Shown here: one piece after another, positions 1-42,761 of the stretch | Layout of the letters: each line of letters starts with the position of its first letter | Position numbering within the stretch: the first letter of the stretch is position 1 | Source of the DNA: Alteraurantiacibacter sp. | GTDB taxonomy: Bacteria > Pseudomonadota > Alphaproteobacteria > Sphingomonadales > Sphingomonadaceae | Length of the DNA stretch: 42,761 nt | Direction of reading: 5' to 3' | NCBI GenBank assembly: GCA_041740775.1 | Contig: JBGSLI010000185.1 | Location: forward strand, 1-42,761 | Position numbers and translations under genes: made by a program | Notes under the pieces: model-generated | Databases searched by the model: none | Told to the model about the DNA's origin: nothing | What the model saw: only the letters and a program-made list of their open reading frames with translations

Positions 1-307
1 CCGTGCCGCCCGGCGTCTGCATCCCGTCAAGCCGCCCGCCGCCCGGTGCCGCCGCGCCGAACACATGCGGCACCAGCGCATTGACAAAACCCATGTCGCC
101 TTCGGGTCCGAGATAGGCCTTGGTCGGCTGTTGTTCCACCAGTCGCCGTTCCGCGCCCTTGATCGCGGCGAACACCGGCGTATCGCCATCGGCGGTGCGA
201 TAGACACCCACGCCAAGGTCGATCTTTGCCGGCCTGTCGTCGGCGTTATACAGCTTGATCAGCGCCAGCAGCGCATCGGGGGCTTGTTGGTCGAGTCGGT
301 CGATCAT
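1..307 (-). CDS. Aromatic amino acid/aspartate aminotransferase (TyrB/AspC family), N-terminal part; runs off the window edge
   Basis: Hand translation of the minus strand (absent from the ORF track): MIDRLDQQAPDALLALIKLYNADDRPAKIDLGVGVYRTADGDTPVFRAIKGAE...YLGPEGD...QTPGGT. KIDLGVGVYR and QTPGGT are class I aminotransferase motifs. Alternative ATG at 322. Confidence 0.9.
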   Translation of the reverse strand, partial: MIDRLDQQAPDALLALIKLYNADDRPAKIDLGVGVYRTADGDTPVFAAIKGAERRLVEQQPTKAYLGPEGDMGFVNALVPHVFGAAAPGGGRLDGMQTPGGT

Positions 308-432
308 GATGACCGGCTCCATGCCGGTGCCGCCGCCTTACTGCAAGACGGCACTGATTTGTGCTGGACATTGGCGCGCAGGCTCGGCGCCAAAGGATGG
401 CGGGCCGGATCGCCCCCCATCCTCACCACGGG

Positions 433-1278
433 TCAGAACGGCAGCCATTTCTGTTCGCGGCTGAAGCGCATGTAGCCTGCGTTCACCCCCAGTCGCAGCC
501 CCGCGCCCACGCGAATGGGGATCATCACGATATCGCCCCGGCGCACATAGCTGGCGGTGAATCCGCCGACGAAATAGGCCTGCCCTTCGCCTGCGGGAAA
601 GCGTTCGTAAAGGTCATCGGTATCGAAGAGATTATACACCAGCACGAAGGTATTGCCGGCGTTGGCCCCCAGATCGAAACCGATCGAAGGGCCGGTCCAG
701 TAAACCGGCATATTGCCTTCCACAGCGTGATAAAGCGTTCCCGAACCATAACGCACGCCCAGCACGACCGCACCGCCCGCTTCGCGCCCGACAATATAGC
801 CGTTGGGTTCTCCCTGATCGGCCAGGATGTTCTGGATCAGCCGCGCCAGCCCCTCGGCGCCCTGCCCGAACAGGCCTTCGGCGGCACCGATAAGATCATC
901 CTCGGCATAGGTGACCGGCTGCTGCTGTGCGGTTTGAGCCGGCGCGGAATCGACCGTGGTTGCCACCGTCTCCTGCGGGCCGACCGCGGCATCGGCGGAG
1001 GGATCAGCCGGAGGCAGGTCGAGCGCCGGGCGTGCTTCCTCGCTCTGGTAACGCGGCGTTGCCTCTTCAAAGGCGTATCCGCTGCCATATTCCCCGCCGC
1101 TTGCCGGTGCCGGGCTGGCAGTGTCGAGCAGATCGGCATCGATCACCGCGTCGGGATCGACGGTCTGCATTCCCTGTGCCGCAGCAGGGGCGGCGGCAAG
1201 CGCCAGCGCCGCGGCCAGCAATGGCGCAGCCAGCGCCGATGCGGCAAGGCGGAAGCTGCGGGTGAAATTCATATTCAT
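433..1278 (-). CDS. DUF1134 family periplasmic protein (EipA-like)
   Basis: Signal peptide and low-complexity linker, then GEPNGYIVGREAGGA..GVRYGSGTL..VYWTGPSIGFDLG..GLRLGVNAGYMRF..WLPF typical of DUF1134. Start placed at ATG 1278 after GAAGGGG; the ORF track extends to 1407. Confidence 0.85.
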   Translation of the reverse strand: MNMNFTRSFRLAASALAAPLLAAALALAAAPAAAQGMQTVDPDAVIDADLLDTASPAPASGGEYGSGYAFEEATPRYQSEEARPALDLPPADPSADAAVGPQETVATTVDSAPAQTAQQQPVTYAEDDLIGAAEGLFGQGAEGLARLIQNILADQGEPNGYIVGREAGGAVVLGVRYGSGTLYHAVEGNMPVYWTGPSIGFDLGANAGNTFVLVYNLFDTDDLYERFPAGEGQAYFVGGFTASYVRRGDIVMIPIRVGAGLRLGVNAGYMRFSREQKWLPF

Positions 1279-1464
1279 GGCCAGGTCCCCTTCGACACGG
1301 GCAAAAGTGTGCGCCCGCACCAGAATCCCTTGCGCCTGAAGCGGCAATGAATAGTCGGCCAAGCGAATCGGATTTGCGGTGAACCGAAACCGCGCGATCG
1401 GTTGCAATGCACGCTTGAAGCCTGCGCCCCCCCTCGTTATAGCGCGCGACTTGCCGCTGGGTCC

Positions 1465-1556
1465 GGAGACGTGGGTGAGTGGCTGAAACCAGTTCCCTGC
1501 TAAGGAACCATACCTCTATCGGGGTATCGAGGGTTCGAATCCCTCCGTCTCCGCCA
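1465..1556 (+). tRNA. tRNA-Ser(GCT)
   Basis: Acceptor stem GGAGACG/CGTCTCC plus GCCA; anticodon stem GTTCC-ctGCTaa-GGAAC; long variable arm; T-loop GGTTCGAATCC. Confidence 0.97.
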
Positions 1557-1666
1557 AATACGCTTTCCCAGACCATCCCATAATGCCCCAAAACCGCAGA
1601 AATGCGCTGTTTGTGGAATTTTCGTCGTCCACATAAATCCCTATATGTTCCCTTGCATCCGACATA

Positions 1667-1692
1667 GAGTGTGGGTCTGAGTGTGGGTCTGA
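1667..1692 (+). repeat. Tandem 12-bp direct repeat GAGTGTGGGTCT x2 (+GA); probable integrase arm-type binding sites
   Basis: Exact copies at 1667-1678 and 1679-1690, between the tRNA 3' end and the integrase start. Confidence 0.7.
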
Positions 1693-1704
1693 AGGGAAGA
1701 GGCG

Positions 1705-2847
1705 ATGGGAAGATTGACGTCAATGGGGATCAAGAATCTGGCGGAACCGGGGCGCTATTCCGACGGCGAGGGTCTGATCCTCAAACTCGCCGGAAAAGGC
1801 AAAGGCAGCTGGATCGTCCGGGTCCAGGTCAATGGTAAGCGCCGAGACATCGGATTGGGCACCCTCGCCAACCTTCCTTTGGCAGCCGCTCGAGAAGCAG
1901 CGAGAGCCCTGCGCAAAGAGATGAAAGCCGGAGTCGACGTTCTGGCAGAGCGTGAGAAGGAAGCATTGGTAATTCCCAACTTCCGCGACGCTGCCAAGCT
2001 GGTCCATGATGAACACAAAGCCGCGTGGAAGAACGGCAAGCATCAGGCGCAATGGATCAACACGCTCGAAACCTATGCCTTCCCGACTTTGGGCGACAAA
2101 CTCGTTTCGGAGATTGACGGACCGGCTATTCGTGATGCGCTCTCTCCAATCTGGCTGACCAAGCCAGAAACCGCGAGGCGCGTACGGCAGCGAATCGGTT
2201 CGGTGCTCGATTGGGCCTGTGCGAAGGGGTTTCGCGAAACCGAGGCACCGATGCGCTCGGTAATCCGTGGGTTGCCTCGCCAGCCCAAGAAGCAAGGCCA
2301 CTTCGCCGCGATGCCCTACCCAGACCTTCCCGCGTTCGTCGCATGGCTGCGTGATCGCTCGTCGGTCGGCCGTCTAGCCTTGGAATTCCTGATCCTGAAC
2401 GCCTCACGCTCCGGCGAAGTTCGCGGCGCGCGCTGGAGCGAAATCGACCTCAAGAAGTCGCTCTGGACGATACCCGCCGAGCGCATGAAAGCAGGGACGG
2501 TCCACGTTGTCCCGCTATCGGAAGCGTCATTGGACGTCCTCGGGCGGGCAACGGACTTTCGCTCTCCCATTGGCGATCTGGTCTTTCCAGGGCAGAATCC
2601 CCGTCGCCAACTTTCGGACATGACCCTGCTCAAGATCCTGCGGGACAAAGGTGACGAATATACGGTACATGGCTTTCGCTCGTCATTTCGCGACTGGGCG
2701 GCAGAAAAGACGAACTACCCAGGCGAGATAGCAGAAGCCGCCCTTGCTCATACGATCGCCAACAAGGTCGAAGCGGCCTATCGGCGCACGGATTTCCTCG
2801 ACAAGCGGAGGCCTTTGATGGCTGATTGGTCGGAATTCGTAGCATAG
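1705..2847 (+). CDS. P4-like tyrosine integrase with N-terminal arm-binding domain
   Basis: N-terminus YSDGEGLILKL..W..R...GKRRDIGLG; catalytic R (ASRSGE), K (RMKAG), HGFR, LAH and AAY; lies directly downstream of the tRNA. Confidence 0.95.
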   Translation: MGRLTSMGIKNLAEPGRYSDGEGLILKLAGKGKGSWIVRVQVNGKRRDIGLGTLANLPLAAAREAARALRKEMKAGVDVLAEREKEALVIPNFRDAAKLVHDEHKAAWKNGKHQAQWINTLETYAFPTLGDKLVSEIDGPAIRDALSPIWLTKPETARRVRQRIGSVLDWACAKGFRETEAPMRSVIRGLPRQPKKQGHFAAMPYPDLPAFVAWLRDRSSVGRLALEFLILNASRSGEVRGARWSEIDLKKSLWTIPAERMKAGTVHVVPLSEASLDVLGRATDFRSPIGDLVFPGQNPRRQLSDMTLLKILRDKGDEYTVHGFRSSFRDWAAEKTNYPGEIAEAALAHTIANKVEAAYRRTDFLDKRRPLMADWSEFVA

Positions 2848-2949
2848 TGAATGCAAGCTAGGGACCGGACACTCTTTTGTCGTCAGTCCGGCTTGTCGAG
2901 TTTGCTCGCAAACAAAGCTGACGTGATGTCGTTGACGATCGTCCCTGCA

Positions 2950-5157
2950 TCAGCGGATAATGTAACTTGAACGTAGGGCAAAGCTGGAGCCGGCCCGGAA
3001 CTGACCCAACGGCGTGAGTCTGAAATGCGTCACATTGGCATCGCATCCATCTGAATCGGGAACCGGCACATAAGTCCAGCTCGTACCGTTGTCGTTTGAG
3101 AAGGCGAGCGAATCTCCGGCATCGCCGAGCGCGACATAGCCCAGCTCCAGCCCGGAAGAAGGCGATCCGTCCAGGAATACCAGCGGCTGGCCCGAACCAT
3201 TGGTATCGAAACAGATTTTCGCATTGTCTGGTCCATCGTCGGTGATCACTACGCTGCCATCGTCAGCAGGCGATACACCGCTGTTGCTTATCGTTATGAG
3301 ATAATCCACCAAGGCTCCCGGAATTCTGCGGGGTTGCACAGCGCCATTGACCGGATCGCTGGCAATGGAACTGACCTTTGCTACCGACAGGTCGGCAAAC
3401 GGATTGCACATGGAAATATCGTGAATGGCTATTGCCTGGCCATCCGGATCGGCTGGCGCAGTATTGGCATTGCCGTATATCATGGTGATCGTATCGACCG
3501 GCTGCGAGAAGGTGACCACAACATTTCCGTCACCTGTAGACTCCGATGCCCCGCTATCGCCAACCGCACTGTTGCCAACGACGTAATTCGTGATGCCATT
3601 GGTAAGCGTGGGGAAGACGACAGCGTCCTGATAGCTGCCGGTTACCGTCAGCTTATCGGCAAAATCATTGGCGGCAAAATCCACGTCGAAGACGGTGAAC
3701 TGCGCCCCGGCAATCGCACTTGAAAACGATATCGTGGTGGTTGCCGTCTGATTGACGGTGGCGAAGTCAAGAAACTGGTGGAGCGATTGCTGGGTTGGAG
3801 CAAGCCCACCCGAATTGGTGTTGGTAAGCGAAGGCGAAAGGCCGCCGAAGGTCGCGTCATTGACCCAGGTCCCGGACGCTGAAATATCGAAGCTGACCGT
3901 ACCGATAGTGGCCACCTGATAGCTGTTTGACAGCGATCCGGAACTCCAACTGCGCGTATCCCAGTCGAATACGCTCGATCCGCGCGGGCACGACAGTACC
4001 GGCGGCGTGCCCGCCGTTCTGGTTCCCTGCACGGTAAAATTGGCAGTGGCGTAATCGTCTTCGCTGGCGACCGAATTGCCGGGTATGGAATCGGGATCGA
4101 AATTGGGCGATGATTGCACATAGGCGATATTCGAAACGCTTATTCCAGCAGGTGCAACCACAGTTCCTACGAGCGTGATTTGCCGGAATCCGCCCGCAGC
4201 GATCGTTGGTATCGTCCAGTTCCCGGAAGCCGGATCATAGCTGCCAAATCCACTGCTGCTGGTGAGGCTGAATCCGGATGGCAGGACATCGTTCACAATC
4301 ACGTTGCTGGCGTTCGCCGGACCGGCGTTTGCCAGGCGCAACGTATAGCTAATCGAACTGCCGCTGGCCGGCGTGAGATCGCTCACAGTCTTGGTCAGTG
4401 ACAGATCGGATGTGCTGACGCCGCTTTGCTGCCAGGTGAAATCGGAAAGCCCGATATATTGCCAGTTTCCCGTGGGGTTGCTGCCAGGGCTGCCTTGTCC
4501 GAACAGATAGCGAATGCGTACGCGCTTGACCGTCAGGGCACCGAAATTGACTGCGATATTGCCTGTGGTGCTGGTTACTCCACCTGAATATGCGGTACCG
4601 TGGAAGCCTTGCAGCCCATTGATCGTGGTCGTGCCAACCGCGCTGCCCAGCGTATAGGCTGAAGTAAGCGAGCGCAGATTTTGCCAATTGCCATTGCCGG
4701 TATCGTATTCGATCACAACCGCATCGTGGAAGAAGGGGTTGGTCAAAAAGCGATCGACGTTGGCTATGGTGAAGCGCAAATTGGTAACTGCAGTGTCAAG
4801 GGTATAGGTAGATTCGAAAAGATCGCCGGCATCAAATACCGAATGGTCCATATTGTAGAACAGCGTGCCTGTCTGGCTGCCCACCTGGCCGGTATAGTAG
4901 GAAAGGATCCCGGCAGAAAAGGAACCCGTAAGGTTGGCATCATTGCCATCGCCATCGGTCACCACTGCGGTGTTGATCGTCACGCTGTTCACGCCGACAT
5001 TCAGCGTGGTGCCATTGTTGATTGCGCTGAAGTTCGCCTTGCCCAACCCGGTCCAGTCGGCGGTGATCGTGGTTTGCGCGACGGACGCATCAGGGCGCAG
5101 CGCCAGGAGTGCGATGCTGGCGACGAGTGCGAACAGGAGGTGGCGGAACAGTCTCAT
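2950..5157 (-). CDS. Secreted DUF11-domain protein, putative adhesin
   Basis: Signal peptide; one complete DUF11 repeat (DLSLTKTVS..ISYTLRLANAGP..VIVNDVLP..VSNIAYV); Thr/Ser/Gly-rich beta domains; second, C-terminally truncated DUF11 (DLSVAK..IPGALVDYLITISNSG..ITDDGP..SYIIR*). Confidence 0.8.
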   Translation of the reverse strand: MRLFRHLLFALVASIALLALRPDASVAQTTITADWTGLGKANFSAINNGTTLNVGVNSVTINTAVVTDGDGNDANLTGSFSAGILSYYTGQVGSQTGTLFYNMDHSVFDAGDLFESTYTLDTAVTNLRFTIANVDRFLTNPFFHDAVVIEYDTGNGNWQNLRSLTSAYTLGSAVGTTTINGLQGFHGTAYSGGVTSTTGNIAVNFGALTVKRVRIRYLFGQGSPGSNPTGNWQYIGLSDFTWQQSGVSTSDLSLTKTVSDLTPASGSSISYTLRLANAGPANASNVIVNDVLPSGFSLTSSSGFGSYDPASGNWTIPTIAAGGFRQITLVGTVVAPAGISVSNIAYVQSSPNFDPDSIPGNSVASEDDYATANFTVQGTRTAGTPPVLSCPRGSSVFDWDTRSWSSGSLSNSYQVATIGTVSFDISASGTWVNDATFGGLSPSLTNTNSGGLAPTQQSLHQFLDFATVNQTATTTISFSSAIAGAQFTVFDVDFAANDFADKLTVTGSYQDAVVFPTLTNGITNYVVGNSAVGDSGASESTGDGNVVVTFSQPVDTITMIYGNANTAPADPDGQAIAIHDISMCNPFADLSVAKVSSIASDPVNGAVQPRRIPGALVDYLITISNSGVSPADDGSVVITDDGPDNAKICFDTNGSGQPLVFLDGSPSSGLELGYVALGDAGDSLAFSNDNGTSWTYVPVPDSDGCDANVTHFRLTPLGQFRAGSSFALRSSYIIR

Positions 5158-8100
5158 CGGCCAAGTCCCAGGAAGCTGAAGGTATCCGCGTCGAATTTCA
5201 TGCGTACCGCAGCATAGATGCCTTCATCGGTATTTCGCGCGGCAGTAAAGTCCGGATCGTTGAAACCGGCAAAATTGTATCCCACTGTCAGCAAGACCCC
5301 TTCGATAGGTACAAAACCGATATTTGGGCCGATCGCATAACTGGTCGCGCCGTCAAAATCGGCGCGCACTGTGATGCTTGTGCCCAGTTCGATGCCCTCG
5401 CCCACACCGAGCCGCGCATCGACTCCGGCAAGCAGCGTGTCGCTGGCGAAATCGAACCCTTCGAACCGGTCGAAATTGTGGCGAAGGCCCAGAAAAACGC
5501 CCAATTCGCTGCGGCGAGCGAGACCGGCGACCAAACCATTGCCGTCATGGTCCGCATCATCGAATTCATGCGGCGACCAATTGGCCGAAACGCTACCGAT
5601 CAGGCGGCTCGATTTGGCATCGCCGTCCACCAGAAGAGCTGTACGCCCGGCAGGGCCGGTCTCCCCGGCAATGGCATCGGTCACCTTGTCGCTGCGAAAT
5701 TCAATCTTGCTGAGGACAGCGAATTCAGAATCCCCGGGCCGGTGCGCCCAGGCAAGGGCGGCGTCAAAGATCTCCGAATCAGCCCCGTTTTCTCCTTCGG
5801 CCTGCGTCCAGGTAAATCCGGAGCCCAACATTCTGCCCTCGCCAAGTTCGCGTATCAAGCCTGCGGTAAAACCTGTCCGATTGGCGAATTCGCCATCCCG
5901 GTATTCGCCGCGCGCGGTCGCGTTCCAGCGATCACGGCGCCAGGCCGCACCTACAGTAATTGCCGTGAATTGCTCGAACAGGCCGCCTCCCTGGCCAAAC
6001 TGGCCTCCGCTCGAAAGCGGTTGCTGGATATTTACCAGGTCATCGGTGGCGGGCGCACCATCGAGTGTCCAGTTGCTGTCGAAGGTTGCATCCAGGCTCA
6101 ATTCGGGATTGATCTGCAAGGTCTGTGACAGCCCGAAGGCGGCAAAGCTTCGGGCACCCAATTCGGAAATGTCCTGCTGACCGAGGCTGGTGTTGACCAG
6201 CCCGCCCATCCACGGGGTGATTTCCAGCCCGCCGCGAAGCGTGCTCGATGTAAACTCGCTACCATCGGCAATTTCATAATTGCCCAGAATGCGCACGTCA
6301 TTGGTTATCGCGTAACGTGCGCCCAGGCGGTGACGGGTGGGCAGATCGGCAGATTGGGCCTGGTCCAGAGCGATGCTGGTGCTGGCGCTGATTTCCATCC
6401 TGTTGTCGAACGCGCGCTGGGTAACGCCGCCTTCCAGAACCGTCGAACTGTTGGTGCTGCTATCGGGCAGGCGGTCGGTGAAATGGGCAAAACCGAGGCG
6501 AAAATCGGTGCTGAGGGTGGTATAACCCAGCTCGACTTCGGCTGCCTGACGACGCGCCGCATCGCTCAGGCTTTCATCCTGCCAAACGCTGCCGAGCACG
6601 GTCAGGTCTTCGGTCAGGCGGGCACGGGTATCCACGCCGACTTTCCGGCGGCCAAGCTCGACACCATTCTGGTGACCGACACCGAAATCTGTACCGGTCG
6701 ATCGGGCATAGGCGAGGATATCAAGCGTTCCTGTCTGATGCTGGGCTTCTACAAGCCAGCCGGTCGCGGTAGACTGGTCAGCGCGACTGGCAGCAACTTC
6801 GGCCCGAATTTCCGTGGCATCACCGATATAGGCACGAAGATCCAGCCCGCCGATCAGCGTGCGCGGCCCATCGCCCTGGTCACTGATGGCAGTGGTGCCA
6901 AGACGCACCGACCCATCTCGGCTTTCCCATTCTGCCCGGATCCCGGCATTCAACTGGCCATCGCCCAGATTGTCTACTTCGTAATCCACCACGATGAACT
7001 GCGGGTTCATGTCAAAATCGCGGCTGAGAACGGGCTGGCGGAAGGTGATCGTGCCCGAAAGCGGATCGATGTCATAGTCAGAAAAGCGCGTAAGCACCTG
7101 CGATGATACGATGATTTCAGAACGGAAGCGGTCACGCACCTCAAGGGTAACGGTCTCGCTATTGGGAACAATGGAGCGACCGGACAGATCATAAGGACCT
7201 GAAATGCCCTGTCCCTGGATCTCGTCTCGGCGGAAACGCGTTCCGATTTGGGCACCGAAACCGCGCACGCTCAATTGCTCCTGCCGCGCCTCTGCCAGAA
7301 TGCCCGTTGCCACGCGCTGGTAACGGGTCAGGCGCGTTTCATCGAAGCCGCTTTCGAAATCGCCGTACAGAGCATAAAAGCTAGCCGTTTCGATACGGAC
7401 GTAAAGTTTCTCGCGCGATGCAGCATCAAAGCTGCGGTGCGATCCATCGGCGAAAACGGTATAATAGGCGTCGGGGTCGAGGGTTCCGAGCAGGCGGGCA
7501 TCGTCTTCCTGCGCCGCGCTGTCATATGCAATGGTGACAAGGTAGCGACCCAGAACCTGGCCTTTGGCGTAAAGTGCAAGGCGCGCATCATCGCCAAGAT
7601 CGCTCTCGAAATTGCCGACCCGCTCCATATTCTCGGCCACGCTGCGCGCGCCGAGCGTTCCTTCAGCGAGGCCGACAACGGTCCATTCGATATCGCCCGG
7701 CACGATCCACGCATCAAGCTGCTGATCGCGGGAGACTTCGCCATCGTCGAACCGGAAATCGAGATGGAGCGAGCCGCTGACCATGGTCGGCGCAAGCTCG
7801 ATCAGCGCAATGCCATCGCTGCCACCTACCGTCCAGCGCGCAGAGGAGGGCCCGCGACGCGACAATTGATTGATCTGCTGGCGGGCCACTTCCTCGGCGC
7901 TCTGATAGGGCGAATTCACGCGGAATTCGCCGGAAACGCCTTCGCGCATGGGGAGGCCTGCGGCATCGAGCACACGGATAGCAACGACAGGCGCAGTGCG
8001 GCCATCGGCAACAAGGGTCGATTGTTCGCGCACCAATTCCACGCGGGCAGGAATGGTGGTGAAATGGACTTCGCGTTCGAGTTCGGCGATCACGGCCCCG

Positions 8101-10283
8101 GCACCGCTTATCACCTGCGCCGTGAGCACTGTGCGCCCCCCATTAAGTGAGACACCACGCCAGTGGCTTACTTCCCAGCGCCCTTCGGCCGGTCGAAGGA
8201 CGCCTTCGAATGCGAGAGGGCTTATCCGTTCGCCGTCGACAAAGAGATTGACCATCTGGCCGCGACGGTGGCGGATGGCGACGCGGATCGAGGGAGCACG
8301 GGGGTTGGCGTCCACGGTGGGAGCGAGCCAGTCGATATCGCCATCGCCGGATGCCAGCCAGTCGACCCCGGCGTCCCCGATCGCAGGCACCGTCTCAGCG
8401 ATCCCGGATACAGATGGTTCCAATGCGGCAATGTCCGACCCGCTGCGGCCCAGAATGGCCAAAGGTCGGGTCTGCTCGCGCAATTCTGTCAGCACGCCGT
8501 CGGGAACCGTAGCGTGGAAATCAACCACCGCCAGCGAACCGCCCTGGCCGGTAACAAGGCGGGAAATCGCGCTGCCCTGGCTGCGGCTCGATCGCGTGCA
8601 ATCGATAAATTCGCCGCCTTCGGGCAGAGTCATGCGCGAAGCCTGCACGACATGGGTGCCGGGCACGATCCCGTCGAAGTGGTAACGTCCGTCGGCATCG
8701 GTTATCGCAAAGCTGCCGTCCTCCATCATCACCCTTATGCCGGGAATACCGATACGCTGCGGTTCATCGCCAATGTCGCAACGCCCGGCAGTGATCCGGC
8801 CGATGATCGTCATGTGGCCGGCAATCGTGTCGCGCAGGACTTCCACCGAAGCCGAAGCCTCGCTGTGCCGGCCGACCGAGTCGATGGCGCTGGCGCGGTT
8901 TTCCGCGTGTCCGGGCGGGGCATCGGGAGCGACAGTCATCGCATAGGTAACGCGGCGCTCGCCGCCGGCGGCAATCGCTCCCAGAGCGAAAGAAAGCGTC
9001 TGGCCATCATCGGCGATGTCTACCGCGTCATCCAGCGCCGGGGCACCATCAATCCGCACTGAATCGCGCCGGAACCGCAGCCAGCGCGAGGGGCTGTCGG
9101 TCAGCACGACACCGCTTCTGGCGCGGTCCGGGTCGGCATTGCGGACGGCAAGCGTATAAAAAATGGCATCGCCGGGCTGCGCCTGGCGGCGCGAAGCAGT
9201 CTTGGTGAGCGAAACCGCCGTTCCCGGCCGGTCGAGCGGAATGTCGATCTGGACCGGAACTGGCGAGGTAAGCGAAAAGGCGTTGCCATAGGACCCATCG
9301 CCGATCACGAAGGCGCGGCCATCAGGGCGCGTGACCCGGGCGATCTGTTCAGGCAAGACCAGCGAGGGCGCAGTATAGGGCGGGGGCGGCGTAACGGCGA
9401 GCCGGTAGGTGCCAGGATTGGTCTGTGGAAACCAGAATTCGCCTGTGCCCATCCGGGTGATATTGCCAGCGGCATCGGTAACCGGTGCGCCGGAAATCAG
9501 GCTGGAAGGCCAGGCGGTAATCCCGTCTTCGGCAAAGACCTGCGCGGGCTGGCCAGTGATCGCATCGACGAGCGATACAGTCGCGCCATCCACCAGAGTG
9601 CCCGTCTCGCTGTCGAATACCACGCCAAAAGGATCCGCAAGCACATCCACCGTGCTGGAAAGAACGCTGGTATTGCCCGCTGAATCGAGAACGCCGATGA
9701 CGATCTGATTGCCATCTTCAAGGCTGAGCACGCAGTCGAGCGGAACCAGGGCTGGAGGCATCCGGCGGGTGGTGATGCTGCCGACAAATTCGCCGGAATT
9801 GGCCATGGTCTCGTAAACCGTCAGTCTTTCCTGGTCGCCGGAATCCGCTGTCAGGATGACGTCCAGCGCATCAATCGCGGCCGGATCGATATTCGCTGCG
9901 GACAGGTCAATCCTGAACAGCAGCTCGCGCCCGGCGGTAATGACGCTGCTTCTGATGACTGCGGTGGAAATCGGCTCACCGATTGGCGATTGCGCGCTGC
10001 GGGACCGTGCCTGGCAAAAGGCCGGACGATGAAGCAGCGCCTCTGCGTTTCCCGCAGTAATTGTTTGGGCAACAAAGGTCTCAATCGCCGATGGCGCCGC
10101 CTGGACTTCCAATTGCACCTGATTGGACTGACCGGTAAACGCGCGATCTGCATGGCTCCAGCGGGCATGCGCCACATTGGTGATGGTCTGGGCCTGTACC
10201 TGTCCTGCCAGCATGGCAAGCGACAGCAGCACTCCCAGGAGCGCTGCTGCCATTTGAAGCATCGAGGACAGCTTGTAGGTCAC
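5154..10283 (-). CDS. Very large outer-membrane protein with DUF11 and carboxypeptidase-regulatory-like Ig domains and a C-terminal beta-barrel-like region
   Basis: Signal peptide; GVVFDSETG..VDGATVSL and ITDADGRYHF Ig-like motifs; internal DUF11 (VSLTKTAS..PGDAIFYTL..VLTDSP..ENRASA); long amphipathic beta-strand C-terminus (GIYAAVRMKF). ATGA overlap with the next gene. Confidence 0.75.
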   Translation of the reverse strand: MTYKLSSMLQMAAALLGVLLSLAMLAGQVQAQTITNVAHARWSHADRAFTGQSNQVQLEVQAAPSAIETFVAQTITAGNAEALLHRPAFCQARSRSAQSPIGEPISTAVIRSSVITAGRELLFRIDLSAANIDPAAIDALDVILTADSGDQERLTVYETMANSGEFVGSITTRRMPPALVPLDCVLSLEDGNQIVIGVLDSAGNTSVLSSTVDVLADPFGVVFDSETGTLVDGATVSLVDAITGQPAQVFAEDGITAWPSSLISGAPVTDAAGNITRMGTGEFWFPQTNPGTYRLAVTPPPPYTAPSLVLPEQIARVTRPDGRAFVIGDGSYGNAFSLTSPVPVQIDIPLDRPGTAVSLTKTASRRQAQPGDAIFYTLAVRNADPDRARSGVVLTDSPSRWLRFRRDSVRIDGAPALDDAVDIADDGQTLSFALGAIAAGGERRVTYAMTVAPDAPPGHAENRASAIDSVGRHSEASASVEVLRDTIAGHMTIIGRITAGRCDIGDEPQRIGIPGIRVMMEDGSFAITDADGRYHFDGIVPGTHVVQASRMTLPEGGEFIDCTRSSRSQGSAISRLVTGQGGSLAVVDFHATVPDGVLTELREQTRPLAILGRSGSDIAALEPSVSGIAETVPAIGDAGVDWLASGDGDIDWLAPTVDANPRAPSIRVAIRHRRGQMVNLFVDGERISPLAFEGVLRPAEGRWEVSHWRGVSLNGGRTVLTAQVISGAGAVIAELEREVHFTTIPARVELVREQSTLVADGRTAPVVAIRVLDAAGLPMREGVSGEFRVNSPYQSAEEVARQQINQLSRRGPSSARWTVGGSDGIALIELAPTMVSGSLHLDFRFDDGEVSRDQQLDAWIVPGDIEWTVVGLAEGTLGARSVAENMERVGNFESDLGDDARLALYAKGQVLGRYLVTIAYDSAAQEDDARLLGTLDPDAYYTVFADGSHRSFDAASREKLYVRIETASFYALYGDFESGFDETRLTRYQRVATGILAEARQEQLSVRGFGAQIGTRFRRDEIQGQGISGPYDLSGRSIVPNSETVTLEVRDRFRSEIIVSSQVLTRFSDYDIDPLSGTITFRQPVLSRDFDMNPQFIVVDYEVDNLGDGQLNAGIRAEWESRDGSVRLGTTAISDQGDGPRTLIGGLDLRAYIGDATEIRAEVAASRADQSTATGWLVEAQHQTGTLDILAYARSTGTDFGVGHQNGVELGRRKVGVDTRARLTEDLTVLGSVWQDESLSDAARRQAAEVELGYTTLSTDFRLGFAHFTDRLPDSSTNSSTVLEGGVTQRAFDNRMEISASTSIALDQAQSADLPTRHRLGARYAITNDVRILGNYEIADGSEFTSSTLRGGLEITPWMGGLVNTSLGQQDISELGARSFAAFGLSQTLQINPELSLDATFDSNWTLDGAPATDDLVNIQQPLSSGGQFGQGGGLFEQFTAITVGAAWRRDRWNATARGEYRDGEFANRTGFTAGLIRELGEGRMLGSGFTWTQAEGENGADSEIFDAALAWAHRPGDSEFAVLSKIEFRSDKVTDAIAGETGPAGRTALLVDGDAKSSRLIGSVSANWSPHEFDDADHDGNGLVAGLARRSELGVFLGLRHNFDRFEGFDFASDTLLAGVDARLGVGEGIELGTSITVRADFDGATSYAIGPNIGFVPIEGVLLTVGYNFAGFNDPDFTAARNTDEGIYAAVRMKFDADTFSFLGLGR

Positions 10284-10315
10284 GTCGTTTTCCGGTCAGT
10301 CTCGGCAGGTCCGGA

Positions 10316-11365
10316 TCACCTGATCGTGACGGTGAAATAGAGCGTGCGCGTCAGGCCGCCGGCAATGTCCGACAGGCTTTCGTTCACGTTCGTATCGGCG
10401 ATCGTGTAGCCATCCACCTCGGTGCCACCGGTACATTGTCCGCCGCTCAGCGTGCCATCAACCATCACGTCACCGGTGGTGCCATAGGCATCGGGGAAGA
10501 ATTCCACTTCCAGCGGAAGATCATCGTCCACCACCACATTGGTGGCCGAGGCCGCTCCGGCAGCGTTGGTGACTGCGATGCAATATTGCACTCTGGCCCC
10601 GGGAATTGCCCTGGGATCGGTCGTAAGGTTGACCGGGTCCCAGATGACCGTGCTGAACTTCTGCACGCTCATCACCGCCGCATTTACCGCAACGGTGTGG
10701 CTGGCGGCATGATCACCCTGCGATGCGCTGTCGACACCGGCAATGCCGATACCGTCTGCCAGAACCGTTTCCACTGCGTTCGGATCATCGGCACCGGTCG
10801 AATCAACGATTTGTGCGCCGATTGCGCCGGAACCGGCCTCATGCGCGTTGGCAACCAGGATGATGTCGGTCGATTGGCCATTGCTGGCGGTCAATGGGAC
10901 ATCGAATGCAACCCAGACATTGCGGGTTTCGTCCTCGGCCATGGAATCGATGAAGGTGATTTGCTCGCCAGCATCGAAGACGCCGTTGGTGTTGAGATCG
11001 TCGAATACGACCACGTTTTGCGGCGCAAAATCGCCGCCCGCCGCGCCCGATGCGGTCAGCGCATAGCCGACGACCGCGTTCGAATCATTGGTGACCGTGA
11101 ACTGGCGAACGACGCCCGTCGTGCCCGCCGGGGCATTGGGCGATGCGCCCACGGCCGCAACCGTCACGTCAATCTTGCGGTCAACCAGAAAGGTGTCGCT
11201 ATCCTGGACAGCGGTCTGCTGGACACCACCGACCTGAAAATCGACGGTAACCGTATTGGTAATTGAATCGCCCGCGGTGGTCCCTTCGGCCATCGCCGGC
11301 GTCGCCGAGAAACTGACAAGCGCAAATGCGCTTACCGCTCCCAGCAGTTGCCTGCTGCGTTTCAT
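10316..11365 (-). CDS. Secreted DUF11-family protein, putative major filament subunit
   Basis: Signal peptide (..ATPAMA); mature N-terminus EGTTAGDSITNTVTVDF; C-terminal DUF11 (SVQK..AIPGARVQYCIAVTN..VVDDDLP..LYFTVTIR*); RBS GAGGA. Confidence 0.8.
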   Translation of the reverse strand: MKRSRQLLGAVSAFALVSFSATPAMAEGTTAGDSITNTVTVDFQVGGVQQTAVQDSDTFLVDRKIDVTVAAVGASPNAPAGTTGVVRQFTVTNDSNAVVGYALTASGAAGGDFAPQNVVVFDDLNTNGVFDAGEQITFIDSMAEDETRNVWVAFDVPLTASNGQSTDIILVANAHEAGSGAIGAQIVDSTGADDPNAVETVLADGIGIAGVDSASQGDHAASHTVAVNAAVMSVQKFSTVIWDPVNLTTDPRAIPGARVQYCIAVTNAAGAASATNVVVDDDLPLEVEFFPDAYGTTGDVMVDGTLSGGQCTGGTEVDGYTIADTNVNESLSDIAGGLTRTLYFTVTIR

Positions 11366-11434
11366 TGTCTTTGTCCTCGATATGTGACCCGCGAAAGTGC
11401 CGCCCGCGGGTGTCGGCGGTTATCCTCCGCCGAT

Positions 11435-11905
11435 TCAGCGGATGATGGCGGGATATTCGAGGCGCCCCGACCCGCCGGGTTCAACCACGGCGAGGGTCCA
11501 TCGAATATGCGTGACGTCGCGGTGTGCGGCCGGACGGATTGTTCCGTCCTCCGCAGTTACCGAAAGGTCGGATAGGCGGCCCCAGTTTGCACCGCCGTCA
11601 ACAGAGACCAGCAGATCCGGATCAGCGTCGGGCGCAAGGCGCACCGGGCCCGGCAGCGGATTGGTGACGACGAAGTTTTCGACCGGCTCGGAGCCCGTGT
11701 TGGCGTAGTTCGTCCCGAAAACCAGGCGATCGCCGGGCACGATTGTGCCTGGCACAACCAGGTCGACCCGCGTCTCGCCGCTGGCATCGACGGTTTCGAC
11801 AACGGCCTTGACATCGCCTTCAAGCGCGATGGGCTGCTCCTGGGCCTGTGCAGCGGGAGCCGCCGTCGCCAGGAGTACGCTACAAAATGCCACTATAAAA
11901 TTCAT
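11435..11905 (-). CDS. Small secreted single DUF11-like domain protein
   Basis: Signal peptide; IVPGDRLVFGTNYANTG..VVTNPLP..SVDGG..VTHIRWTL..PGGSGRLEYPAIIR. Confidence 0.8.
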   Translation of the reverse strand: MNFIVAFCSVLLATAAPAAQAQEQPIALEGDVKAVVETVDASGETRVDLVVPGTIVPGDRLVFGTNYANTGSEPVENFVVTNPLPGPVRLAPDADPDLLVSVDGGANWGRLSDLSVTAEDGTIRPAAHRDVTHIRWTLAVVEPGGSGRLEYPAIIR

Positions 11906-11937
11906 TGTTACAGCCCTTTATGAACCAAACCTTATAT

Positions 11938-12900
11938 TCAATCTACGATGACATCGAAGGTAATTGCCGGACTGGTCCCAGTAGCAACGGTACCCAGATC
12001 AACGGTGATGCCCGTTGCACCCGCTTCGCCTGCGTCATCACCCGCCGCATCGCTCAGCGGGTTGCCGTCCAGCGTAATCGTGCCTGCCGCATAGGTTGTG
12101 CCTGTGGGATAAGGATCGGTGATCAGGAGATTGCTCACTGAACCGCTGCCAGCGACATTTGCGGTAATGGTGTAGGTGATAACCGAGCCGGGCACCGTGC
12201 TGGTGCCGCCGAACGGATCGGCAACGCTCTGTTCCTTGACCAGCGTGACTGCTGTGACGCCCGCAATGACTGAGCCCATAGCAAAGCCCGTCCCCCCCGT
12301 GCTGCCGACAATGGCATTCACGCCGTTCACACCCTGGCCGGCAAAAGCGGTCCCTGGAACGCCGGTTCCGGTCACGGCTTCGGCAAGCAGTTCGACATCG
12401 CTTGTTTGTCCGTCGCCCGCCGAATTGGGCACGATGACATTTACAAAGACGGTGATCTTTTCGTCGGGAGCAAGTTCGGCGGTTGTTTCCGGCCCGGTCA
12501 GGATCTCGTCGATCCCTGCATCATAAATGCCGTTTCCGTTCGTATCGATCGCGATGCTTTCGATACTGGTGTCAAAATCATTTCCGGCGATGGCCGGGTT
12601 TGCCGTAAGCCGGAACGCTTCGGGACCGTTGCCTGTATTGGTCAGCTCGAAGCTGAGGGTAGCCGTGCCTGACGTTGTGGTTACCGGTGCCCCGTCGAGC
12701 GATGTGAGGGCAACATCGAGCAGCTCATCAACGGCGATTTCTACCGTATTGGATGCGACGGTTGCGACGCCCGCAGGCGTATTGAAGGTAGCCTGTGCCG
12801 TGTTCTGGATTATTGTTCCCGCATCGATACCCGTCGCATTTGCAGGCGAGGCATCGATCAGCACATTGGCCATTATCAGAAGGCATGCAGCGTGTTTCAT
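11938..12900 (-). CDS. Secreted DUF11-family protein, paralog of 10316..11365
   Basis: Signal peptide; GIDAGTIIQNTAQATF..SNTVEIAVD; TNTGNGPE; DTNGNGIYD; C-terminal TLVK..VPGSVITYTI..ITDPYP..ITFDVIVD*. Confidence 0.8.
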   Translation of the reverse strand: MKHAACLLIMANVLIDASPANATGIDAGTIIQNTAQATFNTPAGVATVASNTVEIAVDELLDVALTSLDGAPVTTTSGTATLSFELTNTGNGPEAFRLTANPAIAGNDFDTSIESIAIDTNGNGIYDAGIDEILTGPETTAELAPDEKITVFVNVIVPNSAGDGQTSDVELLAEAVTGTGVPGTAFAGQGVNGVNAIVGSTGGTGFAMGSVIAGVTAVTLVKEQSVADPFGGTSTVPGSVITYTITANVAGSGSVSNLLITDPYPTGTTYAAGTITLDGNPLSDAAGDDAGEAGATGITVDLGTVATGTSPAITFDVIVD

Positions 12901-13381
12901 GCCCGGCTTCTAAGGCTGTTAAGGTTAGCAACCGGTAAATATCTACGTAGAAAACACGTGATAGGCGGAAAAGGTATCATCAACCAAAGTCAGTGGAGTC
13001 GGCGCGATCGCCCGGGCTGCTCATGCAACGATGCGCGCGAGAGGGAATGCAGCCCTTGTGGGTCCACCTCCAGCAATCGTTCCGTGGCTATAGGGGTTGT
13101 TACGGTCGGACAGGATATGGCGAAGACACGCGACTGAAACGCGCGCATTCGGGATCGATGGTGTTATGTACGAATACTCAGGCGCGCGGGGCTATTTGGC
13201 TGATCAACAAATCTTCCAGATCGTCTGGTGGGATTGCAGGCGTGTGCGTGGCACTTCATCGGATATGGCTGCCGATCGGGTTACAGCACGATGTTCGGCG
13301 ATCACCACGCAAGCGTGGCCTGAAGGCGATCTTGCGCGATGTTGCGATGGATGTCGGAAGCACGCTCTCTCTGGACCGGTG

Positions 13382-13620
13382 ATGATCGGGAATGCCGACG
13401 ACCAGGATTCAAGCAGTCATGCGACTCTTCCCATTGAGGTTCTGGGACGCGTGTCGGGCCGTCGGCGCTGGACGGTGGAGCAGAAGCTGGCGATCATGCG
13501 GGACGCCTTCGGGATGGGTGAACTGACCGGCACGAAGCGGATGGCGGTGGCCGCGTTTGCCGGGGTCGAGGTGTGGGAGCCCTTGCTTCCAGCTGTCGCA
13601 GCATCAGCGCAAGCACGCCG
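13382..13620 (+). pseudogene. IS66 TnpA-like transposase accessory gene remnant
   Basis: IEVLGRVSGRRRWTVEQKLAIMRDAFG resembles the TnpA start; the HTH core is missing. Confidence 0.6.
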
Positions 13621-13696
13621 TCAGATCGCGATTGCGCTCATTGGGGAGAGGAGAGGAACGCTGTCGGGGGGGCATTTCGCAAGCTGAGGAGCCCGC

Positions 13697-13960
13697 ATGT
13701 CCCCGTCCGACTACACTTTTCCCAACCATTCCATTGCCGAGACTGCGCGCCGCATTTGCGAAACCCGAAGCGGAAAATGGTCGGGCACAAAGGGCATGGC
13801 CCGCTGCCCTGCGCATGATGACCGCACGCCTTCGCTTGGCGTGTCGCTCGGTCGACAGGCTATCCTCTTCCATTGCTTTGCGGGATGCAATCAGCAGAGC
13901 GTGCTGTCGGCATTAGCGCGCGAAGGATTCGAGGCTCCTGCGCTTTTCTCAGGGCCTACA
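13697..13960 (+). pseudogene. N-terminal zinc-finger fragment of an ICE/plasmid primase (toprim-associated)
   Basis: GKWSG..GMARCPAHDDRTPSL..ILFHCFAGC; GAGGAG RBS; homology stops near 13960, where strawberry-notch sequence begins. Confidence 0.75.
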
Positions 13961-14958
13961 TCGGCTGGGCGATCATTCACCGCAATCTTGAGGCGGCGCT
14001 CGAAGCAACGCGGGTGGTCGACGAGGACAGCGGCGATACGCTCAACCGGAATGCCAAAGCGGCAGCGCTCTCGATCTTCGAAGGCACCAAGCAGCGCTTC
14101 TTTGCCCAGCTCCTGCTCTCGATGAAACTGCCGAGCCTGATCCCGGCGATGGAAGAAGCACTTGGCGAAAGCCATTCGGTGGTCGTGCAGCTGGTCTCGA
14201 CCGCCGAAGCCATGCTCGACCGGCGCCTTGCCGACCTCTCCGAAGAAGAACGCGAAACGCTCGATATCGATCTGTCCCCGCGTGAATACGTCATCGACTA
14301 CCTTACCAAGAGCTTCCCTGTGCGCCTGATGCAGGTCTTCGCAGACGAAGACGGCAATCTTCGTTCCGAGGCGATGAGCGACGAGGAGGGTAATCCCGTT
14401 TTCTGTCCCCGCGCCTTGGCCGCGCGCGATGCGCTGATCGAGCAGCTCTGCGCGTTGCCGCCCATCGCAACAGCACTCGATGCGATCATCGAGCATTTCG
14501 GGACCGAGTCAGTGGCGGAGGTTACGGGCCGGACCCGCAGGCTGGTATCGGGCCGCGATGGTCAGCAGCGCCTCGAACGGCGTAGTCCCAGTGCCAATGT
14601 CGCCGAAGCGCAAAGCTTCATGGAAGGGACCAAGCGCATCCTCGTCTTCTCGGATGCGGGCGGCACGGGGCGCTCCTACCATGCCGACCTTGGCTGCCGG
14701 AACCAGCAGCGCCGGATGCATTTCCTGCTCGAGCCGGGCTGGCGCGCTGACAACGCGATCCAGGGACTCGGCCGCACCAACCGCACCAACCAGGCCTCGG
14801 CCCCGTTGTTCCGGCCGGTGACGACCGATGTGAAGGGCGAACGCCGGTTCATCTCGACCATTGCCCGCAGGCTTGATGCCCTCGGCGCGCTGACGCGCGG
14901 TCAGCGCCAGACCGGCGGGCAGAACCTGTTCGACCCGGCTGACAATCTTGAAAGCGAC
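13960..14958 (+). pseudogene. Strawberry-notch family helicase C-terminal fragment (truncated at both ends)
   Basis: FEGTKQRFF..VVQLVSTAEA..VAEVTGR..ILVFSDAGGTGRSYHAD..LLEPGWRADNAIQGLGRTNRTNQ..GERRFISTIARRLDALGALTRGQRQTGGQNLF..DNLES, then an abrupt switch to integrase sequence. Confidence 0.85.
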
Positions 14959-15923
14959 CAGCCACGGCTCGCCGCCTCGCGCGGGCGAAGCTTGCCGAAG
15001 TGGCGCTGGATGGGCTGCCGACGCGAAAGAAGGCCCGCGCTGCGCAGAAGAGCGATGCACCCCTGCTGCGCGACTACGCCGAACGCTTCTGGGCCGACTA
15101 CGCGCGCCACTGGAAACCATCGACCCGCAAACGCAACGAGGCGGTAATCTTCAAGGAAATCCTCGGTGCGTTCGGCGACCGGCGGATCGATGAACTGGCC
15201 AAGGGCGATATCCTGTTCTGGCGCGACAGCTTTGTTGAGCGACCCGGAGTATTCAACCGCACCCTGCCAGTGTTCTCCGTGATGATGGGATATGCGGAGC
15301 GATTTGGCCTGCGCCCGCGCGGCTCTAATCCCTGCAAGGGCACGCCGCGCTACAAGCGCAAACCGATGGAGCGGTTTCTGTCGCCACACGAATATGGGCG
15401 GCTTGCCACAGCATTGCGGGACTATGAAGCGGAGCAGCCGCTCTATGTCGCGGCGATCCGCCTTCTGATCTTCACTGGCGCGCGCTGCGGGGAGATCGAG
15501 CAACTGCGCTGGGAATGGGTGCAAGAGCCGCGCCTAATGTTGCCGGACAGTAAGACCGGCGCGAAGTTCATCTATCTCAACCGACAGGCCATAGATGTGA
15601 TAGCAGCTCTGCCAGACCGGAAGCCGACAGGCCTGCTGTTTCCCTCGTTCCGCAATCCCGACAAGCCGATCACGCTTGGCATTCACTGGTCGAAAATCCG
15701 AAACCACGCGGCGTTACCGGACGTGCGGCTGCACGACCTGCGCCATAGCTTCGCTTCGGTCGCAATCCGCGACAACATCTCGCTGATGGTGATAGGCAAG
15801 CTGCTGGGCCATGCGCTGGCAGAAACGACGATCAGATATGCACACCTGTCCGACGAGATCGTCGCCGATGCGGCGGAACGCGTTTCCGGCTCCATCGCCC
15901 GCCTGATCGGAGTCGGGCAATGA
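14959..15923 (+). CDS. Tyrosine recombinase/integrase, N-terminal arm domain largely lost
   Basis: FTGARCGEI, DSKTG, HDLRHSFAS, LLGH, TIRYAH. The frame extends upstream only to TARRLARAKLAEV at the junction with strawberry-notch. Confidence 0.8.
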
Positions 15924-17161
15924 ACGCGCTGACCCTGCGGGGGATCGTCGCCGAGGAACTCGGCAATCTTCGGCTCCATGTTGTCGGCAACAGCGCTGGC
16001 ATGGGCGAGCTGCGCAAGACGTGCTGGACGCGCGACCTGCCCGGCTTTGGCACCCGGCACTACGCCAGCGGGCGCAAGGTCTACATCGTCCAGGCACGGA
16101 TGGAAGGCCGCACCCGCACGGTGACAATCGGCAACGCCAAGGTGTTGAGCCGTGCGCAGGCGATGGATGTGGCGCGCCGCGTCCTGTTCCGCGCCCAGAC
16201 CGGCGACAACCCGGCGGAGGAGCGCAAGCGGCTGCGCAAGGTTCCGTCCTACCGCGACTTCCTGAAGACCTACTGGGACCGCGTATCGCCCAAGTGGAAG
16301 CCGTCCACGGTATACACCCACCGCTACTACAAGCGGAAATACCTCGACCGCGCATTCGAGGGCCTGTTCCTCGATGAGATCGAGGAACGCCATGTGCAGG
16401 AATGGTTCAACCGGATTACCAACACCGGCGGACCCGGCGCTGCCAACCGTTGCGGTGAAATCCTTCGAGCGATGTTCAACAAGGCCGAGCAATGGGGCGT
16501 GCGGCCCGAAGGATCGAACCCTTGCCTCTAAATCCGCAAGAACAAGGGAAGGAAATGCGAGCGCTTCCTGTCCGATCAGGAGTTCAGGCGGATCGGGGAA
16601 GTGCTCAACCGGCACGGCAAAACCTTTCCGCTGCATTGCGCGGCGATCAGCCTGCTGATCCTGACCGGCTGCCGCAAGTCGGAGATTACATGCCTCAAAT
16701 GGAGCGAAGTGCGAGGGAGGCGTTTGCTGCTGACCGACAGCAAGACCGGCCCGCGCACGGTCTGGCTAGCCGAAGCGGCAGCGACGATCCTGCACGCCCT
16801 GCCGCGCCGGGAGAAGCAGCGGTATGTGTTCTGGAACCCGGCCACCCAGCGCCCGATTACCGATATCGGTAACTTGTGGAGCAGGCTGCGTGACGAGGCG
16901 GGCCTACTCGGCGTCCGCATCCACGATCTGCGGCACAGCTTTGCCAGCCATGCCGCCACCCATTCTGAAACCCTGCCGATGATCGGCAAGCTGCTGGGCC
17001 ATGCCGATGTTCGGACCACGACCCGCTATGCCCATCTTGACGATGGGCATGTCATCGAGGCAGCGCAGCGCATCGGCGACTGGATCGAGCAAAACATGAG
17101 CGGCTCATATTCATTGAGCCGTAACACTAAGTATGATAGTGAACCGTTGCTGCATGACTAA
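15920..17161 (+). pseudogene. Tyrosine integrase with an in-frame nonsense codon (TAA 16529-16531)
   Basis: ORFs 15920..16531 and 16601..17161 are in the same frame and read ..SNPCL*IRKNKGRKCERFLS..; arm domain (LPGFGTR..SGRKVY), TGCRKSEI, DSKTG, HDLRHSFAS, TTRYAH. Confidence 0.9.
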
Positions 17162-17552
17162 GAATCCGCGCATCCGCATCTACGCCAACCGCTGGTTCGC
17201 CAAGTTCGCGGCAAAGGAAAAGATCAGCGATGCCACGCTTGCCGATGCCGTGCATCGGGCCGAATCCGGCCTGATCGATGCCGATCTTGGCAGCGGTCTC
17301 ATCAAGCAGCGCATCGCGCGCCACGGCGGAGGCAAATCGGGCGGTTATCGCTCGATTCTGATCTTCAGCTCAGGCGAGCGGGCCATATTCGTGTTTGCCT
17401 TCGCCAAGAGCGACAAGGCAAACCTGAATGCGGCGGAACTGAAGGTCTATCGCAAGGCCGCCAGCATCATGCTGGAGCTGGGCGATGACCAGATTGAAAC
17501 GGAAGTTGAATCAGGCCGACTGGTCGAGGTGAAAAACGATGAGCAAGGCTAA
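17154..17552 (+). CDS. Type II TA toxin, RelE/ParE-like
   Basis: RWFAKFA..GLIDADLGSGLIKQRIAR.GGGKSGGYRS..FAFAKSDKANL; overlaps a downstream HTH gene. Confidence 0.9.
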   Translation: MTKNPRIRIYANRWFAKFAAKEKISDATLADAVHRAESGLIDADLGSGLIKQRIARHGGGKSGGYRSILIFSSGERAIFVFAFAKSDKANLNAAELKVYRKAASIMLELGDDQIETEVESGRLVEVKNDEQG

Positions 17553-17868
17553 GGCAAAGACCTACAAGAGCGAGGCGATGGCCGCCGTTCACGAGATGAT
17601 GGAAGGCCTCCACGACGCGGGCAGCATCGACAAGCGCACCATGCGCGAGTTCGATGAAGCCTGCCTTGCGCCTGCGCCCGTCCTGTCGCCCGACGAGATC
17701 AAGGCGATCCGAGAGGCAGAGCATGTCTCGCAGCCGGTGTTCGCGCGCTATCTCAACGTATCGAAGAACCTCGTTTCGGACTGGGAACGCGGAGCGAAGA
17801 AGCCGGGAGGCCCCGCGCTGCGGCTCCTTTCGATCATCCAGCGCGGTGGATTGGATGCGGTGGCTTGA
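17539..17868 (+). CDS. XRE-family HTH antitoxin (HigA-like)
   Basis: IDKRTMREFDEAC..LSPDEIKAIRE..VSQPVFARYLNVSKNLVSDWERG.KKPGGPALRLL. Confidence 0.9.
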   Translation: MSKAKAKTYKSEAMAAVHEMMEGLHDAGSIDKRTMREFDEACLAPAPVLSPDEIKAIREAEHVSQPVFARYLNVSKNLVSDWERGAKKPGGPALRLLSIIQRGGLDAVA

Positions 17869-17900
17869 ACTGGGCCAGCAACGCAGGAGCAGCGGAGCGC

Positions 17901-19040
17901 ATGGAAACTCGAAATTGGCCGCCGGCGGGTCATCGTGAGCCGACCATCGTAGTATATGCTGACCTACAATCGCTGGAAGCGTTGACGGGAATCGCCGCGC
18001 GCGGCGGCGATATTCTGGCGGAGCTTTTCGACTATGCCATTCTGGACGGTTCGGATGATACATGGGTGCACGCACTTCCCAACGGTACCAAGCGTGTTTC
18101 CTTGGAAGACCTAGGTCGGACTCTGCCTTCCGATGCCGTGTTCCTAGTGGGCGGTCCGATGGCTTCGAAGCGGATCAATCAGCTGGCGCTGGCGGGCTAT
18201 CCCCACGTCTACAACTTCAACGAAATCGCGCGCGAGATGTCGGCCAAGCTGCGGCTGCTGGTAGCGCTTGCGCCCGGTTTTGCGGGCAGTAGGGTTCCCG
18301 CGATGCTCGACCCGGTCGGCCAGACCGAGCCGCATCATACGCTGATCGAACCGCTCCATCTGCCGCTACCCTCGCGACTGGTCTTTCTGGTCAACAGCCT
18401 GCCCAAATCGGGCTCAGTGTGGCTGTGCGGGATGCTCGAACATGTGCTTGACGTTTCTGGTTCTGACCGGGTTCGTATTTCGCACTGTGCCGATCTCGTC
18501 TTCGACCAGAACCAGCCCAATCTCGGCGGTGCGGTTTCGCTGGTCCGTGATATGCGCGACGTTGTGGTCTCTTGGTTTTACGATGTCGCTAACTCCGATC
18601 TGAGAACCGGCTTCGAACGCGCGCGCTACCCCGATATCGCCAGCTTTTATTTCGAATGCTTTGTCGGGCTGATCGGGAAATCGGATCGTTATTTTGGCGG
18701 GGACCTGGTCGGGTGGATTGATCGCAACTGTGCGAATTACTGTCCGCTGATCAGGTATGAGGACATGGTCGCGGATCCGCAGGGGGCCCTGACCAAGGTC
18801 CTCAATGCCTGGCGGATTCGCGTGCCCGAAGCGCGAGTGGCGGCCGCGGTGCGGGCCTTCGAGCCCTTCAGGCTGCGAAAGGCAGGCGGGCCGCGCGATG
18901 GGTATGTCGGCAAGATGTATCGGCGCGGCCACTTGCGCAATCCAGGATCGGGCAATTGGCAGAATGAACTGCCAGCCGAAGTCTTGAGAGATATCGAGCG
19001 GCGCTTTGCCGACTACCAACAAAGGCTTGGCTACGCCTGA
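17901..19040 (+). CDS. Sulfotransferase-domain protein with an N-terminal extension
   Basis: PAPS-binding motifs NSLPKSGSVWL (5'-PSB) and VRDMRDVVVSWF (3'-PB), plus IRYEDM and R.PGSGNWQNEL. Start taken at ATG 17901; the ORF is open from 17865. Confidence 0.85.
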   Translation: METRNWPPAGHREPTIVVYADLQSLEALTGIAARGGDILAELFDYAILDGSDDTWVHALPNGTKRVSLEDLGRTLPSDAVFLVGGPMASKRINQLALAGYPHVYNFNEIAREMSAKLRLLVALAPGFAGSRVPAMLDPVGQTEPHHTLIEPLHLPLPSRLVFLVNSLPKSGSVWLCGMLEHVLDVSGSDRVRISHCADLVFDQNQPNLGGAVSLVRDMRDVVVSWFYDVANSDLRTGFERARYPDIASFYFECFVGLIGKSDRYFGGDLVGWIDRNCANYCPLIRYEDMVADPQGALTKVLNAWRIRVPEARVAAAVRAFEPFRLRKAGGPRDGYVGKMYRRGHLRNPGSGNWQNELPAEVLRDIERRFADYQQRLGYA

Positions 19041-19043
19041 GGC

Positions 19044-20246
19044 CTAGGCTGGCTGGCGCAACTGATCTGACACGAAAGTGGCTACCGCGTCGGTCAACGT
19101 CTTGACGTGGATTACGCATTCAGTGGTCTCGCCTGATGCGAAGTCACCGTTTTCTACTAGCTGGGTGAGCTCGAATCCGCCAGGGCACATGGCATAATAG
19201 TCGCAGCTCTGTGCACAATGACGATGACTCTTGCCGAAATCGTCCATCATACGCTCAAGTTTGTCTCCGCCGAGCATCTGAGCGAGCGTCTGCTTCTCGA
19301 TATTGCCGAGGCTAAGTCCCTTTCCATCGCCGTAAAGATCGGCCAGAAACTCGGCGTTGAGACCGGCGTAGAAAGTTGTGATCTCGCCACGAGCATCGCA
19401 GTTGAGCTGGCGCAAGGGCGCGGTTCCGAGGCGGACGAAATCGGGCGCATCCGGCCCAGTCGCAGCACGGATCCGCCCCAGCGTCTGCGAGAAATTTCGC
19501 ACCGGCAACTTGCTTCCCTCAGCATTTTGCGCAAGCGACAGCATAGCACGGTAGAATTCGGCATATTTTTGGGTGTCGTCGCGCGAATAGCCAATCTGTG
19601 GCCCTCCATCCGCGTGGTTGGCGAGGATGTTGAAGTGGAAATCGGTGAGGACATCTGCGCGGGCGAGAAAGAAGTCGATGAACTCTTGCGGCTGCGCCAA
19701 TGTCTCTGCTGTCACAACTGCGATCGCGTTGAATGCAATGCCGCGCTCCGCCAGCAGATCCATCCCACGCTCGGTCTGCGCGTGCGAGCCGCGTCCCGAC
19801 CAGTTGACGCGCAGCGGATCGTGCAGTTCGCGCGGGCCGTCGCAGCTGACGCCGAGCCGCAAATGGTCGCGGTGGCGATCGAAGAACGCGCACCAATTCT
19901 CGTCGATGAGCGTCGCGTTTGTCTGAAAATCAAATGTGATGCCGGCGGGCGTTCCGGGACCGTCGAAGTTGAGCGCCAAGATGAGATCAATCGCCTCGTC
20001 ATAATACTCGGGTGGCAGCGAGAGCGGCTCGCCCGAATGCCAAACGATCGAGACTTCGTCAGCAAGCAGTTCCAGTTGCTTGATCTGTGAGAAAAGCTCG
20101 CCGATCATCGGAATCGGCATTCTGTGGGAGAGTTTACGGCTGGCCGGACTCAGATCGCAATAAGTGCAATTGAGATTGCACAGCGGCGTCCCCTGAAGAA
20201 CGATCATCTCGACCGGAAGGAGGTCAACTGGCCTAGAATCTATCAC
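19044..20246 (-). CDS. Radical SAM/SPASM peptide maturase, GrrM/OscB (cyclophane-forming)-like
   Basis: LQGTPLCNLNCTYC (CxxxCxxC), IVWHSGEPL, FQTNATLI, GVSCDGP, C-terminal CAQSCDYYAMCPGG..ETTEC; layout matches GrrM-type enzymes. Confidence 0.85.
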   Translation of the reverse strand: MIDSRPVDLLPVEMIVLQGTPLCNLNCTYCDLSPASRKLSHRMPIPMIGELFSQIKQLELLADEVSIVWHSGEPLSLPPEYYDEAIDLILALNFDGPGTPAGITFDFQTNATLIDENWCAFFDRHRDHLRLGVSCDGPRELHDPLRVNWSGRGSHAQTERGMDLLAERGIAFNAIAVVTAETLAQPQEFIDFFLARADVLTDFHFNILANHADGGPQIGYSRDDTQKYAEFYRAMLSLAQNAEGSKLPVRNFSQTLGRIRAATGPDAPDFVRLGTAPLRQLNCDARGEITTFYAGLNAEFLADLYGDGKGLSLGNIEKQTLAQMLGGDKLERMMDDFGKSHRHCAQSCDYYAMCPGGFELTQLVENGDFASGETTECVIHVKTLTDAVATFVSDQLRQPA

Positions 20247-20289
20247 TTACCAATGCCCCCGCGCCGGATAGAACCGTGCTACTGTTTTG

Positions 20290-20320
20290 CCTCCGCCCGA
20301 ACGCCATCATACGGCGGAGG
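20290..20320 (-). terminator. GC-rich stem-loop between the small peptide gene and the radical SAM gene
   Basis: CCTCCGCC (20290-20297) pairs with GGCGGAGG (20313-20320). No U-tract on the minus strand, so it may be an mRNA-stabilising or attenuating hairpin. Confidence 0.45.
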
Positions 20321-20366
20321 GCGGGATGGTCTGTCGATGCCAAGCGGCAGCCGACAGACCAAAAAA

Positions 20367-20492
20367 TCAGCGGCGCATCGCCGGGCCCCAGCTCTTCTGG
20401 ACAGAAGCGTCAGAAGCCATGACCGCATCCAGACGTCCGGAAGCAGCGGCATTCTTGATTTCGTTAAGGCAGCTCTTGATTGCGTCAGTCAT
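20367..20492 (-). CDS. 41-aa putative RiPP precursor MTDAIKSCLNEIKNAAASGRLDAVMASDASVQKSWGPAMRR
   Basis: Hand translation (below the ORF-track cutoff); AAGAAGGA RBS 6 nt before the ATG; same strand as and directly upstream of the radical SAM gene; single Trp near the C-terminus. Confidence 0.7.
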   Translation of the reverse strand: MTDAIKSCLNEIKNAAASGRLDAVMASDASVQKSWGPAMRR

Positions 20493-20519
20493 GCTTTGTC
20501 CTTCTTACTGATGGTGATC

Positions 20520-20535
20520 GACGCAGGTCTGCGTC
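20520..20535. promoter_or_regulatory. Palindrome GACGCAG-gt-CTGCGTC upstream of the peptide gene
   Basis: Perfect 7-bp inverted repeat in the divergent intergenic region. Confidence 0.35.
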
Positions 20536-20732
20536 AGAAAAAACAATATAGCAGGAGGTCTGTGAGTCAAACGTTTGTGTGGTATGCTAAACCTGTTGCT
20601 TTCAACCGCTCTAGGGACATAGGATATCGCAACAGTTCCGGCCAACAAACGCGAAACGGTGGGACTACTCGGCTTAATTTCGGATCAGGCTCGCGGTGGG
20701 AATCAATAGTCTTGGTCAATGGAGGCGCCAAC

Positions 20733-21197
20733 ATGAAAATCTACGTCGTATTCCAAGGGGACCGGCGGCCATTGTGTGCCTTTGTGGACGAAGACCAGGC
20801 TGAGACGTTCAAGTCGATACTCGCGTCAAACCCGGAAATCAGGGATAGAGAACTTCGTGTAGGATCTCTGAACCTGATGAAGCATACTGGCCCAAAATTC
20901 AGTGACATTGTCGAAGACGAGGACAAGGTCGACGAGGGGGGCGAACCAATCTTTTTGAGTTATTCTCCGATGCAATCGTCTCCAATCGGCGTAACACGAA
21001 ATCTGGATGACGCCAGAGGTACGGTGTTCGGGTTCAGTGGCAAGGGCGACGTGCTTGCCATCGACCTGTTTCCTTCGGGCGCCAAGATGCCGGGTGGGAC
21101 AAGATTCGAATACGTCAGCAGTTTTGGCGCTGGCTGGAACTTGTCCATGCATGAAAGATGGCGGCGTCACATGTCATTTTTTGCTTCGAACAAATGA
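20733..21197 (+). CDS. Hypothetical protein (154 aa)
   Basis: GGAGG RBS, ATG 20733, ATGA overlap with the next gene; no family recognised. Confidence 0.7.
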   Translation: MKIYVVFQGDRRPLCAFVDEDQAETFKSILASNPEIRDRELRVGSLNLMKHTGPKFSDIVEDEDKVDEGGEPIFLSYSPMQSSPIGVTRNLDDARGTVFGFSGKGDVLAIDLFPSGAKMPGGTRFEYVSSFGAGWNLSMHERWRRHMSFFASNK

Positions 21198-22267
21198 ATG
21201 CTAATCGCGGAGACGCCATAAAATCTGGGGAATGCTTGACCCGCGCGGATGCGGGTGCCCCGGGTCAGTTGCTGATCGACGCCGCAGTCGCCGAAAACAT
21301 GAGCGATGACGAGATTTGCACTGACTTACTCCCATTAATCCGCAGCAATGTCTATCGCGTCGATCCATGCAGGCGCGCCGTCTCGATCGAAGGGCCGGAT
21401 GTCTCCCATCAGCTAATCGATCCTGACTTGGAGGATGGCCTTCGATGGCTTGGCGTCGGATCGTGCGCACGGTCCCGTTTCGACTTTCGCGAGCAGCGAA
21501 GCCGCCTTTTGCTCGCACTTGAAGATAGCTGGTGCGGGGTATTTCTGGCCAGCCATCTTGCCACGCTGCGATCCGACGAGCCGCTCACGATTATCCATCT
21601 GGACGACCACACCGACATGATGTCGACGCTGCTGGTTGTCGAGCAATGTGCCGACGGCTCGTCAGCGCTTGAGGATCCACTTACCGGGGCGCCGTTCGAT
21701 CCCGCATCCCCCGCTGACTGGCACAGTGCGATCACCAGTGGAGCGATCACGATTGGCTCGTTTCTCACACCATTCTTTGCGCTTGATCGTATCGTAGAAG
21801 TGTTTCACCTCAAGGCCGATCTCGAAAAGGCCGAAACCTTTGCGGTCGCTCCGCAAGCGGTAGACCACGATCTGCTGGCAGGGTATCGGTTCCATGCGAT
21901 TGAGCTGGGCGACAGCGAAGCCGACGCAAACCCGAAGCGCCTCTATCGCCGATCGAATGACGCGCACGAACTACTGGCACCGCTAGCGGAAGATCGCCGG
22001 GCCGCGATCCATATCGACCTCGACTATTTCCTCAACGATTACAACGGAAACGCATGGCAGGTGGGCGAGATCGACATGGTTGCGATGCGGAAGTGTGCGC
22101 TTGAGCGGCTGGACCATTTCTTTTCCGCCCTCGACCGATCTGGCATCTCGATCGCGTGCTGGATGATCGGCGTGTCGCCCGGCTTTTGCAGCGCGCGCCA
22201 CTGGCGGTTCCTCATCGAACAGATCGAACGGCGAATTGCCGATCTCGAAGCCATTCTGGCGAGGTAG
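21194..22267 (+). CDS. UPF0489 / peptide-arginase-like metallohydrolase
   Basis: IIHLDDHTDMM (DxHxD), ITIGSFL, IHIDLDYF (DxD) and SPGF: arginase-fold metal ligands as seen in UPF0489 proteins. Confidence 0.7.
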   Translation: MNANRGDAIKSGECLTRADAGAPGQLLIDAAVAENMSDDEICTDLLPLIRSNVYRVDPCRRAVSIEGPDVSHQLIDPDLEDGLRWLGVGSCARSRFDFREQRSRLLLALEDSWCGVFLASHLATLRSDEPLTIIHLDDHTDMMSTLLVVEQCADGSSALEDPLTGAPFDPASPADWHSAITSGAITIGSFLTPFFALDRIVEVFHLKADLEKAETFAVAPQAVDHDLLAGYRFHAIELGDSEADANPKRLYRRSNDAHELLAPLAEDRRAAIHIDLDYFLNDYNGNAWQVGEIDMVAMRKCALERLDHFFSALDRSGISIACWMIGVSPGFCSARHWRFLIEQIERRIADLEAILAR

Positions 22268-22278
22268 TCTAAGCTTGG

Positions 22279-22914
22279 CTAATCGGGCACGTCCGCCGCA
22301 GTGAAACAGGCCGTCAGCATCCAGATATGCTCCCCCTCCTGCAAGCGATGGCGACGATGCCAGAAGCGGCTGCCATGGCCGAACATGACCGCGCCCTGCG
22401 GCGTGGCAATGGTCTTGAGCAGCGCGCCGGGAGCATCGCCGTCATCAACGTAGACTGAAAGATTCAGGCCCGACACCTGGCTGTCGGGGCGAAGCGGCGA
22501 TGCATTTAGATAAAACAGCAGGGTGACTTCGCAGTTGGAAGCATCGTCGCGGTGGGTTTCGAGGAAATCCCCCACCTCGAAAAAGGTATAGCAGCTGGCG
22601 CCGGGGCAATAGCGAAACGGGCGCCCGAAGACGGGTTCGAGCAGGGCCGCAGAAGCCATGCTGCCGAGCACATGGATTGCTGAGGGGCCAAGCGGGGCTA
22701 CGCGCGAACTGTAAGCCAGATCGGCGCTCTCCGATACTGCGCGCTTCGCCTCGGTACGCTTGAAGCGGGCCTCCCGCGCAAGCTCTTTGAGCATTTCGGA
22801 GGATATGGCATCGGGAAAACAATGAAACCCGAAACATTCGATGGATTGCCGGATGCCGGGCAGTTGCGCGCCGTCAAGCCAGGAAATCGCGGGTACCGTG
22901 GCGGCCTGCGTCAT
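22279..22914 (-). CDS. 2OG-Fe(II) oxygenase family protein
   Basis: YTFFEVGDFLETHRD (HxD)..VTLLFYL..G.VMFGHGSRFWHRR (distal His). Confidence 0.75.
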   Translation of the reverse strand: MTQAATVPAISWLDGAQLPGIRQSIECFGFHCFPDAISSEMLKELAREARFKRTEAKRAVSESADLAYSSRVAPLGPSAIHVLGSMASAALLEPVFGRPFRYCPGASCYTFFEVGDFLETHRDDASNCEVTLLFYLNASPLRPDSQVSGLNLSVYVDDGDAPGALLKTIATPQGAVMFGHGSRFWHRRHRLQEGEHIWMLTACFTAADVPD

Positions 22915-23011
22915 ATTGATCGTTGATCCAAACGTAAAAATCGCGAAATCTATGATAACTGGGCGCTCGGTTTAGGCAAGCAGGGGCAGGCGTGAGGGAC
23001 TTATCACGGGG

Positions 23012-24409
23012 ATGACGATTACGGCCATAAATACAGCCCCCGTACACGCAATTGCGGGCGATATTGTTGTCGTCGGCGGCGGAATGGCCGGCCTCACCCT
23101 GGCCCGCAGATTGGCTCCCGGTCGCCGCGTCATTGTGCTTGAGCGGGGCGGTCCGGGGTCGGTGCCGGTTGACCCAGCCTGCGCCAACGGGGAGGTCGTC
23201 GGGCTGCCCTATCCGCTTGGCGAGATCCGCGATTTTCGTCTGGGCGGGTCCAGCTCTGTCTGGGCAGGTTATATCGCGCCACTTGATCGTCGCGACTTCG
23301 CAATCGGCTTTGGAACAGAACTTGGCGGTTGGCCGATCGAATTTGACGAACTGGCTATCTACGCCGATGAAGCCGCGTCATTGCTCAACGTTGCTAGCGC
23401 GGACTTCGCGCCCGACCTGATGGATCTGCCAAAAACGCTGCGCGGGCAACTCTCTCCCCACGGGGTCGACCTGCAGTACTGGCGCTTCAGCAAGCCCATC
23501 GTGCGGATGGCCAACGACTGGTCCCAAGATCTGGCGCAAAGCGCTGAAATCGCCGTCCTGACAGGCGCACGCGCGCTCGAGATCTTACTGACCCACGCGC
23601 AGAATGAGGTCGAGGCGATCACCTGCATGGCTGCGGACGGATCGCGCTTCGAAGTTCGAGGAAGCCTTTATGTGTTGGCATCAGGGGGGCTGGAAACGCC
23701 GCGTCTGATGTTGGCATCGCAAAGCCGGAGCCCTGCTGGCGTCGGCAATTATGAAGGGATGGTCGGTACATGCTTCTGTGAACATCCGCACCTCACGGTT
23801 CCAGGGTTCGAACTGGCGACCGGCAGCCCTTTGAACGCTTACGCGACGACCGGCGCCCTGCGCGATGGCTCGCCTGCAACCGTCAACTTTGCGCTTGATG
23901 CAGGTGCGGCAAACCTCAACGCACGAGCTCACTTTTTCCGCACGCCTGCCATGGCGGAGAACGCCGTTCCAAGACTCGGCATCTTTTGCGAGCAGTCGCC
24001 GATCATCGCGAGCAGGGTTTCTCTCGCGGACGGCTGCGATAGCATCGGGGTGCGCCAGTTGGTGCTGGACTGGCGCATTGCTGAACAGGATATCGAGGAG
24101 TTTGCAGCCATAGCGAACACTCTGTCCGAGGCGTTCGGTCGTGCCGACCATGGACGCTTAGTCCGTGAGCTCCACCCAGGCGACATCGGGCCGGAGCACA
24201 TCCTGCATTCCAATCACCAGCTGGGCACTACACGCATGGCCACCACCGCCCAGCAAGGTGTGGTGGACCGCAATGCCCGTGTATTCGGTGTCGACAATCT
24301 TTTCGTTGCGGGTGGCAGTATCTTTCCTAGGGTAGGCTGGGCCAATCCCACCTTTACGGTCATGCAATGTACGCTGCGCCTTGCCGATCATATTGCGGAG
24401 TTAGTCTAA
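23012..24409 (+). CDS. GMC family FAD-dependent oxidoreductase
   Basis: DIVVVGGGMAG, RLGGSSSVWAG, VLASGGLETPRLML, HQLGTTRM..GVVD..VFGVDNLFVAGGSIFP..ANPTFT. Confidence 0.92.
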   Translation: MTITAINTAPVHAIAGDIVVVGGGMAGLTLARRLAPGRRVIVLERGGPGSVPVDPACANGEVVGLPYPLGEIRDFRLGGSSSVWAGYIAPLDRRDFAIGFGTELGGWPIEFDELAIYADEAASLLNVASADFAPDLMDLPKTLRGQLSPHGVDLQYWRFSKPIVRMANDWSQDLAQSAEIAVLTGARALEILLTHAQNEVEAITCMAADGSRFEVRGSLYVLASGGLETPRLMLASQSRSPAGVGNYEGMVGTCFCEHPHLTVPGFELATGSPLNAYATTGALRDGSPATVNFALDAGAANLNARAHFFRTPAMAENAVPRLGIFCEQSPIIASRVSLADGCDSIGVRQLVLDWRIAEQDIEEFAAIANTLSEAFGRADHGRLVRELHPGDIGPEHILHSNHQLGTTRMATTAQQGVVDRNARVFGVDNLFVAGGSIFPRVGWANPTFTVMQCTLRLADHIAELV

Positions 24410-24411
24410 AA

Positions 24412-24906
24412 ATGAACGCCGCCTCCCTTCAGCATCATGGCTTGTCTCATGTCGGCGTTGCGACCCACGACATGGAAGCGACTATCGCCTTTTATACCGG
24501 GATTCTCGGTTTTCCCGTCGTTGCCGATCACGTTACCGAGATTGGCCAGGGAGGAAGGGTACGTCAGGTCTATTTCGATATCGGTGCGGATACATATTTC
24601 GTGTTCATGGAATCGAAGGGCGTACCCGATATTCCCGAGAATTTTCCGACCGGGATCAACGAAGCTCTGGGCACGCCCGCCGGGATGTTCCACTTTTCTT
24701 TCAACCTTGAAACCCGCGAAGAACTGGTAGCGCGGCAAAATGCGCTCGTTAACCTGGGTATAGGGGTTTCGGACATCATCGACCTCGGCCATGCCGATTC
24801 TATCTTCTTCTTCGACCCCAATAATCTGCAGCTTGAATTCTGCTGGCATTCAAGGCGCTTCGACGCTTCGGACATGGGCAAACGCTCCACCGCGGATCTG
24901 GCCTAG
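24412..24906 (+). CDS. VOC/glyoxalase family protein
   Basis: GLSHVGVATHDMEATIAFYTGILGF..FHFSF..SIFFFDPNNLQLEF; starts 2 nt after the GMC stop codon. Confidence 0.9.
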   Translation: MNAASLQHHGLSHVGVATHDMEATIAFYTGILGFPVVADHVTEIGQGGRVRQVYFDIGADTYFVFMESKGVPDIPENFPTGINEALGTPAGMFHFSFNLETREELVARQNALVNLGIGVSDIIDLGHADSIFFFDPNNLQLEFCWHSRRFDASDMGKRSTADLA

Positions 24907-25499
24907 ACCTGTGGATTTTGTCAGAACATCACCACGTTTGCTGATGCCCATGCAATTCCCACAGATTGCCTTAACACGATGGCTATCTGTTACCAACTTG
25001 GTCCCGGGGGAGATCAAACAGCTATTCTCGACTCTTCTCCTCAAGCCCGGTTTGGGCTAGAAAATCCGCGTGAAACCAAGGCCTTTGCCATCGGAAATCA
25101 GGCGGGGAAGTGGTCGATCACATCGGTCCAAATAGGGAACAACTTCGCGCACACCGAACGCAGCGGCAGCTGCAAAAAAATGACCGAAAAGCGTGAAGAA
25201 ACAGACGCGTTGCCCAAGCGCGAGACGGGACAAGCGAGTTGTTGCGGATCAAGGCCTGCCGATCTTTCGACCTCTCCAAAGGAAACGACAGATCCGATGC
25301 TTGCTGATCAAGGCGAGGAGTTCCGGCTCGAGCGTGGCTTCGCGCGCCGATGCTGTCCAATTGTCATAAGGAGCGCCCAGGATTCGCGCCGAACCGGGTG
25401 ATGAACCGGGGCGACAGGAAGACACAGGCAATTTTGTCACTCCTGCGTCGGGGCGCGCGTGCGCCATTAACTGCCCAGCTTCATCAAGGGAGCTGAAAA

Positions 25500-25960
25500 G
25501 TGAAATTGTTAGAGAGCAAAGTAGCCATCATCACAGGCGCTAGTTCAGGCATCGGGAGGGCGGCCGCAACATTGTTCGCCGCGCACGGAGCGTCGGTGGT
25601 GCTCGTCGCACGACGAAAGGGTCCGCTGGACTTGGCGGTCGAGGAAATCGAAAATCTTGGAGGCCGTGCGCTCGCCATCGTGGGAGACGTAACGGAAGAG
25701 CGCACGCACAAGGAGGCCGTTGCTGCCGCACGGGCACAGTTTGGCGGCTTGCACATTGCCTTCAACAATGCCGGTCTGGTCGGAGCTATGAAGCCGCTGG
25801 TGGAGATCGAGCCTCGGGAATGGTCGGAAGTGCTGGCGGTGAACCTCACGGCCGCGTTTCTCGGCGCTCGAGAACAGATCTCCGCCATGCTGGAGCAGGG
25901 AGCGGGCGCACTTGTATTCACCGGGAGCTTTGTCGGCAACAGCGTGGGGTTGCCGGGTAT
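25500..25960 (+). pseudogene. Short-chain dehydrogenase (SDR), 3'-truncated before the catalytic YxxxK
   Basis: KVAIITGASSGIG, AFNNAG, VNLTAAF, SFVGNSVGLPG, then a switch to antisense GGDEF-gene sequence. Confidence 0.85.
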
Positions 25961-26455
25961 CCGCGCAATGGTGTCTGTGTCCCTGAGGAGCTTGCGAAGC
26001 CGATCCCCAACATACTGAACCAAGAGGTCTCCAGCGGCATGGCCGAGCGTATCATTGACAATCTTGAACCTGTCGAGGTCGAGAATCAGGAGAGCAAACC
26101 TTTCCTTGTTTCGCCGCATTCTGCCAATCGCTTGGCCCAGGCTGTCCTCAAGAAGTGCCCTGTTGGCCAGGCCTGTAAGTGCGTCATGGGCTGCCTGATG
26201 TCTGGCTTTCGCCTCCCGTTTTTCCAACTCGAGGACTACTTCTACAAGAGCCCGGTGAAGCAGAGACATCACCAGAACCGTTACGATTGTCGAAGCCACT
26301 AGAGTGGGCCAAATCAGTTCGAACAGTTGTGGGCCGGACGCAGCGTCTCGCTGCACCACCATCACTGTGGCGAAGTTTGTGAACACGATTGTTGCAATCG
26401 CGGCCGCGACGATTGGTGGCGTCAGTTTACGCGAATACCCCAAATCGACCTCCAT
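25959..26455 (-). pseudogene. Membrane diguanylate cyclase, truncated just before the GGDEF motif
   Basis: Two TM segments, HDALTGLANR, LDLDRFKIVNDTLGHAAGD, DTIARI, then antisense SDR sequence. Confidence 0.85.
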
Positions 26456-26562
26456 GTCGGGGTAGGTTTAAGGTAACAGGGTTAAGAAACTCACCGCAAA
26501 GCTGGTATGAAGCGTCCCGGGTTTTCCGGAGGCGGTTTCAATTGGGTCATTTGCGATTTTAC

Positions 26563-26784
26563 ATGGATGGGCAACCGGCGCTCAATCTATTGGAAGCCGC
26601 ATACGCCGGGCGTACCGGGAAACCGGAATTGGCAGAAGCGGGGCTCAACAAATTGTGCAACCATCCTCGCGCATGGATTGTCGGGCCGGATGAAATCATG
26701 GAGCGATTGCCCTTTGCGCCTGAGGTGAAGTCGCGCCTTGAAGAGTGGATTGCTTTTGAGACAGCCCCGGCCGATCTCGAATGA
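26563..26784 (+). CDS. Small hypothetical protein
   Basis: MDGQPALNLLEAAYAG..RLEEWIAFETAPADLE; protein-like composition only. Confidence 0.35.
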   Translation: MDGQPALNLLEAAYAGRTGKPELAEAGLNKLCNHPRAWIVGPDEIMERLPFAPEVKSRLEEWIAFETAPADLE

Positions 26785-27226
26785 ATGACGCAAGAAATGT
26801 GACTTTCGTAATTGTATGAAGGCCTGCTTCAGGCCTGATAATCCGACCCAGGCCACGATTGACTGCAGGTCATTGTGCCGACACGATAGCAGGCAGAATT
26901 GACGACAGGCGCGATGTCGGCTCCGCGGGAGCCTGACGGGTTGGCCATTTTACAGTCCTGTCCTGGCTGAATTGTATCCGGGCACCGTCAAGCGCGGACA
27001 GGAGCAAAAACACGACCGGCTGCACTTCAACTTCGCACCGCGATGCGCCAGGTACGTCACACATTGCAAAGCGACCGACATTTTTCCCTGCGTCCAGAAG
27101 CATTTTGCATCGACTTTACTATAGGTGGCGCGCGCAGGGTTCATCGGAGAACTACCTAACCAGAGGTGGCCGGTTTCTAATTGTCGAGCTCTCATCACGT
27201 ATGGTCGCGTGAGGTGGAGAGTCGCA

Positions 27227-29572
27227 ATGTATCAACGCGCTGGTTACGCATTCAAGCTACGGTTTCGCAGCCGCGTGCTTTTGCCCGGAGCGGTGATCTT
27301 GTTGGCCACGGCGGCAATCTGCGCGGGCGCGCTGATTGCCGCGGGCCGAGGCACCGATTCGATGATGGCGCTGGGACAGCAAGGCGAAGTCTGGCGCGCG
27401 TTGGCGCGCGGCCTGGACGACCTGTCGGTCGCGCAGGAGTCGGTCGGCCTGTGCGAGGAATGCATCAGCGAGGCCGCATCCCCCGATTCCGATCGCGTGT
27501 GGTTGAACGAGAATATCGGGGCCCGGCTGTTCGACCTGCACAAGGTTCACGAAACATACGTGCTCGATCCCGAGAACCGGCCAGTCTTTGCCTCGGTGCA
27601 GCGCCGAGCCGGGCGTCCGTCAACATATTCTGGCGCGATGCATCGCTCAGGAATATGTCGTCGAGGTAACGCAGGCTGACCAGCACAGGTGGCGGGCTGG
27701 TTTCGTCAAACCCTGCAGTACCGATACGAGCCATGGGCATCACGCTGACAAAGGCGAGATTCTCTCCGATTTGCACAATGTCGGTGGCGTGAACTACCGC
27801 AGGTGTGGTCCGGACCGTCGGATACAGGATCATTGGTTCGTCAGTGAATCCCGGCACCGGCGGCAAGGTTAGCGGCTCGGGGGGAGATCCGGGGAGACGC
27901 TCGTTGAGATTGCTTTGCCCGCTCGGACGCCTGATCTTCCCGCGTGCGAGCATGACGAAACGGTCGACAGCGGGGGCGATCCGCTCATAGACCGAAGGGG
28001 AGACGTTTCGATGATGCGACCAGCCTGCGCCAGGGGGAAGCCTCTATGCCGCTGATGAACAGCGACGGCGTTGTCCTGACCAACATATTCTGGAAGCCTT
28101 TGCAGCCCGGGACCGCCGTAATCAAAATGCTGCTGCTCCCTGCTGCTGGCGTATTCGGTGTCATTACATTCCTCGTCCTTTTTATGGCGTTGCGAATACG
28201 AAGACTCATAAAGCGCGATGCGGAGCACCTGGCCCAGCTCGAACAGGCACATCTCGAACTCACTGCCCAGGAAGCTCAAGCCCTTCACAGAGCCTATCAC
28301 GATGCGCTCACTGGCCTGCCCAATCGTGCATTGTTCAACGACAACGCCGAGAAAGCCCTGTTGGGAGCGCGGCAGGGCGAGAAAATGGCGGTAGTGCTAC
28401 TGGATCTTGACCGATTCAAAAACGTCAATGACCGGTTCGGGCACCTGGCAGGAGACGAACTGATCGGGGAGGTCGGCAAACGGCTTCTAAAGGTACTAAA
28501 GCGAAAAGACGCCGTCGCTCGGTTGGGCGGCGACGAGTTCGCGATATTGCTCCAGGGCGAAGACTTGAAAGGCGGCATTGAGCCGAGGCTGAAGCGGATC
28601 CTCAATGACCTCCATCGCCCTTATGAAGTTCTCGGTAACCAGGCGCACGTCGGCGTTAGCATGGGCATCGCCGTTGCCCCCAGATACGGAACCGATCGCA
28701 CCGACCTTATGCGCAAGGCCGACATTGCACTTTATCGGGCCAAGGATCAGGGTCGCGACTGCTATCGCTTTTTTACCGAGTCAATGGACGAGACCGTCCA
28801 GCTTCGCGCGCAGCTCGAAGAAGAATTGCGGGTTTGTCTGGCTTCGGGCGAGGGGCTCAGTGTGCACTATCAGCCGCTCGTTGATTCGGGTCGGCGCAAG
28901 GTCACCGGGTTCGAGGCTCTGCTGCGTTGGAACCATCCCGAACGCGGGTGGATTCCCCCACAACTTTTTGTTCCTGTTGCCGAAGAGACTGGTCTGATCG
29001 GGGTGCTCGGCGAGTGGGTTCTGCGCGAATCGTGCAAAGTTGCGCTTGAGTGGCCGCAATTGACCGTGGCGATAAACCTCTCCCCCATCCAGTTCTGCGA
29101 TGAGGAGTTCGCCGGGCGAATGATAGCCATCGTGCAGCAAGCGGGCGTGAGTCCGCGCCAGATTGAGCTCGAAGTGACCGAGGGCGTCGTACTCGACCAG
29201 AACGAAACGGTGCGTGGGTCCCTGCGAAGGTTGCGGGAGGAAGGCTTCGGCATTGCGCTCGACGATTTCGGTACCGGCTATTCATCGCTCAGCTATTTGC
29301 GCGATTTTGACGTCGACCGGATCAAGATCGACAAAAGCTTCGTGCGCAGCCTCGGCCAAACCATGGACGCCAACGCGATCATCATTGCAGTCGTCACGCT
29401 CGGACACGCCATGGGTCTGCAAGTCACCGCCGAGGGTGTCGAAACTGCCGACCAGGAAGATTTCCTGCGTGCCGCGGGTTGCAATGTGCTGCAGGGCTTC
29501 TGGTTCTCGGAAGCGGTGCCGGCGAGCGAACTCGGCGCATTCATCTGTAAACACGCACGAAAGGCTGCCTGA
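27227..29572 (+). pseudogene. CHASE4-GGDEF-EAL diguanylate cyclase/phosphodiesterase interrupted by an internal inversion (27612-28003)
   Basis: The N-terminal TM and sensor start are on +, the sensor middle is on -, and the TM-GGDEF(ARLGGDEF)-EAL(GFEAL, DDFGTGYSSL) part is on +. Reversing 27612-28003 gives one 781-aa ORF. The 28046..29572 part is still open. Confidence 0.85.
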
Positions 29573-29660
29573 TTCCAATTCGTGTAGAATACATCTCCAC
29601 AAAGGGAATTGGGAATGCACAATTGGTGTCAGCGCAGGCCTGGCAAAACTGGACATCGGG

Positions 29661-29850
29661 ATGTGCAGGCGACCACAAGGGAACCACAGCCCCTCATCCG
29701 AAGCGAAGGCAGCGCTGGCCGCCGTCGAGGGCGAGCAGACGCTGGCCGGGTTTGCGCGGTGGTGTGGTTTTCACACTTCTCAGATCATGGCCTTGTCGAC
29801 CCAACTGCTGGTCGGTGCTGCGGGAGTATTCGGCGCGTACCCCGCCGTGG
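29661..29850 (+). pseudogene. IS3-family OrfA remnant
   Basis: NHSPSSEAKAALAAVEGEQTLA..HTSQI..QLLVGAAGVFG is a degenerate IS3 OrfA HTH. Confidence 0.65.
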
Positions 29851-29906
29851 CGGAACTGGACAGTCGAAGTCACGCCAGTCAGCCACATTGCAATTGGGGG
29901 GGCGGC

Positions 29907-30506
29907 ATGACCGAGACCATTGCCCGATTGCACATCGCGCTTGCCGATACCGATCCGATCATCTGGCGCCGGGTGGATTTCCCGGTCGATGCCAACCTCA
30001 AGATGCTGCACGATGTCATCGACGGCACGATGGGCTGGCTCGAGTTTCACCTCTGGGAGTTCGAGGCAGACGACAGGCGCTACGGCGTGCCCGATCCCGA
30101 CTGGCCCGGCGATCGCCTGTTCGCGGGCAAAAGCACAATGCTCAAGACGCTGCTCGAGCGCAATGTCCATCAGTTCCTCTATACCTGCGACATGGGTGAC
30201 AACTGGGAGCACATCGTCACCGTCGAAGCTGTCGAGGATGGTCAGAGTGGATGCATATATCCGCGATATGTCGAGGGCGAATACCGCAGCCTGCCCGAGG
30301 ACTGGGGCGGCACGCCCGGCTTGAAGCCTTTCTTGACGCCGTCCAGGCATCCCGAGCACAAGGACGTCACCGAGTGGCACCAGGGCTGCTACGGCAAAGC
30401 CTTCAATCCCGACGAATTTGACGAACGCGATGCAAAGCTCAGGATCGGCGCCATCGCCAAACGTCGCGCCGCAGGTAAAGTCGCTCAGGCCAGAAAGTCA
30501 CGCTAA
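29907..30506 (+). CDS. Plasmid pRiA4b ORF-3 family protein, possibly degenerate
   Basis: IWRRV..L..LHDVI..MGW..HLWEF..YG..DMGDNWEH..YPRYVEGE..PEDWGG; several consensus positions deviate. Confidence 0.8.
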   Translation: MTETIARLHIALADTDPIIWRRVDFPVDANLKMLHDVIDGTMGWLEFHLWEFEADDRRYGVPDPDWPGDRLFAGKSTMLKTLLERNVHQFLYTCDMGDNWEHIVTVEAVEDGQSGCIYPRYVEGEYRSLPEDWGGTPGLKPFLTPSRHPEHKDVTEWHQGCYGKAFNPDEFDERDAKLRIGAIAKRRAAGKVAQARKSR

Positions 30507-30590
30507 CAAGGTGGCCTACACGCCACATTTACGGGGAATAAATCTCCGTCAAAGTTGACAAACTATTGCGTCTGAATTGATAGGTCCAAA

Positions 30591-31067
30591 ATGGACCCAT
30601 TAGAATCAGCGGGCGCAAGCCAAGAAGCGGCAGATCCGAAGATCTGGGGAAATAAGGCAGGCCAGTGGCTGGTCCGTTCGGCACACTGTGATCAGAATTT
30701 TGCTGAGGTCGAGCTGGTTCGGGAGTTCGGCGAACTGCTGAATTGCGCGCCGGTTGTGCTTCTTGATCTGTTGTCCCTGGAGCCTGATTTTTCGAATATC
30801 AACGCATTTCTGGAAATCGGCGCTACCGAGACAATCGTGCACCATGTGTTGGGAAAAGCCAGTGGCGGATATATTGTTTCGAAGGGTGCCGACAAGCGCT
30901 ACATCGCCACTTTTTTTGTCCCCGGGCACATTCCGGAAACGCATTTTATTGCTTCGCGTATTTCACTCGCGCTGGCCGGTGCGCTGCTTCGCGGCGCATT
31001 CGATATCTGCACTAGGCACAAGCAAAAGCTTCCGTGTTCATTTCCGCTGCGCCTGGTAGAAGACTGA
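30591..31067 (+). CDS. Hypothetical protein
   Basis: 158-aa ORF filling the gap, convergent with the wHTH gene; no family recognised. Confidence 0.55.
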   Translation: MDPLESAGASQEAADPKIWGNKAGQWLVRSAHCDQNFAEVELVREFGELLNCAPVVLLDLLSLEPDFSNINAFLEIGATETIVHHVLGKASGGYIVSKGADKRYIATFFVPGHIPETHFIASRISLALAGALLRGAFDICTRHKQKLPCSFPLRLVED

Positions 31068-31071
31068 GCCT

Positions 31072-31587
31072 TCATCCCACCTTCCTGAATGGCTGAACCC
31101 GGTTCTCTTTTTCGCCAGCAATCTTCCTGAAAGCGCAAAGTTCTTCAAGGTAATGCGCCATGCGCTTGCGTCCTGTCGGCGTGAGACGCAGGATGGTGCA
31201 GCGGTTATCACTTCCCGTCGATCTTTCTATCATTCCTTGCGATTCGAGCGCCTTGAGATAGCGCAAACCGGTGGTTTGTGGCACGCCTGCGGCGCCACAT
31301 GCCGCCTTGGTCAGCGTCCCGTTCTTGCTCGAGATCTGCGTAAAGAGGAACAGCAACATCTCCCAGGCAGGTTCTCCCAGCATTCCGCAAATTCCGATTG
31401 ATCGGCGAAGCGCCCTTTCCGCAAGGACATTTCCGGCCAACTGTACGAGTTTGTAATGTGGCAGGACAGTCGCGGCGGATCGGCCGCAATCTTGCGGGAG
31501 TGTCAGGTCCTCGATCGCGTCGGCCATTAGATTTGGGCGGGCTGACATCGCCCGCAAATCGTTTGCGGGCCTTCGCTGGGCAGTCAC
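31072..31587 (-). CDS. MarR-like winged-helix DNA-binding protein
   Basis: GEPAWEMLLFLF..ACGAAGVPQTTGLRYLKALESQGMIER..DNR..LRLTPTG; GTGA overlap with the JAB stop, preceded by an AGGAAGGGG RBS. Confidence 0.8.
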   Translation of the reverse strand: MTAQRRPANDLRAMSARPNLMADAIEDLTLPQDCGRSAATVLPHYKLVQLAGNVLAERALRRSIGICGMLGEPAWEMLLFLFTQISSKNGTLTKAACGAAGVPQTTGLRYLKALESQGMIERSTGSDNRCTILRLTPTGRKRMAHYLEELCAFRKIAGEKENRVQPFRKVG

Positions 31588-32168
31588 AAGAGTGTCCCCT
31601 TCCTGATGCTGTATAATTTGCTTCTGGCCACGATCAGGTGATCGACAAGGACGATCTGCAGCGCACTGGAGATCTCGGCGATCCGGCGCGTGGTGATCCT
31701 GTCGGTTTCGCTCGGCCAGATGTGGCCGGATGGATGATTGTGCGCGAGCAAGAGTCCGCGCGCGCCACAATCAAGGGCATGATGGATCAACTTGCGGGTG
31801 CTCAGCGCGACTGCATCCACGGCCCCCGTGACGATCGTCTCGTCACTGATGAACAAACCGTTCGCGTCGAGGTAAATGGCTTGCATCCGCTCTTCCGAGC
31901 GATTCTGAAGCTTAGCGATCAGGTAGGAATGAAGTTCAGGATCATCAACTTTCACCGCAGTCCCGCGCAATTCCTCGGACTGGCCAATAAGCGTAAACTG
32001 CCGGGCGCCAATGATTGCTTCGGCGGCCCGCGAGTGAGACGGCAATGCGCGTCGCAGCGCGGCCTCGGGCGCTTCGATTATTGCACCGATCGAACCGAAG
32101 CGATTGGCGAGCAATTCTGCAACCTCACCTGCATCGATCCCGATTAAGGGTGCGAGGAGGTCATCCAG
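31584..32168 (-). CDS. RadC-like JAB/MPN domain protein (start uncertain)
   Basis: RFGSIGAII (HhH-like), EERMQAIYLD, AHNHPSG..PSETD, LVDHLIV. Confidence 0.85.
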   Translation of the reverse strand: MDDLLAPLIGIDAGEVAELLANRFGSIGAIIEAPEAALRRALPSHSRAAEAIIGARQFTLIGQSEELRGTAVKVDDPELHSYLIAKLQNRSEERMQAIYLDANGLFISDETIVTGAVDAVALSTRKLIHHALDCGARGLLLAHNHPSGHIWPSETDRITTRRIAEISSALQIVLVDHLIVARSKLYSIRKGTLL

Positions 32169-32623
32169 GATCTGTAGGAGCCGTAGCGGCGAATCCGCCT
32201 GCGATGCAGGTATAGTCCGGTCGCCAAAGCGATGATCTGGATGTAGGACGGAATGCGAGTCAGCAACCAGTAGGCGAATTCCATTCCCTCCGGAGCCAGT
32301 CCGCGATTTAAGTGCATGACTACTGCAAGAAGCTGCGCTGCGAGAATGCATAACGGATAGATCCGGTTGGCCCTCAAGGCGATTGGTATCAGAGCTGTCA
32401 GAACGAACATATCGAGGGCAAGATGACTGACAACAATTCGGTCGAAACCATCGCCGTGTGGAAAAATCAGGTGTGAAAGGTGATAAACGACGACCATTCC
32501 GGTCAGAATACTTGCCGTCCATTTCTCTGGCGCGTCACCTTTCCACCAAGCGAAAATGCACAAGCCCAAAAGAATGACGTATTGCAGCGCCGCGCGATAC
32601 TCGATCAACAAGGTTTCCAGCAT
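32144..32623 (-). CDS. Integral membrane hypothetical protein
   Basis: About five hydrophobic segments; AWWKGDAPEK and ALRANRIYPL motifs. Confidence 0.8.
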   Translation of the reverse strand: MLETLLIEYRAALQYVILLGLCIFAWWKGDAPEKWTASILTGMVVVYHLSHLIFPHGDGFDRIVVSHLALDMFVLTALIPIALRANRIYPLCILAAQLLAVVMHLNRGLAPEGMEFAYWLLTRIPSYIQIIALATGLYLHRRRIRRYGSYRSWMTSSHP

Positions 32624-32663
32624 GGCATACCTTCACCAGTGCCGGCGGCGCTGCGTCAAGCCT

Positions 32664-32993
32664 TTATGCAACCTTGAGCTGCGAGTTGGCCAAAGGCTGT
32701 TGTGTTGGGCAACGCTCAAAGTCATCCGGTCCGCCGGTGATGCGAATGAAGTCCGTGCGCATCCCTTTGTGCGCCTTGGCGAGGTGATTCATTCCCTCGA
32801 CCATTGCAGCAGACGCCTGCTGGACGCGAATGACAGAGGTCTGACCCTCGTATTGCGCCATCTCCGTGTCGATCCGGGCGTTCATCATGGTAAGCTGCAG
32901 GCGGGCCACGGCCCGGATGGCTTCGTTGATCTGGCGTTCTGCATTTTCAAGATCGGCAGCGATACGCTGGCCTGCGGTTTCAATCGTCAACAT
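32664..32993 (-). CDS. Small helical hypothetical protein (109 aa)
   Basis: GGAG RBS; MLTIETAGQRIAADLENAERQINEAI..AKAHKGM..ERCP..LKVA. Confidence 0.75.
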   Translation of the reverse strand: MLTIETAGQRIAADLENAERQINEAIRAVARLQLTMMNARIDTEMAQYEGQTSVIRVQQASAAMVEGMNHLAKAHKGMRTDFIRITGGPDDFERCPTQQPLANSQLKVA

Positions 32994-33055
32994 TGCAAAT
33001 CTCCGACCTCCGCCCGCTCCAGGCAAAGTGCGACCACATCGGAGGCAGCGTTAAG

Positions 33056-33586
33056 TCACCACCACACTTCGCCGACAACATTCGCCACGGCCAGCATCAC
33101 CAGCAAGAGCACAGCCATGCCGATCGCCATGGCGACCACAATAAGTCCGCGAAGCGTCGTGGCATTTGCGCCGTCGAGCTCCTCCGGGACCACCGACGGC
33201 TCTTTCATCCTCGTCCATGGCGGGTTCGCATCGATCTGAAGCGAATCTGCCAGATAGAGGTGAGCGTCGTTTTGGTTCCGACTCCCCTCTGGAGCGAAAA
33301 ATGGGGTATCGGAGAGATGATTATTATTACCTGTAATCGGATTACAGGTACCCTGCGCCATCGCTTGATCGTGCTCACGCCAGATACGCCCGAGATCAGC
33401 CTTGGAAACATTGCCGAATTTTGCACGCAGGTTTTCTACACGCTGGATGGCAGCGGAAAGGGATATATCCAATTCTGCCGCGATTTCCTTATTGGCGCGC
33501 CCGTCACCGATAAGCGCGATCGTTTCGCGCTGCTTCGCGGTCAGACCCGCCAATGTGTCTGAAAATTCACTTTCGGGAGCGCCCAT
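33056..33586 (-). CDS. LuxR-type HTH regulator with a C-terminal transmembrane anchor
   Basis: LTAKQRETIALIGDGRANKEIAAELDIS..QRVENLRAKFG; C-terminal hydrophobic helix LIVVAMAIGMAVLLLVMLAVA. Confidence 0.85.
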   Translation of the reverse strand: MGAPESEFSDTLAGLTAKQRETIALIGDGRANKEIAAELDISLSAAIQRVENLRAKFGNVSKADLGRIWREHDQAMAQGTCNPITGNNNHLSDTPFFAPEGSRNQNDAHLYLADSLQIDANPPWTRMKEPSVVPEELDGANATTLRGLIVVAMAIGMAVLLLVMLAVANVVGEVWW

Positions 33587-33785
33587 GAATTTTACATATC
33601 TTAACGCCCGCTTCTGTTCAACCGAATGGCGGAATTGAAATTCTTATCGCTCGCTAAGGGCATCTATCGCATCCACCATGGAGGCAGCCGCCAAGGCCTG
33701 CCGATCTGATGGGGTGGATGCCCCCTTCGCCCGGCATCGTATGATGCCAGACCGGCGCGATGTTGCGCTGGAGAAGGAGGAGCAA

Positions 33786-34799
33786 ATGACCGACGTCCAC
33801 ATTCTTGCGATCGACCTCGCCAAACGCAGCTTTCAGGTCTGCGCGACGGCGCCGGGAGGGGCGGTTCTATTCAACCGGATGGTTTCGCGCGCAAAGCTCG
33901 AGACGGTTCTGCGCGAGCAAGCGCCATGTATAGTGGCGATGGAGGCCTGCGCCACGAGCCATTTCTGGGGCCGTTTCGCTCAAAGTCTGGGCCACGAGGT
34001 TCGCCTGATACCTCCGATCTATGTGAAGCCGTTCGTCAAGCGCCAGAAGAATGATGCGGCGGACGCAGCGGCGATTGCCGAGGCAGCGCTTCGCCCGAAC
34101 CTGCATTACTTGGCTGTGAAGAGCGCGGAACATCAGGCCCGTGCGGTCGCTTTCCGAACGCACCAGTCATTTGTCAGTCAGCGCACACAACTGATCAATG
34201 CGCTGCGCGGCCACTTGGCCGAGTTCGGGCTGGTCGTCGCTCAAGGCCCGGCAAACATCAAAGCCGTCGCTGGCATGATCGACGACGACGCCATCGACCT
34301 TCCGAACCCGGTACGCGACATCGTTCGACTTTATCTGGACCAGATCGCATTGCTCACGCAAAAGATCGATGATCTGCACTTCAAGCTTCGCGCCGCGACG
34401 AAGGTTGATGACGCCATGCGGCGTCTTTGCACGGTGCCGGGGGTCGGGCCTGTCACGGCCGGCGCGATCATGGCCTTCGCGCCGGATCTGCGCTCATTTG
34501 CCAGCGGACGAAACTTCGCCGCCTGGCTGGGCTTGGTCCCGCGACAGCGATCGACTGGCGGCAAGACTCGCCTCGGTGGAGTGAGTAAAATGGGGCAAGC
34601 CGATATCCGCAAGCTGCTGATCGTCGGCGCCATGAGCCGGATCCGATGGATCGTGCGCAAGGGTGAGTTGCCCGACAACTGGCTCGGACGCGTACTGGGA
34701 CGCAAGCCGCGCATGGTGGCGGCCGTTGCCCTAGCCAACAAGATGGCGCGCATGATCTGGGCGATGATGACACGGGAAGAGAATTACCGGATGGCGTGA
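33786..34799 (+). CDS. IS110-family (DEDD) transposase
   Basis: LAIDLAK, VAMEAC, KNDAADA, VPGVGP, GLVPRQRSTGGK, VALANKMARMIWA; AGGAGG RBS. Confidence 0.96.
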   Translation: MTDVHILAIDLAKRSFQVCATAPGGAVLFNRMVSRAKLETVLREQAPCIVAMEACATSHFWGRFAQSLGHEVRLIPPIYVKPFVKRQKNDAADAAAIAEAALRPNLHYLAVKSAEHQARAVAFRTHQSFVSQRTQLINALRGHLAEFGLVVAQGPANIKAVAGMIDDDAIDLPNPVRDIVRLYLDQIALLTQKIDDLHFKLRAATKVDDAMRRLCTVPGVGPVTAGAIMAFAPDLRSFASGRNFAAWLGLVPRQRSTGGKTRLGGVSKMGQADIRKLLIVGAMSRIRWIVRKGELPDNWLGRVLGRKPRMVAAVALANKMARMIWAMMTREENYRMA

Positions 34800-35076
34800 C
34801 CGCTTGCCTTCAATCGCAGGCAAAGCGGGAAGCGCTTAGGGGCTATCAGCCCCGGCAAGGAGATCGACTGACAAATATGCGGCAAGGACTTCAATGTTCA
34901 GGACGTGGAAACCAGTCCCGGGGCTCGAGCATCAAAGCTCTTTGAACCGATGTGGACCTCGTTCTTCGAACTGCATAACGGCCCGTGGCGAACTTCAGGC
35001 CACAGCAAGAGGCCTGACACACGAGCGATAGAAGCGCCAAGCCGTTAAAACCGTCCGAAAATCACCTTGCAAAACC
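34800..35076 (+). ncRNA. Putative seekRNA/bridge RNA region of the IS1111 element
   Basis: Non-coding and hairpin-rich; contains TCCCGGGGC (34916-34924), complementary to the right flank, and CCGAT (34947-34951), matching the left flank. Confidence 0.6.
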
Positions 35077-35115
35077 GGGGGCATCCACACACGCCCCGGG
35101 ATTGTCGGAGGCCAG

Positions 35116-35230
35116 TTTTCCCGAGCAGGAAAATCCATGCGAATGTGGTTTCCTTGACAATGTTCATTCCCGTTCGGGAAAGTGTGGGTTGAATGGCAAG
35201 ATTTTCCGGCTATATTTCCCGAACGGGAAA
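35116..35230 (+). promoter_or_regulatory. Three palindromic HipB-type operators (TTCCCGnnCGGGAA) with a TTGACA -35
   Basis: Cores start at 35118 (one mismatch), 35167 and 35216, a 49-bp period; TTGACA at 35154-35159. Confidence 0.75.
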
Positions 35231-35241
35231 TGGAGTGCTAG

Positions 35242-35499
35242 GTGAACGACATTGCAACGATAGGCCGTATCATTCGGGACGAGCGCAAGGAACTCGGTTT
35301 GCGCCAGGACGAGCTCGCCGCAGCAAGTGGCGTCGGCTTGCGGTTTCTTGTCGAACTCGAACGCGGCAAGCCGACCGTCCAGATGGGGAAAGTCCTCGAT
35401 GTCCTCGCCGCGTTGGGTTGTCAGCTTCAGATTCAGCGACCCGATGGCAAAGTGATCGAGTGCTTCGCTAGGGACGCGGCACCGAGTACCTACGAATGA
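35242..35499 (+). CDS. hipB: HipB-like HTH antitoxin
   Basis: IGRIIRDERKELGLRQDELAAASGVGLRFLVELERGKPTVQMGKVL; ATGA overlap with hipA. Confidence 0.85.
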   Translation: MNDIATIGRIIRDERKELGLRQDELAAASGVGLRFLVELERGKPTVQMGKVLDVLAALGCQLQIQRPDGKVIECFARDAAPSTYE

Positions 35500-36770
35500 C
35501 ACAGCCAACAATCGATACGCTTGGTGTCTGGCTGGACGATCAGCATGCGGGCACGCTCTCCATCGACCGGGGCGGTGCCATGTATTTCGCTTACTCGGAA
35601 AGCTGGCTGTCCGATCCTGAATTGCCCCCGCTTTCGCTAGCCATGCCGAAAACTGATGCCCCTTTCGGAGACCGTGCGTGCAAAGCGGTGTTCGGTGGCT
35701 TGCTGCCTGAAGAGGGCCAGCGAACAGCAATTGCCAGAGCGCTAGGAATTTCACCCGACAATCCGTTCCGGCTTCTCGAAGCGCTCGGCGGTGATGTGGC
35801 CGGTGCGCTCGCTTTCCTGCCGCAAGGCCAGAGGCCCATCGACACCAAAATGCAGGAACCGCCTGTTGCGCTTTCAGATGAAGAGCTTGCGCGGTTGCTC
35901 GAACGATTGCCTCGTGTTCCCATGTTGGCGGGCGAGGGAGGCGCGCGGCTGAGCCTTGCCGGAGCGCAGAGCAAACTACCCATCGTGCTCACCCCACAAG
36001 GAAGCATCGCCATTCCTCGTCCCGGAGAGCCATCGACCCATCTTATCAAACCTGAGCCCAAGCGATTTGCGGGTTTGGCAGCCAATGAAGCATTCTGCCT
36101 CGCGCTTGCCCGTGCCGTTGGGCTCGATGCGGTCGAAGCAGAATGGCGAGACATAGCGGGCCGGCCGCTACTGCTTGTCACCCGATATGATAGGCACACG
36201 TTCCAGAACGGGCCGCGAAAGGGACAGACCCTGCGCCTCCATCAGGAGGACTTCGCACAAGCGCTCGCCGTTCCTTCTCACCGGAAGTACGCCGCCGAGG
36301 GAGGGCCGGCATTCCGGGAGGGATTTGAACTCCTGCGCCGAGCGGCGAGCCGTCCCGCCCGAGAGGTATTGAAGCTCGCAGATGCTGCCGTTTTCAATCT
36401 CGTCATTGGCAATGCAGACGCGCATGCCAAGAATTACAGCCTTATGCGAAAGCAGAGCGGCGAGGTGGTGCTCGCGCCGCTCTATGATCTTGTTGCAACC
36501 CATATGTGGGATGAACTTTCGCCGCGCCTCGCGATGCGCTTTGGCCGGGCAACTGATCTCGATGAAATTGATGACAGCAGCTTTACACGTTTTGCCGAAG
36601 AGGCTGGGCTTGCCGCGCCCTATGTAAAGCGCAGAGCCCAGGTGCTTGCGCGTTCAATTCAGGCTGCAATCGATAGAGGAGTGGGTGTTGCAGGATTGAC
36701 CAATCCCGACACAACCCGTGAGCTTGCTGACGCCACATTCGAAAGGGCCGCGCGGCTGGAATTGAAGTAG
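35496..36770 (+). CDS. hipA: HipA family Ser/Thr kinase toxin
   Basis: LSLAMP, GLLPE, RLSLAGAQSK, STHLIKP, RYDR, HQEDFAQA, IGNADAHAKNYS, LAPLYD. Confidence 0.95.
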   Translation: MTQPTIDTLGVWLDDQHAGTLSIDRGGAMYFAYSESWLSDPELPPLSLAMPKTDAPFGDRACKAVFGGLLPEEGQRTAIARALGISPDNPFRLLEALGGDVAGALAFLPQGQRPIDTKMQEPPVALSDEELARLLERLPRVPMLAGEGGARLSLAGAQSKLPIVLTPQGSIAIPRPGEPSTHLIKPEPKRFAGLAANEAFCLALARAVGLDAVEAEWRDIAGRPLLLVTRYDRHTFQNGPRKGQTLRLHQEDFAQALAVPSHRKYAAEGGPAFREGFELLRRAASRPAREVLKLADAAVFNLVIGNADAHAKNYSLMRKQSGEVVLAPLYDLVATHMWDELSPRLAMRFGRATDLDEIDDSSFTRFAEEAGLAAPYVKRRAQVLARSIQAAIDRGVGVAGLTNPDTTRELADATFERAARLELK

Positions 36771-37230
36771 CGCTGGTGGCAAACCACAATCGGAGGAGGG
36801 CGATGGCCCGAAGCAAGAAATCCTATCCTGAGTTCTTCAGACTTATCGCGCGCATCAAGAAAGTGCGGACGGTGTATCTCTGCGCTGGGTCGGACCGGCG
36901 CATATCCGCCACCGACAGCCGCCCTTCTCCAGATCGAGGCTTGCGCTCATTCTCTAGCGCAGGTCGGTCGAGCGTGGACGCCTGCCAGCCTCCGCAGGCG
37001 GACACTGCGATTCAACCAGCAATCGCCCTTCTTCGTGCAAATCGCTTGGATAAGTCAGTCACGAGTGGTTATGTTGCCGCCGGGTGAACTCAGTCCACAC
37101 TGCTCTACCGCCAGAAGTCTTTGGCCAAACTCTGGAATCAGTGCTGCGTCGGCGCATCGAGTGCAACAGATTAATATAACCGGATAATATTTGAAGGCAG
37201 GCTCTCAGGGCATTGATTCTAGGATTATGA

Positions 37231-37617
37231 ATGACTGGCTCGAGAAACCTCAAAGATCTGTCGCTTGAGCTAGCGATAGCCGAAATGATCAAACATTTTC
37301 AGGCTATTGCCGCAGATGACGACCCTTGCGGATTATACGCGGCGATCACTGAGTGGCTCATCGAGAGCCTTGGCGAGGAAGCAATGAGAGTTGAAGCAAA
37401 GCGATTGGTCGCTCTGCTGACTTCTCGCGAGAAGCAGGTTCTCGAACTGACGGTGAATGGACACAGCAGCAAGGAAGTCGGGAAATTGCTTGGAATTAGC
37501 GACCGGACCGCTGAGATTCACAGATCAAATGCTTACAGGAAGCTAAATGCCCGCTCGGGTGCAGATGCAATCCGCATCGCCATCTATGCCGGATCGGATT
37601 TGCTGACGAAGCCATAG
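37231..37617 (+). CDS. LuxR-family HTH regulator without a receiver domain
   Basis: LTSREKQVLEL..GHSSKEVGKLLGISDRTAEIHRSNAYRKLNA. Confidence 0.85.
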   Translation: MTGSRNLKDLSLELAIAEMIKHFQAIAADDDPCGLYAAITEWLIESLGEEAMRVEAKRLVALLTSREKQVLELTVNGHSSKEVGKLLGISDRTAEIHRSNAYRKLNARSGADAIRIAIYAGSDLLTKP

Positions 37618-37735
37618 ATCTGACAAGGTCCATCCAAGACAGCAGGTCGAACGGTTTACCGCCCGATTCACACTGCAAATCCAGCAAGTAGCTTTGCATT
37701 GATAGCACCACCAATCTTCAGGATCGATCAGCGGA

Positions 37736-38674
37736 TCAGTTCCCGCGTTCGGCTGCCAGAAACGCGCGATAGGCATCGGCAATCCCTTCGCGCAGGCTGA
37801 TTTTCGGACGCCACCCCATCGCCGCGATCCGCTCGCCGCTCATCAGCTTGCGCGGGGTGCCGTCGGGCTTGCTCGTGTCCCTGGTGATCGCGCCGGCAAA
37901 GCCCACCACTTCGCACACCATCTGCGCCAGTTCGATGATCGGCAGATCCTTGCCCGAACCAAGGTTCACATGCTCCTCGCCCGAATATTGCTTGAGCAGA
38001 AACACGCAGCCGTCGGCCAGATCGTCCACGTGCAGGAATTCGCGGCGCGGCGTGCCGGTGCCCCAGATCTCGATACTGGCCGCGCCCGCCTTTCTGGCCT
38101 CATGCGCCTTGCGGATCAGCGCGGGCAGGACATGGCTGCTGGCCAGATCGAAATTGTCGCCGGGGCCATAAAGGTTGGTCGGCATGGCGCTGATGAAATC
38201 GCAGCCGTATTGGCGGCGATAGGCCGCGCACAGCTTGATCCCGGCGATCTTGGCAATCGCATACCATTGATTGGTGGGTTCCAGCGGGCCGGTGAGCAGC
38301 GCCTCTTCGGGGATCGGCTGCGGGGCAAGCCGGGGGTAGATGCAGGACGAGCCGAGGAACAGCAGCTTCTGGGCACCATTGCGATAGGCCCCCTCGATCA
38401 GATTGGCCTCGATCATCAGATTGTCGTAAAGAAATTGCGCCGGATAACTGTCATTGGCCATAATGCCGCCCACTCTGGCGGCGGCCACCACCACCGCATC
38501 GGGACGGTTGGCGGCAAACCATTCGCGCACCAGCGCCTGTTCGCGCAGATCGGTCGAACGCCCGGATGTCAGGATTTCGCAATCCTCGCATTCCAGCCGC
38601 CGCACGATGGCGCTGCCCACCATGCCCCGGTGCCCCGCGACATAGATGCGCTTTCCGGCCAGCGCATAGGCCAT
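37736..38674 (-). CDS. fcl: GDP-L-fucose synthase
   Basis: [66 protein letters not shown]. Confidence 0.97.
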
Positions 38675-39735
38675 CAGTCGAAGCCCGCGATCGGTTCGGC
38701 CCGCATCACTTCCAGATCCGCCAGCACCATTTCACGCGCCAGATCGCGCGGGGAAGTCTCGTGCTGCCAGCCCAGCTTCGCCTTCGCCTTGGCCGGATCG
38801 CCCAGCAGCAGTTCCACCTCCGTCGGGCGGAAATAGCGCGGATCGACTTCGATCAGGCAGCGCCCGTCGGCCACGGAATAGCCCTTCTCGTCGGCGCCCT
38901 CGCCGCGAAACTCCACCGGCACGCCCGCATCCTCGAACGCCCAGCGCACGAATTCGCGCACCCTTGTGGTGATGCCGGTGGCGAGCACGTAATCATCGGG
39001 TTCGTCCTGCTGCACCATCAGCCACATGCCGCGCACATATTCACGCGCGTGGCCCCAGTCGCGCTGGGCATCGAGATTGCCGAGATAGAGCTTTTCCTGC
39101 CGCCCCAGCGCGATGGCGGCGGCGGCGCGGCTGATCTTGCGGGTGACGAAAGTCTCGCCGCGCAGCGGGCTTTCATGATTGAACAATATGCCGTTGCTGG
39201 CGTGAATGCCGTAGGCCTCGCGGTAATTCACCGTGATCCAGTAGGCATAGAGCTTGGCGGCGGCATAGGGGCTGCGCGGATAGAAGGGCGTGGTTTCGCG
39301 CTGCGGCACTTCCTGCACCAGCCCGTAAAGCTCGCTGGTGGAGGCCTGATAGAAGCGCGCCTTCTTCTCCAGCCCAAGAATGCGGATCGCTTCCAGCAGC
39401 CGCAGCGTGCCAATCCCGTCGGCATTGGCGGTGTATTCGGGGGTTTCGAAACTTACCCCCACATGGCTTTGCGCGGCGAGATTGTAGATTTCATCCGGCT
39501 GCACTTCCTGCACGATGCGGATCAGATTGGTGCTGTCGGTCAGATCGCCGTAATGCAGGTGGAAACGCTGGTTATCGACATGCGGGTCCTGATAGATATC
39601 CTCGATCCGCCCGGTGTTGAAGCTCGACGAACGCCGCTTCACCCCATGCACATCATATCCCTTTTCGAGCAGCAGATGCGCCAGATAGGCGCCATCCTGC
39701 CCGGTGACGCCGGTGATGAGTGCGGTTTTGGTCAA
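38674..39735 (-). CDS. gmd: GDP-mannose 4,6-dehydratase
   Basis: [58 protein letters not shown]; TTG start. Confidence 0.98.
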
Positions 39736-40077
39736 GGGCTTGTCCCAGCTTGATCGAACATCCGGCTGCGGCGGTTAGCGGCATCGCCGTTGGCTGGCAA
39801 TGCACACATTGGAAGCCTGAATGCAGTCGTGCGGCAAAATGATTACGGCATTGGCGAGCCAGCCTTGGTAGATCTGTTATTGCCCAATTGCCATAAAATC
39901 GAGTGCCATCCTGGGCAGAAATTCGGCAATTGGATGCCATTTTCGGGTCATTCGAATCCGTCCGCCTCGTTTCGAAACCAGCAAAGTATGCCCCCGGTCG
40001 AAAAGGGCGAAACGCTTGGGGCCGAGATGACTGAAAATCTCACGCGCTCAAGATTGTCCCAACCGCTACATGCCTGA

Positions 40078-41008
40078 GAGCCCGATTAAAAATAAGGTGA
40101 GTGATATCATTGGGTTGTGATTCAACCGTCCTTGTCAAGAAGATGGAGGAACGCATGGCCTGGAATGATACCGCTCGTGAGGAGTATAAGCGCACAGGTT
40201 CGGGATATCCAAGCGATATGACGGACCGGGAATAGACGATCATCGAACCGGTATTGCCGCCCGCCAAGCGCGGAGGCCGTTCCCGAACGACTGATTTGCG
40301 CAAGGTAATGAACGCCATTTTCTACATCGCATCGAGCGGTTGCCAGTGGCGGATGCTTCCGAAGGATTTTCCGCCGGTATCGACGGTGCGAGTCTATTTT
40401 TATGCGTGATGCAACATGGGCCTATGGAGCACGATCAACCAACTGCTGGTGATGAGTGTGCGCGAGATTGAGAGGCGTGAGGCCAGCCCATCGGCGGGCG
40501 TGATCGACAGCCAGAGTGTCATGACCACAGAGAGCGGCGGGCCACGCGGCTATGACGCGGGCAGGAAGGTCAACGGCCGCAAACGCCACATCATCACCGA
40601 TACGCTTGGCCTGATACTGCATGTCATGGTCGAAACCGCCGATATTCAGGACCCCGATGGCGCGGTCGATGTGCGCAAAGCCATCCGTTTCCGCTTCCCG
40701 TGGCTTCGCCATGTCTTGGCCGACGGCGGATATGCCGGAGATAAATTGCGCGGTGCGCTCAAAGGGCACGGGGACTGGACCATCGAAATCATCAAGCGAT
40801 CAGATCGCACCAAAGGTTTTGAACTCTTGCCCGGAAGATGGGTCGTCGAACGGGCCTTTGCCTGGATTGGCAGATGCCGCCGCCTTGCCAAAGGCTGGGA
40901 GCAATCCATCTCCAGTGCAACCGCATGCGCCTATATCGCCAGCCTCCGCATTCTCAACCGCCGTTTCGCAAGATATTGCTAATATTGATAAACTTTTGAA
41001 TAGGGCTC
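40078..41008 (+). mobile_element. IS5-family element (IS1031-like), inactive
   Basis: Imperfect terminal IRs GAGCCCGATTAAAAA and TTTTGAATAGGGCTC; flanks TGA and TAA. Confidence 0.8.
40155..40982 (+). pseudogene. IS5-family transposase with two nonsense codons
   Basis: YPSDMTDRE*(TAG 40233)..[17 protein letters not shown](TGA 40407)..IDSQSV..GRKRH..ADGGY..RWVVER. Confidence 0.9.
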
Positions 41009-41126
41009 TAATGTATTTTCGCAACGAACTTTGGGAGAGCGTCAGAGGTGCGCAGTCAGGGTCTTTGCCTATTGCTCGGTCGGCGGACATTCTCCAGATT
41101 GATACTTCATAGACTTGGTTTATTGC

Positions 41127-42113
41127 ATGGTTTTCGATCTCGGATATCCGCCCCACAATACTCACAACCCGCGCCCGGGCTATCGTGGAACGAGCCTGCA
41201 GGAATTTCATGCAGCCTTCCCTGATAACGAAGCTTGCCTGCGTCATATTTTCGAGACTCGGTACGGCCAGTGTCCGACGTGTCCCAATTGCCGCAAACCC
41301 AAAAAATGGTACCGCATTTCCGGAACGACGCGCTTTCAGCATCCGTGCGGCAAGGCTATTTCGCCCAGAGGGCAAACCCTGTTTCACAATTCCCAGATAC
41401 CGCTGCAATTATGGTTTTACACCATGTTGCACTTCGCCAATTCGCATGAGGGCGTGAATACCGGATTCCTTCAACGTCATCTGGGGGTTTCTCAGACGCA
41501 TGTCTATGCGATGACGCGCAAAACTCGCATGCATCTGGCAGCTCTGGACCAACTCAATAAAGTTGGCGAGGCGGGCAAGCAGGTGTTGGTTCGGCTCGAA
41601 AAGCTTCTCGGAGTGAATGTAAAAGTTCCCGGAGGCCAGAACAGAGCAAGTGCACTCTTTGTAGCAGATAGTGAACAGATTCAGTCTACGGTAGTCGGCA
41701 GAGCACGAAGGAGTTTACTCCGAATGATAATTCAGAGAAAGGTCTGTACCGGGGCAATACCCGTTACCGACTGCTCATGGACATATCGTGCTCTTTCGGA
41801 CTATGGAAGGCGTAGGTCTGTCGTTGAACTTCTACCAACATTTATGCTTGCCAAGCCTGACAGTCCCGATCCTATCAGGAGCTTTCTCTTGCATTTCAAG
41901 AGACCTATGATCAATAACTACCGGCGCGTCGACAAGGACTATCTCTGGCTTTATCTCAAGGAATTTGAGTTCCGATTTAACAGGCGTCAGCGCTCTCAGG
42001 AGATATTCGGCGATATGATTAGTGCGTTTCCAGTACTGACAAGCCCCGTTAGGCAGCAACTCGCCGATTGGAACTTTGCCGATTTGCTGGGCAAGGTCCG
42101 TCGCGCGCCATGA
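41127..42113 (+). CDS. IS1595-like transposase homolog with degenerate catalytic residues
   Basis: FPDNEACL..CPNC..HPC Zn ribbon; LWF..LQRHLGVS; YLKEFEFRFNRR. VLVRLE and DPIRSF stand where VExDE and N.IE.F are expected. Confidence 0.75.
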   Translation: MVFDLGYPPHNTHNPRPGYRGTSLQEFHAAFPDNEACLRHIFETRYGQCPTCPNCRKPKKWYRISGTTRFQHPCGKAISPRGQTLFHNSQIPLQLWFYTMLHFANSHEGVNTGFLQRHLGVSQTHVYAMTRKTRMHLAALDQLNKVGEAGKQVLVRLEKLLGVNVKVPGGQNRASALFVADSEQIQSTVVGRARRSLLRMIIQRKVCTGAIPVTDCSWTYRALSDYGRRRSVVELLPTFMLAKPDSPDPIRSFLLHFKRPMINNYRRVDKDYLWLYLKEFEFRFNRRQRSQEIFGDMISAFPVLTSPVRQQLADWNFADLLGKVRRAP

Positions 42114-42761
42114 AGAGACCAGGGACAAGCGTAGGAAAGTTTTTCGAACGTTTCCCGAATGAGCGCGCATGTCTTGAACACATCTTCGAAACCCGCTGGG
42201 GAGAGCACTCACCATGTCCCGGGTGCGGCGGTGTGGGTGGATGGTTTCATGTCACAGGAACGAAAAAGTATGCTCACCGCTGCCGAAGGCAATTTTCAGT
42301 ATTGAAGGACACGATCTTCTATCGCTCAAACCTGTCGCTCATGGCGTGGTTCTACGCGATTTTGCTCTTTGCCAATTCGAACTCTGGCAAGCGGTCGAGC
42401 TTCATCCGCAAGCAACTCGGCCTCGGACTCACCTCCTCGCTTCGCCTGTGTTACCAGATCCGGTTGCAGACAGCATTCTGCGAGCGCCCTGTGCGAATTG
42501 GAGGACCTGGTAAGAATGTATATATCGATGAGACGCTTGTTCCCTATGTTAACACCAACAGGCCGGGTGACACGCCTTCGGCAATAGTGATGGGAATGGC
42601 GTGCGAGGGGCAGGTCGTTTCCGGGATAATTCCCGATCGGACCCTTCGGACATTCGAAAAGAATATCGATCGTTTCGTCGTACCGGGCTCGACGATTATC
42701 ACTGATGGGCATCTAAGCTACAGCGGGTTGTCGCGGAAGGGATGGCATCACATTGCGGTCA
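42110..42761 (+). CDS. IS1595-family transposase, partial (runs off the window edge)
   Basis: Hand translation: MKRPGTSVGKFFERFPNERACLEHIFETRW..CPGC..HRC..WFYAILLFANS..IGGPGKNVYIDET..GSTIITDGHLSY; ATGA overlap with the upstream paralog. Confidence 0.85.
   Translation, partial: MKRPGTSVGKFFERFPNERACLEHIFETRWGEHSPCPGCGGVGGWFHVTGTKKYAHRCRRQFSVLKDTIFYRSNLSLMAWFYAILLFANSNSGKRSSFIRKQLGLGLTSSLRLCYQIRLQTAFCERPVRIGGPGKNVYIDETLVPYVNTNRPGDTPSAIVMGMACEGQVVSGIIPDRTLRTFEKNIDRFVVPGSTIITDGHLSYSGLSRKGWHHIAV

What the first reader, a model, noticed from the sequence alone, without database searches (positions are those of the whole stretch)
2950..12900. DUF11 operon reads as a donor-strand-complemented, possibly isopeptide-linked filament system
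Seen: complete internal DUF11 repeats continue past the 'TL.GTV/TY.MTV' strand into a G-x(2-4)-N-x-A strand (AGISVSNIAYV; PGHAENRASA). Four proteins stop exactly before it (..SYIIR*, ..FTVTIR*, ..YPAIIR*, ..FDVIVD*). The missing segment appears instead at mature N-termini: AGDSITNTVTV (349 aa), AGTIIQNTAQA (320 aa) and QTITNVAHA (1709 aa). So the 320 and 349 aa proteins have donor plus acceptor, the 1709-aa outer-membrane protein has donor only, and the 735-aa protein has acceptor only. Acceptors keep a first-strand Lys (SVQK, TLVK, SVAK) and an Asp (DDLP, DPYP, DDGP); donors keep an Asn. Known: Lys/Asp/Asn triads form isopeptide bonds in CnaA-type pilin domains. Inference: head-to-tail polymerising pilins, an outer-membrane anchor/secretion barrel and a tip adhesin, possibly covalently linked, distinct from classical chaperone-usher pili. 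I cannot confirm whether this has been published.
Basis: partly seen in the sequence, partly recalled or inferred. Interest (0 to 1): 0.85.

Follow-up and report, generated by a model that had tools for sequence, protein, structure and literature searches.

The report
Split adhesin turned self-locking pilus
Five neighbouring genes cut a self-crosslinking adhesin domain in two and put the halves at opposite ends of separate proteins, which likely plug together head to tail, likely lock with a self-made covalent bond and likely exit through a predicted giant outer-membrane pore, which would be a kind of surface fibre I did not find described for double-membraned bacteria.

Summary
Observation confirmed and sharpened. 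Four proteins end after strand E of a DUF11/CLIPPER domain; the missing piece is a two-strand hairpin at three mature N-termini. Asn/Lys/Asp are kept together in 240 of 253 pilB and 94 of 98 pilA relatives; the barrel protein keeps only a free donor Asn (92 of 92), the tip only a free acceptor Lys/Asp (81 and 80 of 85). Profiles of the N-terminal hairpins find the last two strands of intact repeats in one-chain adhesins (29 of 33 hits directly after strand E; 0 in shuffles). Relatives show three states: one-chain adhesin plus barrel gene; split subunits plus separate anchor and barrel; and the window's anchor-barrel fusion. The barrel model has about 38-40 strands and no sequence relative in PDB. 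Best reading: a covalently locked donor-hairpin pilus with its own export pore. Not shown: any complex (tool unavailable), bond, filament or expression; the monomer model does not exclude fold-back. The scan noted this system before on other DNA (35 findings, at least 32 genomes). Not found in ten literature searches.

The parts
11938..12900 (-). pilA, 320 aa: signal peptide (by eye), donor hairpin with Asn33, one middle Ig domain, acceptor with Lys222 and Asp262; likely minor pilin or adaptor
   Evidence: no separate pilA gene found in G633, G717, G235
12727..12834 (-). pilA donor hairpin (about residues 23-58; N33, S-N-T-V on the second strand)
   Evidence: N33 in 94 of 98 rows; its profile hits intact repeats after strand E
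11941..12255 (-). pilA acceptor (about residues 216-320; K222, D262), ends after strand E
   Evidence: K and D in 98 of 98 rows; Pfam DUF11 positions 12-84 of 114
11435..11905 (-). 156-aa acceptor-only protein without the triad (Gly30 at the Lys site, Asn82 at the Asp site); candidate reversible cap or chaperone for donor hairpins
   Evidence: no Lys at that column in 103 rows, Asn in 91 of 103; aligns to tip acceptor, HHalign 97%; in 49 of 50 pilin-bearing genomes but also 32 genomes without a pilin match
10316..11365 (-). pilB, 349 aa: donor hairpin, middle Ig domain, acceptor; likely major pilin
   Evidence: triad in 240 of 253; two tandem copies in L018; present where pilA is not found; model pLDDT 96.5
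11180..11287 (-). pilB donor hairpin (residues 27-62; N37)
   Evidence: 47% identity over 45 aa to the last two strands of intact repeats of P0121; 23 hits in P0121
10319..10678 (-). pilB acceptor (residues 230-349; K236, D281, Cys262/Cys311)
5154..10283 (-). 1709-aa outer-membrane protein: donor hairpin, Ig/carboxypeptidase-regulatory/complete DUF11/SdrD arm, C-terminal barrel; likely base and export pore
   Evidence: full barrel in the same 50 of 151 family genomes as pilB
10101..10190 (-). donor hairpin of the outer-membrane protein (residues 32-61; N36)
   Evidence: N36 in 92 of 92 rows; aligns to pilA donor, HHalign 96%
8832..9221 (-). complete internal CLIPPER domain of the arm (K361, D396, N462)
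   Evidence: 88, 89, 89 of 92 rows
5157..7703 (-). predicted beta-barrel (residues 861-1709), about 38-40 strands by my count, with an inserted beta domain near residues 1025-1105
   Evidence: AlphaFold2 pLDDT 80, pTM 0.76; fold matches are all outer-membrane barrels or similar sheets
2950..5157 (-). 735-aa tip protein: variable N-terminal domains, complete internal CLIPPER (K256, D290, N343), C-terminal acceptor; likely adhesin
2953..3396 (-). tip acceptor (residues 588-735; K594, D640)
   Evidence: K in 81 and D in 80 of 85 rows

Best explanation
The operon carries a DUF11/CLIPPER adhesin domain cut between strands E and F, and its products likely reassemble it between molecules: the Asn-bearing N-terminal hairpin of one protein likely fills the gap in the Lys/Asp-bearing last domain of the next, a Lys-Asn bond likely forms by itself, and the chain is likely fed out through the predicted barrel of the 1709-aa protein. 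Shown in sequence: the cut, the conserved residues, the donor-only and acceptor-only end pieces, the gene order and the one-chain relatives. Inferred: Sec export; polarity tip (far end), pilB repeated, pilA as optional adaptor, arm of the barrel protein at the base; growth at the base as each new donor hairpin enters the last acceptor; termination when the barrel protein's own hairpin enters it, which would tether the finished fibre covalently to its pore. Most speculative (about 0.4): the 156-aa triad-less acceptor shields donor hairpins reversibly in the periplasm so that they do not lock early.
For: (1) A free donor Asn in the barrel protein (92 of 92) and free acceptor Lys/Asp in the tip (81, 80 of 85) have no free partner in their own chain; a donor-like pattern was seen near the N-terminus of only 2 of 84 tips. 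(2) Unsplit parents exist: P0121 repeats read acceptor then pilB-type hairpin with the same short link to the next domain; P0126 is two pilins fused with acceptor running straight into the next donor (one cluster member, two contigs); P0267 has a donor, an intact internal domain and an acceptor 850 residues away. (3) Three states among relatives: one-chain adhesins of 2837-2963 aa next to a homologous barrel gene (L155, L157, L158, L160; L161 partial), split tip/pilin/anchor with a separate barrel (L154, L159), and the window's fusion. In L154/L159 donor and acceptor are about 600 residues apart. (4) Links are fixed and short: V61-V69 nine residues in 357 of 359, V227-K236 ten in 354 of 359. 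(5) pilB and the full barrel occur in the same 50 of 151 genomes; pilA-156-pilB-barrel are adjacent in 90 of 105 loci. (6) Tips swap payloads (ice-binding, P-domain, SCPU, GEVED) on one acceptor. (7) An OmpA domain sits in the arm of L124 and ends the adhesins of L155 and L157, placing the base in the periplasm. (8) Chemistry precedent: 9IFR triad; inter-subunit Asn-Lys bond of BsaA, modelled and mutated.
Against: No complex was folded and no bond, filament or transcript was observed. The pilB monomer model is confident over the hairpin too (pLDDT 94-98, pTM 0.85), which fits fold-back as well as a rigid protruding hairpin; I could not read its coordinates. Coupling analysis was noisy (Neff 244) and cannot tell intra- from intermolecular contacts. 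Isopeptide domains completed by a distant part of the same chain exist (RrgA, Spy0125; passage in PMC12617251). 13 of 253 pilB relatives lack one triad residue, 7 with Arg for Lys. The 156-aa family occurs in 32 genomes without a pilin match and was not found in G353, which has a split system, so it is neither confined to nor needed by all such systems. Loci are related and not independent.
Confidence: 0.66

Rival explanations
1. Same chemistry, but a short fixed stalk rather than a long polymer: tip, one or a few pilins and the anchor snap together once, rebuilding a fibrillar adhesin from exchangeable parts.
For: The one-chain relatives have a fixed length near 2900 aa; donors fall into two sequence types (pilA/barrel versus pilB), which could impose one order; nothing here measures subunit numbers.
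Against: pilB hairpin and pilB acceptor come from one repeat type and P0126 joins pilB to pilB, so self-addition looks possible; three genomes have one pilin type only.
Confidence: 0.17
2. The two pilins fold back on themselves as circularly permuted monomers with an internal isopeptide bond; only tip and barrel protein, if anything, pair between chains.
For: High confidence over the hairpin in the monomer model; precedent for discontinuous isopeptide domains.
Against: Both links are short and without indels; the link after the hairpin matches the head-to-tail link of P0121; pilins with several domains between the halves exist; the model's two domains fit hydin-like tandem arrays better (rmsd 6.8-7.3 over 153-174 residues) than RbmA or WxLIP (17-19.6), an indirect hint resting on my recall of those shapes; self-locked pilins would leave their place in the operon unexplained.
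Confidence: 0.09
3. Subunits join by hairpin complementation but the joints stay non-covalent; Lys, Asp and Asn are kept for folding or fit.
For: Some DUF11 domains lack the bond (PMC12617251); BsaA N35A oligomers survive unheated SDS; Arg replaces Lys in 7 of 253.
Against: All three residues are kept in 240 of 253 and 94 of 98, while the 156-aa paralogue loses Lys and Asp together, as expected of a reactive set.
Confidence: 0.08

Closest known systems
CLIPPER/DUF11 fibrillar adhesins (PF01345; PDB 9IFR; PMC12617251, passages and section 2.4 read)
   Same: Same domain and Lys/Asp/Asn triad; stalk role; the solved example also has an adhesive N-terminus and an OmpA-like anchor
   Different: There the bond is within one chain; here the domain is cut across chains. 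The paper's text has no 'split', 'truncated', 'operon' or 'barrel'
Clostridium perfringens BsaA fibres, 'exchange and lock' (bioRxiv 10.1101/2024.11.04.621531, passages read)
   Same: N-terminal donor with Asn; Lys and acidic catalyst on the recipient; predicted self-forming bond between subunits
   Different: TasA family, Glu catalyst, SipW peptidase, monoderm host, no outer-membrane pore; here CnaA-like fold, Asp, two-strand donor, tip, anchor and barrel
Chaperone-usher pili (Fim, Pap; passages of PMC13721041 and PMC11821415)
   Same: Acceptor-only tip adhesin, N-terminal donors, outer-membrane barrel with an inserted domain; FimD is the top structural match of the barrel (Z 14.2, rmsd 9.4, 344 aligned)
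   Different: Non-covalent, single donor strand, 24-stranded usher, strand-donating chaperone; no sequence likeness in any part; the candidate helper here is an acceptor; the pore carries its own donor
Archaeal thread Saci_0406 (PMC9715654, passages read)
   Same: Donor-strand filament with proposed inter-subunit isopeptide links and a predicted cap lacking one half
   Different: Bond is Asn to the N-terminal amine two subunits away; archaeal; no barrel
Enterococcus Elr/WxL pilus and CPR Pam pili (10.64898/2026.10.17.759780, PMC13278184; abstracts and outlines only)
   Same: Recently described donor-strand pili with modular tips
   Different: Other folds and hosts; abstracts report no self-made inter-subunit bond or giant barrel

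Membership tests
CLIPPER/DUF11 domain | PF01345 match | tested here: met
   Above the cut-off in tip (90.7 bits) and barrel protein (30.2); 24.5 and 20.8 against 24.6 for the truncated pilin domains
CLIPPER/DUF11 domain | Lys, Asp, Asn in order within one domain of one chain | tested here: met
   Internal domains only: tip K256/D290/N343, arm K361/D396/N462
CLIPPER/DUF11 domain | Same, for the four C-terminal domains | tested here: not met
   They end before the Asn strand
CLIPPER/DUF11 domain | Isopeptide bond actually formed | not testable with these tools
   Needs mass spectrometry or a structure
Chaperone-usher pilus | Usher-family outer-membrane protein (sequence) | tested here: not met
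   No usher family at E 0.1 in Pfam; barrel profile has 0 PDB hits at E 10
Chaperone-usher pilus | Usher-like fold, 24 strands with plug | tested here: inconclusive
   FimD ranks first (Z 14.2, 13.6) but AlgE follows at 13.0, rmsd above 9; the model has about 38-40 strands and an insert
Chaperone-usher pilus | PapD-like chaperone and fimbrial-family pilins (sequence) | tested here: not met
   No such Pfam or NCBIfam hit for the five proteins; no such PDB sequence hit
Chaperone-usher pilus | Polymerisation by N-terminal donor complementation | tested here: inconclusive
   Strong sequence support; no complex folded
BsaA/TasA fibres | TasA-family subunit with SipW peptidase gene | tested here: not met
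   No TasA-type or peptidase family among the five genes
BsaA/TasA fibres | Donor Asn, recipient Lys and acid conserved | tested here: met
   With Asp instead of Glu
Sortase-assembled pili | C-terminal LPXTG sorting signal and sortase | tested here: not met
   Pilins end on a beta strand with no sorting signal; no sortase family among the five genes
Type V pili (features recalled) | Lipoprotein pilins of the FimA/Mfa family matured by a protease | tested here: not met
   No such family hit; no cysteine at the predicted mature start, by eye

The most novel reading that the evidence does not exclude
A new class of pilus and export route in diderm bacteria: a one-chain isopeptide adhesin was cut at one point into tip, rod and base; the parts rejoin by two-strand donation, cross-link without any enzyme, pass through a barrel of about 40 strands that also serves unsplit giant adhesins, and end covalently tied to the pore's own N-terminal arm, with a triad-dead acceptor acting as a reverse chaperone.
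Probability: 0.5. Interest if true: 0.9.

Novelty: categorically new. Interest (0 to 1): 0.8.

Why it matters
It would be a fully covalent pilus in bacteria with an outer membrane, built without sortase, plus an uncharacterised family of very large barrels that also sits beside one-chain DUF11 adhesins ending in OmpA, which suggests how those adhesins cross the outer membrane. The three surviving states give a rare, testable path from a one-chain adhesin to a polymer. It is common in one family (50 of 151 genomes) and occurs in other classes of the phylum. It would also be a natural set of split isopeptide pairs with swappable tips. Each single principle has a precedent (donor strands, BsaA lock, CLIPPER bond); I rate it categorically new because no known pilus family passes its membership tests and neither pilins nor barrel have a solved relative. 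A reader who counts all donor-strand pili as one kind would call it a new variant.

Tried and rejected
Sequencing runs: no RNA holder listed. Foldseek and VIA searches of the pilB model: only generic Ig folds, best Z 9.1, 9IFR at 8.1 on the middle domain, no filament. PDB sequence searches for pilB, pilA, barrel and 156-aa protein: nothing significant. Internal-hairpin profile against donors: weak. Coupling analysis: T30-E144 (z 9.8) and D57-S238 (z 5.5) fit the model, but the cross-domain list is noisy. Search for longer fused forms gave one protein. Promoter and terminator scans were at chance level; Rfam found only the tRNA. Atlas look-alikes were unnamed or DUF11 clusters. The '502-514 aa' versions of the 156-aa protein in L097, L100, L108 are start-codon artefacts. 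Literature: ten full-text searches found no description; DUF11 passages in the Litorilinea preprint (one-chain hooks), PMC10787695, PMC13723633 and PMC11821415 concern other things; the held part (first 300,000 of 525,587 characters) of the October 2026 review PMC13721041 has no DUF11 or CLIPPER. Subscription papers are not covered, and no supplements were read; those of PMC12617251 might list truncated DUF11 proteins.
Full report
The locus. Five minus-strand genes run pilA (320 aa), a 156-aa gene, pilB (349 aa), a 1709-aa gene and a 735-aa gene, the last two overlapping by four bases. The names pilA and pilB are my working labels. All five begin with what looks like a signal peptide (by eye; no predictor was run). 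Named relatives of pilB are from Erythrobacteraceae, up to 80% identical. The operon follows tRNA-Ser and an integrase, among mobile genes.

The observation. Pfam DUF11 covers nearly the whole profile in the internal domains of the 735- and 1709-aa proteins and stops at position 84 or earlier in the pilins. DUF11 is the CLIPPER domain; its structure 9IFR has a Lys715-Asn806 bond with Asp748 (PMC12617251, passages and section 2.4). Of 266 proteins from two searches I kept 253 of 325-400 aa: N37, K236 and D281 occur together in 240, and 230 end one residue after I348. In genome loci, pilA keeps its triad in 94 of 98 rows, the tip keeps Lys in 81 and Asp in 80 of 85, and the 1709-aa protein keeps N36 in 92 of 92 (counts include the window's protein; 3 of 100 pilA and 12 of 103 barrel ORFs were dropped as short or broken). 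These loci are kin and at least one pair (L017, L044) looks like one locus counted twice.

The N-termini are the missing strands. Profiles built from the three N-terminal segments gave 33 hits of 8 bits or more in 17 multi-domain proteins and none in shuffles; 29 follow strand E of an intact repeat, 3 are N-terminal, 1 is off target. P0121, a 5697-aa repeat protein, supplies 23: each repeat reads like a pilB acceptor followed by a pilB donor, 47% identical over 45 residues, with the same short link into the next domain. The donor is thus strands F and G, a hairpin; the model shows two strands there. The reverse test, with the barrel protein's internal hairpin as profile, was weak. P0126 is a natural pilB-pilB fusion in which the first acceptor runs directly into the second donor with no signal peptide between; it is a single cluster member on two contigs, so it carries limited weight.

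Between chains or within one? Indirect evidence favours pairing between chains. The tip has a free acceptor and no donor (a donor-like pattern near the N-terminus in 2 of 84), the barrel protein a free donor, yet both keep the reactive residues. Both links in pilB are short and almost free of indels. Pilins exist with hundreds of residues and several domains between the halves. The model's two domains superpose better on hydin-like arrays than on RbmA or WxLIP (the shapes of these references are recalled). Against: discontinuous isopeptide domains within one chain are known, and couplings do not discriminate.

The 156-aa protein. It aligns with the tip acceptor (HHalign 97%) and the pilB acceptor (92%; strand A was placed by my reading of the column pattern) but has no Lys at the first-strand site in 103 rows and Asn at the Asp site in 91. 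It could bind a hairpin but not lock it. It is in 49 of the 50 pilin-bearing genomes, which fits a periplasmic cap or chaperone. But 32 genomes have a homologue without a pilin match, the 15 such or second-copy loci fetched showed no pilin nearby, and G353 has a split system without a match. This role is the weakest part of the model.

The barrel. Residues 861-1709 fold with pLDDT 80 into consecutive long strands; I count 39 outside a five-strand insert near residues 1025-1105, so about 38-40 (closure into one barrel was not inspected). No PDB sequence matches. Structural matches are outer-membrane barrels, FimD first (Z 14.2, rmsd 9.4, 344 aligned) with AlgE at 13.0, which shows a barrel and not kinship with ushers. 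In 151 family genomes the full barrel and pilB occur in the same 50. Seven more genomes had only a partial barrel match, and three pilin-bearing genomes had one as a second match.

Three states. Following those partial matches gave the most useful new result. In L155, L157, L158 and L160 a one-chain adhesin of 2837-2963 aa with many DUF11 repeats lies directly before a 1224-1487-aa barrel gene; L148 and L161 are cut but alike, and L163 was not characterised beyond its barrel. The L151 barrel is 29% identical to the window's over 338 residues (E 3e-25). The end of the L161 adhesin matches profile positions 218-577 of the 1709-aa protein (E 4e-37). In L154 and L159 the same module sits in a 740-aa protein that begins with a donor hairpin, preceded by a 792-aa pilin (donor, repeats, acceptor ending at Pfam position 84) and an acceptor-only tip, with the barrel on its own gene; L162 shows the end of such a module and a barrel. 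In the window the anchor arm and barrel are one protein. Joined in the inferred order, tip, pilins and arm reproduce the domain order of the one-chain adhesin. OmpA domains at the end of two adhesins and in the arm of L124 put the base in the periplasm. I built no tree, so the direction of change and whether the two split forms arose separately are untested.

Gene order and range. pilA-156-pilB-barrel are adjacent in 90 of 105 loci, counting three start-codon artefacts; nine loci lack the barrel gene, mostly where the locus is cut (not checked one by one). Tips keep the acceptor (78 of 84 match) but not the first domain (22 of 84) and carry ice-binding, P-domain, SCPU or GEVED payloads. pilA was not found as a separate gene in G633, G717 and G235, while pilB is doubled in L018, so pilB is the likely rod. 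Matches occur in 12 of 401 genomes of the phylum, three outside the class, and 2 of 301 of the class with a single-sequence query. Earlier notes of this scan place it in further phyla; I did not test those.

Mechanism. Inferred: subunits enter the periplasm by Sec; the tip starts the chain; each incoming pilin puts its hairpin into the open acceptor at the base; burial next to Asp makes the Lys-Asn bond; the chain moves out through the barrel; the barrel protein's own hairpin ends growth and ties the fibre to the pore. Confidence: pairing between chains about 0.85, covalent link about 0.75, export by the barrel about 0.7, long polymer about 0.7, whole model 0.66. Which donor takes which acceptor is unresolved.

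Comparison and verdict. It works like a chaperone-usher pilus in layout and like BsaA in chemistry, and belongs to neither by the tests above. Ten searches found no description, within the limits of an open-access library. My reading was written down before I saw the scan's earlier notes; 35 of them describe this system on other DNA, which is repetition, not evidence. Verdict: real, conserved, probably a new class of covalent pilus with its own pore, untested at the bench. Interest 0.8.

Noticed in passing
window 1465-2847 and 13000-42761: The operon is the first cargo behind tRNA-Ser(GCT) and an integrase; beyond it lie more integrases, transposases, RelE and HipA genes and GGDEF/EAL genes. 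Operon GC is 0.60 against 0.63 for the genome. It looks like a genomic island; no second attachment site was found in the incomplete assembly, and neither integrase nor eipA was found in the related loci.
   Followed up: partly
L134-L146, L152, L153: Stand-alone homologues of the 156-aa protein with no pilin or barrel match in the 13-kb loci fetched; 32 of 151 family genomes have one without a pilin match. Role unexplained.
   Followed up: partly
L147-L151, L155-L161, L163: A two-gene unit of a giant one-chain DUF11 or SdrD adhesin and a 1224-1487-aa barrel with no Pfam hit; a candidate export route of its own.
   Followed up: partly
L159:8296-19387, L154:741-6713: A second split system with cadherin-like middle repeats, cut at the same point, with anchor and barrel on separate genes and no 156-aa gene in the locus. 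G347 carries both kinds.
   Followed up: yes
L125:606-1817: A tip protein whose payload is an ice-binding domain (PF11999, E 2e-60).
   Followed up: no
L131-L133: Tip-like genes, often in pairs, lie far from the operon in several genomes and may supply alternative tips.
   Followed up: no
window 11366-11434: The spacer before pilB holds two GC-rich inverted repeats and a GAGGA, read by eye; it could raise pilB levels over its neighbours.
   Followed up: no
window 11435-11905 and 2953-3396: The 156-aa protein and the tip acceptor share an S-x-D-x-G-x-x-W loop that gives weak matches to Asp-box proteins.
   Followed up: no
P0267 and Atlas clusters of 881-903 aa: Long pilins with a donor, several middle domains and an acceptor.
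   Followed up: partly

What the first reader, a model, noticed from the sequence alone, without database searches (positions are those of the whole stretch)
17901..24906. Candidate novel RiPP cluster: GrrM/OscB-like radical SAM with peptide arginase, sulfotransferase, 2OG oxygenase, GMC and VOC enzymes
Seen: within about 7 kb, a radical SAM/SPASM gene with a short RBS-bearing peptide ORF directly upstream, surrounded by a PAPS sulfotransferase, a UPF0489-like hydrolase, a 2OG-Fe(II) oxygenase, a GMC oxidoreductase and a VOC protein. The block sits as island cargo between a TA module and a deletion scar. Known: GrrM/OscB-type enzymes form aromatic-to-Cbeta cyclophanes (triceptides), and UPF0489 peptide arginases such as OspR convert peptidyl Arg to ornithine. 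Inference: a heavily tailored small cyclophane peptide (crosslinked, Orn-containing, possibly hydroxylated then sulfated), a combination I do not recognise. No protease or exporter is visible, and the genes lie in several transcription units, so cluster limits are uncertain.
Basis: partly seen in the sequence, partly recalled or inferred. Interest (0 to 1): 0.9.

Follow-up and report, generated by a model that had tools for sequence, protein, structure and literature searches.

The report
Trp-Gly-Pro peptide stapling and tailoring cluster
This is a real gene cluster, conserved across many bacteria, in which a 41-residue peptide ending SWGPAMRR sits beside a radical SAM enzyme that likely staples its tryptophan to the proline, with partner enzymes predicted to hydroxylate that proline, convert arginine to ornithine, oxidise and sulfate it, which would give an undescribed natural product.

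Summary
Observation confirmed; the cluster is real. The precursor (20367-20492, -) ends SWGPAMRR. A W-G-[P/S/T] peptide lies directly upstream of the radical SAM gene in all 43 of 44 clade loci that have upstream sequence. These enzymes form one branch (100/100) among GrrM/OscB-like maturases, apart from sulfatase maturases, but miss the TIGR04261 cut-off (242 vs 310). A predicted enzyme-peptide complex scored 0.87 (best control 0.00). The hydrolase, 2OG, GMC and VOC genes recur in shuffled order; the sulfotransferase in three lineages. New here: an intact 2OG gene accompanies Pro precursors (17 of 19) and no Ser precursor (0 of 7; one keeps a frameshifted remnant), over four parsimony switches (too few for significance), pointing to prolyl hydroxylation. 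The hydrolase has the OspR fold (Z 16.3) with an inferred His-to-Asp ligand swap. All 20 GMC loci keep Ser before Trp. No chemistry is shown; no protease or transporter is in this copy. Ten literature searches found no such family; key subscription papers were unseen. This scan noted the family before in another genome (e1-5256593). Verdict: new variant of triceptide-like RiPPs, directly testable.

The parts
20367..20492 (-). Precursor peptide, 41 aa: helical leader plus C-terminal core S-W-G-P-A-M-R-R (core codons 20370-20393)
   Evidence: ORF and RBS; homologues upstream of 43 of 44 clade rSAMs; predicted complex 0.87 vs control 0.00
19044..20246 (-). Radical SAM/SPASM maturase, GrrM/OscB-like sister branch; cysteines for the SAM cluster and one auxiliary cluster
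   Evidence: TIGR04261 242 bits (<310), NF041718 208 (<425); invariant Cys; trees
21194..22267 (+). Peptide-arginase-fold hydrolase (UPF0489-like): E122-D123, D149-x-H151-x-D153, D287-x-D289, S340; start overlaps the stop of the orphan gene (ATGA)
   Evidence: Model pLDDT 91; OspR 8BRP Foldseek E 1e-6, Z 16.3, rmsd 3.4, 216 aligned; column counts
22279..22914 (-). Fe(II)/2OG-type dioxygenase, H121-x-D123...H186; likely prolyl hydroxylase of the W-G-P core
   Evidence: Fold: prolyl-4-hydroxylases top in Foldseek, HalB Z 20.1, OGFOD1 Z 17.8; co-occurrence with Pro
23012..24409 (+). GMC flavin oxidoreductase with His402/Asn445
   Evidence: PF05199, PF00732; both residues invariant in 17 of 17; PDB relatives are sugar/alcohol dehydrogenases
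24412..24906 (+). VOC (glyoxalase/epimerase-type) protein with four metal ligands H28/E82/H109/E157 (numbered from 24367)
   Evidence: PF00903; ligands in 15 of 15; PDB hits glyoxalase and methylmalonyl-CoA epimerase
17865..19040 (+). PAPS-dependent sulfotransferase with N-terminal extra domain; start overlaps the antitoxin stop
   Evidence: PF00685 above cut-off; PKSG and RDxRDVVVSW motifs invariant in 7 of 7; 8 loci, all Pro type
20733..21197 (+). 154-aa orphan ORF (GGAGG RBS; segment 51% GC) replacing the ~800-aa pentapeptide-repeat-like gene found here in relatives; probably not a core part
   Evidence: no family hit
17133..17868 (+). RelE-type toxin / HTH antitoxin pair flanking the cluster, after integrase fragments; kept in L001-L003
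   Evidence: PF06296, PF01381; synteny
25484..26455 (.). Rearrangement scar: truncated SDR (25500-~25957, +) abutting an inverted truncated GGDEF gene; outside the cluster
   Evidence: similarity to relatives ends at ~25160

Best explanation
This is a conserved peptide natural-product (RiPP) cluster whose radical SAM enzyme is predicted to bind the precursor's leader helix and likely crosslinks the core Trp to the Pro two residues on, while the 2OG enzyme likely hydroxylates that Pro and the arginase-fold enzyme likely turns the conserved Arg into ornithine. Shown: genes, folds, co-conservation, tree position. Step estimates: peptide is the rSAM substrate 0.95; Trp-containing crosslink (-2 Da) 0.8; three-residue Trp-to-Cbeta(X3) ring 0.6; 2OG enzyme hydroxylates Pro3 (+16) 0.65; Arg6 to Orn (-42) 0.65; sulfotransferase caps a peptide hydroxyl, probably the new hydroxyproline (+80) 0.45; GMC oxidises the Ser before Trp to an aldehyde (-2) 0.35; VOC isomerises or epimerises that carbonyl product 0.25; the aldehyde closes a second ring on the Orn6 amine 0.15-0.2. 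Position 3 behaves as a hydroxyl handle: Pro versions carry the hydroxylase (and sometimes the sulfotransferase); Ser versions lack it and mostly carry a ribosyltransferase-like gene and an FkbM methyltransferase. Leader removal and transport would need outside genes in this copy.
For: Precursor directly upstream in 43 of 44 clade loci; the other (L010) has 108 bp upstream. L021 has two tandem cores. Clade 100/100 inside the GrrM-like radiation, anSME outside. W and G are the only invariant core columns in 32 aligned precursors, and the divergent L101 keeps SWGP but not MR, which favours a W-G-X3 ring. Complex 0.87 vs best of 3 controls 0.00 (mark reached by 116 of 157 solved and 2 of 215 mismatched pairs; runs agree in >=84% of contacts; partner pLDDT >=85); leader on helix 385-393, core residues 24-41 touch barrel residues. 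OscB links Trp C7 to Cbeta at i+2 and MscB uses Ser Cbeta (PMC11002830, passages). Pro with intact 2OG 17 of 18, Ser 0 of 7; 4 parsimony changes of each trait, 3 of 3 independent pairs agree. L016 (Ser) keeps a frameshifted, truncated 2OG remnant. Five OspR metal ligands are invariant in 114 of 114, as is E122, the inferred equivalent of guanidine-binding Glu11. L101 lacks the hydrolase genome-wide and has Lys at position 6. GMC loci have Ser(-1) in 20 of 20; the four non-Ser(-1) loci show no GMC.
Against: No chemistry was observed. I found no Pro acceptor among the characterised triceptides in the papers read. X3 varies (P/S/T) while M5 and R6 are more constant, so the ring could close elsewhere. 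The Pro-2OG link rests on 3-4 independent pairs (sign test p 0.25), and the informativeness rule counted any 2OG-bearing locus as informative. Two Pro loci lack the 2OG gene: L066 (broken rSAM) and G682/L101, a complete genome with no family member. The L016 deletion also removed the hydrolase, so it may be general decay. His12 of OspR is not conserved, and the more distant relatives lose E122, so the substrate may not be Arg. L004 and L031 keep Arg6 without the hydrolase. The 2OG enzyme has Val/Ile where the usual 2OG-binding Arg is expected. Ser(-1) is the default residue (33 of 36 tails), so the GMC link is weak, and L039 has Ser(-1) without GMC. The complex score may reflect likeness to solved maturase-peptide pairs.
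Confidence: 0.55

Rival explanations
1. Same cluster and substrate, different radical SAM chemistry: an ether through the position-3 hydroxyl (Ser, Thr or hydroxyproline oxygen), a larger ring from Trp to Met5 or Arg6, or oxidation of Ser to formylglycine/aminomalonate.
For: Position 3 always has or can gain a hydroxyl (P with 2OG, S, T). M5 and R6 are conserved in >=90% of 32 precursors. Related maturases make C-O links (DarE) and over-oxidise Ser (PMC12186529 introduction). The branch has a long stem and misses the GrrM cut-off.
Against: L101 keeps W-G-P but not M or R, and has Pro with no hydroxylase. The nearest characterised family, OscB, makes i to i+2 C-C links.
Confidence: 0.25
2. The peptide is cut down to a small cofactor, signal or metal chelator (PQQ/mycofactocin logic). 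GMC and VOC then use or recycle the product rather than build it, and the SbmA/YddA-type ABC protein takes it up.
For: GMC's best NCBIfam hit is mycofactocin MftG, far below cut-off. GMC is the only partner in the minimal L101 locus. The transporter beside the rSAM in 14 loci is of the SbmA/BacA-ABC_membrane_2 type, a group I recall as including importers. Very short single core.
Against: Patchy, mobile distribution (1 of 400 other phylum genomes would be expected more often for a cofactor: found 0 of 400, and 1 of 400 in the order). Variable decoration genes (sulfotransferase, ribosyltransferase-like, methyltransferase) fit specialised metabolites. GMC presence tracks a peptide residue, weakly.
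Confidence: 0.12
3. Only precursor plus rSAM form a system; the other genes are island cargo that hitch-hike, or the copy in this window is decaying.
For: Four transcription directions, a TA module, integrase fragments, a replaced gene at 20663-21237, and no transporter or protease here. Some loci have few partners (L004, L031, L101).
Against: The same hydrolase, 2OG, GMC and VOC families (30-55% identity) flank rSAMs of 38-57% identity in at least five gene orders. No outgroup GrrM-like locus gave a hit to them (many are short). All seven genes here are intact with catalytic residues.
Confidence: 0.06
4. The rSAM is an anaerobic sulfatase maturase and the peptide is incidental.
For: The best PDB sequence hit of the family profile is anSME 4K36; a sulfotransferase is adjacent.
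Against: TIGR03942 128 bits vs cut-off 349; excluded from the anSME branch; no sulfatase gene in the window; peptide always upstream.
Confidence: 0.02

Closest known systems
GrrM/OscB (TIGR04261) triceptide maturases with GrrA/OscA precursors; AmcB (NF041718)
   Same: Best NCBIfam match for all 110 family members; same radiation on the tree; aromatic-X-X motif near the C-terminus; precursor directly upstream.
   Different: 242 bits vs cut-off 310; own long-stem clade; a single W-G-P/S/T core followed by xMR rather than repeated W/F-x-N/D motifs (seen in outgroup loci); Pro as putative acceptor; large tailoring set.
OspR peptide arginase (PF12640, PDB 8BRP; landornamide)
   Same: Top fold match (Z 16.3, next 11.5); DxHxD and DxD ligands, Glu before the first ligand, Ser in place of arginase Glu277 (inferred); sits in a RiPP cluster with an Arg in the core.
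   Different: 14-17% identity; EDSW in place of EEH(N/H), i.e. inferred His12-to-Asp; about 100 extra N-terminal residues; window protein has no Pfam hit.
Peptidyl prolyl hydroxylases (Pseudomonas P4H 4J25/4IW3, PHD2, OGFOD1) and BesD/HalB amino-acid halogenases/hydroxylases
   Same: Double-stranded beta-helix fold, HxD...H triad.
   Different: 12-20% identity; invariant Arg two residues after the distal His and no Arg at the usual later position; substrate inferred from co-occurrence only.
Multi-tailored rSAM RiPPs: minviopeptin (PMC12912966), biphenomycin-like pbs cluster (PMC12257519)
   Same: rSAM crosslink combined with an alphaKG-dependent or cupin oxygenase and, in pbs, an arginase whose presence tracks an Arg in the core.
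   Different: Different motifs (YSK/HAS/FTK; FHAFRF) and enzymes; the passages read mention no GMC, VOC or sulfotransferase.
Mycofactocin MftG (GMC)
   Same: GMC oxidoreductase beside an rSAM-peptide pair.
   Different: 48.5 bits vs cut-off 400; unrelated precursor and rSAM family.

Membership tests
GrrM/OscB (TIGR04261) | Score above curated cut-off 310 | tested here: not met
   242.1 bits
GrrM/OscB (TIGR04261) | Radical SAM CxxxCxxC plus C-terminal SPASM-type cysteines | tested here: met
   C23/27/30 and C344/348/354/377 invariant in 110 of 110
GrrM/OscB (TIGR04261) | Groups with annotated GrrM proteins rather than anSME | tested here: met
   100/100 branch with four annotated GrrM proteins; own sub-clade 100/100; sister within GrrM unresolved
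GrrM/OscB (TIGR04261) | GrrA/OscA-type precursor with repeated W/F-x-N/D motifs | tested here: not met
   Single WGP core; no NCBIfam hit for the peptide; repeats seen only in outgroup loci
Triceptides | Aromatic-X2-X3 motif in the core | tested here: met
   W-G-P/S/T in all 44 precursors seen; definition from PMC11499958
Triceptides | Aromatic-to-Cbeta crosslink on three residues | not testable with these tools
   Needs MS/MS and NMR
Peptide arginases (PF12640/OspR) | Ureohydrolase fold closest to OspR | tested here: met
   Z 16.3, rmsd 3.4, 216 aligned; Foldseek E 1e-6
Peptide arginases (PF12640/OspR) | DxHxD and DIDLDYF motifs | tested here: met
   D149/H151/D153 and D287/D289 in 114 of 114; motifs from PMC10028609
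Peptide arginases (PF12640/OspR) | EEH(N/H) motif with the His ligand | tested here: not met
   E-D-S-W; no His in columns 122-125 of 114 relatives; D123 in 113 of 114. Register E122=E11, D123=H12 is inferred from the aligned range
Peptide arginases (PF12640/OspR) | Pfam PF12640 at gathering score | tested here: inconclusive
   Window protein no hit; 78 of 114 relatives hit at E<=1, best 9.3e-6; distant P0390 passes cut-off
Peptide arginases (PF12640/OspR) | Peptidyl Arg to Orn activity | not testable with these tools
   Needs assay
Fe(II)/2OG dioxygenases | DSBH fold and HxD...H triad | tested here: met
Fe(II)/2OG dioxygenases | Basic residue binding the 2OG C5 carboxylate | tested here: inconclusive
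   Usual position (recalled from PHD2/BesD) is Val/Ile; R188 invariant in 34 of 34 may replace it
GMC oxidoreductases | GMC N and C domains with catalytic His/Asn pair | tested here: met
   PF00732, PF05199 above cut-off; H402/N445 invariant (role of the pair recalled)
PAPS sulfotransferases | PF00685 and PAPS-binding motifs | tested here: met
   35.1 vs 22 bits; motifs invariant in 7 of 7 (motif meaning recalled)
VOC metalloenzymes | PF00903 and four H/E metal ligands | tested here: met
   48.2 vs 20.6 bits; 15 of 15
Anaerobic sulfatase maturases | TIGR03942 cut-off and tree position | tested here: not met
   128 vs 349 bits; outside clade

The most novel reading that the evidence does not exclude
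A new RiPP subclass: a Trp-to-Pro cyclophane whose proline is hydroxylated and sulfated, with a second ring closed when a GMC-made aldehyde at the Ser before Trp meets an ornithine made by a His-to-Asp arginase variant (Lys stands at that place in the one genome without the arginase). It would give first roles for GMC and VOC enzymes in peptide tailoring, and a modular Pro-hydroxyl-sulfate versus Ser-ribose-methyl switch.
Probability: 0.15. Interest if true: 0.88.

Novelty: new variant of a known kind. Interest (0 to 1): 0.66.

Why it matters
Radical SAM cyclophane peptides include antibiotic scaffolds and useful stapling enzymes. This family is broad (366 rSAM hits, the best 120 at 46% identity or more; cultured carriers in Sphingobium, Novosphingobium and Altericroceibacterium) and appears uncharacterised. 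It offers a candidate Trp-Pro crosslink and five tailoring enzymes on an eight-residue core. The natural covariation (Pro with hydroxylase, Arg with arginase, Ser(-1) with GMC) names the residue each enzyme should act on, so a few E. coli co-expressions would settle it.

Tried and rejected
anSME identity rejected. Sequence search of the PDB with hydrolase profiles found no arginase; only fold search did. A PF12640 search in 301 genomes rang nowhere, controls included, so it is uninformative, and I could not align OspR residue by residue. My first reading of the motif as His-to-Ser was dropped because S124 varies while D123 does not. Viral contigs gave only distant rSAMs at 25-29%. Plasmids gave no clade member, best 32%. 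PADLOC gave no defence-system call for the cluster. Promoter and terminator scans were at chance level (4 vs 3.0 and 10 vs 8.4 expected). No SbmA/YddA-type transporter or other partner gene was found in the own genome, which is 73% complete. No RNA holder listed. The 154-aa orphan had no family hit and could not be searched in the Atlas. The sulfotransferase had no PDB sequence hit. Dropped before the Pro/2OG count: 14 loci with too little flanking DNA (including Pro locus L008 and Ser locus L027), L010 (no precursor visible) and four duplicates (L017, L024, L025, L029); L066 was in the table but not in the tree. The Fisher p (1.7e-5) is not used because kin are not independent. Literature: and supplement searches found no WGP/WGS-xMR family. 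The review PMC11897777 was not held, and Nguyen 2020 and Sugiyama 2022 (about 3900 predicted triceptide pathways) were seen only as citations; their supplements may list this family as a prediction.

Full report
Observation. The ORF list and sequence show, left to right: integrase fragments, a RelE-type/HTH toxin-antitoxin pair (17133-17868), a sulfotransferase (17865-19040, +), a radical SAM gene (19044-20246, -), a 41-aa ORF with a ribosome-binding site (20367-20492, -) ending SWGPAMRR, a 154-aa orphan (20733-21197, +), a 357-aa hydrolase (21194-22267, +), a 211-aa oxygenase (22279-22914, -), a GMC oxidoreductase (23012-24409, +) and a VOC protein (24412-24906, +). A truncated SDR fused back-to-back with a truncated GGDEF gene follows near 25957. 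Pfam confirms the sulfotransferase, rSAM, GMC and VOC above cut-off. The hydrolase and oxygenase needed folds (below). The block is 58% GC in a 63% GC genome.

Close copies. Sphingobium sp. Ant17, Novosphingobium sp. PC22D and Altericroceibacterium spongiae carry the same block at 87-91% DNA identity, with the TA pair and integrase. Similarity ends near 25160. In them an 800-aa gene with pentapeptide-repeat-like features lies between precursor and hydrolase; in the window 20663-21237 is replaced by the orphan gene. Public contigs show both forms. Only 0 of 400 other phylum genomes and 1 of 400 other order genomes searched had the rSAM: patchy, mobile cargo.

The rSAM family. A homologue search returned 366 proteins, the best 120 at 46-100% identity. 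NCBIfam's best match is GrrM/OscB (242 bits, cut-off 310), then AmcB; sulfatase maturase scores 128 vs 349. A profile scan of metagenomes gave 76 loci. Trees place the window enzyme in a clade with 100/100 support and a long stem, inside the radiation of annotated GrrM proteins and apart from anSME (quick tree of 65 rows, careful tree of 27 selected rows).

The precursor. Of 44 clade loci (window included), 43 have a short ORF directly upstream ending x-W-G-[P/S/T]-x-[M/L]-R-x; L010 has only 108 bp upstream. The search pattern fixed W, G, M and R, but no clade locus was lost to it: L028/L038 (SWGTALRV) and L101 (SWGPNNKR) were read directly. Among 36 distinct tails, position 3 is Pro in 26 and Ser in 10, and position -1 is Ser in 33. 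L021 has two cores in tandem. The pattern occurs once in the own genome. A complex of rSAM, SAM, 4Fe-4S and precursor scored 0.87 against a best control of 0.00 (mark reached by 116 of 157 solved and 2 of 215 mismatched pairs; contacts agree >=84%; partner pLDDT >=85). The leader lies on helix 385-393 and the core touches barrel residues. This supports binding but may reflect likeness to solved pairs.

Partner genes. Profile searches of the 44 loci found the hydrolase in 24, GMC in 20, the 2OG gene in 20 (one a remnant), VOC in 15, an ABC transporter in 15 (14 SbmA/YddA-like) and the sulfotransferase in 8; many contigs are short. In the 12 loci with 3 kb or more on both sides: hydrolase 10, GMC 9, 2OG 9, VOC 8, sulfotransferase 5, ABC 4 (five of the 12 are close island copies). 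Order and orientation differ between lineages, which marks a functional unit rather than one inherited block. Outgroup GrrM-like loci gave no hits to these genes.

Hydrolase. The model (pLDDT 91) matches peptide arginase OspR best by a clear margin (Z 16.3, rmsd 3.4, 216 aligned; next 11.5). OspR binds Mn through H12, D39, H41, D43, D165, D167, and Glu11 is proposed to hold the guanidine (PMC10028609, sections 4 and 8 and passages). Here D149/H151/D153 and D287/D289 are invariant in 114 relatives, and the first motif is E122-D123-S-W with E122 in 114 and D123 in 113. I infer E122=E11 and D123=H12, a His-to-Asp ligand swap; the register was not checked on coordinates. In 74 more distant relatives E122 is mostly lost, so the cluster-linked group keeps a residue its cousins do not. 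Arg6 is the likely target. L101's genome lacks the hydrolase and has Lys there. Against: L004 and L031 keep Arg without it.

Oxygenase. The model (pLDDT 91) has the 2OG fold; Foldseek ranks prolyl-4-hydroxylases first and VIA-align HalB (Z 20.1), OGFOD1 (17.8) and PHD-type enzymes. HxD...H is intact; the usual 2OG-binding Arg is replaced, and invariant R188 may take its place (inference). After removing duplicates and short loci, an intact gene was present with 17 of 18 Pro precursors and 0 of 7 Ser precursors; each trait changes four times on the tree and all 3 independent pairs agree (p 0.25, cannot reach 0.05). In L018, L020 and L030 the rSAM abuts the hydrolase where close Pro-type relatives have the 2OG gene between them, and L016 (Ser) keeps a frameshifted, truncated remnant. 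Counter-examples: L066 (broken rSAM) and L101, found later, with Pro and no family member in a complete genome, making 17 of 19. Four of the seven Ser loci carry a gene weakly like ribofuranosyl transferase 7SHG (E 0.4, motifs aligned), with an FkbM methyltransferase beside it; no Pro locus does. All 8 sulfotransferase loci are Pro type.

GMC and VOC. GMC keeps H402/N445 and resembles sugar and alcohol dehydrogenases. VOC keeps four metal ligands, so it is probably an enzyme and not a binding protein. They are usually neighbours; VOC never appears without GMC except in truncated L010. All 20 GMC loci have Ser(-1), and the four loci with Gln, Ala or Arg there show none (two with wide flanks), but Ser is the default and L039 has Ser without GMC. 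The divergent L101 locus is only precursor, rSAM and GMC (26% identical to the window's). Oxidation of Ser(-1) to an aldehyde, handled by VOC or trapped by the position-6 amine, is my preferred but weak guess.

Maturation and export. No protease or transporter is in this copy. L031 and L039 have an M42 aminopeptidase with a beta-lactamase-family serine hydrolase nearby, three loci have an alpha/beta hydrolase, and one relative of the hydrolase is fused to a beta-lactamase-family domain (P0275). These are candidates only.

Comparison with the known. Triceptides are defined by an aromatic-to-Cbeta link on three residues (PMC11499958, first third read). Characterised acceptors listed are Arg, Asn, Asp, Ser, Ala and Lys (PMC11002830 passages; PMC12912966 passages); I saw no Pro. 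Arginase-plus-rSAM clusters exist (PMC12257519 passages) with other motifs. Ten full-text searches and two supplement searches found no WGP-xMR family (listed under Tried and rejected); the main triceptide surveys are not held and may list it as a prediction.

Verdict. A genuine, widespread, apparently uncharacterised triceptide-like RiPP family. It works like GrrM/OscB but fails that family's cut-off and precursor type. The cluster assignment is near certain; the ring topology and each tailoring step are inferred. New variant of a known kind; interest 0.66.

Noticed in passing
L010:3016-4251, L020:8982-10220, L022:13406-14632, L040:1545-2780 (with FkbM genes beside them; DSP-phosphatase-like gene in L010, L022): Ser-type clusters carry an unannotated ~410-aa protein whose best PDB match is ribofuranosyl transferase 7SHG (E 0.4; CARGG, SR and DTGVFGSI align with its motifs). 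Possible phosphoribosylation, dephosphorylation and methylation of a RiPP.
   Followed up: partly
window 20733-21197 (+): 154-aa orphan with a strong RBS, coupled to the hydrolase by an ATGA overlap, replacing an 800-aa pentapeptide-repeat-like membrane gene found in L001-L003, L007, L009 and L029.
   Followed up: partly
window 17133-19040: The sulfotransferase start overlaps the antitoxin stop, so it may be transcribed from the toxin-antitoxin promoter; same in L001-L003.
   Followed up: no
L101:9258-11939 (G682): Minimal divergent version: precursor ending SWGPNNKR, rSAM and GMC only, beside a two-component pair and CHAT-domain-like genes.
   Followed up: partly
P0327-P0400: A large sister family of the hydrolase with D-x-W, DDHxD and DxDYFNNR motifs, some fused to GNAT or ATP-grasp domains; context unknown, may mark other peptide-modifying systems.
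   Followed up: partly
L021:580-699: Precursor with two SWGPMMR cores in tandem.
   Followed up: no
L044, L046, L054, L061, L068 and others: Separate GrrM-like group with precursors ending QFRNFPNFPNFSNWRNR; also WTNGVGWADFTKNL precursors in L057, L059, L062.
   Followed up: no
window 2950-12900 (-): Run of large DUF11/carboxypeptidase-regulatory-domain genes (up to 1709 aa), probably a surface or adhesin locus, next to an integrase at 1705-2847.
   Followed up: no
window 28046-42113: More island cargo: GGDEF-EAL, pRiA4b ORF3-like, RadC, IS110, HipA, GDP-mannose dehydratase and epimerase, IS5- and IS1595-type transposases.
   Followed up: no
L004:4653-5546; L039:9845-10690: Extra oxygenases (TauD-like, PhyH-like) directly in two clusters that lack GMC.
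   Followed up: no

What the first reader, a model, noticed from the sequence alone, without database searches (positions are those of the whole stretch)
20367..20492. 41-aa precursor peptide missing from the ORF track, ending in KSWGPAMRR
Seen: MTDAIKSCLNEIKNAAASGRLDAVMASDASVQKSWGPAMRR, with an AAGAAGGA RBS and a GC hairpin (20290-20320) separating it from the rSAM gene. Its only aromatic residue is one Trp. Known: triceptide crosslinks usually follow an aromatic-X-X pattern, and GrrA-type precursors are longer with Gly-rich repeated cores. Inference: the N-terminus is a helical leader, and the core offers W-G-P (Trp-to-Pro, unusual) or K-S-W as the ring, so the chemistry may be new.
Basis: partly seen in the sequence, partly recalled or inferred. 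Interest (0 to 1): 0.85.

Follow-up and report, generated by a model that had tools for sequence, protein, structure and literature searches.

The report
Trp-Gly-Pro/Ser cyclophane peptide precursor family
This tiny gene is the conserved precursor of a bacterial peptide cluster that I did not find described, in which a radical-SAM enzyme likely staples the tryptophan of a seven-residue tail, and a neighbouring oxygenase, present when residue 3 is proline and lost or broken when it is serine, likely adds the hydroxyl that proline lacks.

Summary
The 41-aa ORF (20367-20492, minus strand) is a real precursor gene. 45 of 46 loci of its radical-SAM (rSAM) clade carry a peptide ending W-G-[P/S/T]-x-M-R-x-stop; the 46th is cut by its contig. 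In 139 of 143 profile hits Trp is 7th from the end; the Lys of K-S-W is in only 13 of 142, so that ring is out. The rSAM is a separate clade inside the GrrM/OscB radiation, below the TIGR04261 cut-off, with a remodelled pocket. A model supports binding (0.87, best control 0.23). The cluster adds a 2OG-Fe(II) oxygenase, OspR-like arginase, GMC oxidoreductase, sulfotransferase and VOC protein. The oxygenase occurs at 18 of 21 Pro loci and intact at 0 of 8 Ser loci, frameshifted in one. There are only four switches, so this is not significant by independent pairs. Best reading: a Trp1-residue-3 ring plus Pro hydroxylation; chemistry untested. The scan noted this rSAM/WGP pairing before in another genome (e1-5256593).

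The parts
20367..20492 (-). Precursor gene, 41 aa: leader residues 1-34, predicted heptapeptide core W35-G-P-A-M-R-R41 (core codons 20390-20370, stop 20369-20367)
   Evidence: ORF; orthologues at 45 of 46 clade loci; profile search; complex model. The leader/core boundary is inferred from conservation.
20499..20506 (-). Shine-Dalgarno-like AAGAAGGA, 6 nt before the ATG
   Evidence: Sequence; purine-rich sites before the orthologous starts
20543..20570 (-). Weak sigma-70-like promoter candidate (TTGACT-16-TATTGT)
   Evidence: 1 found against 0.7 expected by chance; TTTGACTC also lies upstream in L001-L003. Weak.
20328..20360 (-). Conserved stem-loop directly after the precursor stop; likely an mRNA-stabilising 3' hairpin, not a canonical terminator (inferred)
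   Evidence: Fold; consensus fold of 6 loci
20290..20325 (-).
19044..20246 (-). Radical SAM/SPASM maturase, 400 aa, GrrM/OscB-related clade; CxxxCxxC at 23-30, C-terminal Cys 344/348/354/377; clade-specific pocket residues H204, N251, FYAG 292-295, E376
   Evidence: TIGR04261 242 bits against a cut-off of 310; invariant columns; tree; pocket comparison
22279..22914 (-). 2OG-Fe(II) oxygenase, 211 aa, H121-x-D123...H186 triad invariant; predicted hydroxylase of Pro3
   Evidence: Alignment; fold; co-occurrence with Pro3; distances track the rSAM's, Mantel rho 0.72 on 13 loci
21158..22267 (+). Ureohydrolase of the peptide-arginase (OspR) fold; true start probably near 21237; predicted Arg-to-ornithine enzyme
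   Evidence: OspR 8BRP is the best match, Foldseek E 2.9e-6 and Z 15.1, rmsd 3.7, 216 aligned; DxHxD and DLDYF invariant; homology with relatives starts at 21237
23012..24409 (+). GMC-family FAD oxidoreductase
   Evidence: Pfam GMC_oxred_C and GMC_oxred_N; found at 17 loci
24367..24906 (+). VOC/glyoxalase-family protein
   Evidence: Pfam PF00903; found at 9 loci
17865..19040 (+). Sulfotransferase-domain protein, convergent with the rSAM
   Evidence: Pfam PF00685; at 10 of 21 Pro loci and 0 of 8 Ser loci
20733..21197 (+). 154-aa ORF of no known family, in a stretch unique to the window where close relatives have an 800-aa gene; not part of the conserved cluster
   Evidence: No Pfam or NCBIfam hit; gap in DNA homology 20505/20664-21236/21337
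15000..17868 (+). Tyrosine-integrase genes and a RelE/HTH toxin-antitoxin pair inside the same homology block; likely the mobile element carrying the cluster
   Evidence: Pfam; 87-91% DNA blocks with relatives in other genera

Best explanation
The ORF is the precursor peptide of a conserved radical-SAM peptide cluster, and its C-terminal W-G-P-A-M-R-R is likely stapled by the adjacent enzyme into a three-residue Trp1-to-residue-3 ring, with the cluster's 2OG-Fe(II) oxygenase likely hydroxylating Pro3 so that it carries a hydroxyl like the Ser or Thr found there in relatives. Shown: the gene, its conservation, the fixed seven-residue register, the gene neighbourhood and the Pro/oxygenase co-occurrence. 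Predicted: the helical leader docks on the rSAM's C-terminal helix and residues 31-38 contact the enzyme. Inferred steps: (1) the 5'-deoxyadenosyl radical removes a C-beta hydrogen of residue 3 and the radical adds to the Trp indole, -2 Da, as OscB does for Trp/Asn and MscB for Phe/Ser; (2) the oxygenase adds +16 Da on Pro3; (3) the OspR-like enzyme converts Arg6 and/or Arg7 to ornithine; (4) the sulfotransferase, GMC oxidase and VOC protein tailor further, the hydroxyl being the likeliest handle; (5) the leader is cut at Ser/Trp by an unidentified protease and the small macrocycle is exported, likely as a competition or signal molecule. My odds: precursor of this rSAM 0.97; Trp in the ring 0.9; ring closes on residue 3 0.6; oxygenase acts on Pro3 0.7.
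For: Peptide at 45 of 46 clade loci, and absent under the strict motif from 43 control loci. In 143 profile hits, W-G is in 142, Trp is 7th from the end in 139, and residue 3 is Pro 114, Ser 26, Thr 1; four precursors repeat the core in tandem (L021, P0124, P0125, P0152). Ala and Leu, each one base from Pro, are never seen at position 3, which points to selection for Pro or a hydroxyl residue (inference). The clade (SH-aLRT 100) nests among GrrM-like enzymes whose precursors carry W-x-N motifs; OscB links Trp C7 to Asn/Asp C-beta and MscB links Phe to Ser C-beta (PMC11002830, passages). Complex score 0.87 against a best control of 0.23; the mark was reached by 116 of 157 solved and 2 of 215 mismatched pairs; runs share at least 72% of contacts, partner pLDDT at least 75. 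Oxygenase at 18 of 21 Pro loci, intact at 0 of 8 Ser loci, while arginase, GMC, VOC and ABC genes show no such split. L016 (Ser) has the oxygenase in its usual place, frameshifted. L018, L020 and L030 (Ser) run rSAM-arginase where their Pro sister L019 runs rSAM-oxygenase-arginase. The oxygenase also occurs at L035, whose core has no Arg.
Against: No chemistry was tested. The Pro/oxygenase link rests on 4 switches on the tree; only 2 independent pairs lie on starred branches, sign test p 0.5, so the Fisher p of 4e-5 overstates it. Three Pro loci show no oxygenase (L008, L040, L042; contigs end within or near the cluster), and L013's copy, counted as present, is 3'-truncated. Short contigs also limit the Ser loci (L010, L033, L039). 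L016's frameshifts could be general decay or assembly error; that contig shows no other tailoring gene. The oxygenase's closest folds are BesD/HalB/HalD Lys/Orn enzymes (Z 21.4, rmsd 2.5, 200 aligned), ahead of prolyl hydroxylases (Z 18.6-17.8). Met5 is 133 of 142 conserved and unexplained. The rSAM pocket differs from the W-x-N enzymes at several otherwise invariant positions, so triceptide chemistry cannot be assumed. The complex may pass by likeness to solved rSAM-peptide structures and gives no distance to SAM. The arginase seems to have Ser for one of six metal ligands.
Confidence: 0.5

Rival explanations
1. The rSAM links Trp1 to residue 5 (Met, sometimes Asn or Leu) to make a five-residue ring; Gly-Pro/Ser forms the turn and residue 3 is only a hydroxylation site.
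For: Position 5 is Met 133, Asn 6, Leu 2 of 142, more uniform than position 3; each offers an activated C-H (inference). The pocket is remodelled relative to W-x-N enzymes. rSAM cyclophanes span three- to five-residue motifs (PMC11499958). It frees the residue-3 hydroxyl for the sulfotransferase or GMC enzyme.
Against: The characterised member of the parent family, OscB, makes i/i+2 rings. Met conservation could reflect recognition by a tailoring enzyme or the target.
Confidence: 0.2
2. The oxygenase acts first and the rSAM then uses the residue-3 hydroxyl (Ser, Thr or hydroxyproline) to form an ether link, to Trp or to a neighbouring carbon.
For: It explains why a hydroxyl at position 3 seems required in every lineage. 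rSAM C-O links exist (DarE; TqqB recalled from memory).
Against: Characterised triceptide synthases link Ser through carbon and leave its OH (MscB; His-Ser link in minviopeptin, PMC12912966). Ser and hydroxyproline place their oxygens differently.
Confidence: 0.12
3. The ring is Trp1-residue 3, but the oxygenase hydroxylates Arg6 or ornithine, as BesD-family enzymes act on Lys/Orn, and its association with Pro is a lineage coincidence.
For: Best structural matches are HalB, HalD, BesD and their hydroxylase homologue (Z 20.7-21.4). Independent pairs are too few for significance.
Against: Ser loci keep Arg6, 6 of 8 keep the arginase, yet none has an intact oxygenase. The oxygenase is present at L035 (core WGPLMQT, no Arg) and at loci with no arginase in view.
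Confidence: 0.13
4. One reading: a Lys-Ser-Trp ring.
For: Ser precedes Trp in 115 of 142 hits. Lys-Trp links are known in streptide (recalled from memory).
Against: Lys at -2 is in only 13 of 142; Thr, Ala, Ser, Met, Leu and Arg are common there.
Confidence: 0.02
5. The ORF is not a functional gene, or is not the substrate of this rSAM.
Against: Conserved at the protein level beside rSAMs from 38% to 94% identity, with synonymous codon variation; it stays with the rSAM even when moved downstream to the other strand (L043, L045).
Confidence: 0.02

Closest known systems
Triceptides made by GrrM/OscB (TIGR04261) on GrrA/OscA-type precursors
   Same: Best NCBIfam match; the clade nests among these enzymes; same C-terminal cysteine pattern; precursor upstream of the rSAM; aromatic-X-X motif at the C-terminus.
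   Different: Score 242 is below the cut-off of 310. Usually one core in a fixed 7-residue register instead of repeated W-x-N cores. Residue 3 is Pro/Ser/Thr. Pocket residues F[SC]PE, E251 and N-[VIF]-[ED]-E become FYAG, N251 and N-I-L-A. Up to six tailoring genes.
MscB, MicB and other triceptide synthases that link to Ser C-beta; minviopeptin as a tailored triceptide
   Same: Precedent for aromatic-to-Ser C-beta links and for a 2OG-Fe(II) tailoring enzyme in a triceptide cluster (PMC11002830 passages; PMC12912966 part 1 and passages).
   Different: Phe or His rather than Trp; no Pro at X3; MicC cleaves the backbone; other rSAM families (FxsB scores 62 bits here).
Peptide arginase OspR (PF12640/UPF0489; PDB 8BRP)
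   Same: Best structural match of the 21158-22267 product; DxHxD and DLDYF motifs invariant. All 19 informative rows with this gene have Arg6; the 2 rows without Arg6 show none.
   Different: No Pfam hit and no PDB sequence hit. The EEH motif appears as invariant EDS (aligned by spacing, inferred), so one Mn ligand seems lost. This precursor type is not among those listed in PMC12703449 (parts 1-2 of 5).
Darobactin (DarE) and dynobactin (DynA) rSAM peptides
   Same: Short C-terminal core beginning with Trp (core sequences recalled from memory); related SPASM rSAMs.
   Different: DarE 80 and DynA 108 bits, far below the cut-offs of 650 and 450; only one aromatic residue, so no bicyclic aromatic scaffold.
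2OG-Fe(II) oxygenases: BesD/HalB/HalD family and PHD/OGFOD1/P4H prolyl hydroxylases
   Same: Same fold and an intact H-x-D...H triad.
   Different: 12-20% identity to all of them; the fold does not decide the substrate. The Asp of HxD argues for hydroxylase over halogenase (HxG/A in halogenases, recalled from memory).

Membership tests
GrrM/OscB maturase family (TIGR04261) | HMM score at or above the curated cut-off of 310 bits | tested here: not met
   242.1 bits for the window's enzyme, 297.9 for L004
GrrM/OscB maturase family (TIGR04261) | Descent from within the GrrM-like radiation | tested here: met
   Clade of 15 rows (100*) nested among GrrM-like rows, sister branches at 93 and 87, including an annotated GrrM (L088); quick tree, not starred at that depth
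GrrM/OscB maturase family (TIGR04261) | GrrA/OscA-type precursor with repeated aromatic-X-Asn/Asp cores | tested here: not met
   Single W-G-[P/S/T] core; no Asn or Asp at position 3 in 141 precursor hits; no family hit for the peptide
Triceptides (class) | SPASM-type radical SAM enzyme encoded with the precursor | tested here: met
Triceptides (class) | Conserved aromatic-X2-X3 motif in the core | tested here: met
   W-G-[P/S/T] in 141 of 143 hits
Triceptides (class) | Aromatic-to-C-beta C-C crosslink between residues 1 and 3 (definition in PMC11499958) | not testable with these tools
   Needs co-expression, MS/MS and NMR; the complex job gives no geometry to SAM
Peptide arginases (OspR/PF12640) | Ureohydrolase fold closest to OspR | tested here: met
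   Z 15.1, rmsd 3.7, 216 aligned; next match Z 10.3
Peptide arginases (OspR/PF12640) | Three motifs giving six Mn ligands: EEH(N/H)EAF, DXHXD, LDIDLDYFSC (PMC10028609) | tested here: inconclusive
   DDHxD and HIDLDYF invariant (five ligands); the first motif reads EDSW, matched by spacing only, so the His ligand appears absent
Peptide arginases (OspR/PF12640) | Arg-to-ornithine conversion on the precursor | not testable with these tools
   Only co-occurrence with Arg6
Prolyl hydroxylases (PHD/P4H/OGFOD1 type) | DSBH fold with H-x-D...H triad | tested here: met
Prolyl hydroxylases (PHD/P4H/OGFOD1 type) | Closest structural relative is a prolyl hydroxylase | tested here: inconclusive
   Foldseek ranks P. 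putida P4H first by E-value; VIA-align ranks HalB/HalD/BesD higher, Z 21.4 against 18.6
Prolyl hydroxylases (PHD/P4H/OGFOD1 type) | Hydroxylates a peptidyl proline | not testable with these tools
   Inferred from co-occurrence with Pro3
Daropeptides / dynobactins | DarE/DarW/DynA HMM cut-off and a second aromatic residue in the core | tested here: not met
   80, 100 and 108 bits against 650, 650 and 450; one aromatic residue

The most novel reading that the evidence does not exclude
A new, widespread cyclophane-peptide family in which a remodelled GrrM-type radical-SAM enzyme forms a Trp-to-Pro carbon-carbon link (a fused pyrrolidine cyclophane). A dedicated oxygenase then makes that proline a hydroxy-amino acid, a step evolution has repeatedly bypassed by mutating Pro to Ser and discarding the enzyme. 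Ornithine formation, oxidation and O-sulfation follow on a seven-residue scaffold.
Probability: 0.4. Interest if true: 0.85.

Novelty: new variant of a known kind. Interest (0 to 1): 0.7.

Why it matters
The characterised triceptide links listed in the review passages I read end on Asn, Asp, Arg, Ser or Ala, and HtkB adds Lys; none ends on Pro. A Trp-Pro link, or either rival ring, would be new radical-SAM chemistry. The cluster packs an oxygenase, arginase-like hydrolase, FAD oxidase, sulfotransferase and VOC protein around seven residues, which is unusually dense tailoring for a ribosomal peptide. The natural Pro/Ser switch with loss of the oxygenase gives a sharp prediction that a three-gene co-expression can test. 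Named strains carry close copies (Sphingobium sp. Ant17, Novosphingobium sp. PC22D, Altericroceibacterium spongiae HN-Y73), so the natural product may be isolable.

Tried and rejected
K-S-W ring: rejected. The 357-aa antisense ORF as a gene over the precursor: only its 3' part lies outside the cluster, in DNA unique to the window. Expression: contigs of relatives in two marine metatranscriptome runs of one study cover 19990-20506 and 20231-20506 with 20 and 11 differences, but contigs also cover the toxin-antitoxin region and other genes and DNA carry-over cannot be excluded, so transcription is not shown. More loci: 0 of 400 other genomes of the phylum and 2 of 400 of the family matched, so it is patchy in those searched; viral contigs gave 2 distant 30% matches; plasmids gave 2 GrrM at 28-32%; whole records behind five metagenome loci were not held. 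A search for rSAM columns tracking Pro versus Ser found none clean. PDB sequence search: no hit for the arginase-like alignment, one weak hit (9BLQ, E 0.001) for the oxygenase. A single-peptide search found only 2 close hits. The complex model names peptide residues 31-38 and not 39-41 as contacts; an unnamed residue is uncertain, so I did not use this to choose the ring. Literature: eight full-text searches listed no paper on this motif or cluster; for I saw 25 of 48, 30 of 96 and 30 of 45 listings. Supplement searches of PMC10288494 and PMC9062424 gave 0 hits, but so did my positive controls, so they are uninformative; PMC11499958's supplement gave 0 hits with no control. The Atlas look-up for the 154-aa ORF was unavailable.

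Full report
Observation. The ORF is as described: 20367-20492 on the minus strand, 41 aa, ending KSWGPAMRR, with AAGAAGGA 6 nt before the ATG. It lies 120 nt upstream of a 400-aa radical SAM gene on the same strand (19044-20246). The spacer folds better than shuffles (z -3.0) into two hairpins.

It is a gene. A genome scan with the rSAM gave 6 loci and a metagenome scan with a 75-row alignment kept the best 80 of 130. 46 of these 86 loci belong to one rSAM clade (L001-L004, L007-L047, L070). 45 of the 46 carry a short ORF ending W-G-x-x-[M/L]-[R/K/Q]-x-stop; L010 is cut by its contig and still shows GSAMRR-stop. Seven are near-duplicates (L024, L025, L029, L038, L041, L045, L070). The loose pattern also gave two stray hits (L005, L045). 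The strict motif has 0 matches in 268,511 bases of 43 control loci. All four Gly codons and all three stop codons are used. A profile of 35 precursors against 1.84 billion representatives returned 143 hits, 2 of them long unrelated proteins; some hits are my own query sequences. Among the 142 with a W-G, Trp is 7th from the C-terminus in 139. Position -2 is Lys in only 13; -1 is Ser in 115; 3 is Pro 114, Ser 26, Thr 1; 4 is Ala 89, Met 27, Gln 14, Leu 8; 5 is Met 133, Asn 6, Leu 2; 6 is Arg 115, Lys 21, Gln 5; 7 varies. The core is therefore a heptapeptide W-G-[P/S/T]-x-M-R-x, and the K-S-W ring is excluded.

The enzyme. Its best family is GrrM/OscB (TIGR04261), 242 bits against a cut-off of 310. 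330 proteins match at E 1e-30 or better, the best 120 at 46-100% identity. On a quick tree with 35 more distant rSAMs the clade is monophyletic (100*, long stem) and nested among GrrM-like enzymes, most of which have multi-core W-x-N peptides upstream (those peptides were picked automatically and some picks are wrong). Positions invariant in 10 GrrM-like neighbours are replaced across the clade: E251 by Asn, and F[SC]PE by FYAG at 292-295; H204 and E376 are clade-specific. Several lie in the predicted peptide interface. The complex job scored 0.87 against a best control of 0.23; the mark was reached by 116 of 157 solved complexes and 2 of 215 mismatches, counts that hold only roughly here; runs agree in at least 72% of contacts and partner pLDDT is at least 75. 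Leader residues 5, 8, 9, 12, 15 and 16 pack against residues 385-397 and 253-260. The pass may come from likeness to solved rSAM-peptide complexes, and it does not show which residue faces SAM.

The cluster. All-against-all comparison of ORFs found recurrent neighbours: an arginase-like protein (21 loci), a 2OG-Fe(II) oxygenase (20), a GMC oxidoreductase (17), an ABC transporter of the ABC_membrane_2/SbmA type (12), a sulfotransferase (10) and a VOC protein (9), plus an alpha/beta hydrolase and an FkbM methyltransferase in 3 each. The window has all but the last three. Gene order and strand vary between lineages, so the grouping is not just shared synteny. The arginase-like model matches OspR best (Foldseek E 2.9e-6; Z 15.1, rmsd 3.7, 216 aligned). 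It keeps DxHxD and DLDYF, but the EEH motif appears as EDS, so its reaction is not certain. All 19 informative rows with this gene have Arg6, 8 with Arg6 show none, and the 2 without Arg6 show none. In the window the cluster sits with integrase and toxin-antitoxin genes in blocks 82-91% identical to those of other sphingomonad loci, and only 2 of 400 other genomes of the family matched, which fits a mobile element. No protease or exporter is evident in the window's cluster.

The Pro/oxygenase switch. On a tree of 40 rSAMs (39 loci and the window; the seven near-duplicates left out) residue 3 changes between Pro and Ser/Thr four times. I kept the 29 rows with at least 700 bases downstream and dropped 11. 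The oxygenase is present at 18 of 21 Pro rows and intact at 0 of 8 Ser rows; arginase (13/21, 6/8), GMC (9/21, 5/8), VOC (6/21, 2/8) and ABC (8/21, 3/8) show no such split; the sulfotransferase does (10/21, 0/8). In L016 (Ser) the gene is in its usual place after the rSAM but split over two frames with several small indels. L018, L020 and L030 (Ser) go from rSAM straight to arginase where their Pro sister L019 has the oxygenase between. Oxygenase and rSAM distances correlate over 13 loci (rho 0.72). Against this: only 2 independent pairs lie on starred branches (4 on all branches) and the sign test gives p 0.5. L008, L040 and L042 are Pro loci without the gene in view, L013's copy is 3'-truncated, and several contigs are short. 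The fold is closer to the BesD/HalB/HalD Lys/Orn enzymes (Z 21.4) than to prolyl hydroxylases (Z up to 18.6), although Foldseek ranked a bacterial prolyl-4-hydroxylase first by E-value. I therefore give Pro hydroxylation 0.7.

Mechanism. Most likely the leader helix docks on the rSAM, the enzyme links the Trp indole to C-beta of residue 3, the oxygenase hydroxylates Pro3, Arg becomes ornithine, other enzymes tailor the hydroxyl, and a protease outside the cluster releases the macrocycle. Triceptides are defined by this aromatic-to-C-beta link (PMC11499958). OscB links Trp C7 to Asn/Asp and MscB links Phe to Ser (PMC11002830), so the Ser variants have precedent and the Pro variants do not in what I read. 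The main rivals are a Trp1-Met5 ring (0.2), an oxygenase acting on Arg/ornithine (0.13) and an ether through the residue-3 hydroxyl (0.12). The conserved Met5 and the Pro-only sulfotransferase remain unexplained.

Novelty. It works like a triceptide cluster but fails the TIGR04261 cut-off and the GrrA precursor pattern, so I file it as a new variant of a known kind. Eight searches of the open library listed nothing on this motif or gene set. The library lacks most subscription papers, including the primary triceptide surveys, whose supplements may list this precursor as a prediction. What I saw of each paper: PMC11499958 parts 1-2 of 3 and a supplement search; PMC12703449 parts 1-2 of 5; PMC12912966 part 1 of 7 and passages; PMC11002830 and PMC10028609 passages; PMC10288494 and PMC9062424 supplement searches only, whose positive controls also failed. 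Remarks on streptide, TqqB, darobactin and dynobactin cores, halogenase HxG and McbG/AlbG are recalled.

Verdict. Observation confirmed; interpretation partly supported. Interest 0.7.

Noticed in passing
window 20664-21236 (ORF 20733-21197 +): DNA unique to the window, with a 154-aa ORF of no known family, stands where L001-L003, L007 and L093 have an 800-aa gene with a weak pentapeptide-repeat hit. It looks like a replacement inside the cluster.
   Followed up: partly
L029:2172-4589, L009:785-2638, L022:9796-10917, L042:5849-6757, L010:5645-6277: Two different families of pentapeptide-repeat proteins recur next to the cluster in separate lineages. Such proteins give self-resistance to gyrase poisons in other clusters (McbG, AlbG; recalled), a weak hint at the product's target.
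   Followed up: no
L016:2202-2583: Frameshifted remnant of the oxygenase gene in a Ser-core locus.
   Followed up: yes
L021:475-696; proteins P0124, P0125, P0152: Precursors with two tandem cores; the inner copy is six residues (WGP[A/M]MR) followed by a spacer.
   Followed up: no
L043:5224-5409, L045:1676-1861: The precursor gene lies downstream of the rSAM on the opposite strand.
   Followed up: no
window 17865-19040 and homologues: The sulfotransferase was seen only at Pro loci (10 of 21, against 0 of 8 Ser loci), including the three Pro loci without a visible oxygenase.
   Followed up: partly
L048-L086, e.g. L054, L069, L073, L081: Several unannotated GrrM-like clades with distinct multi-core precursors upstream (WNNWPKWSKWSNW; DWPNWTNWG; WDNFDRYFKF; FPNFPNFSNWRNR types).
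   Followed up: no
L010:2365-4248, L022:7256-9629, L018:5262-6992, L020:8151-8930, L039: Ser-type clusters often carry other genes: a dual-specificity phosphatase-like protein, an FkbM methyltransferase and an unannotated 410-aa protein.
   Followed up: no
window 13697-17868: Mobile-element remnants: a DnaG-type zinc finger, a strawberry-notch helicase fragment, tyrosine-integrase genes (one apparently split over 15920-16531 and 16601-17161) and a RelE/HTH pair.
   Followed up: no
window 25484-26455 (-) and 25500-26018 (+): A GGDEF gene whose domain match stops at profile position 82 of 161, overlapping a short-chain-dehydrogenase-like ORF on the other strand; it looks like a rearrangement junction.
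   Followed up: no
window 1465-1556: tRNA-Ser(GCT), the only tRNA in the window.
   Followed up: no
L034:3628-4628; L013:2249-2845: The arginase-like gene of L034 is split over two frames, and the oxygenase of L013 breaks off after about residue 133.
   Followed up: partly
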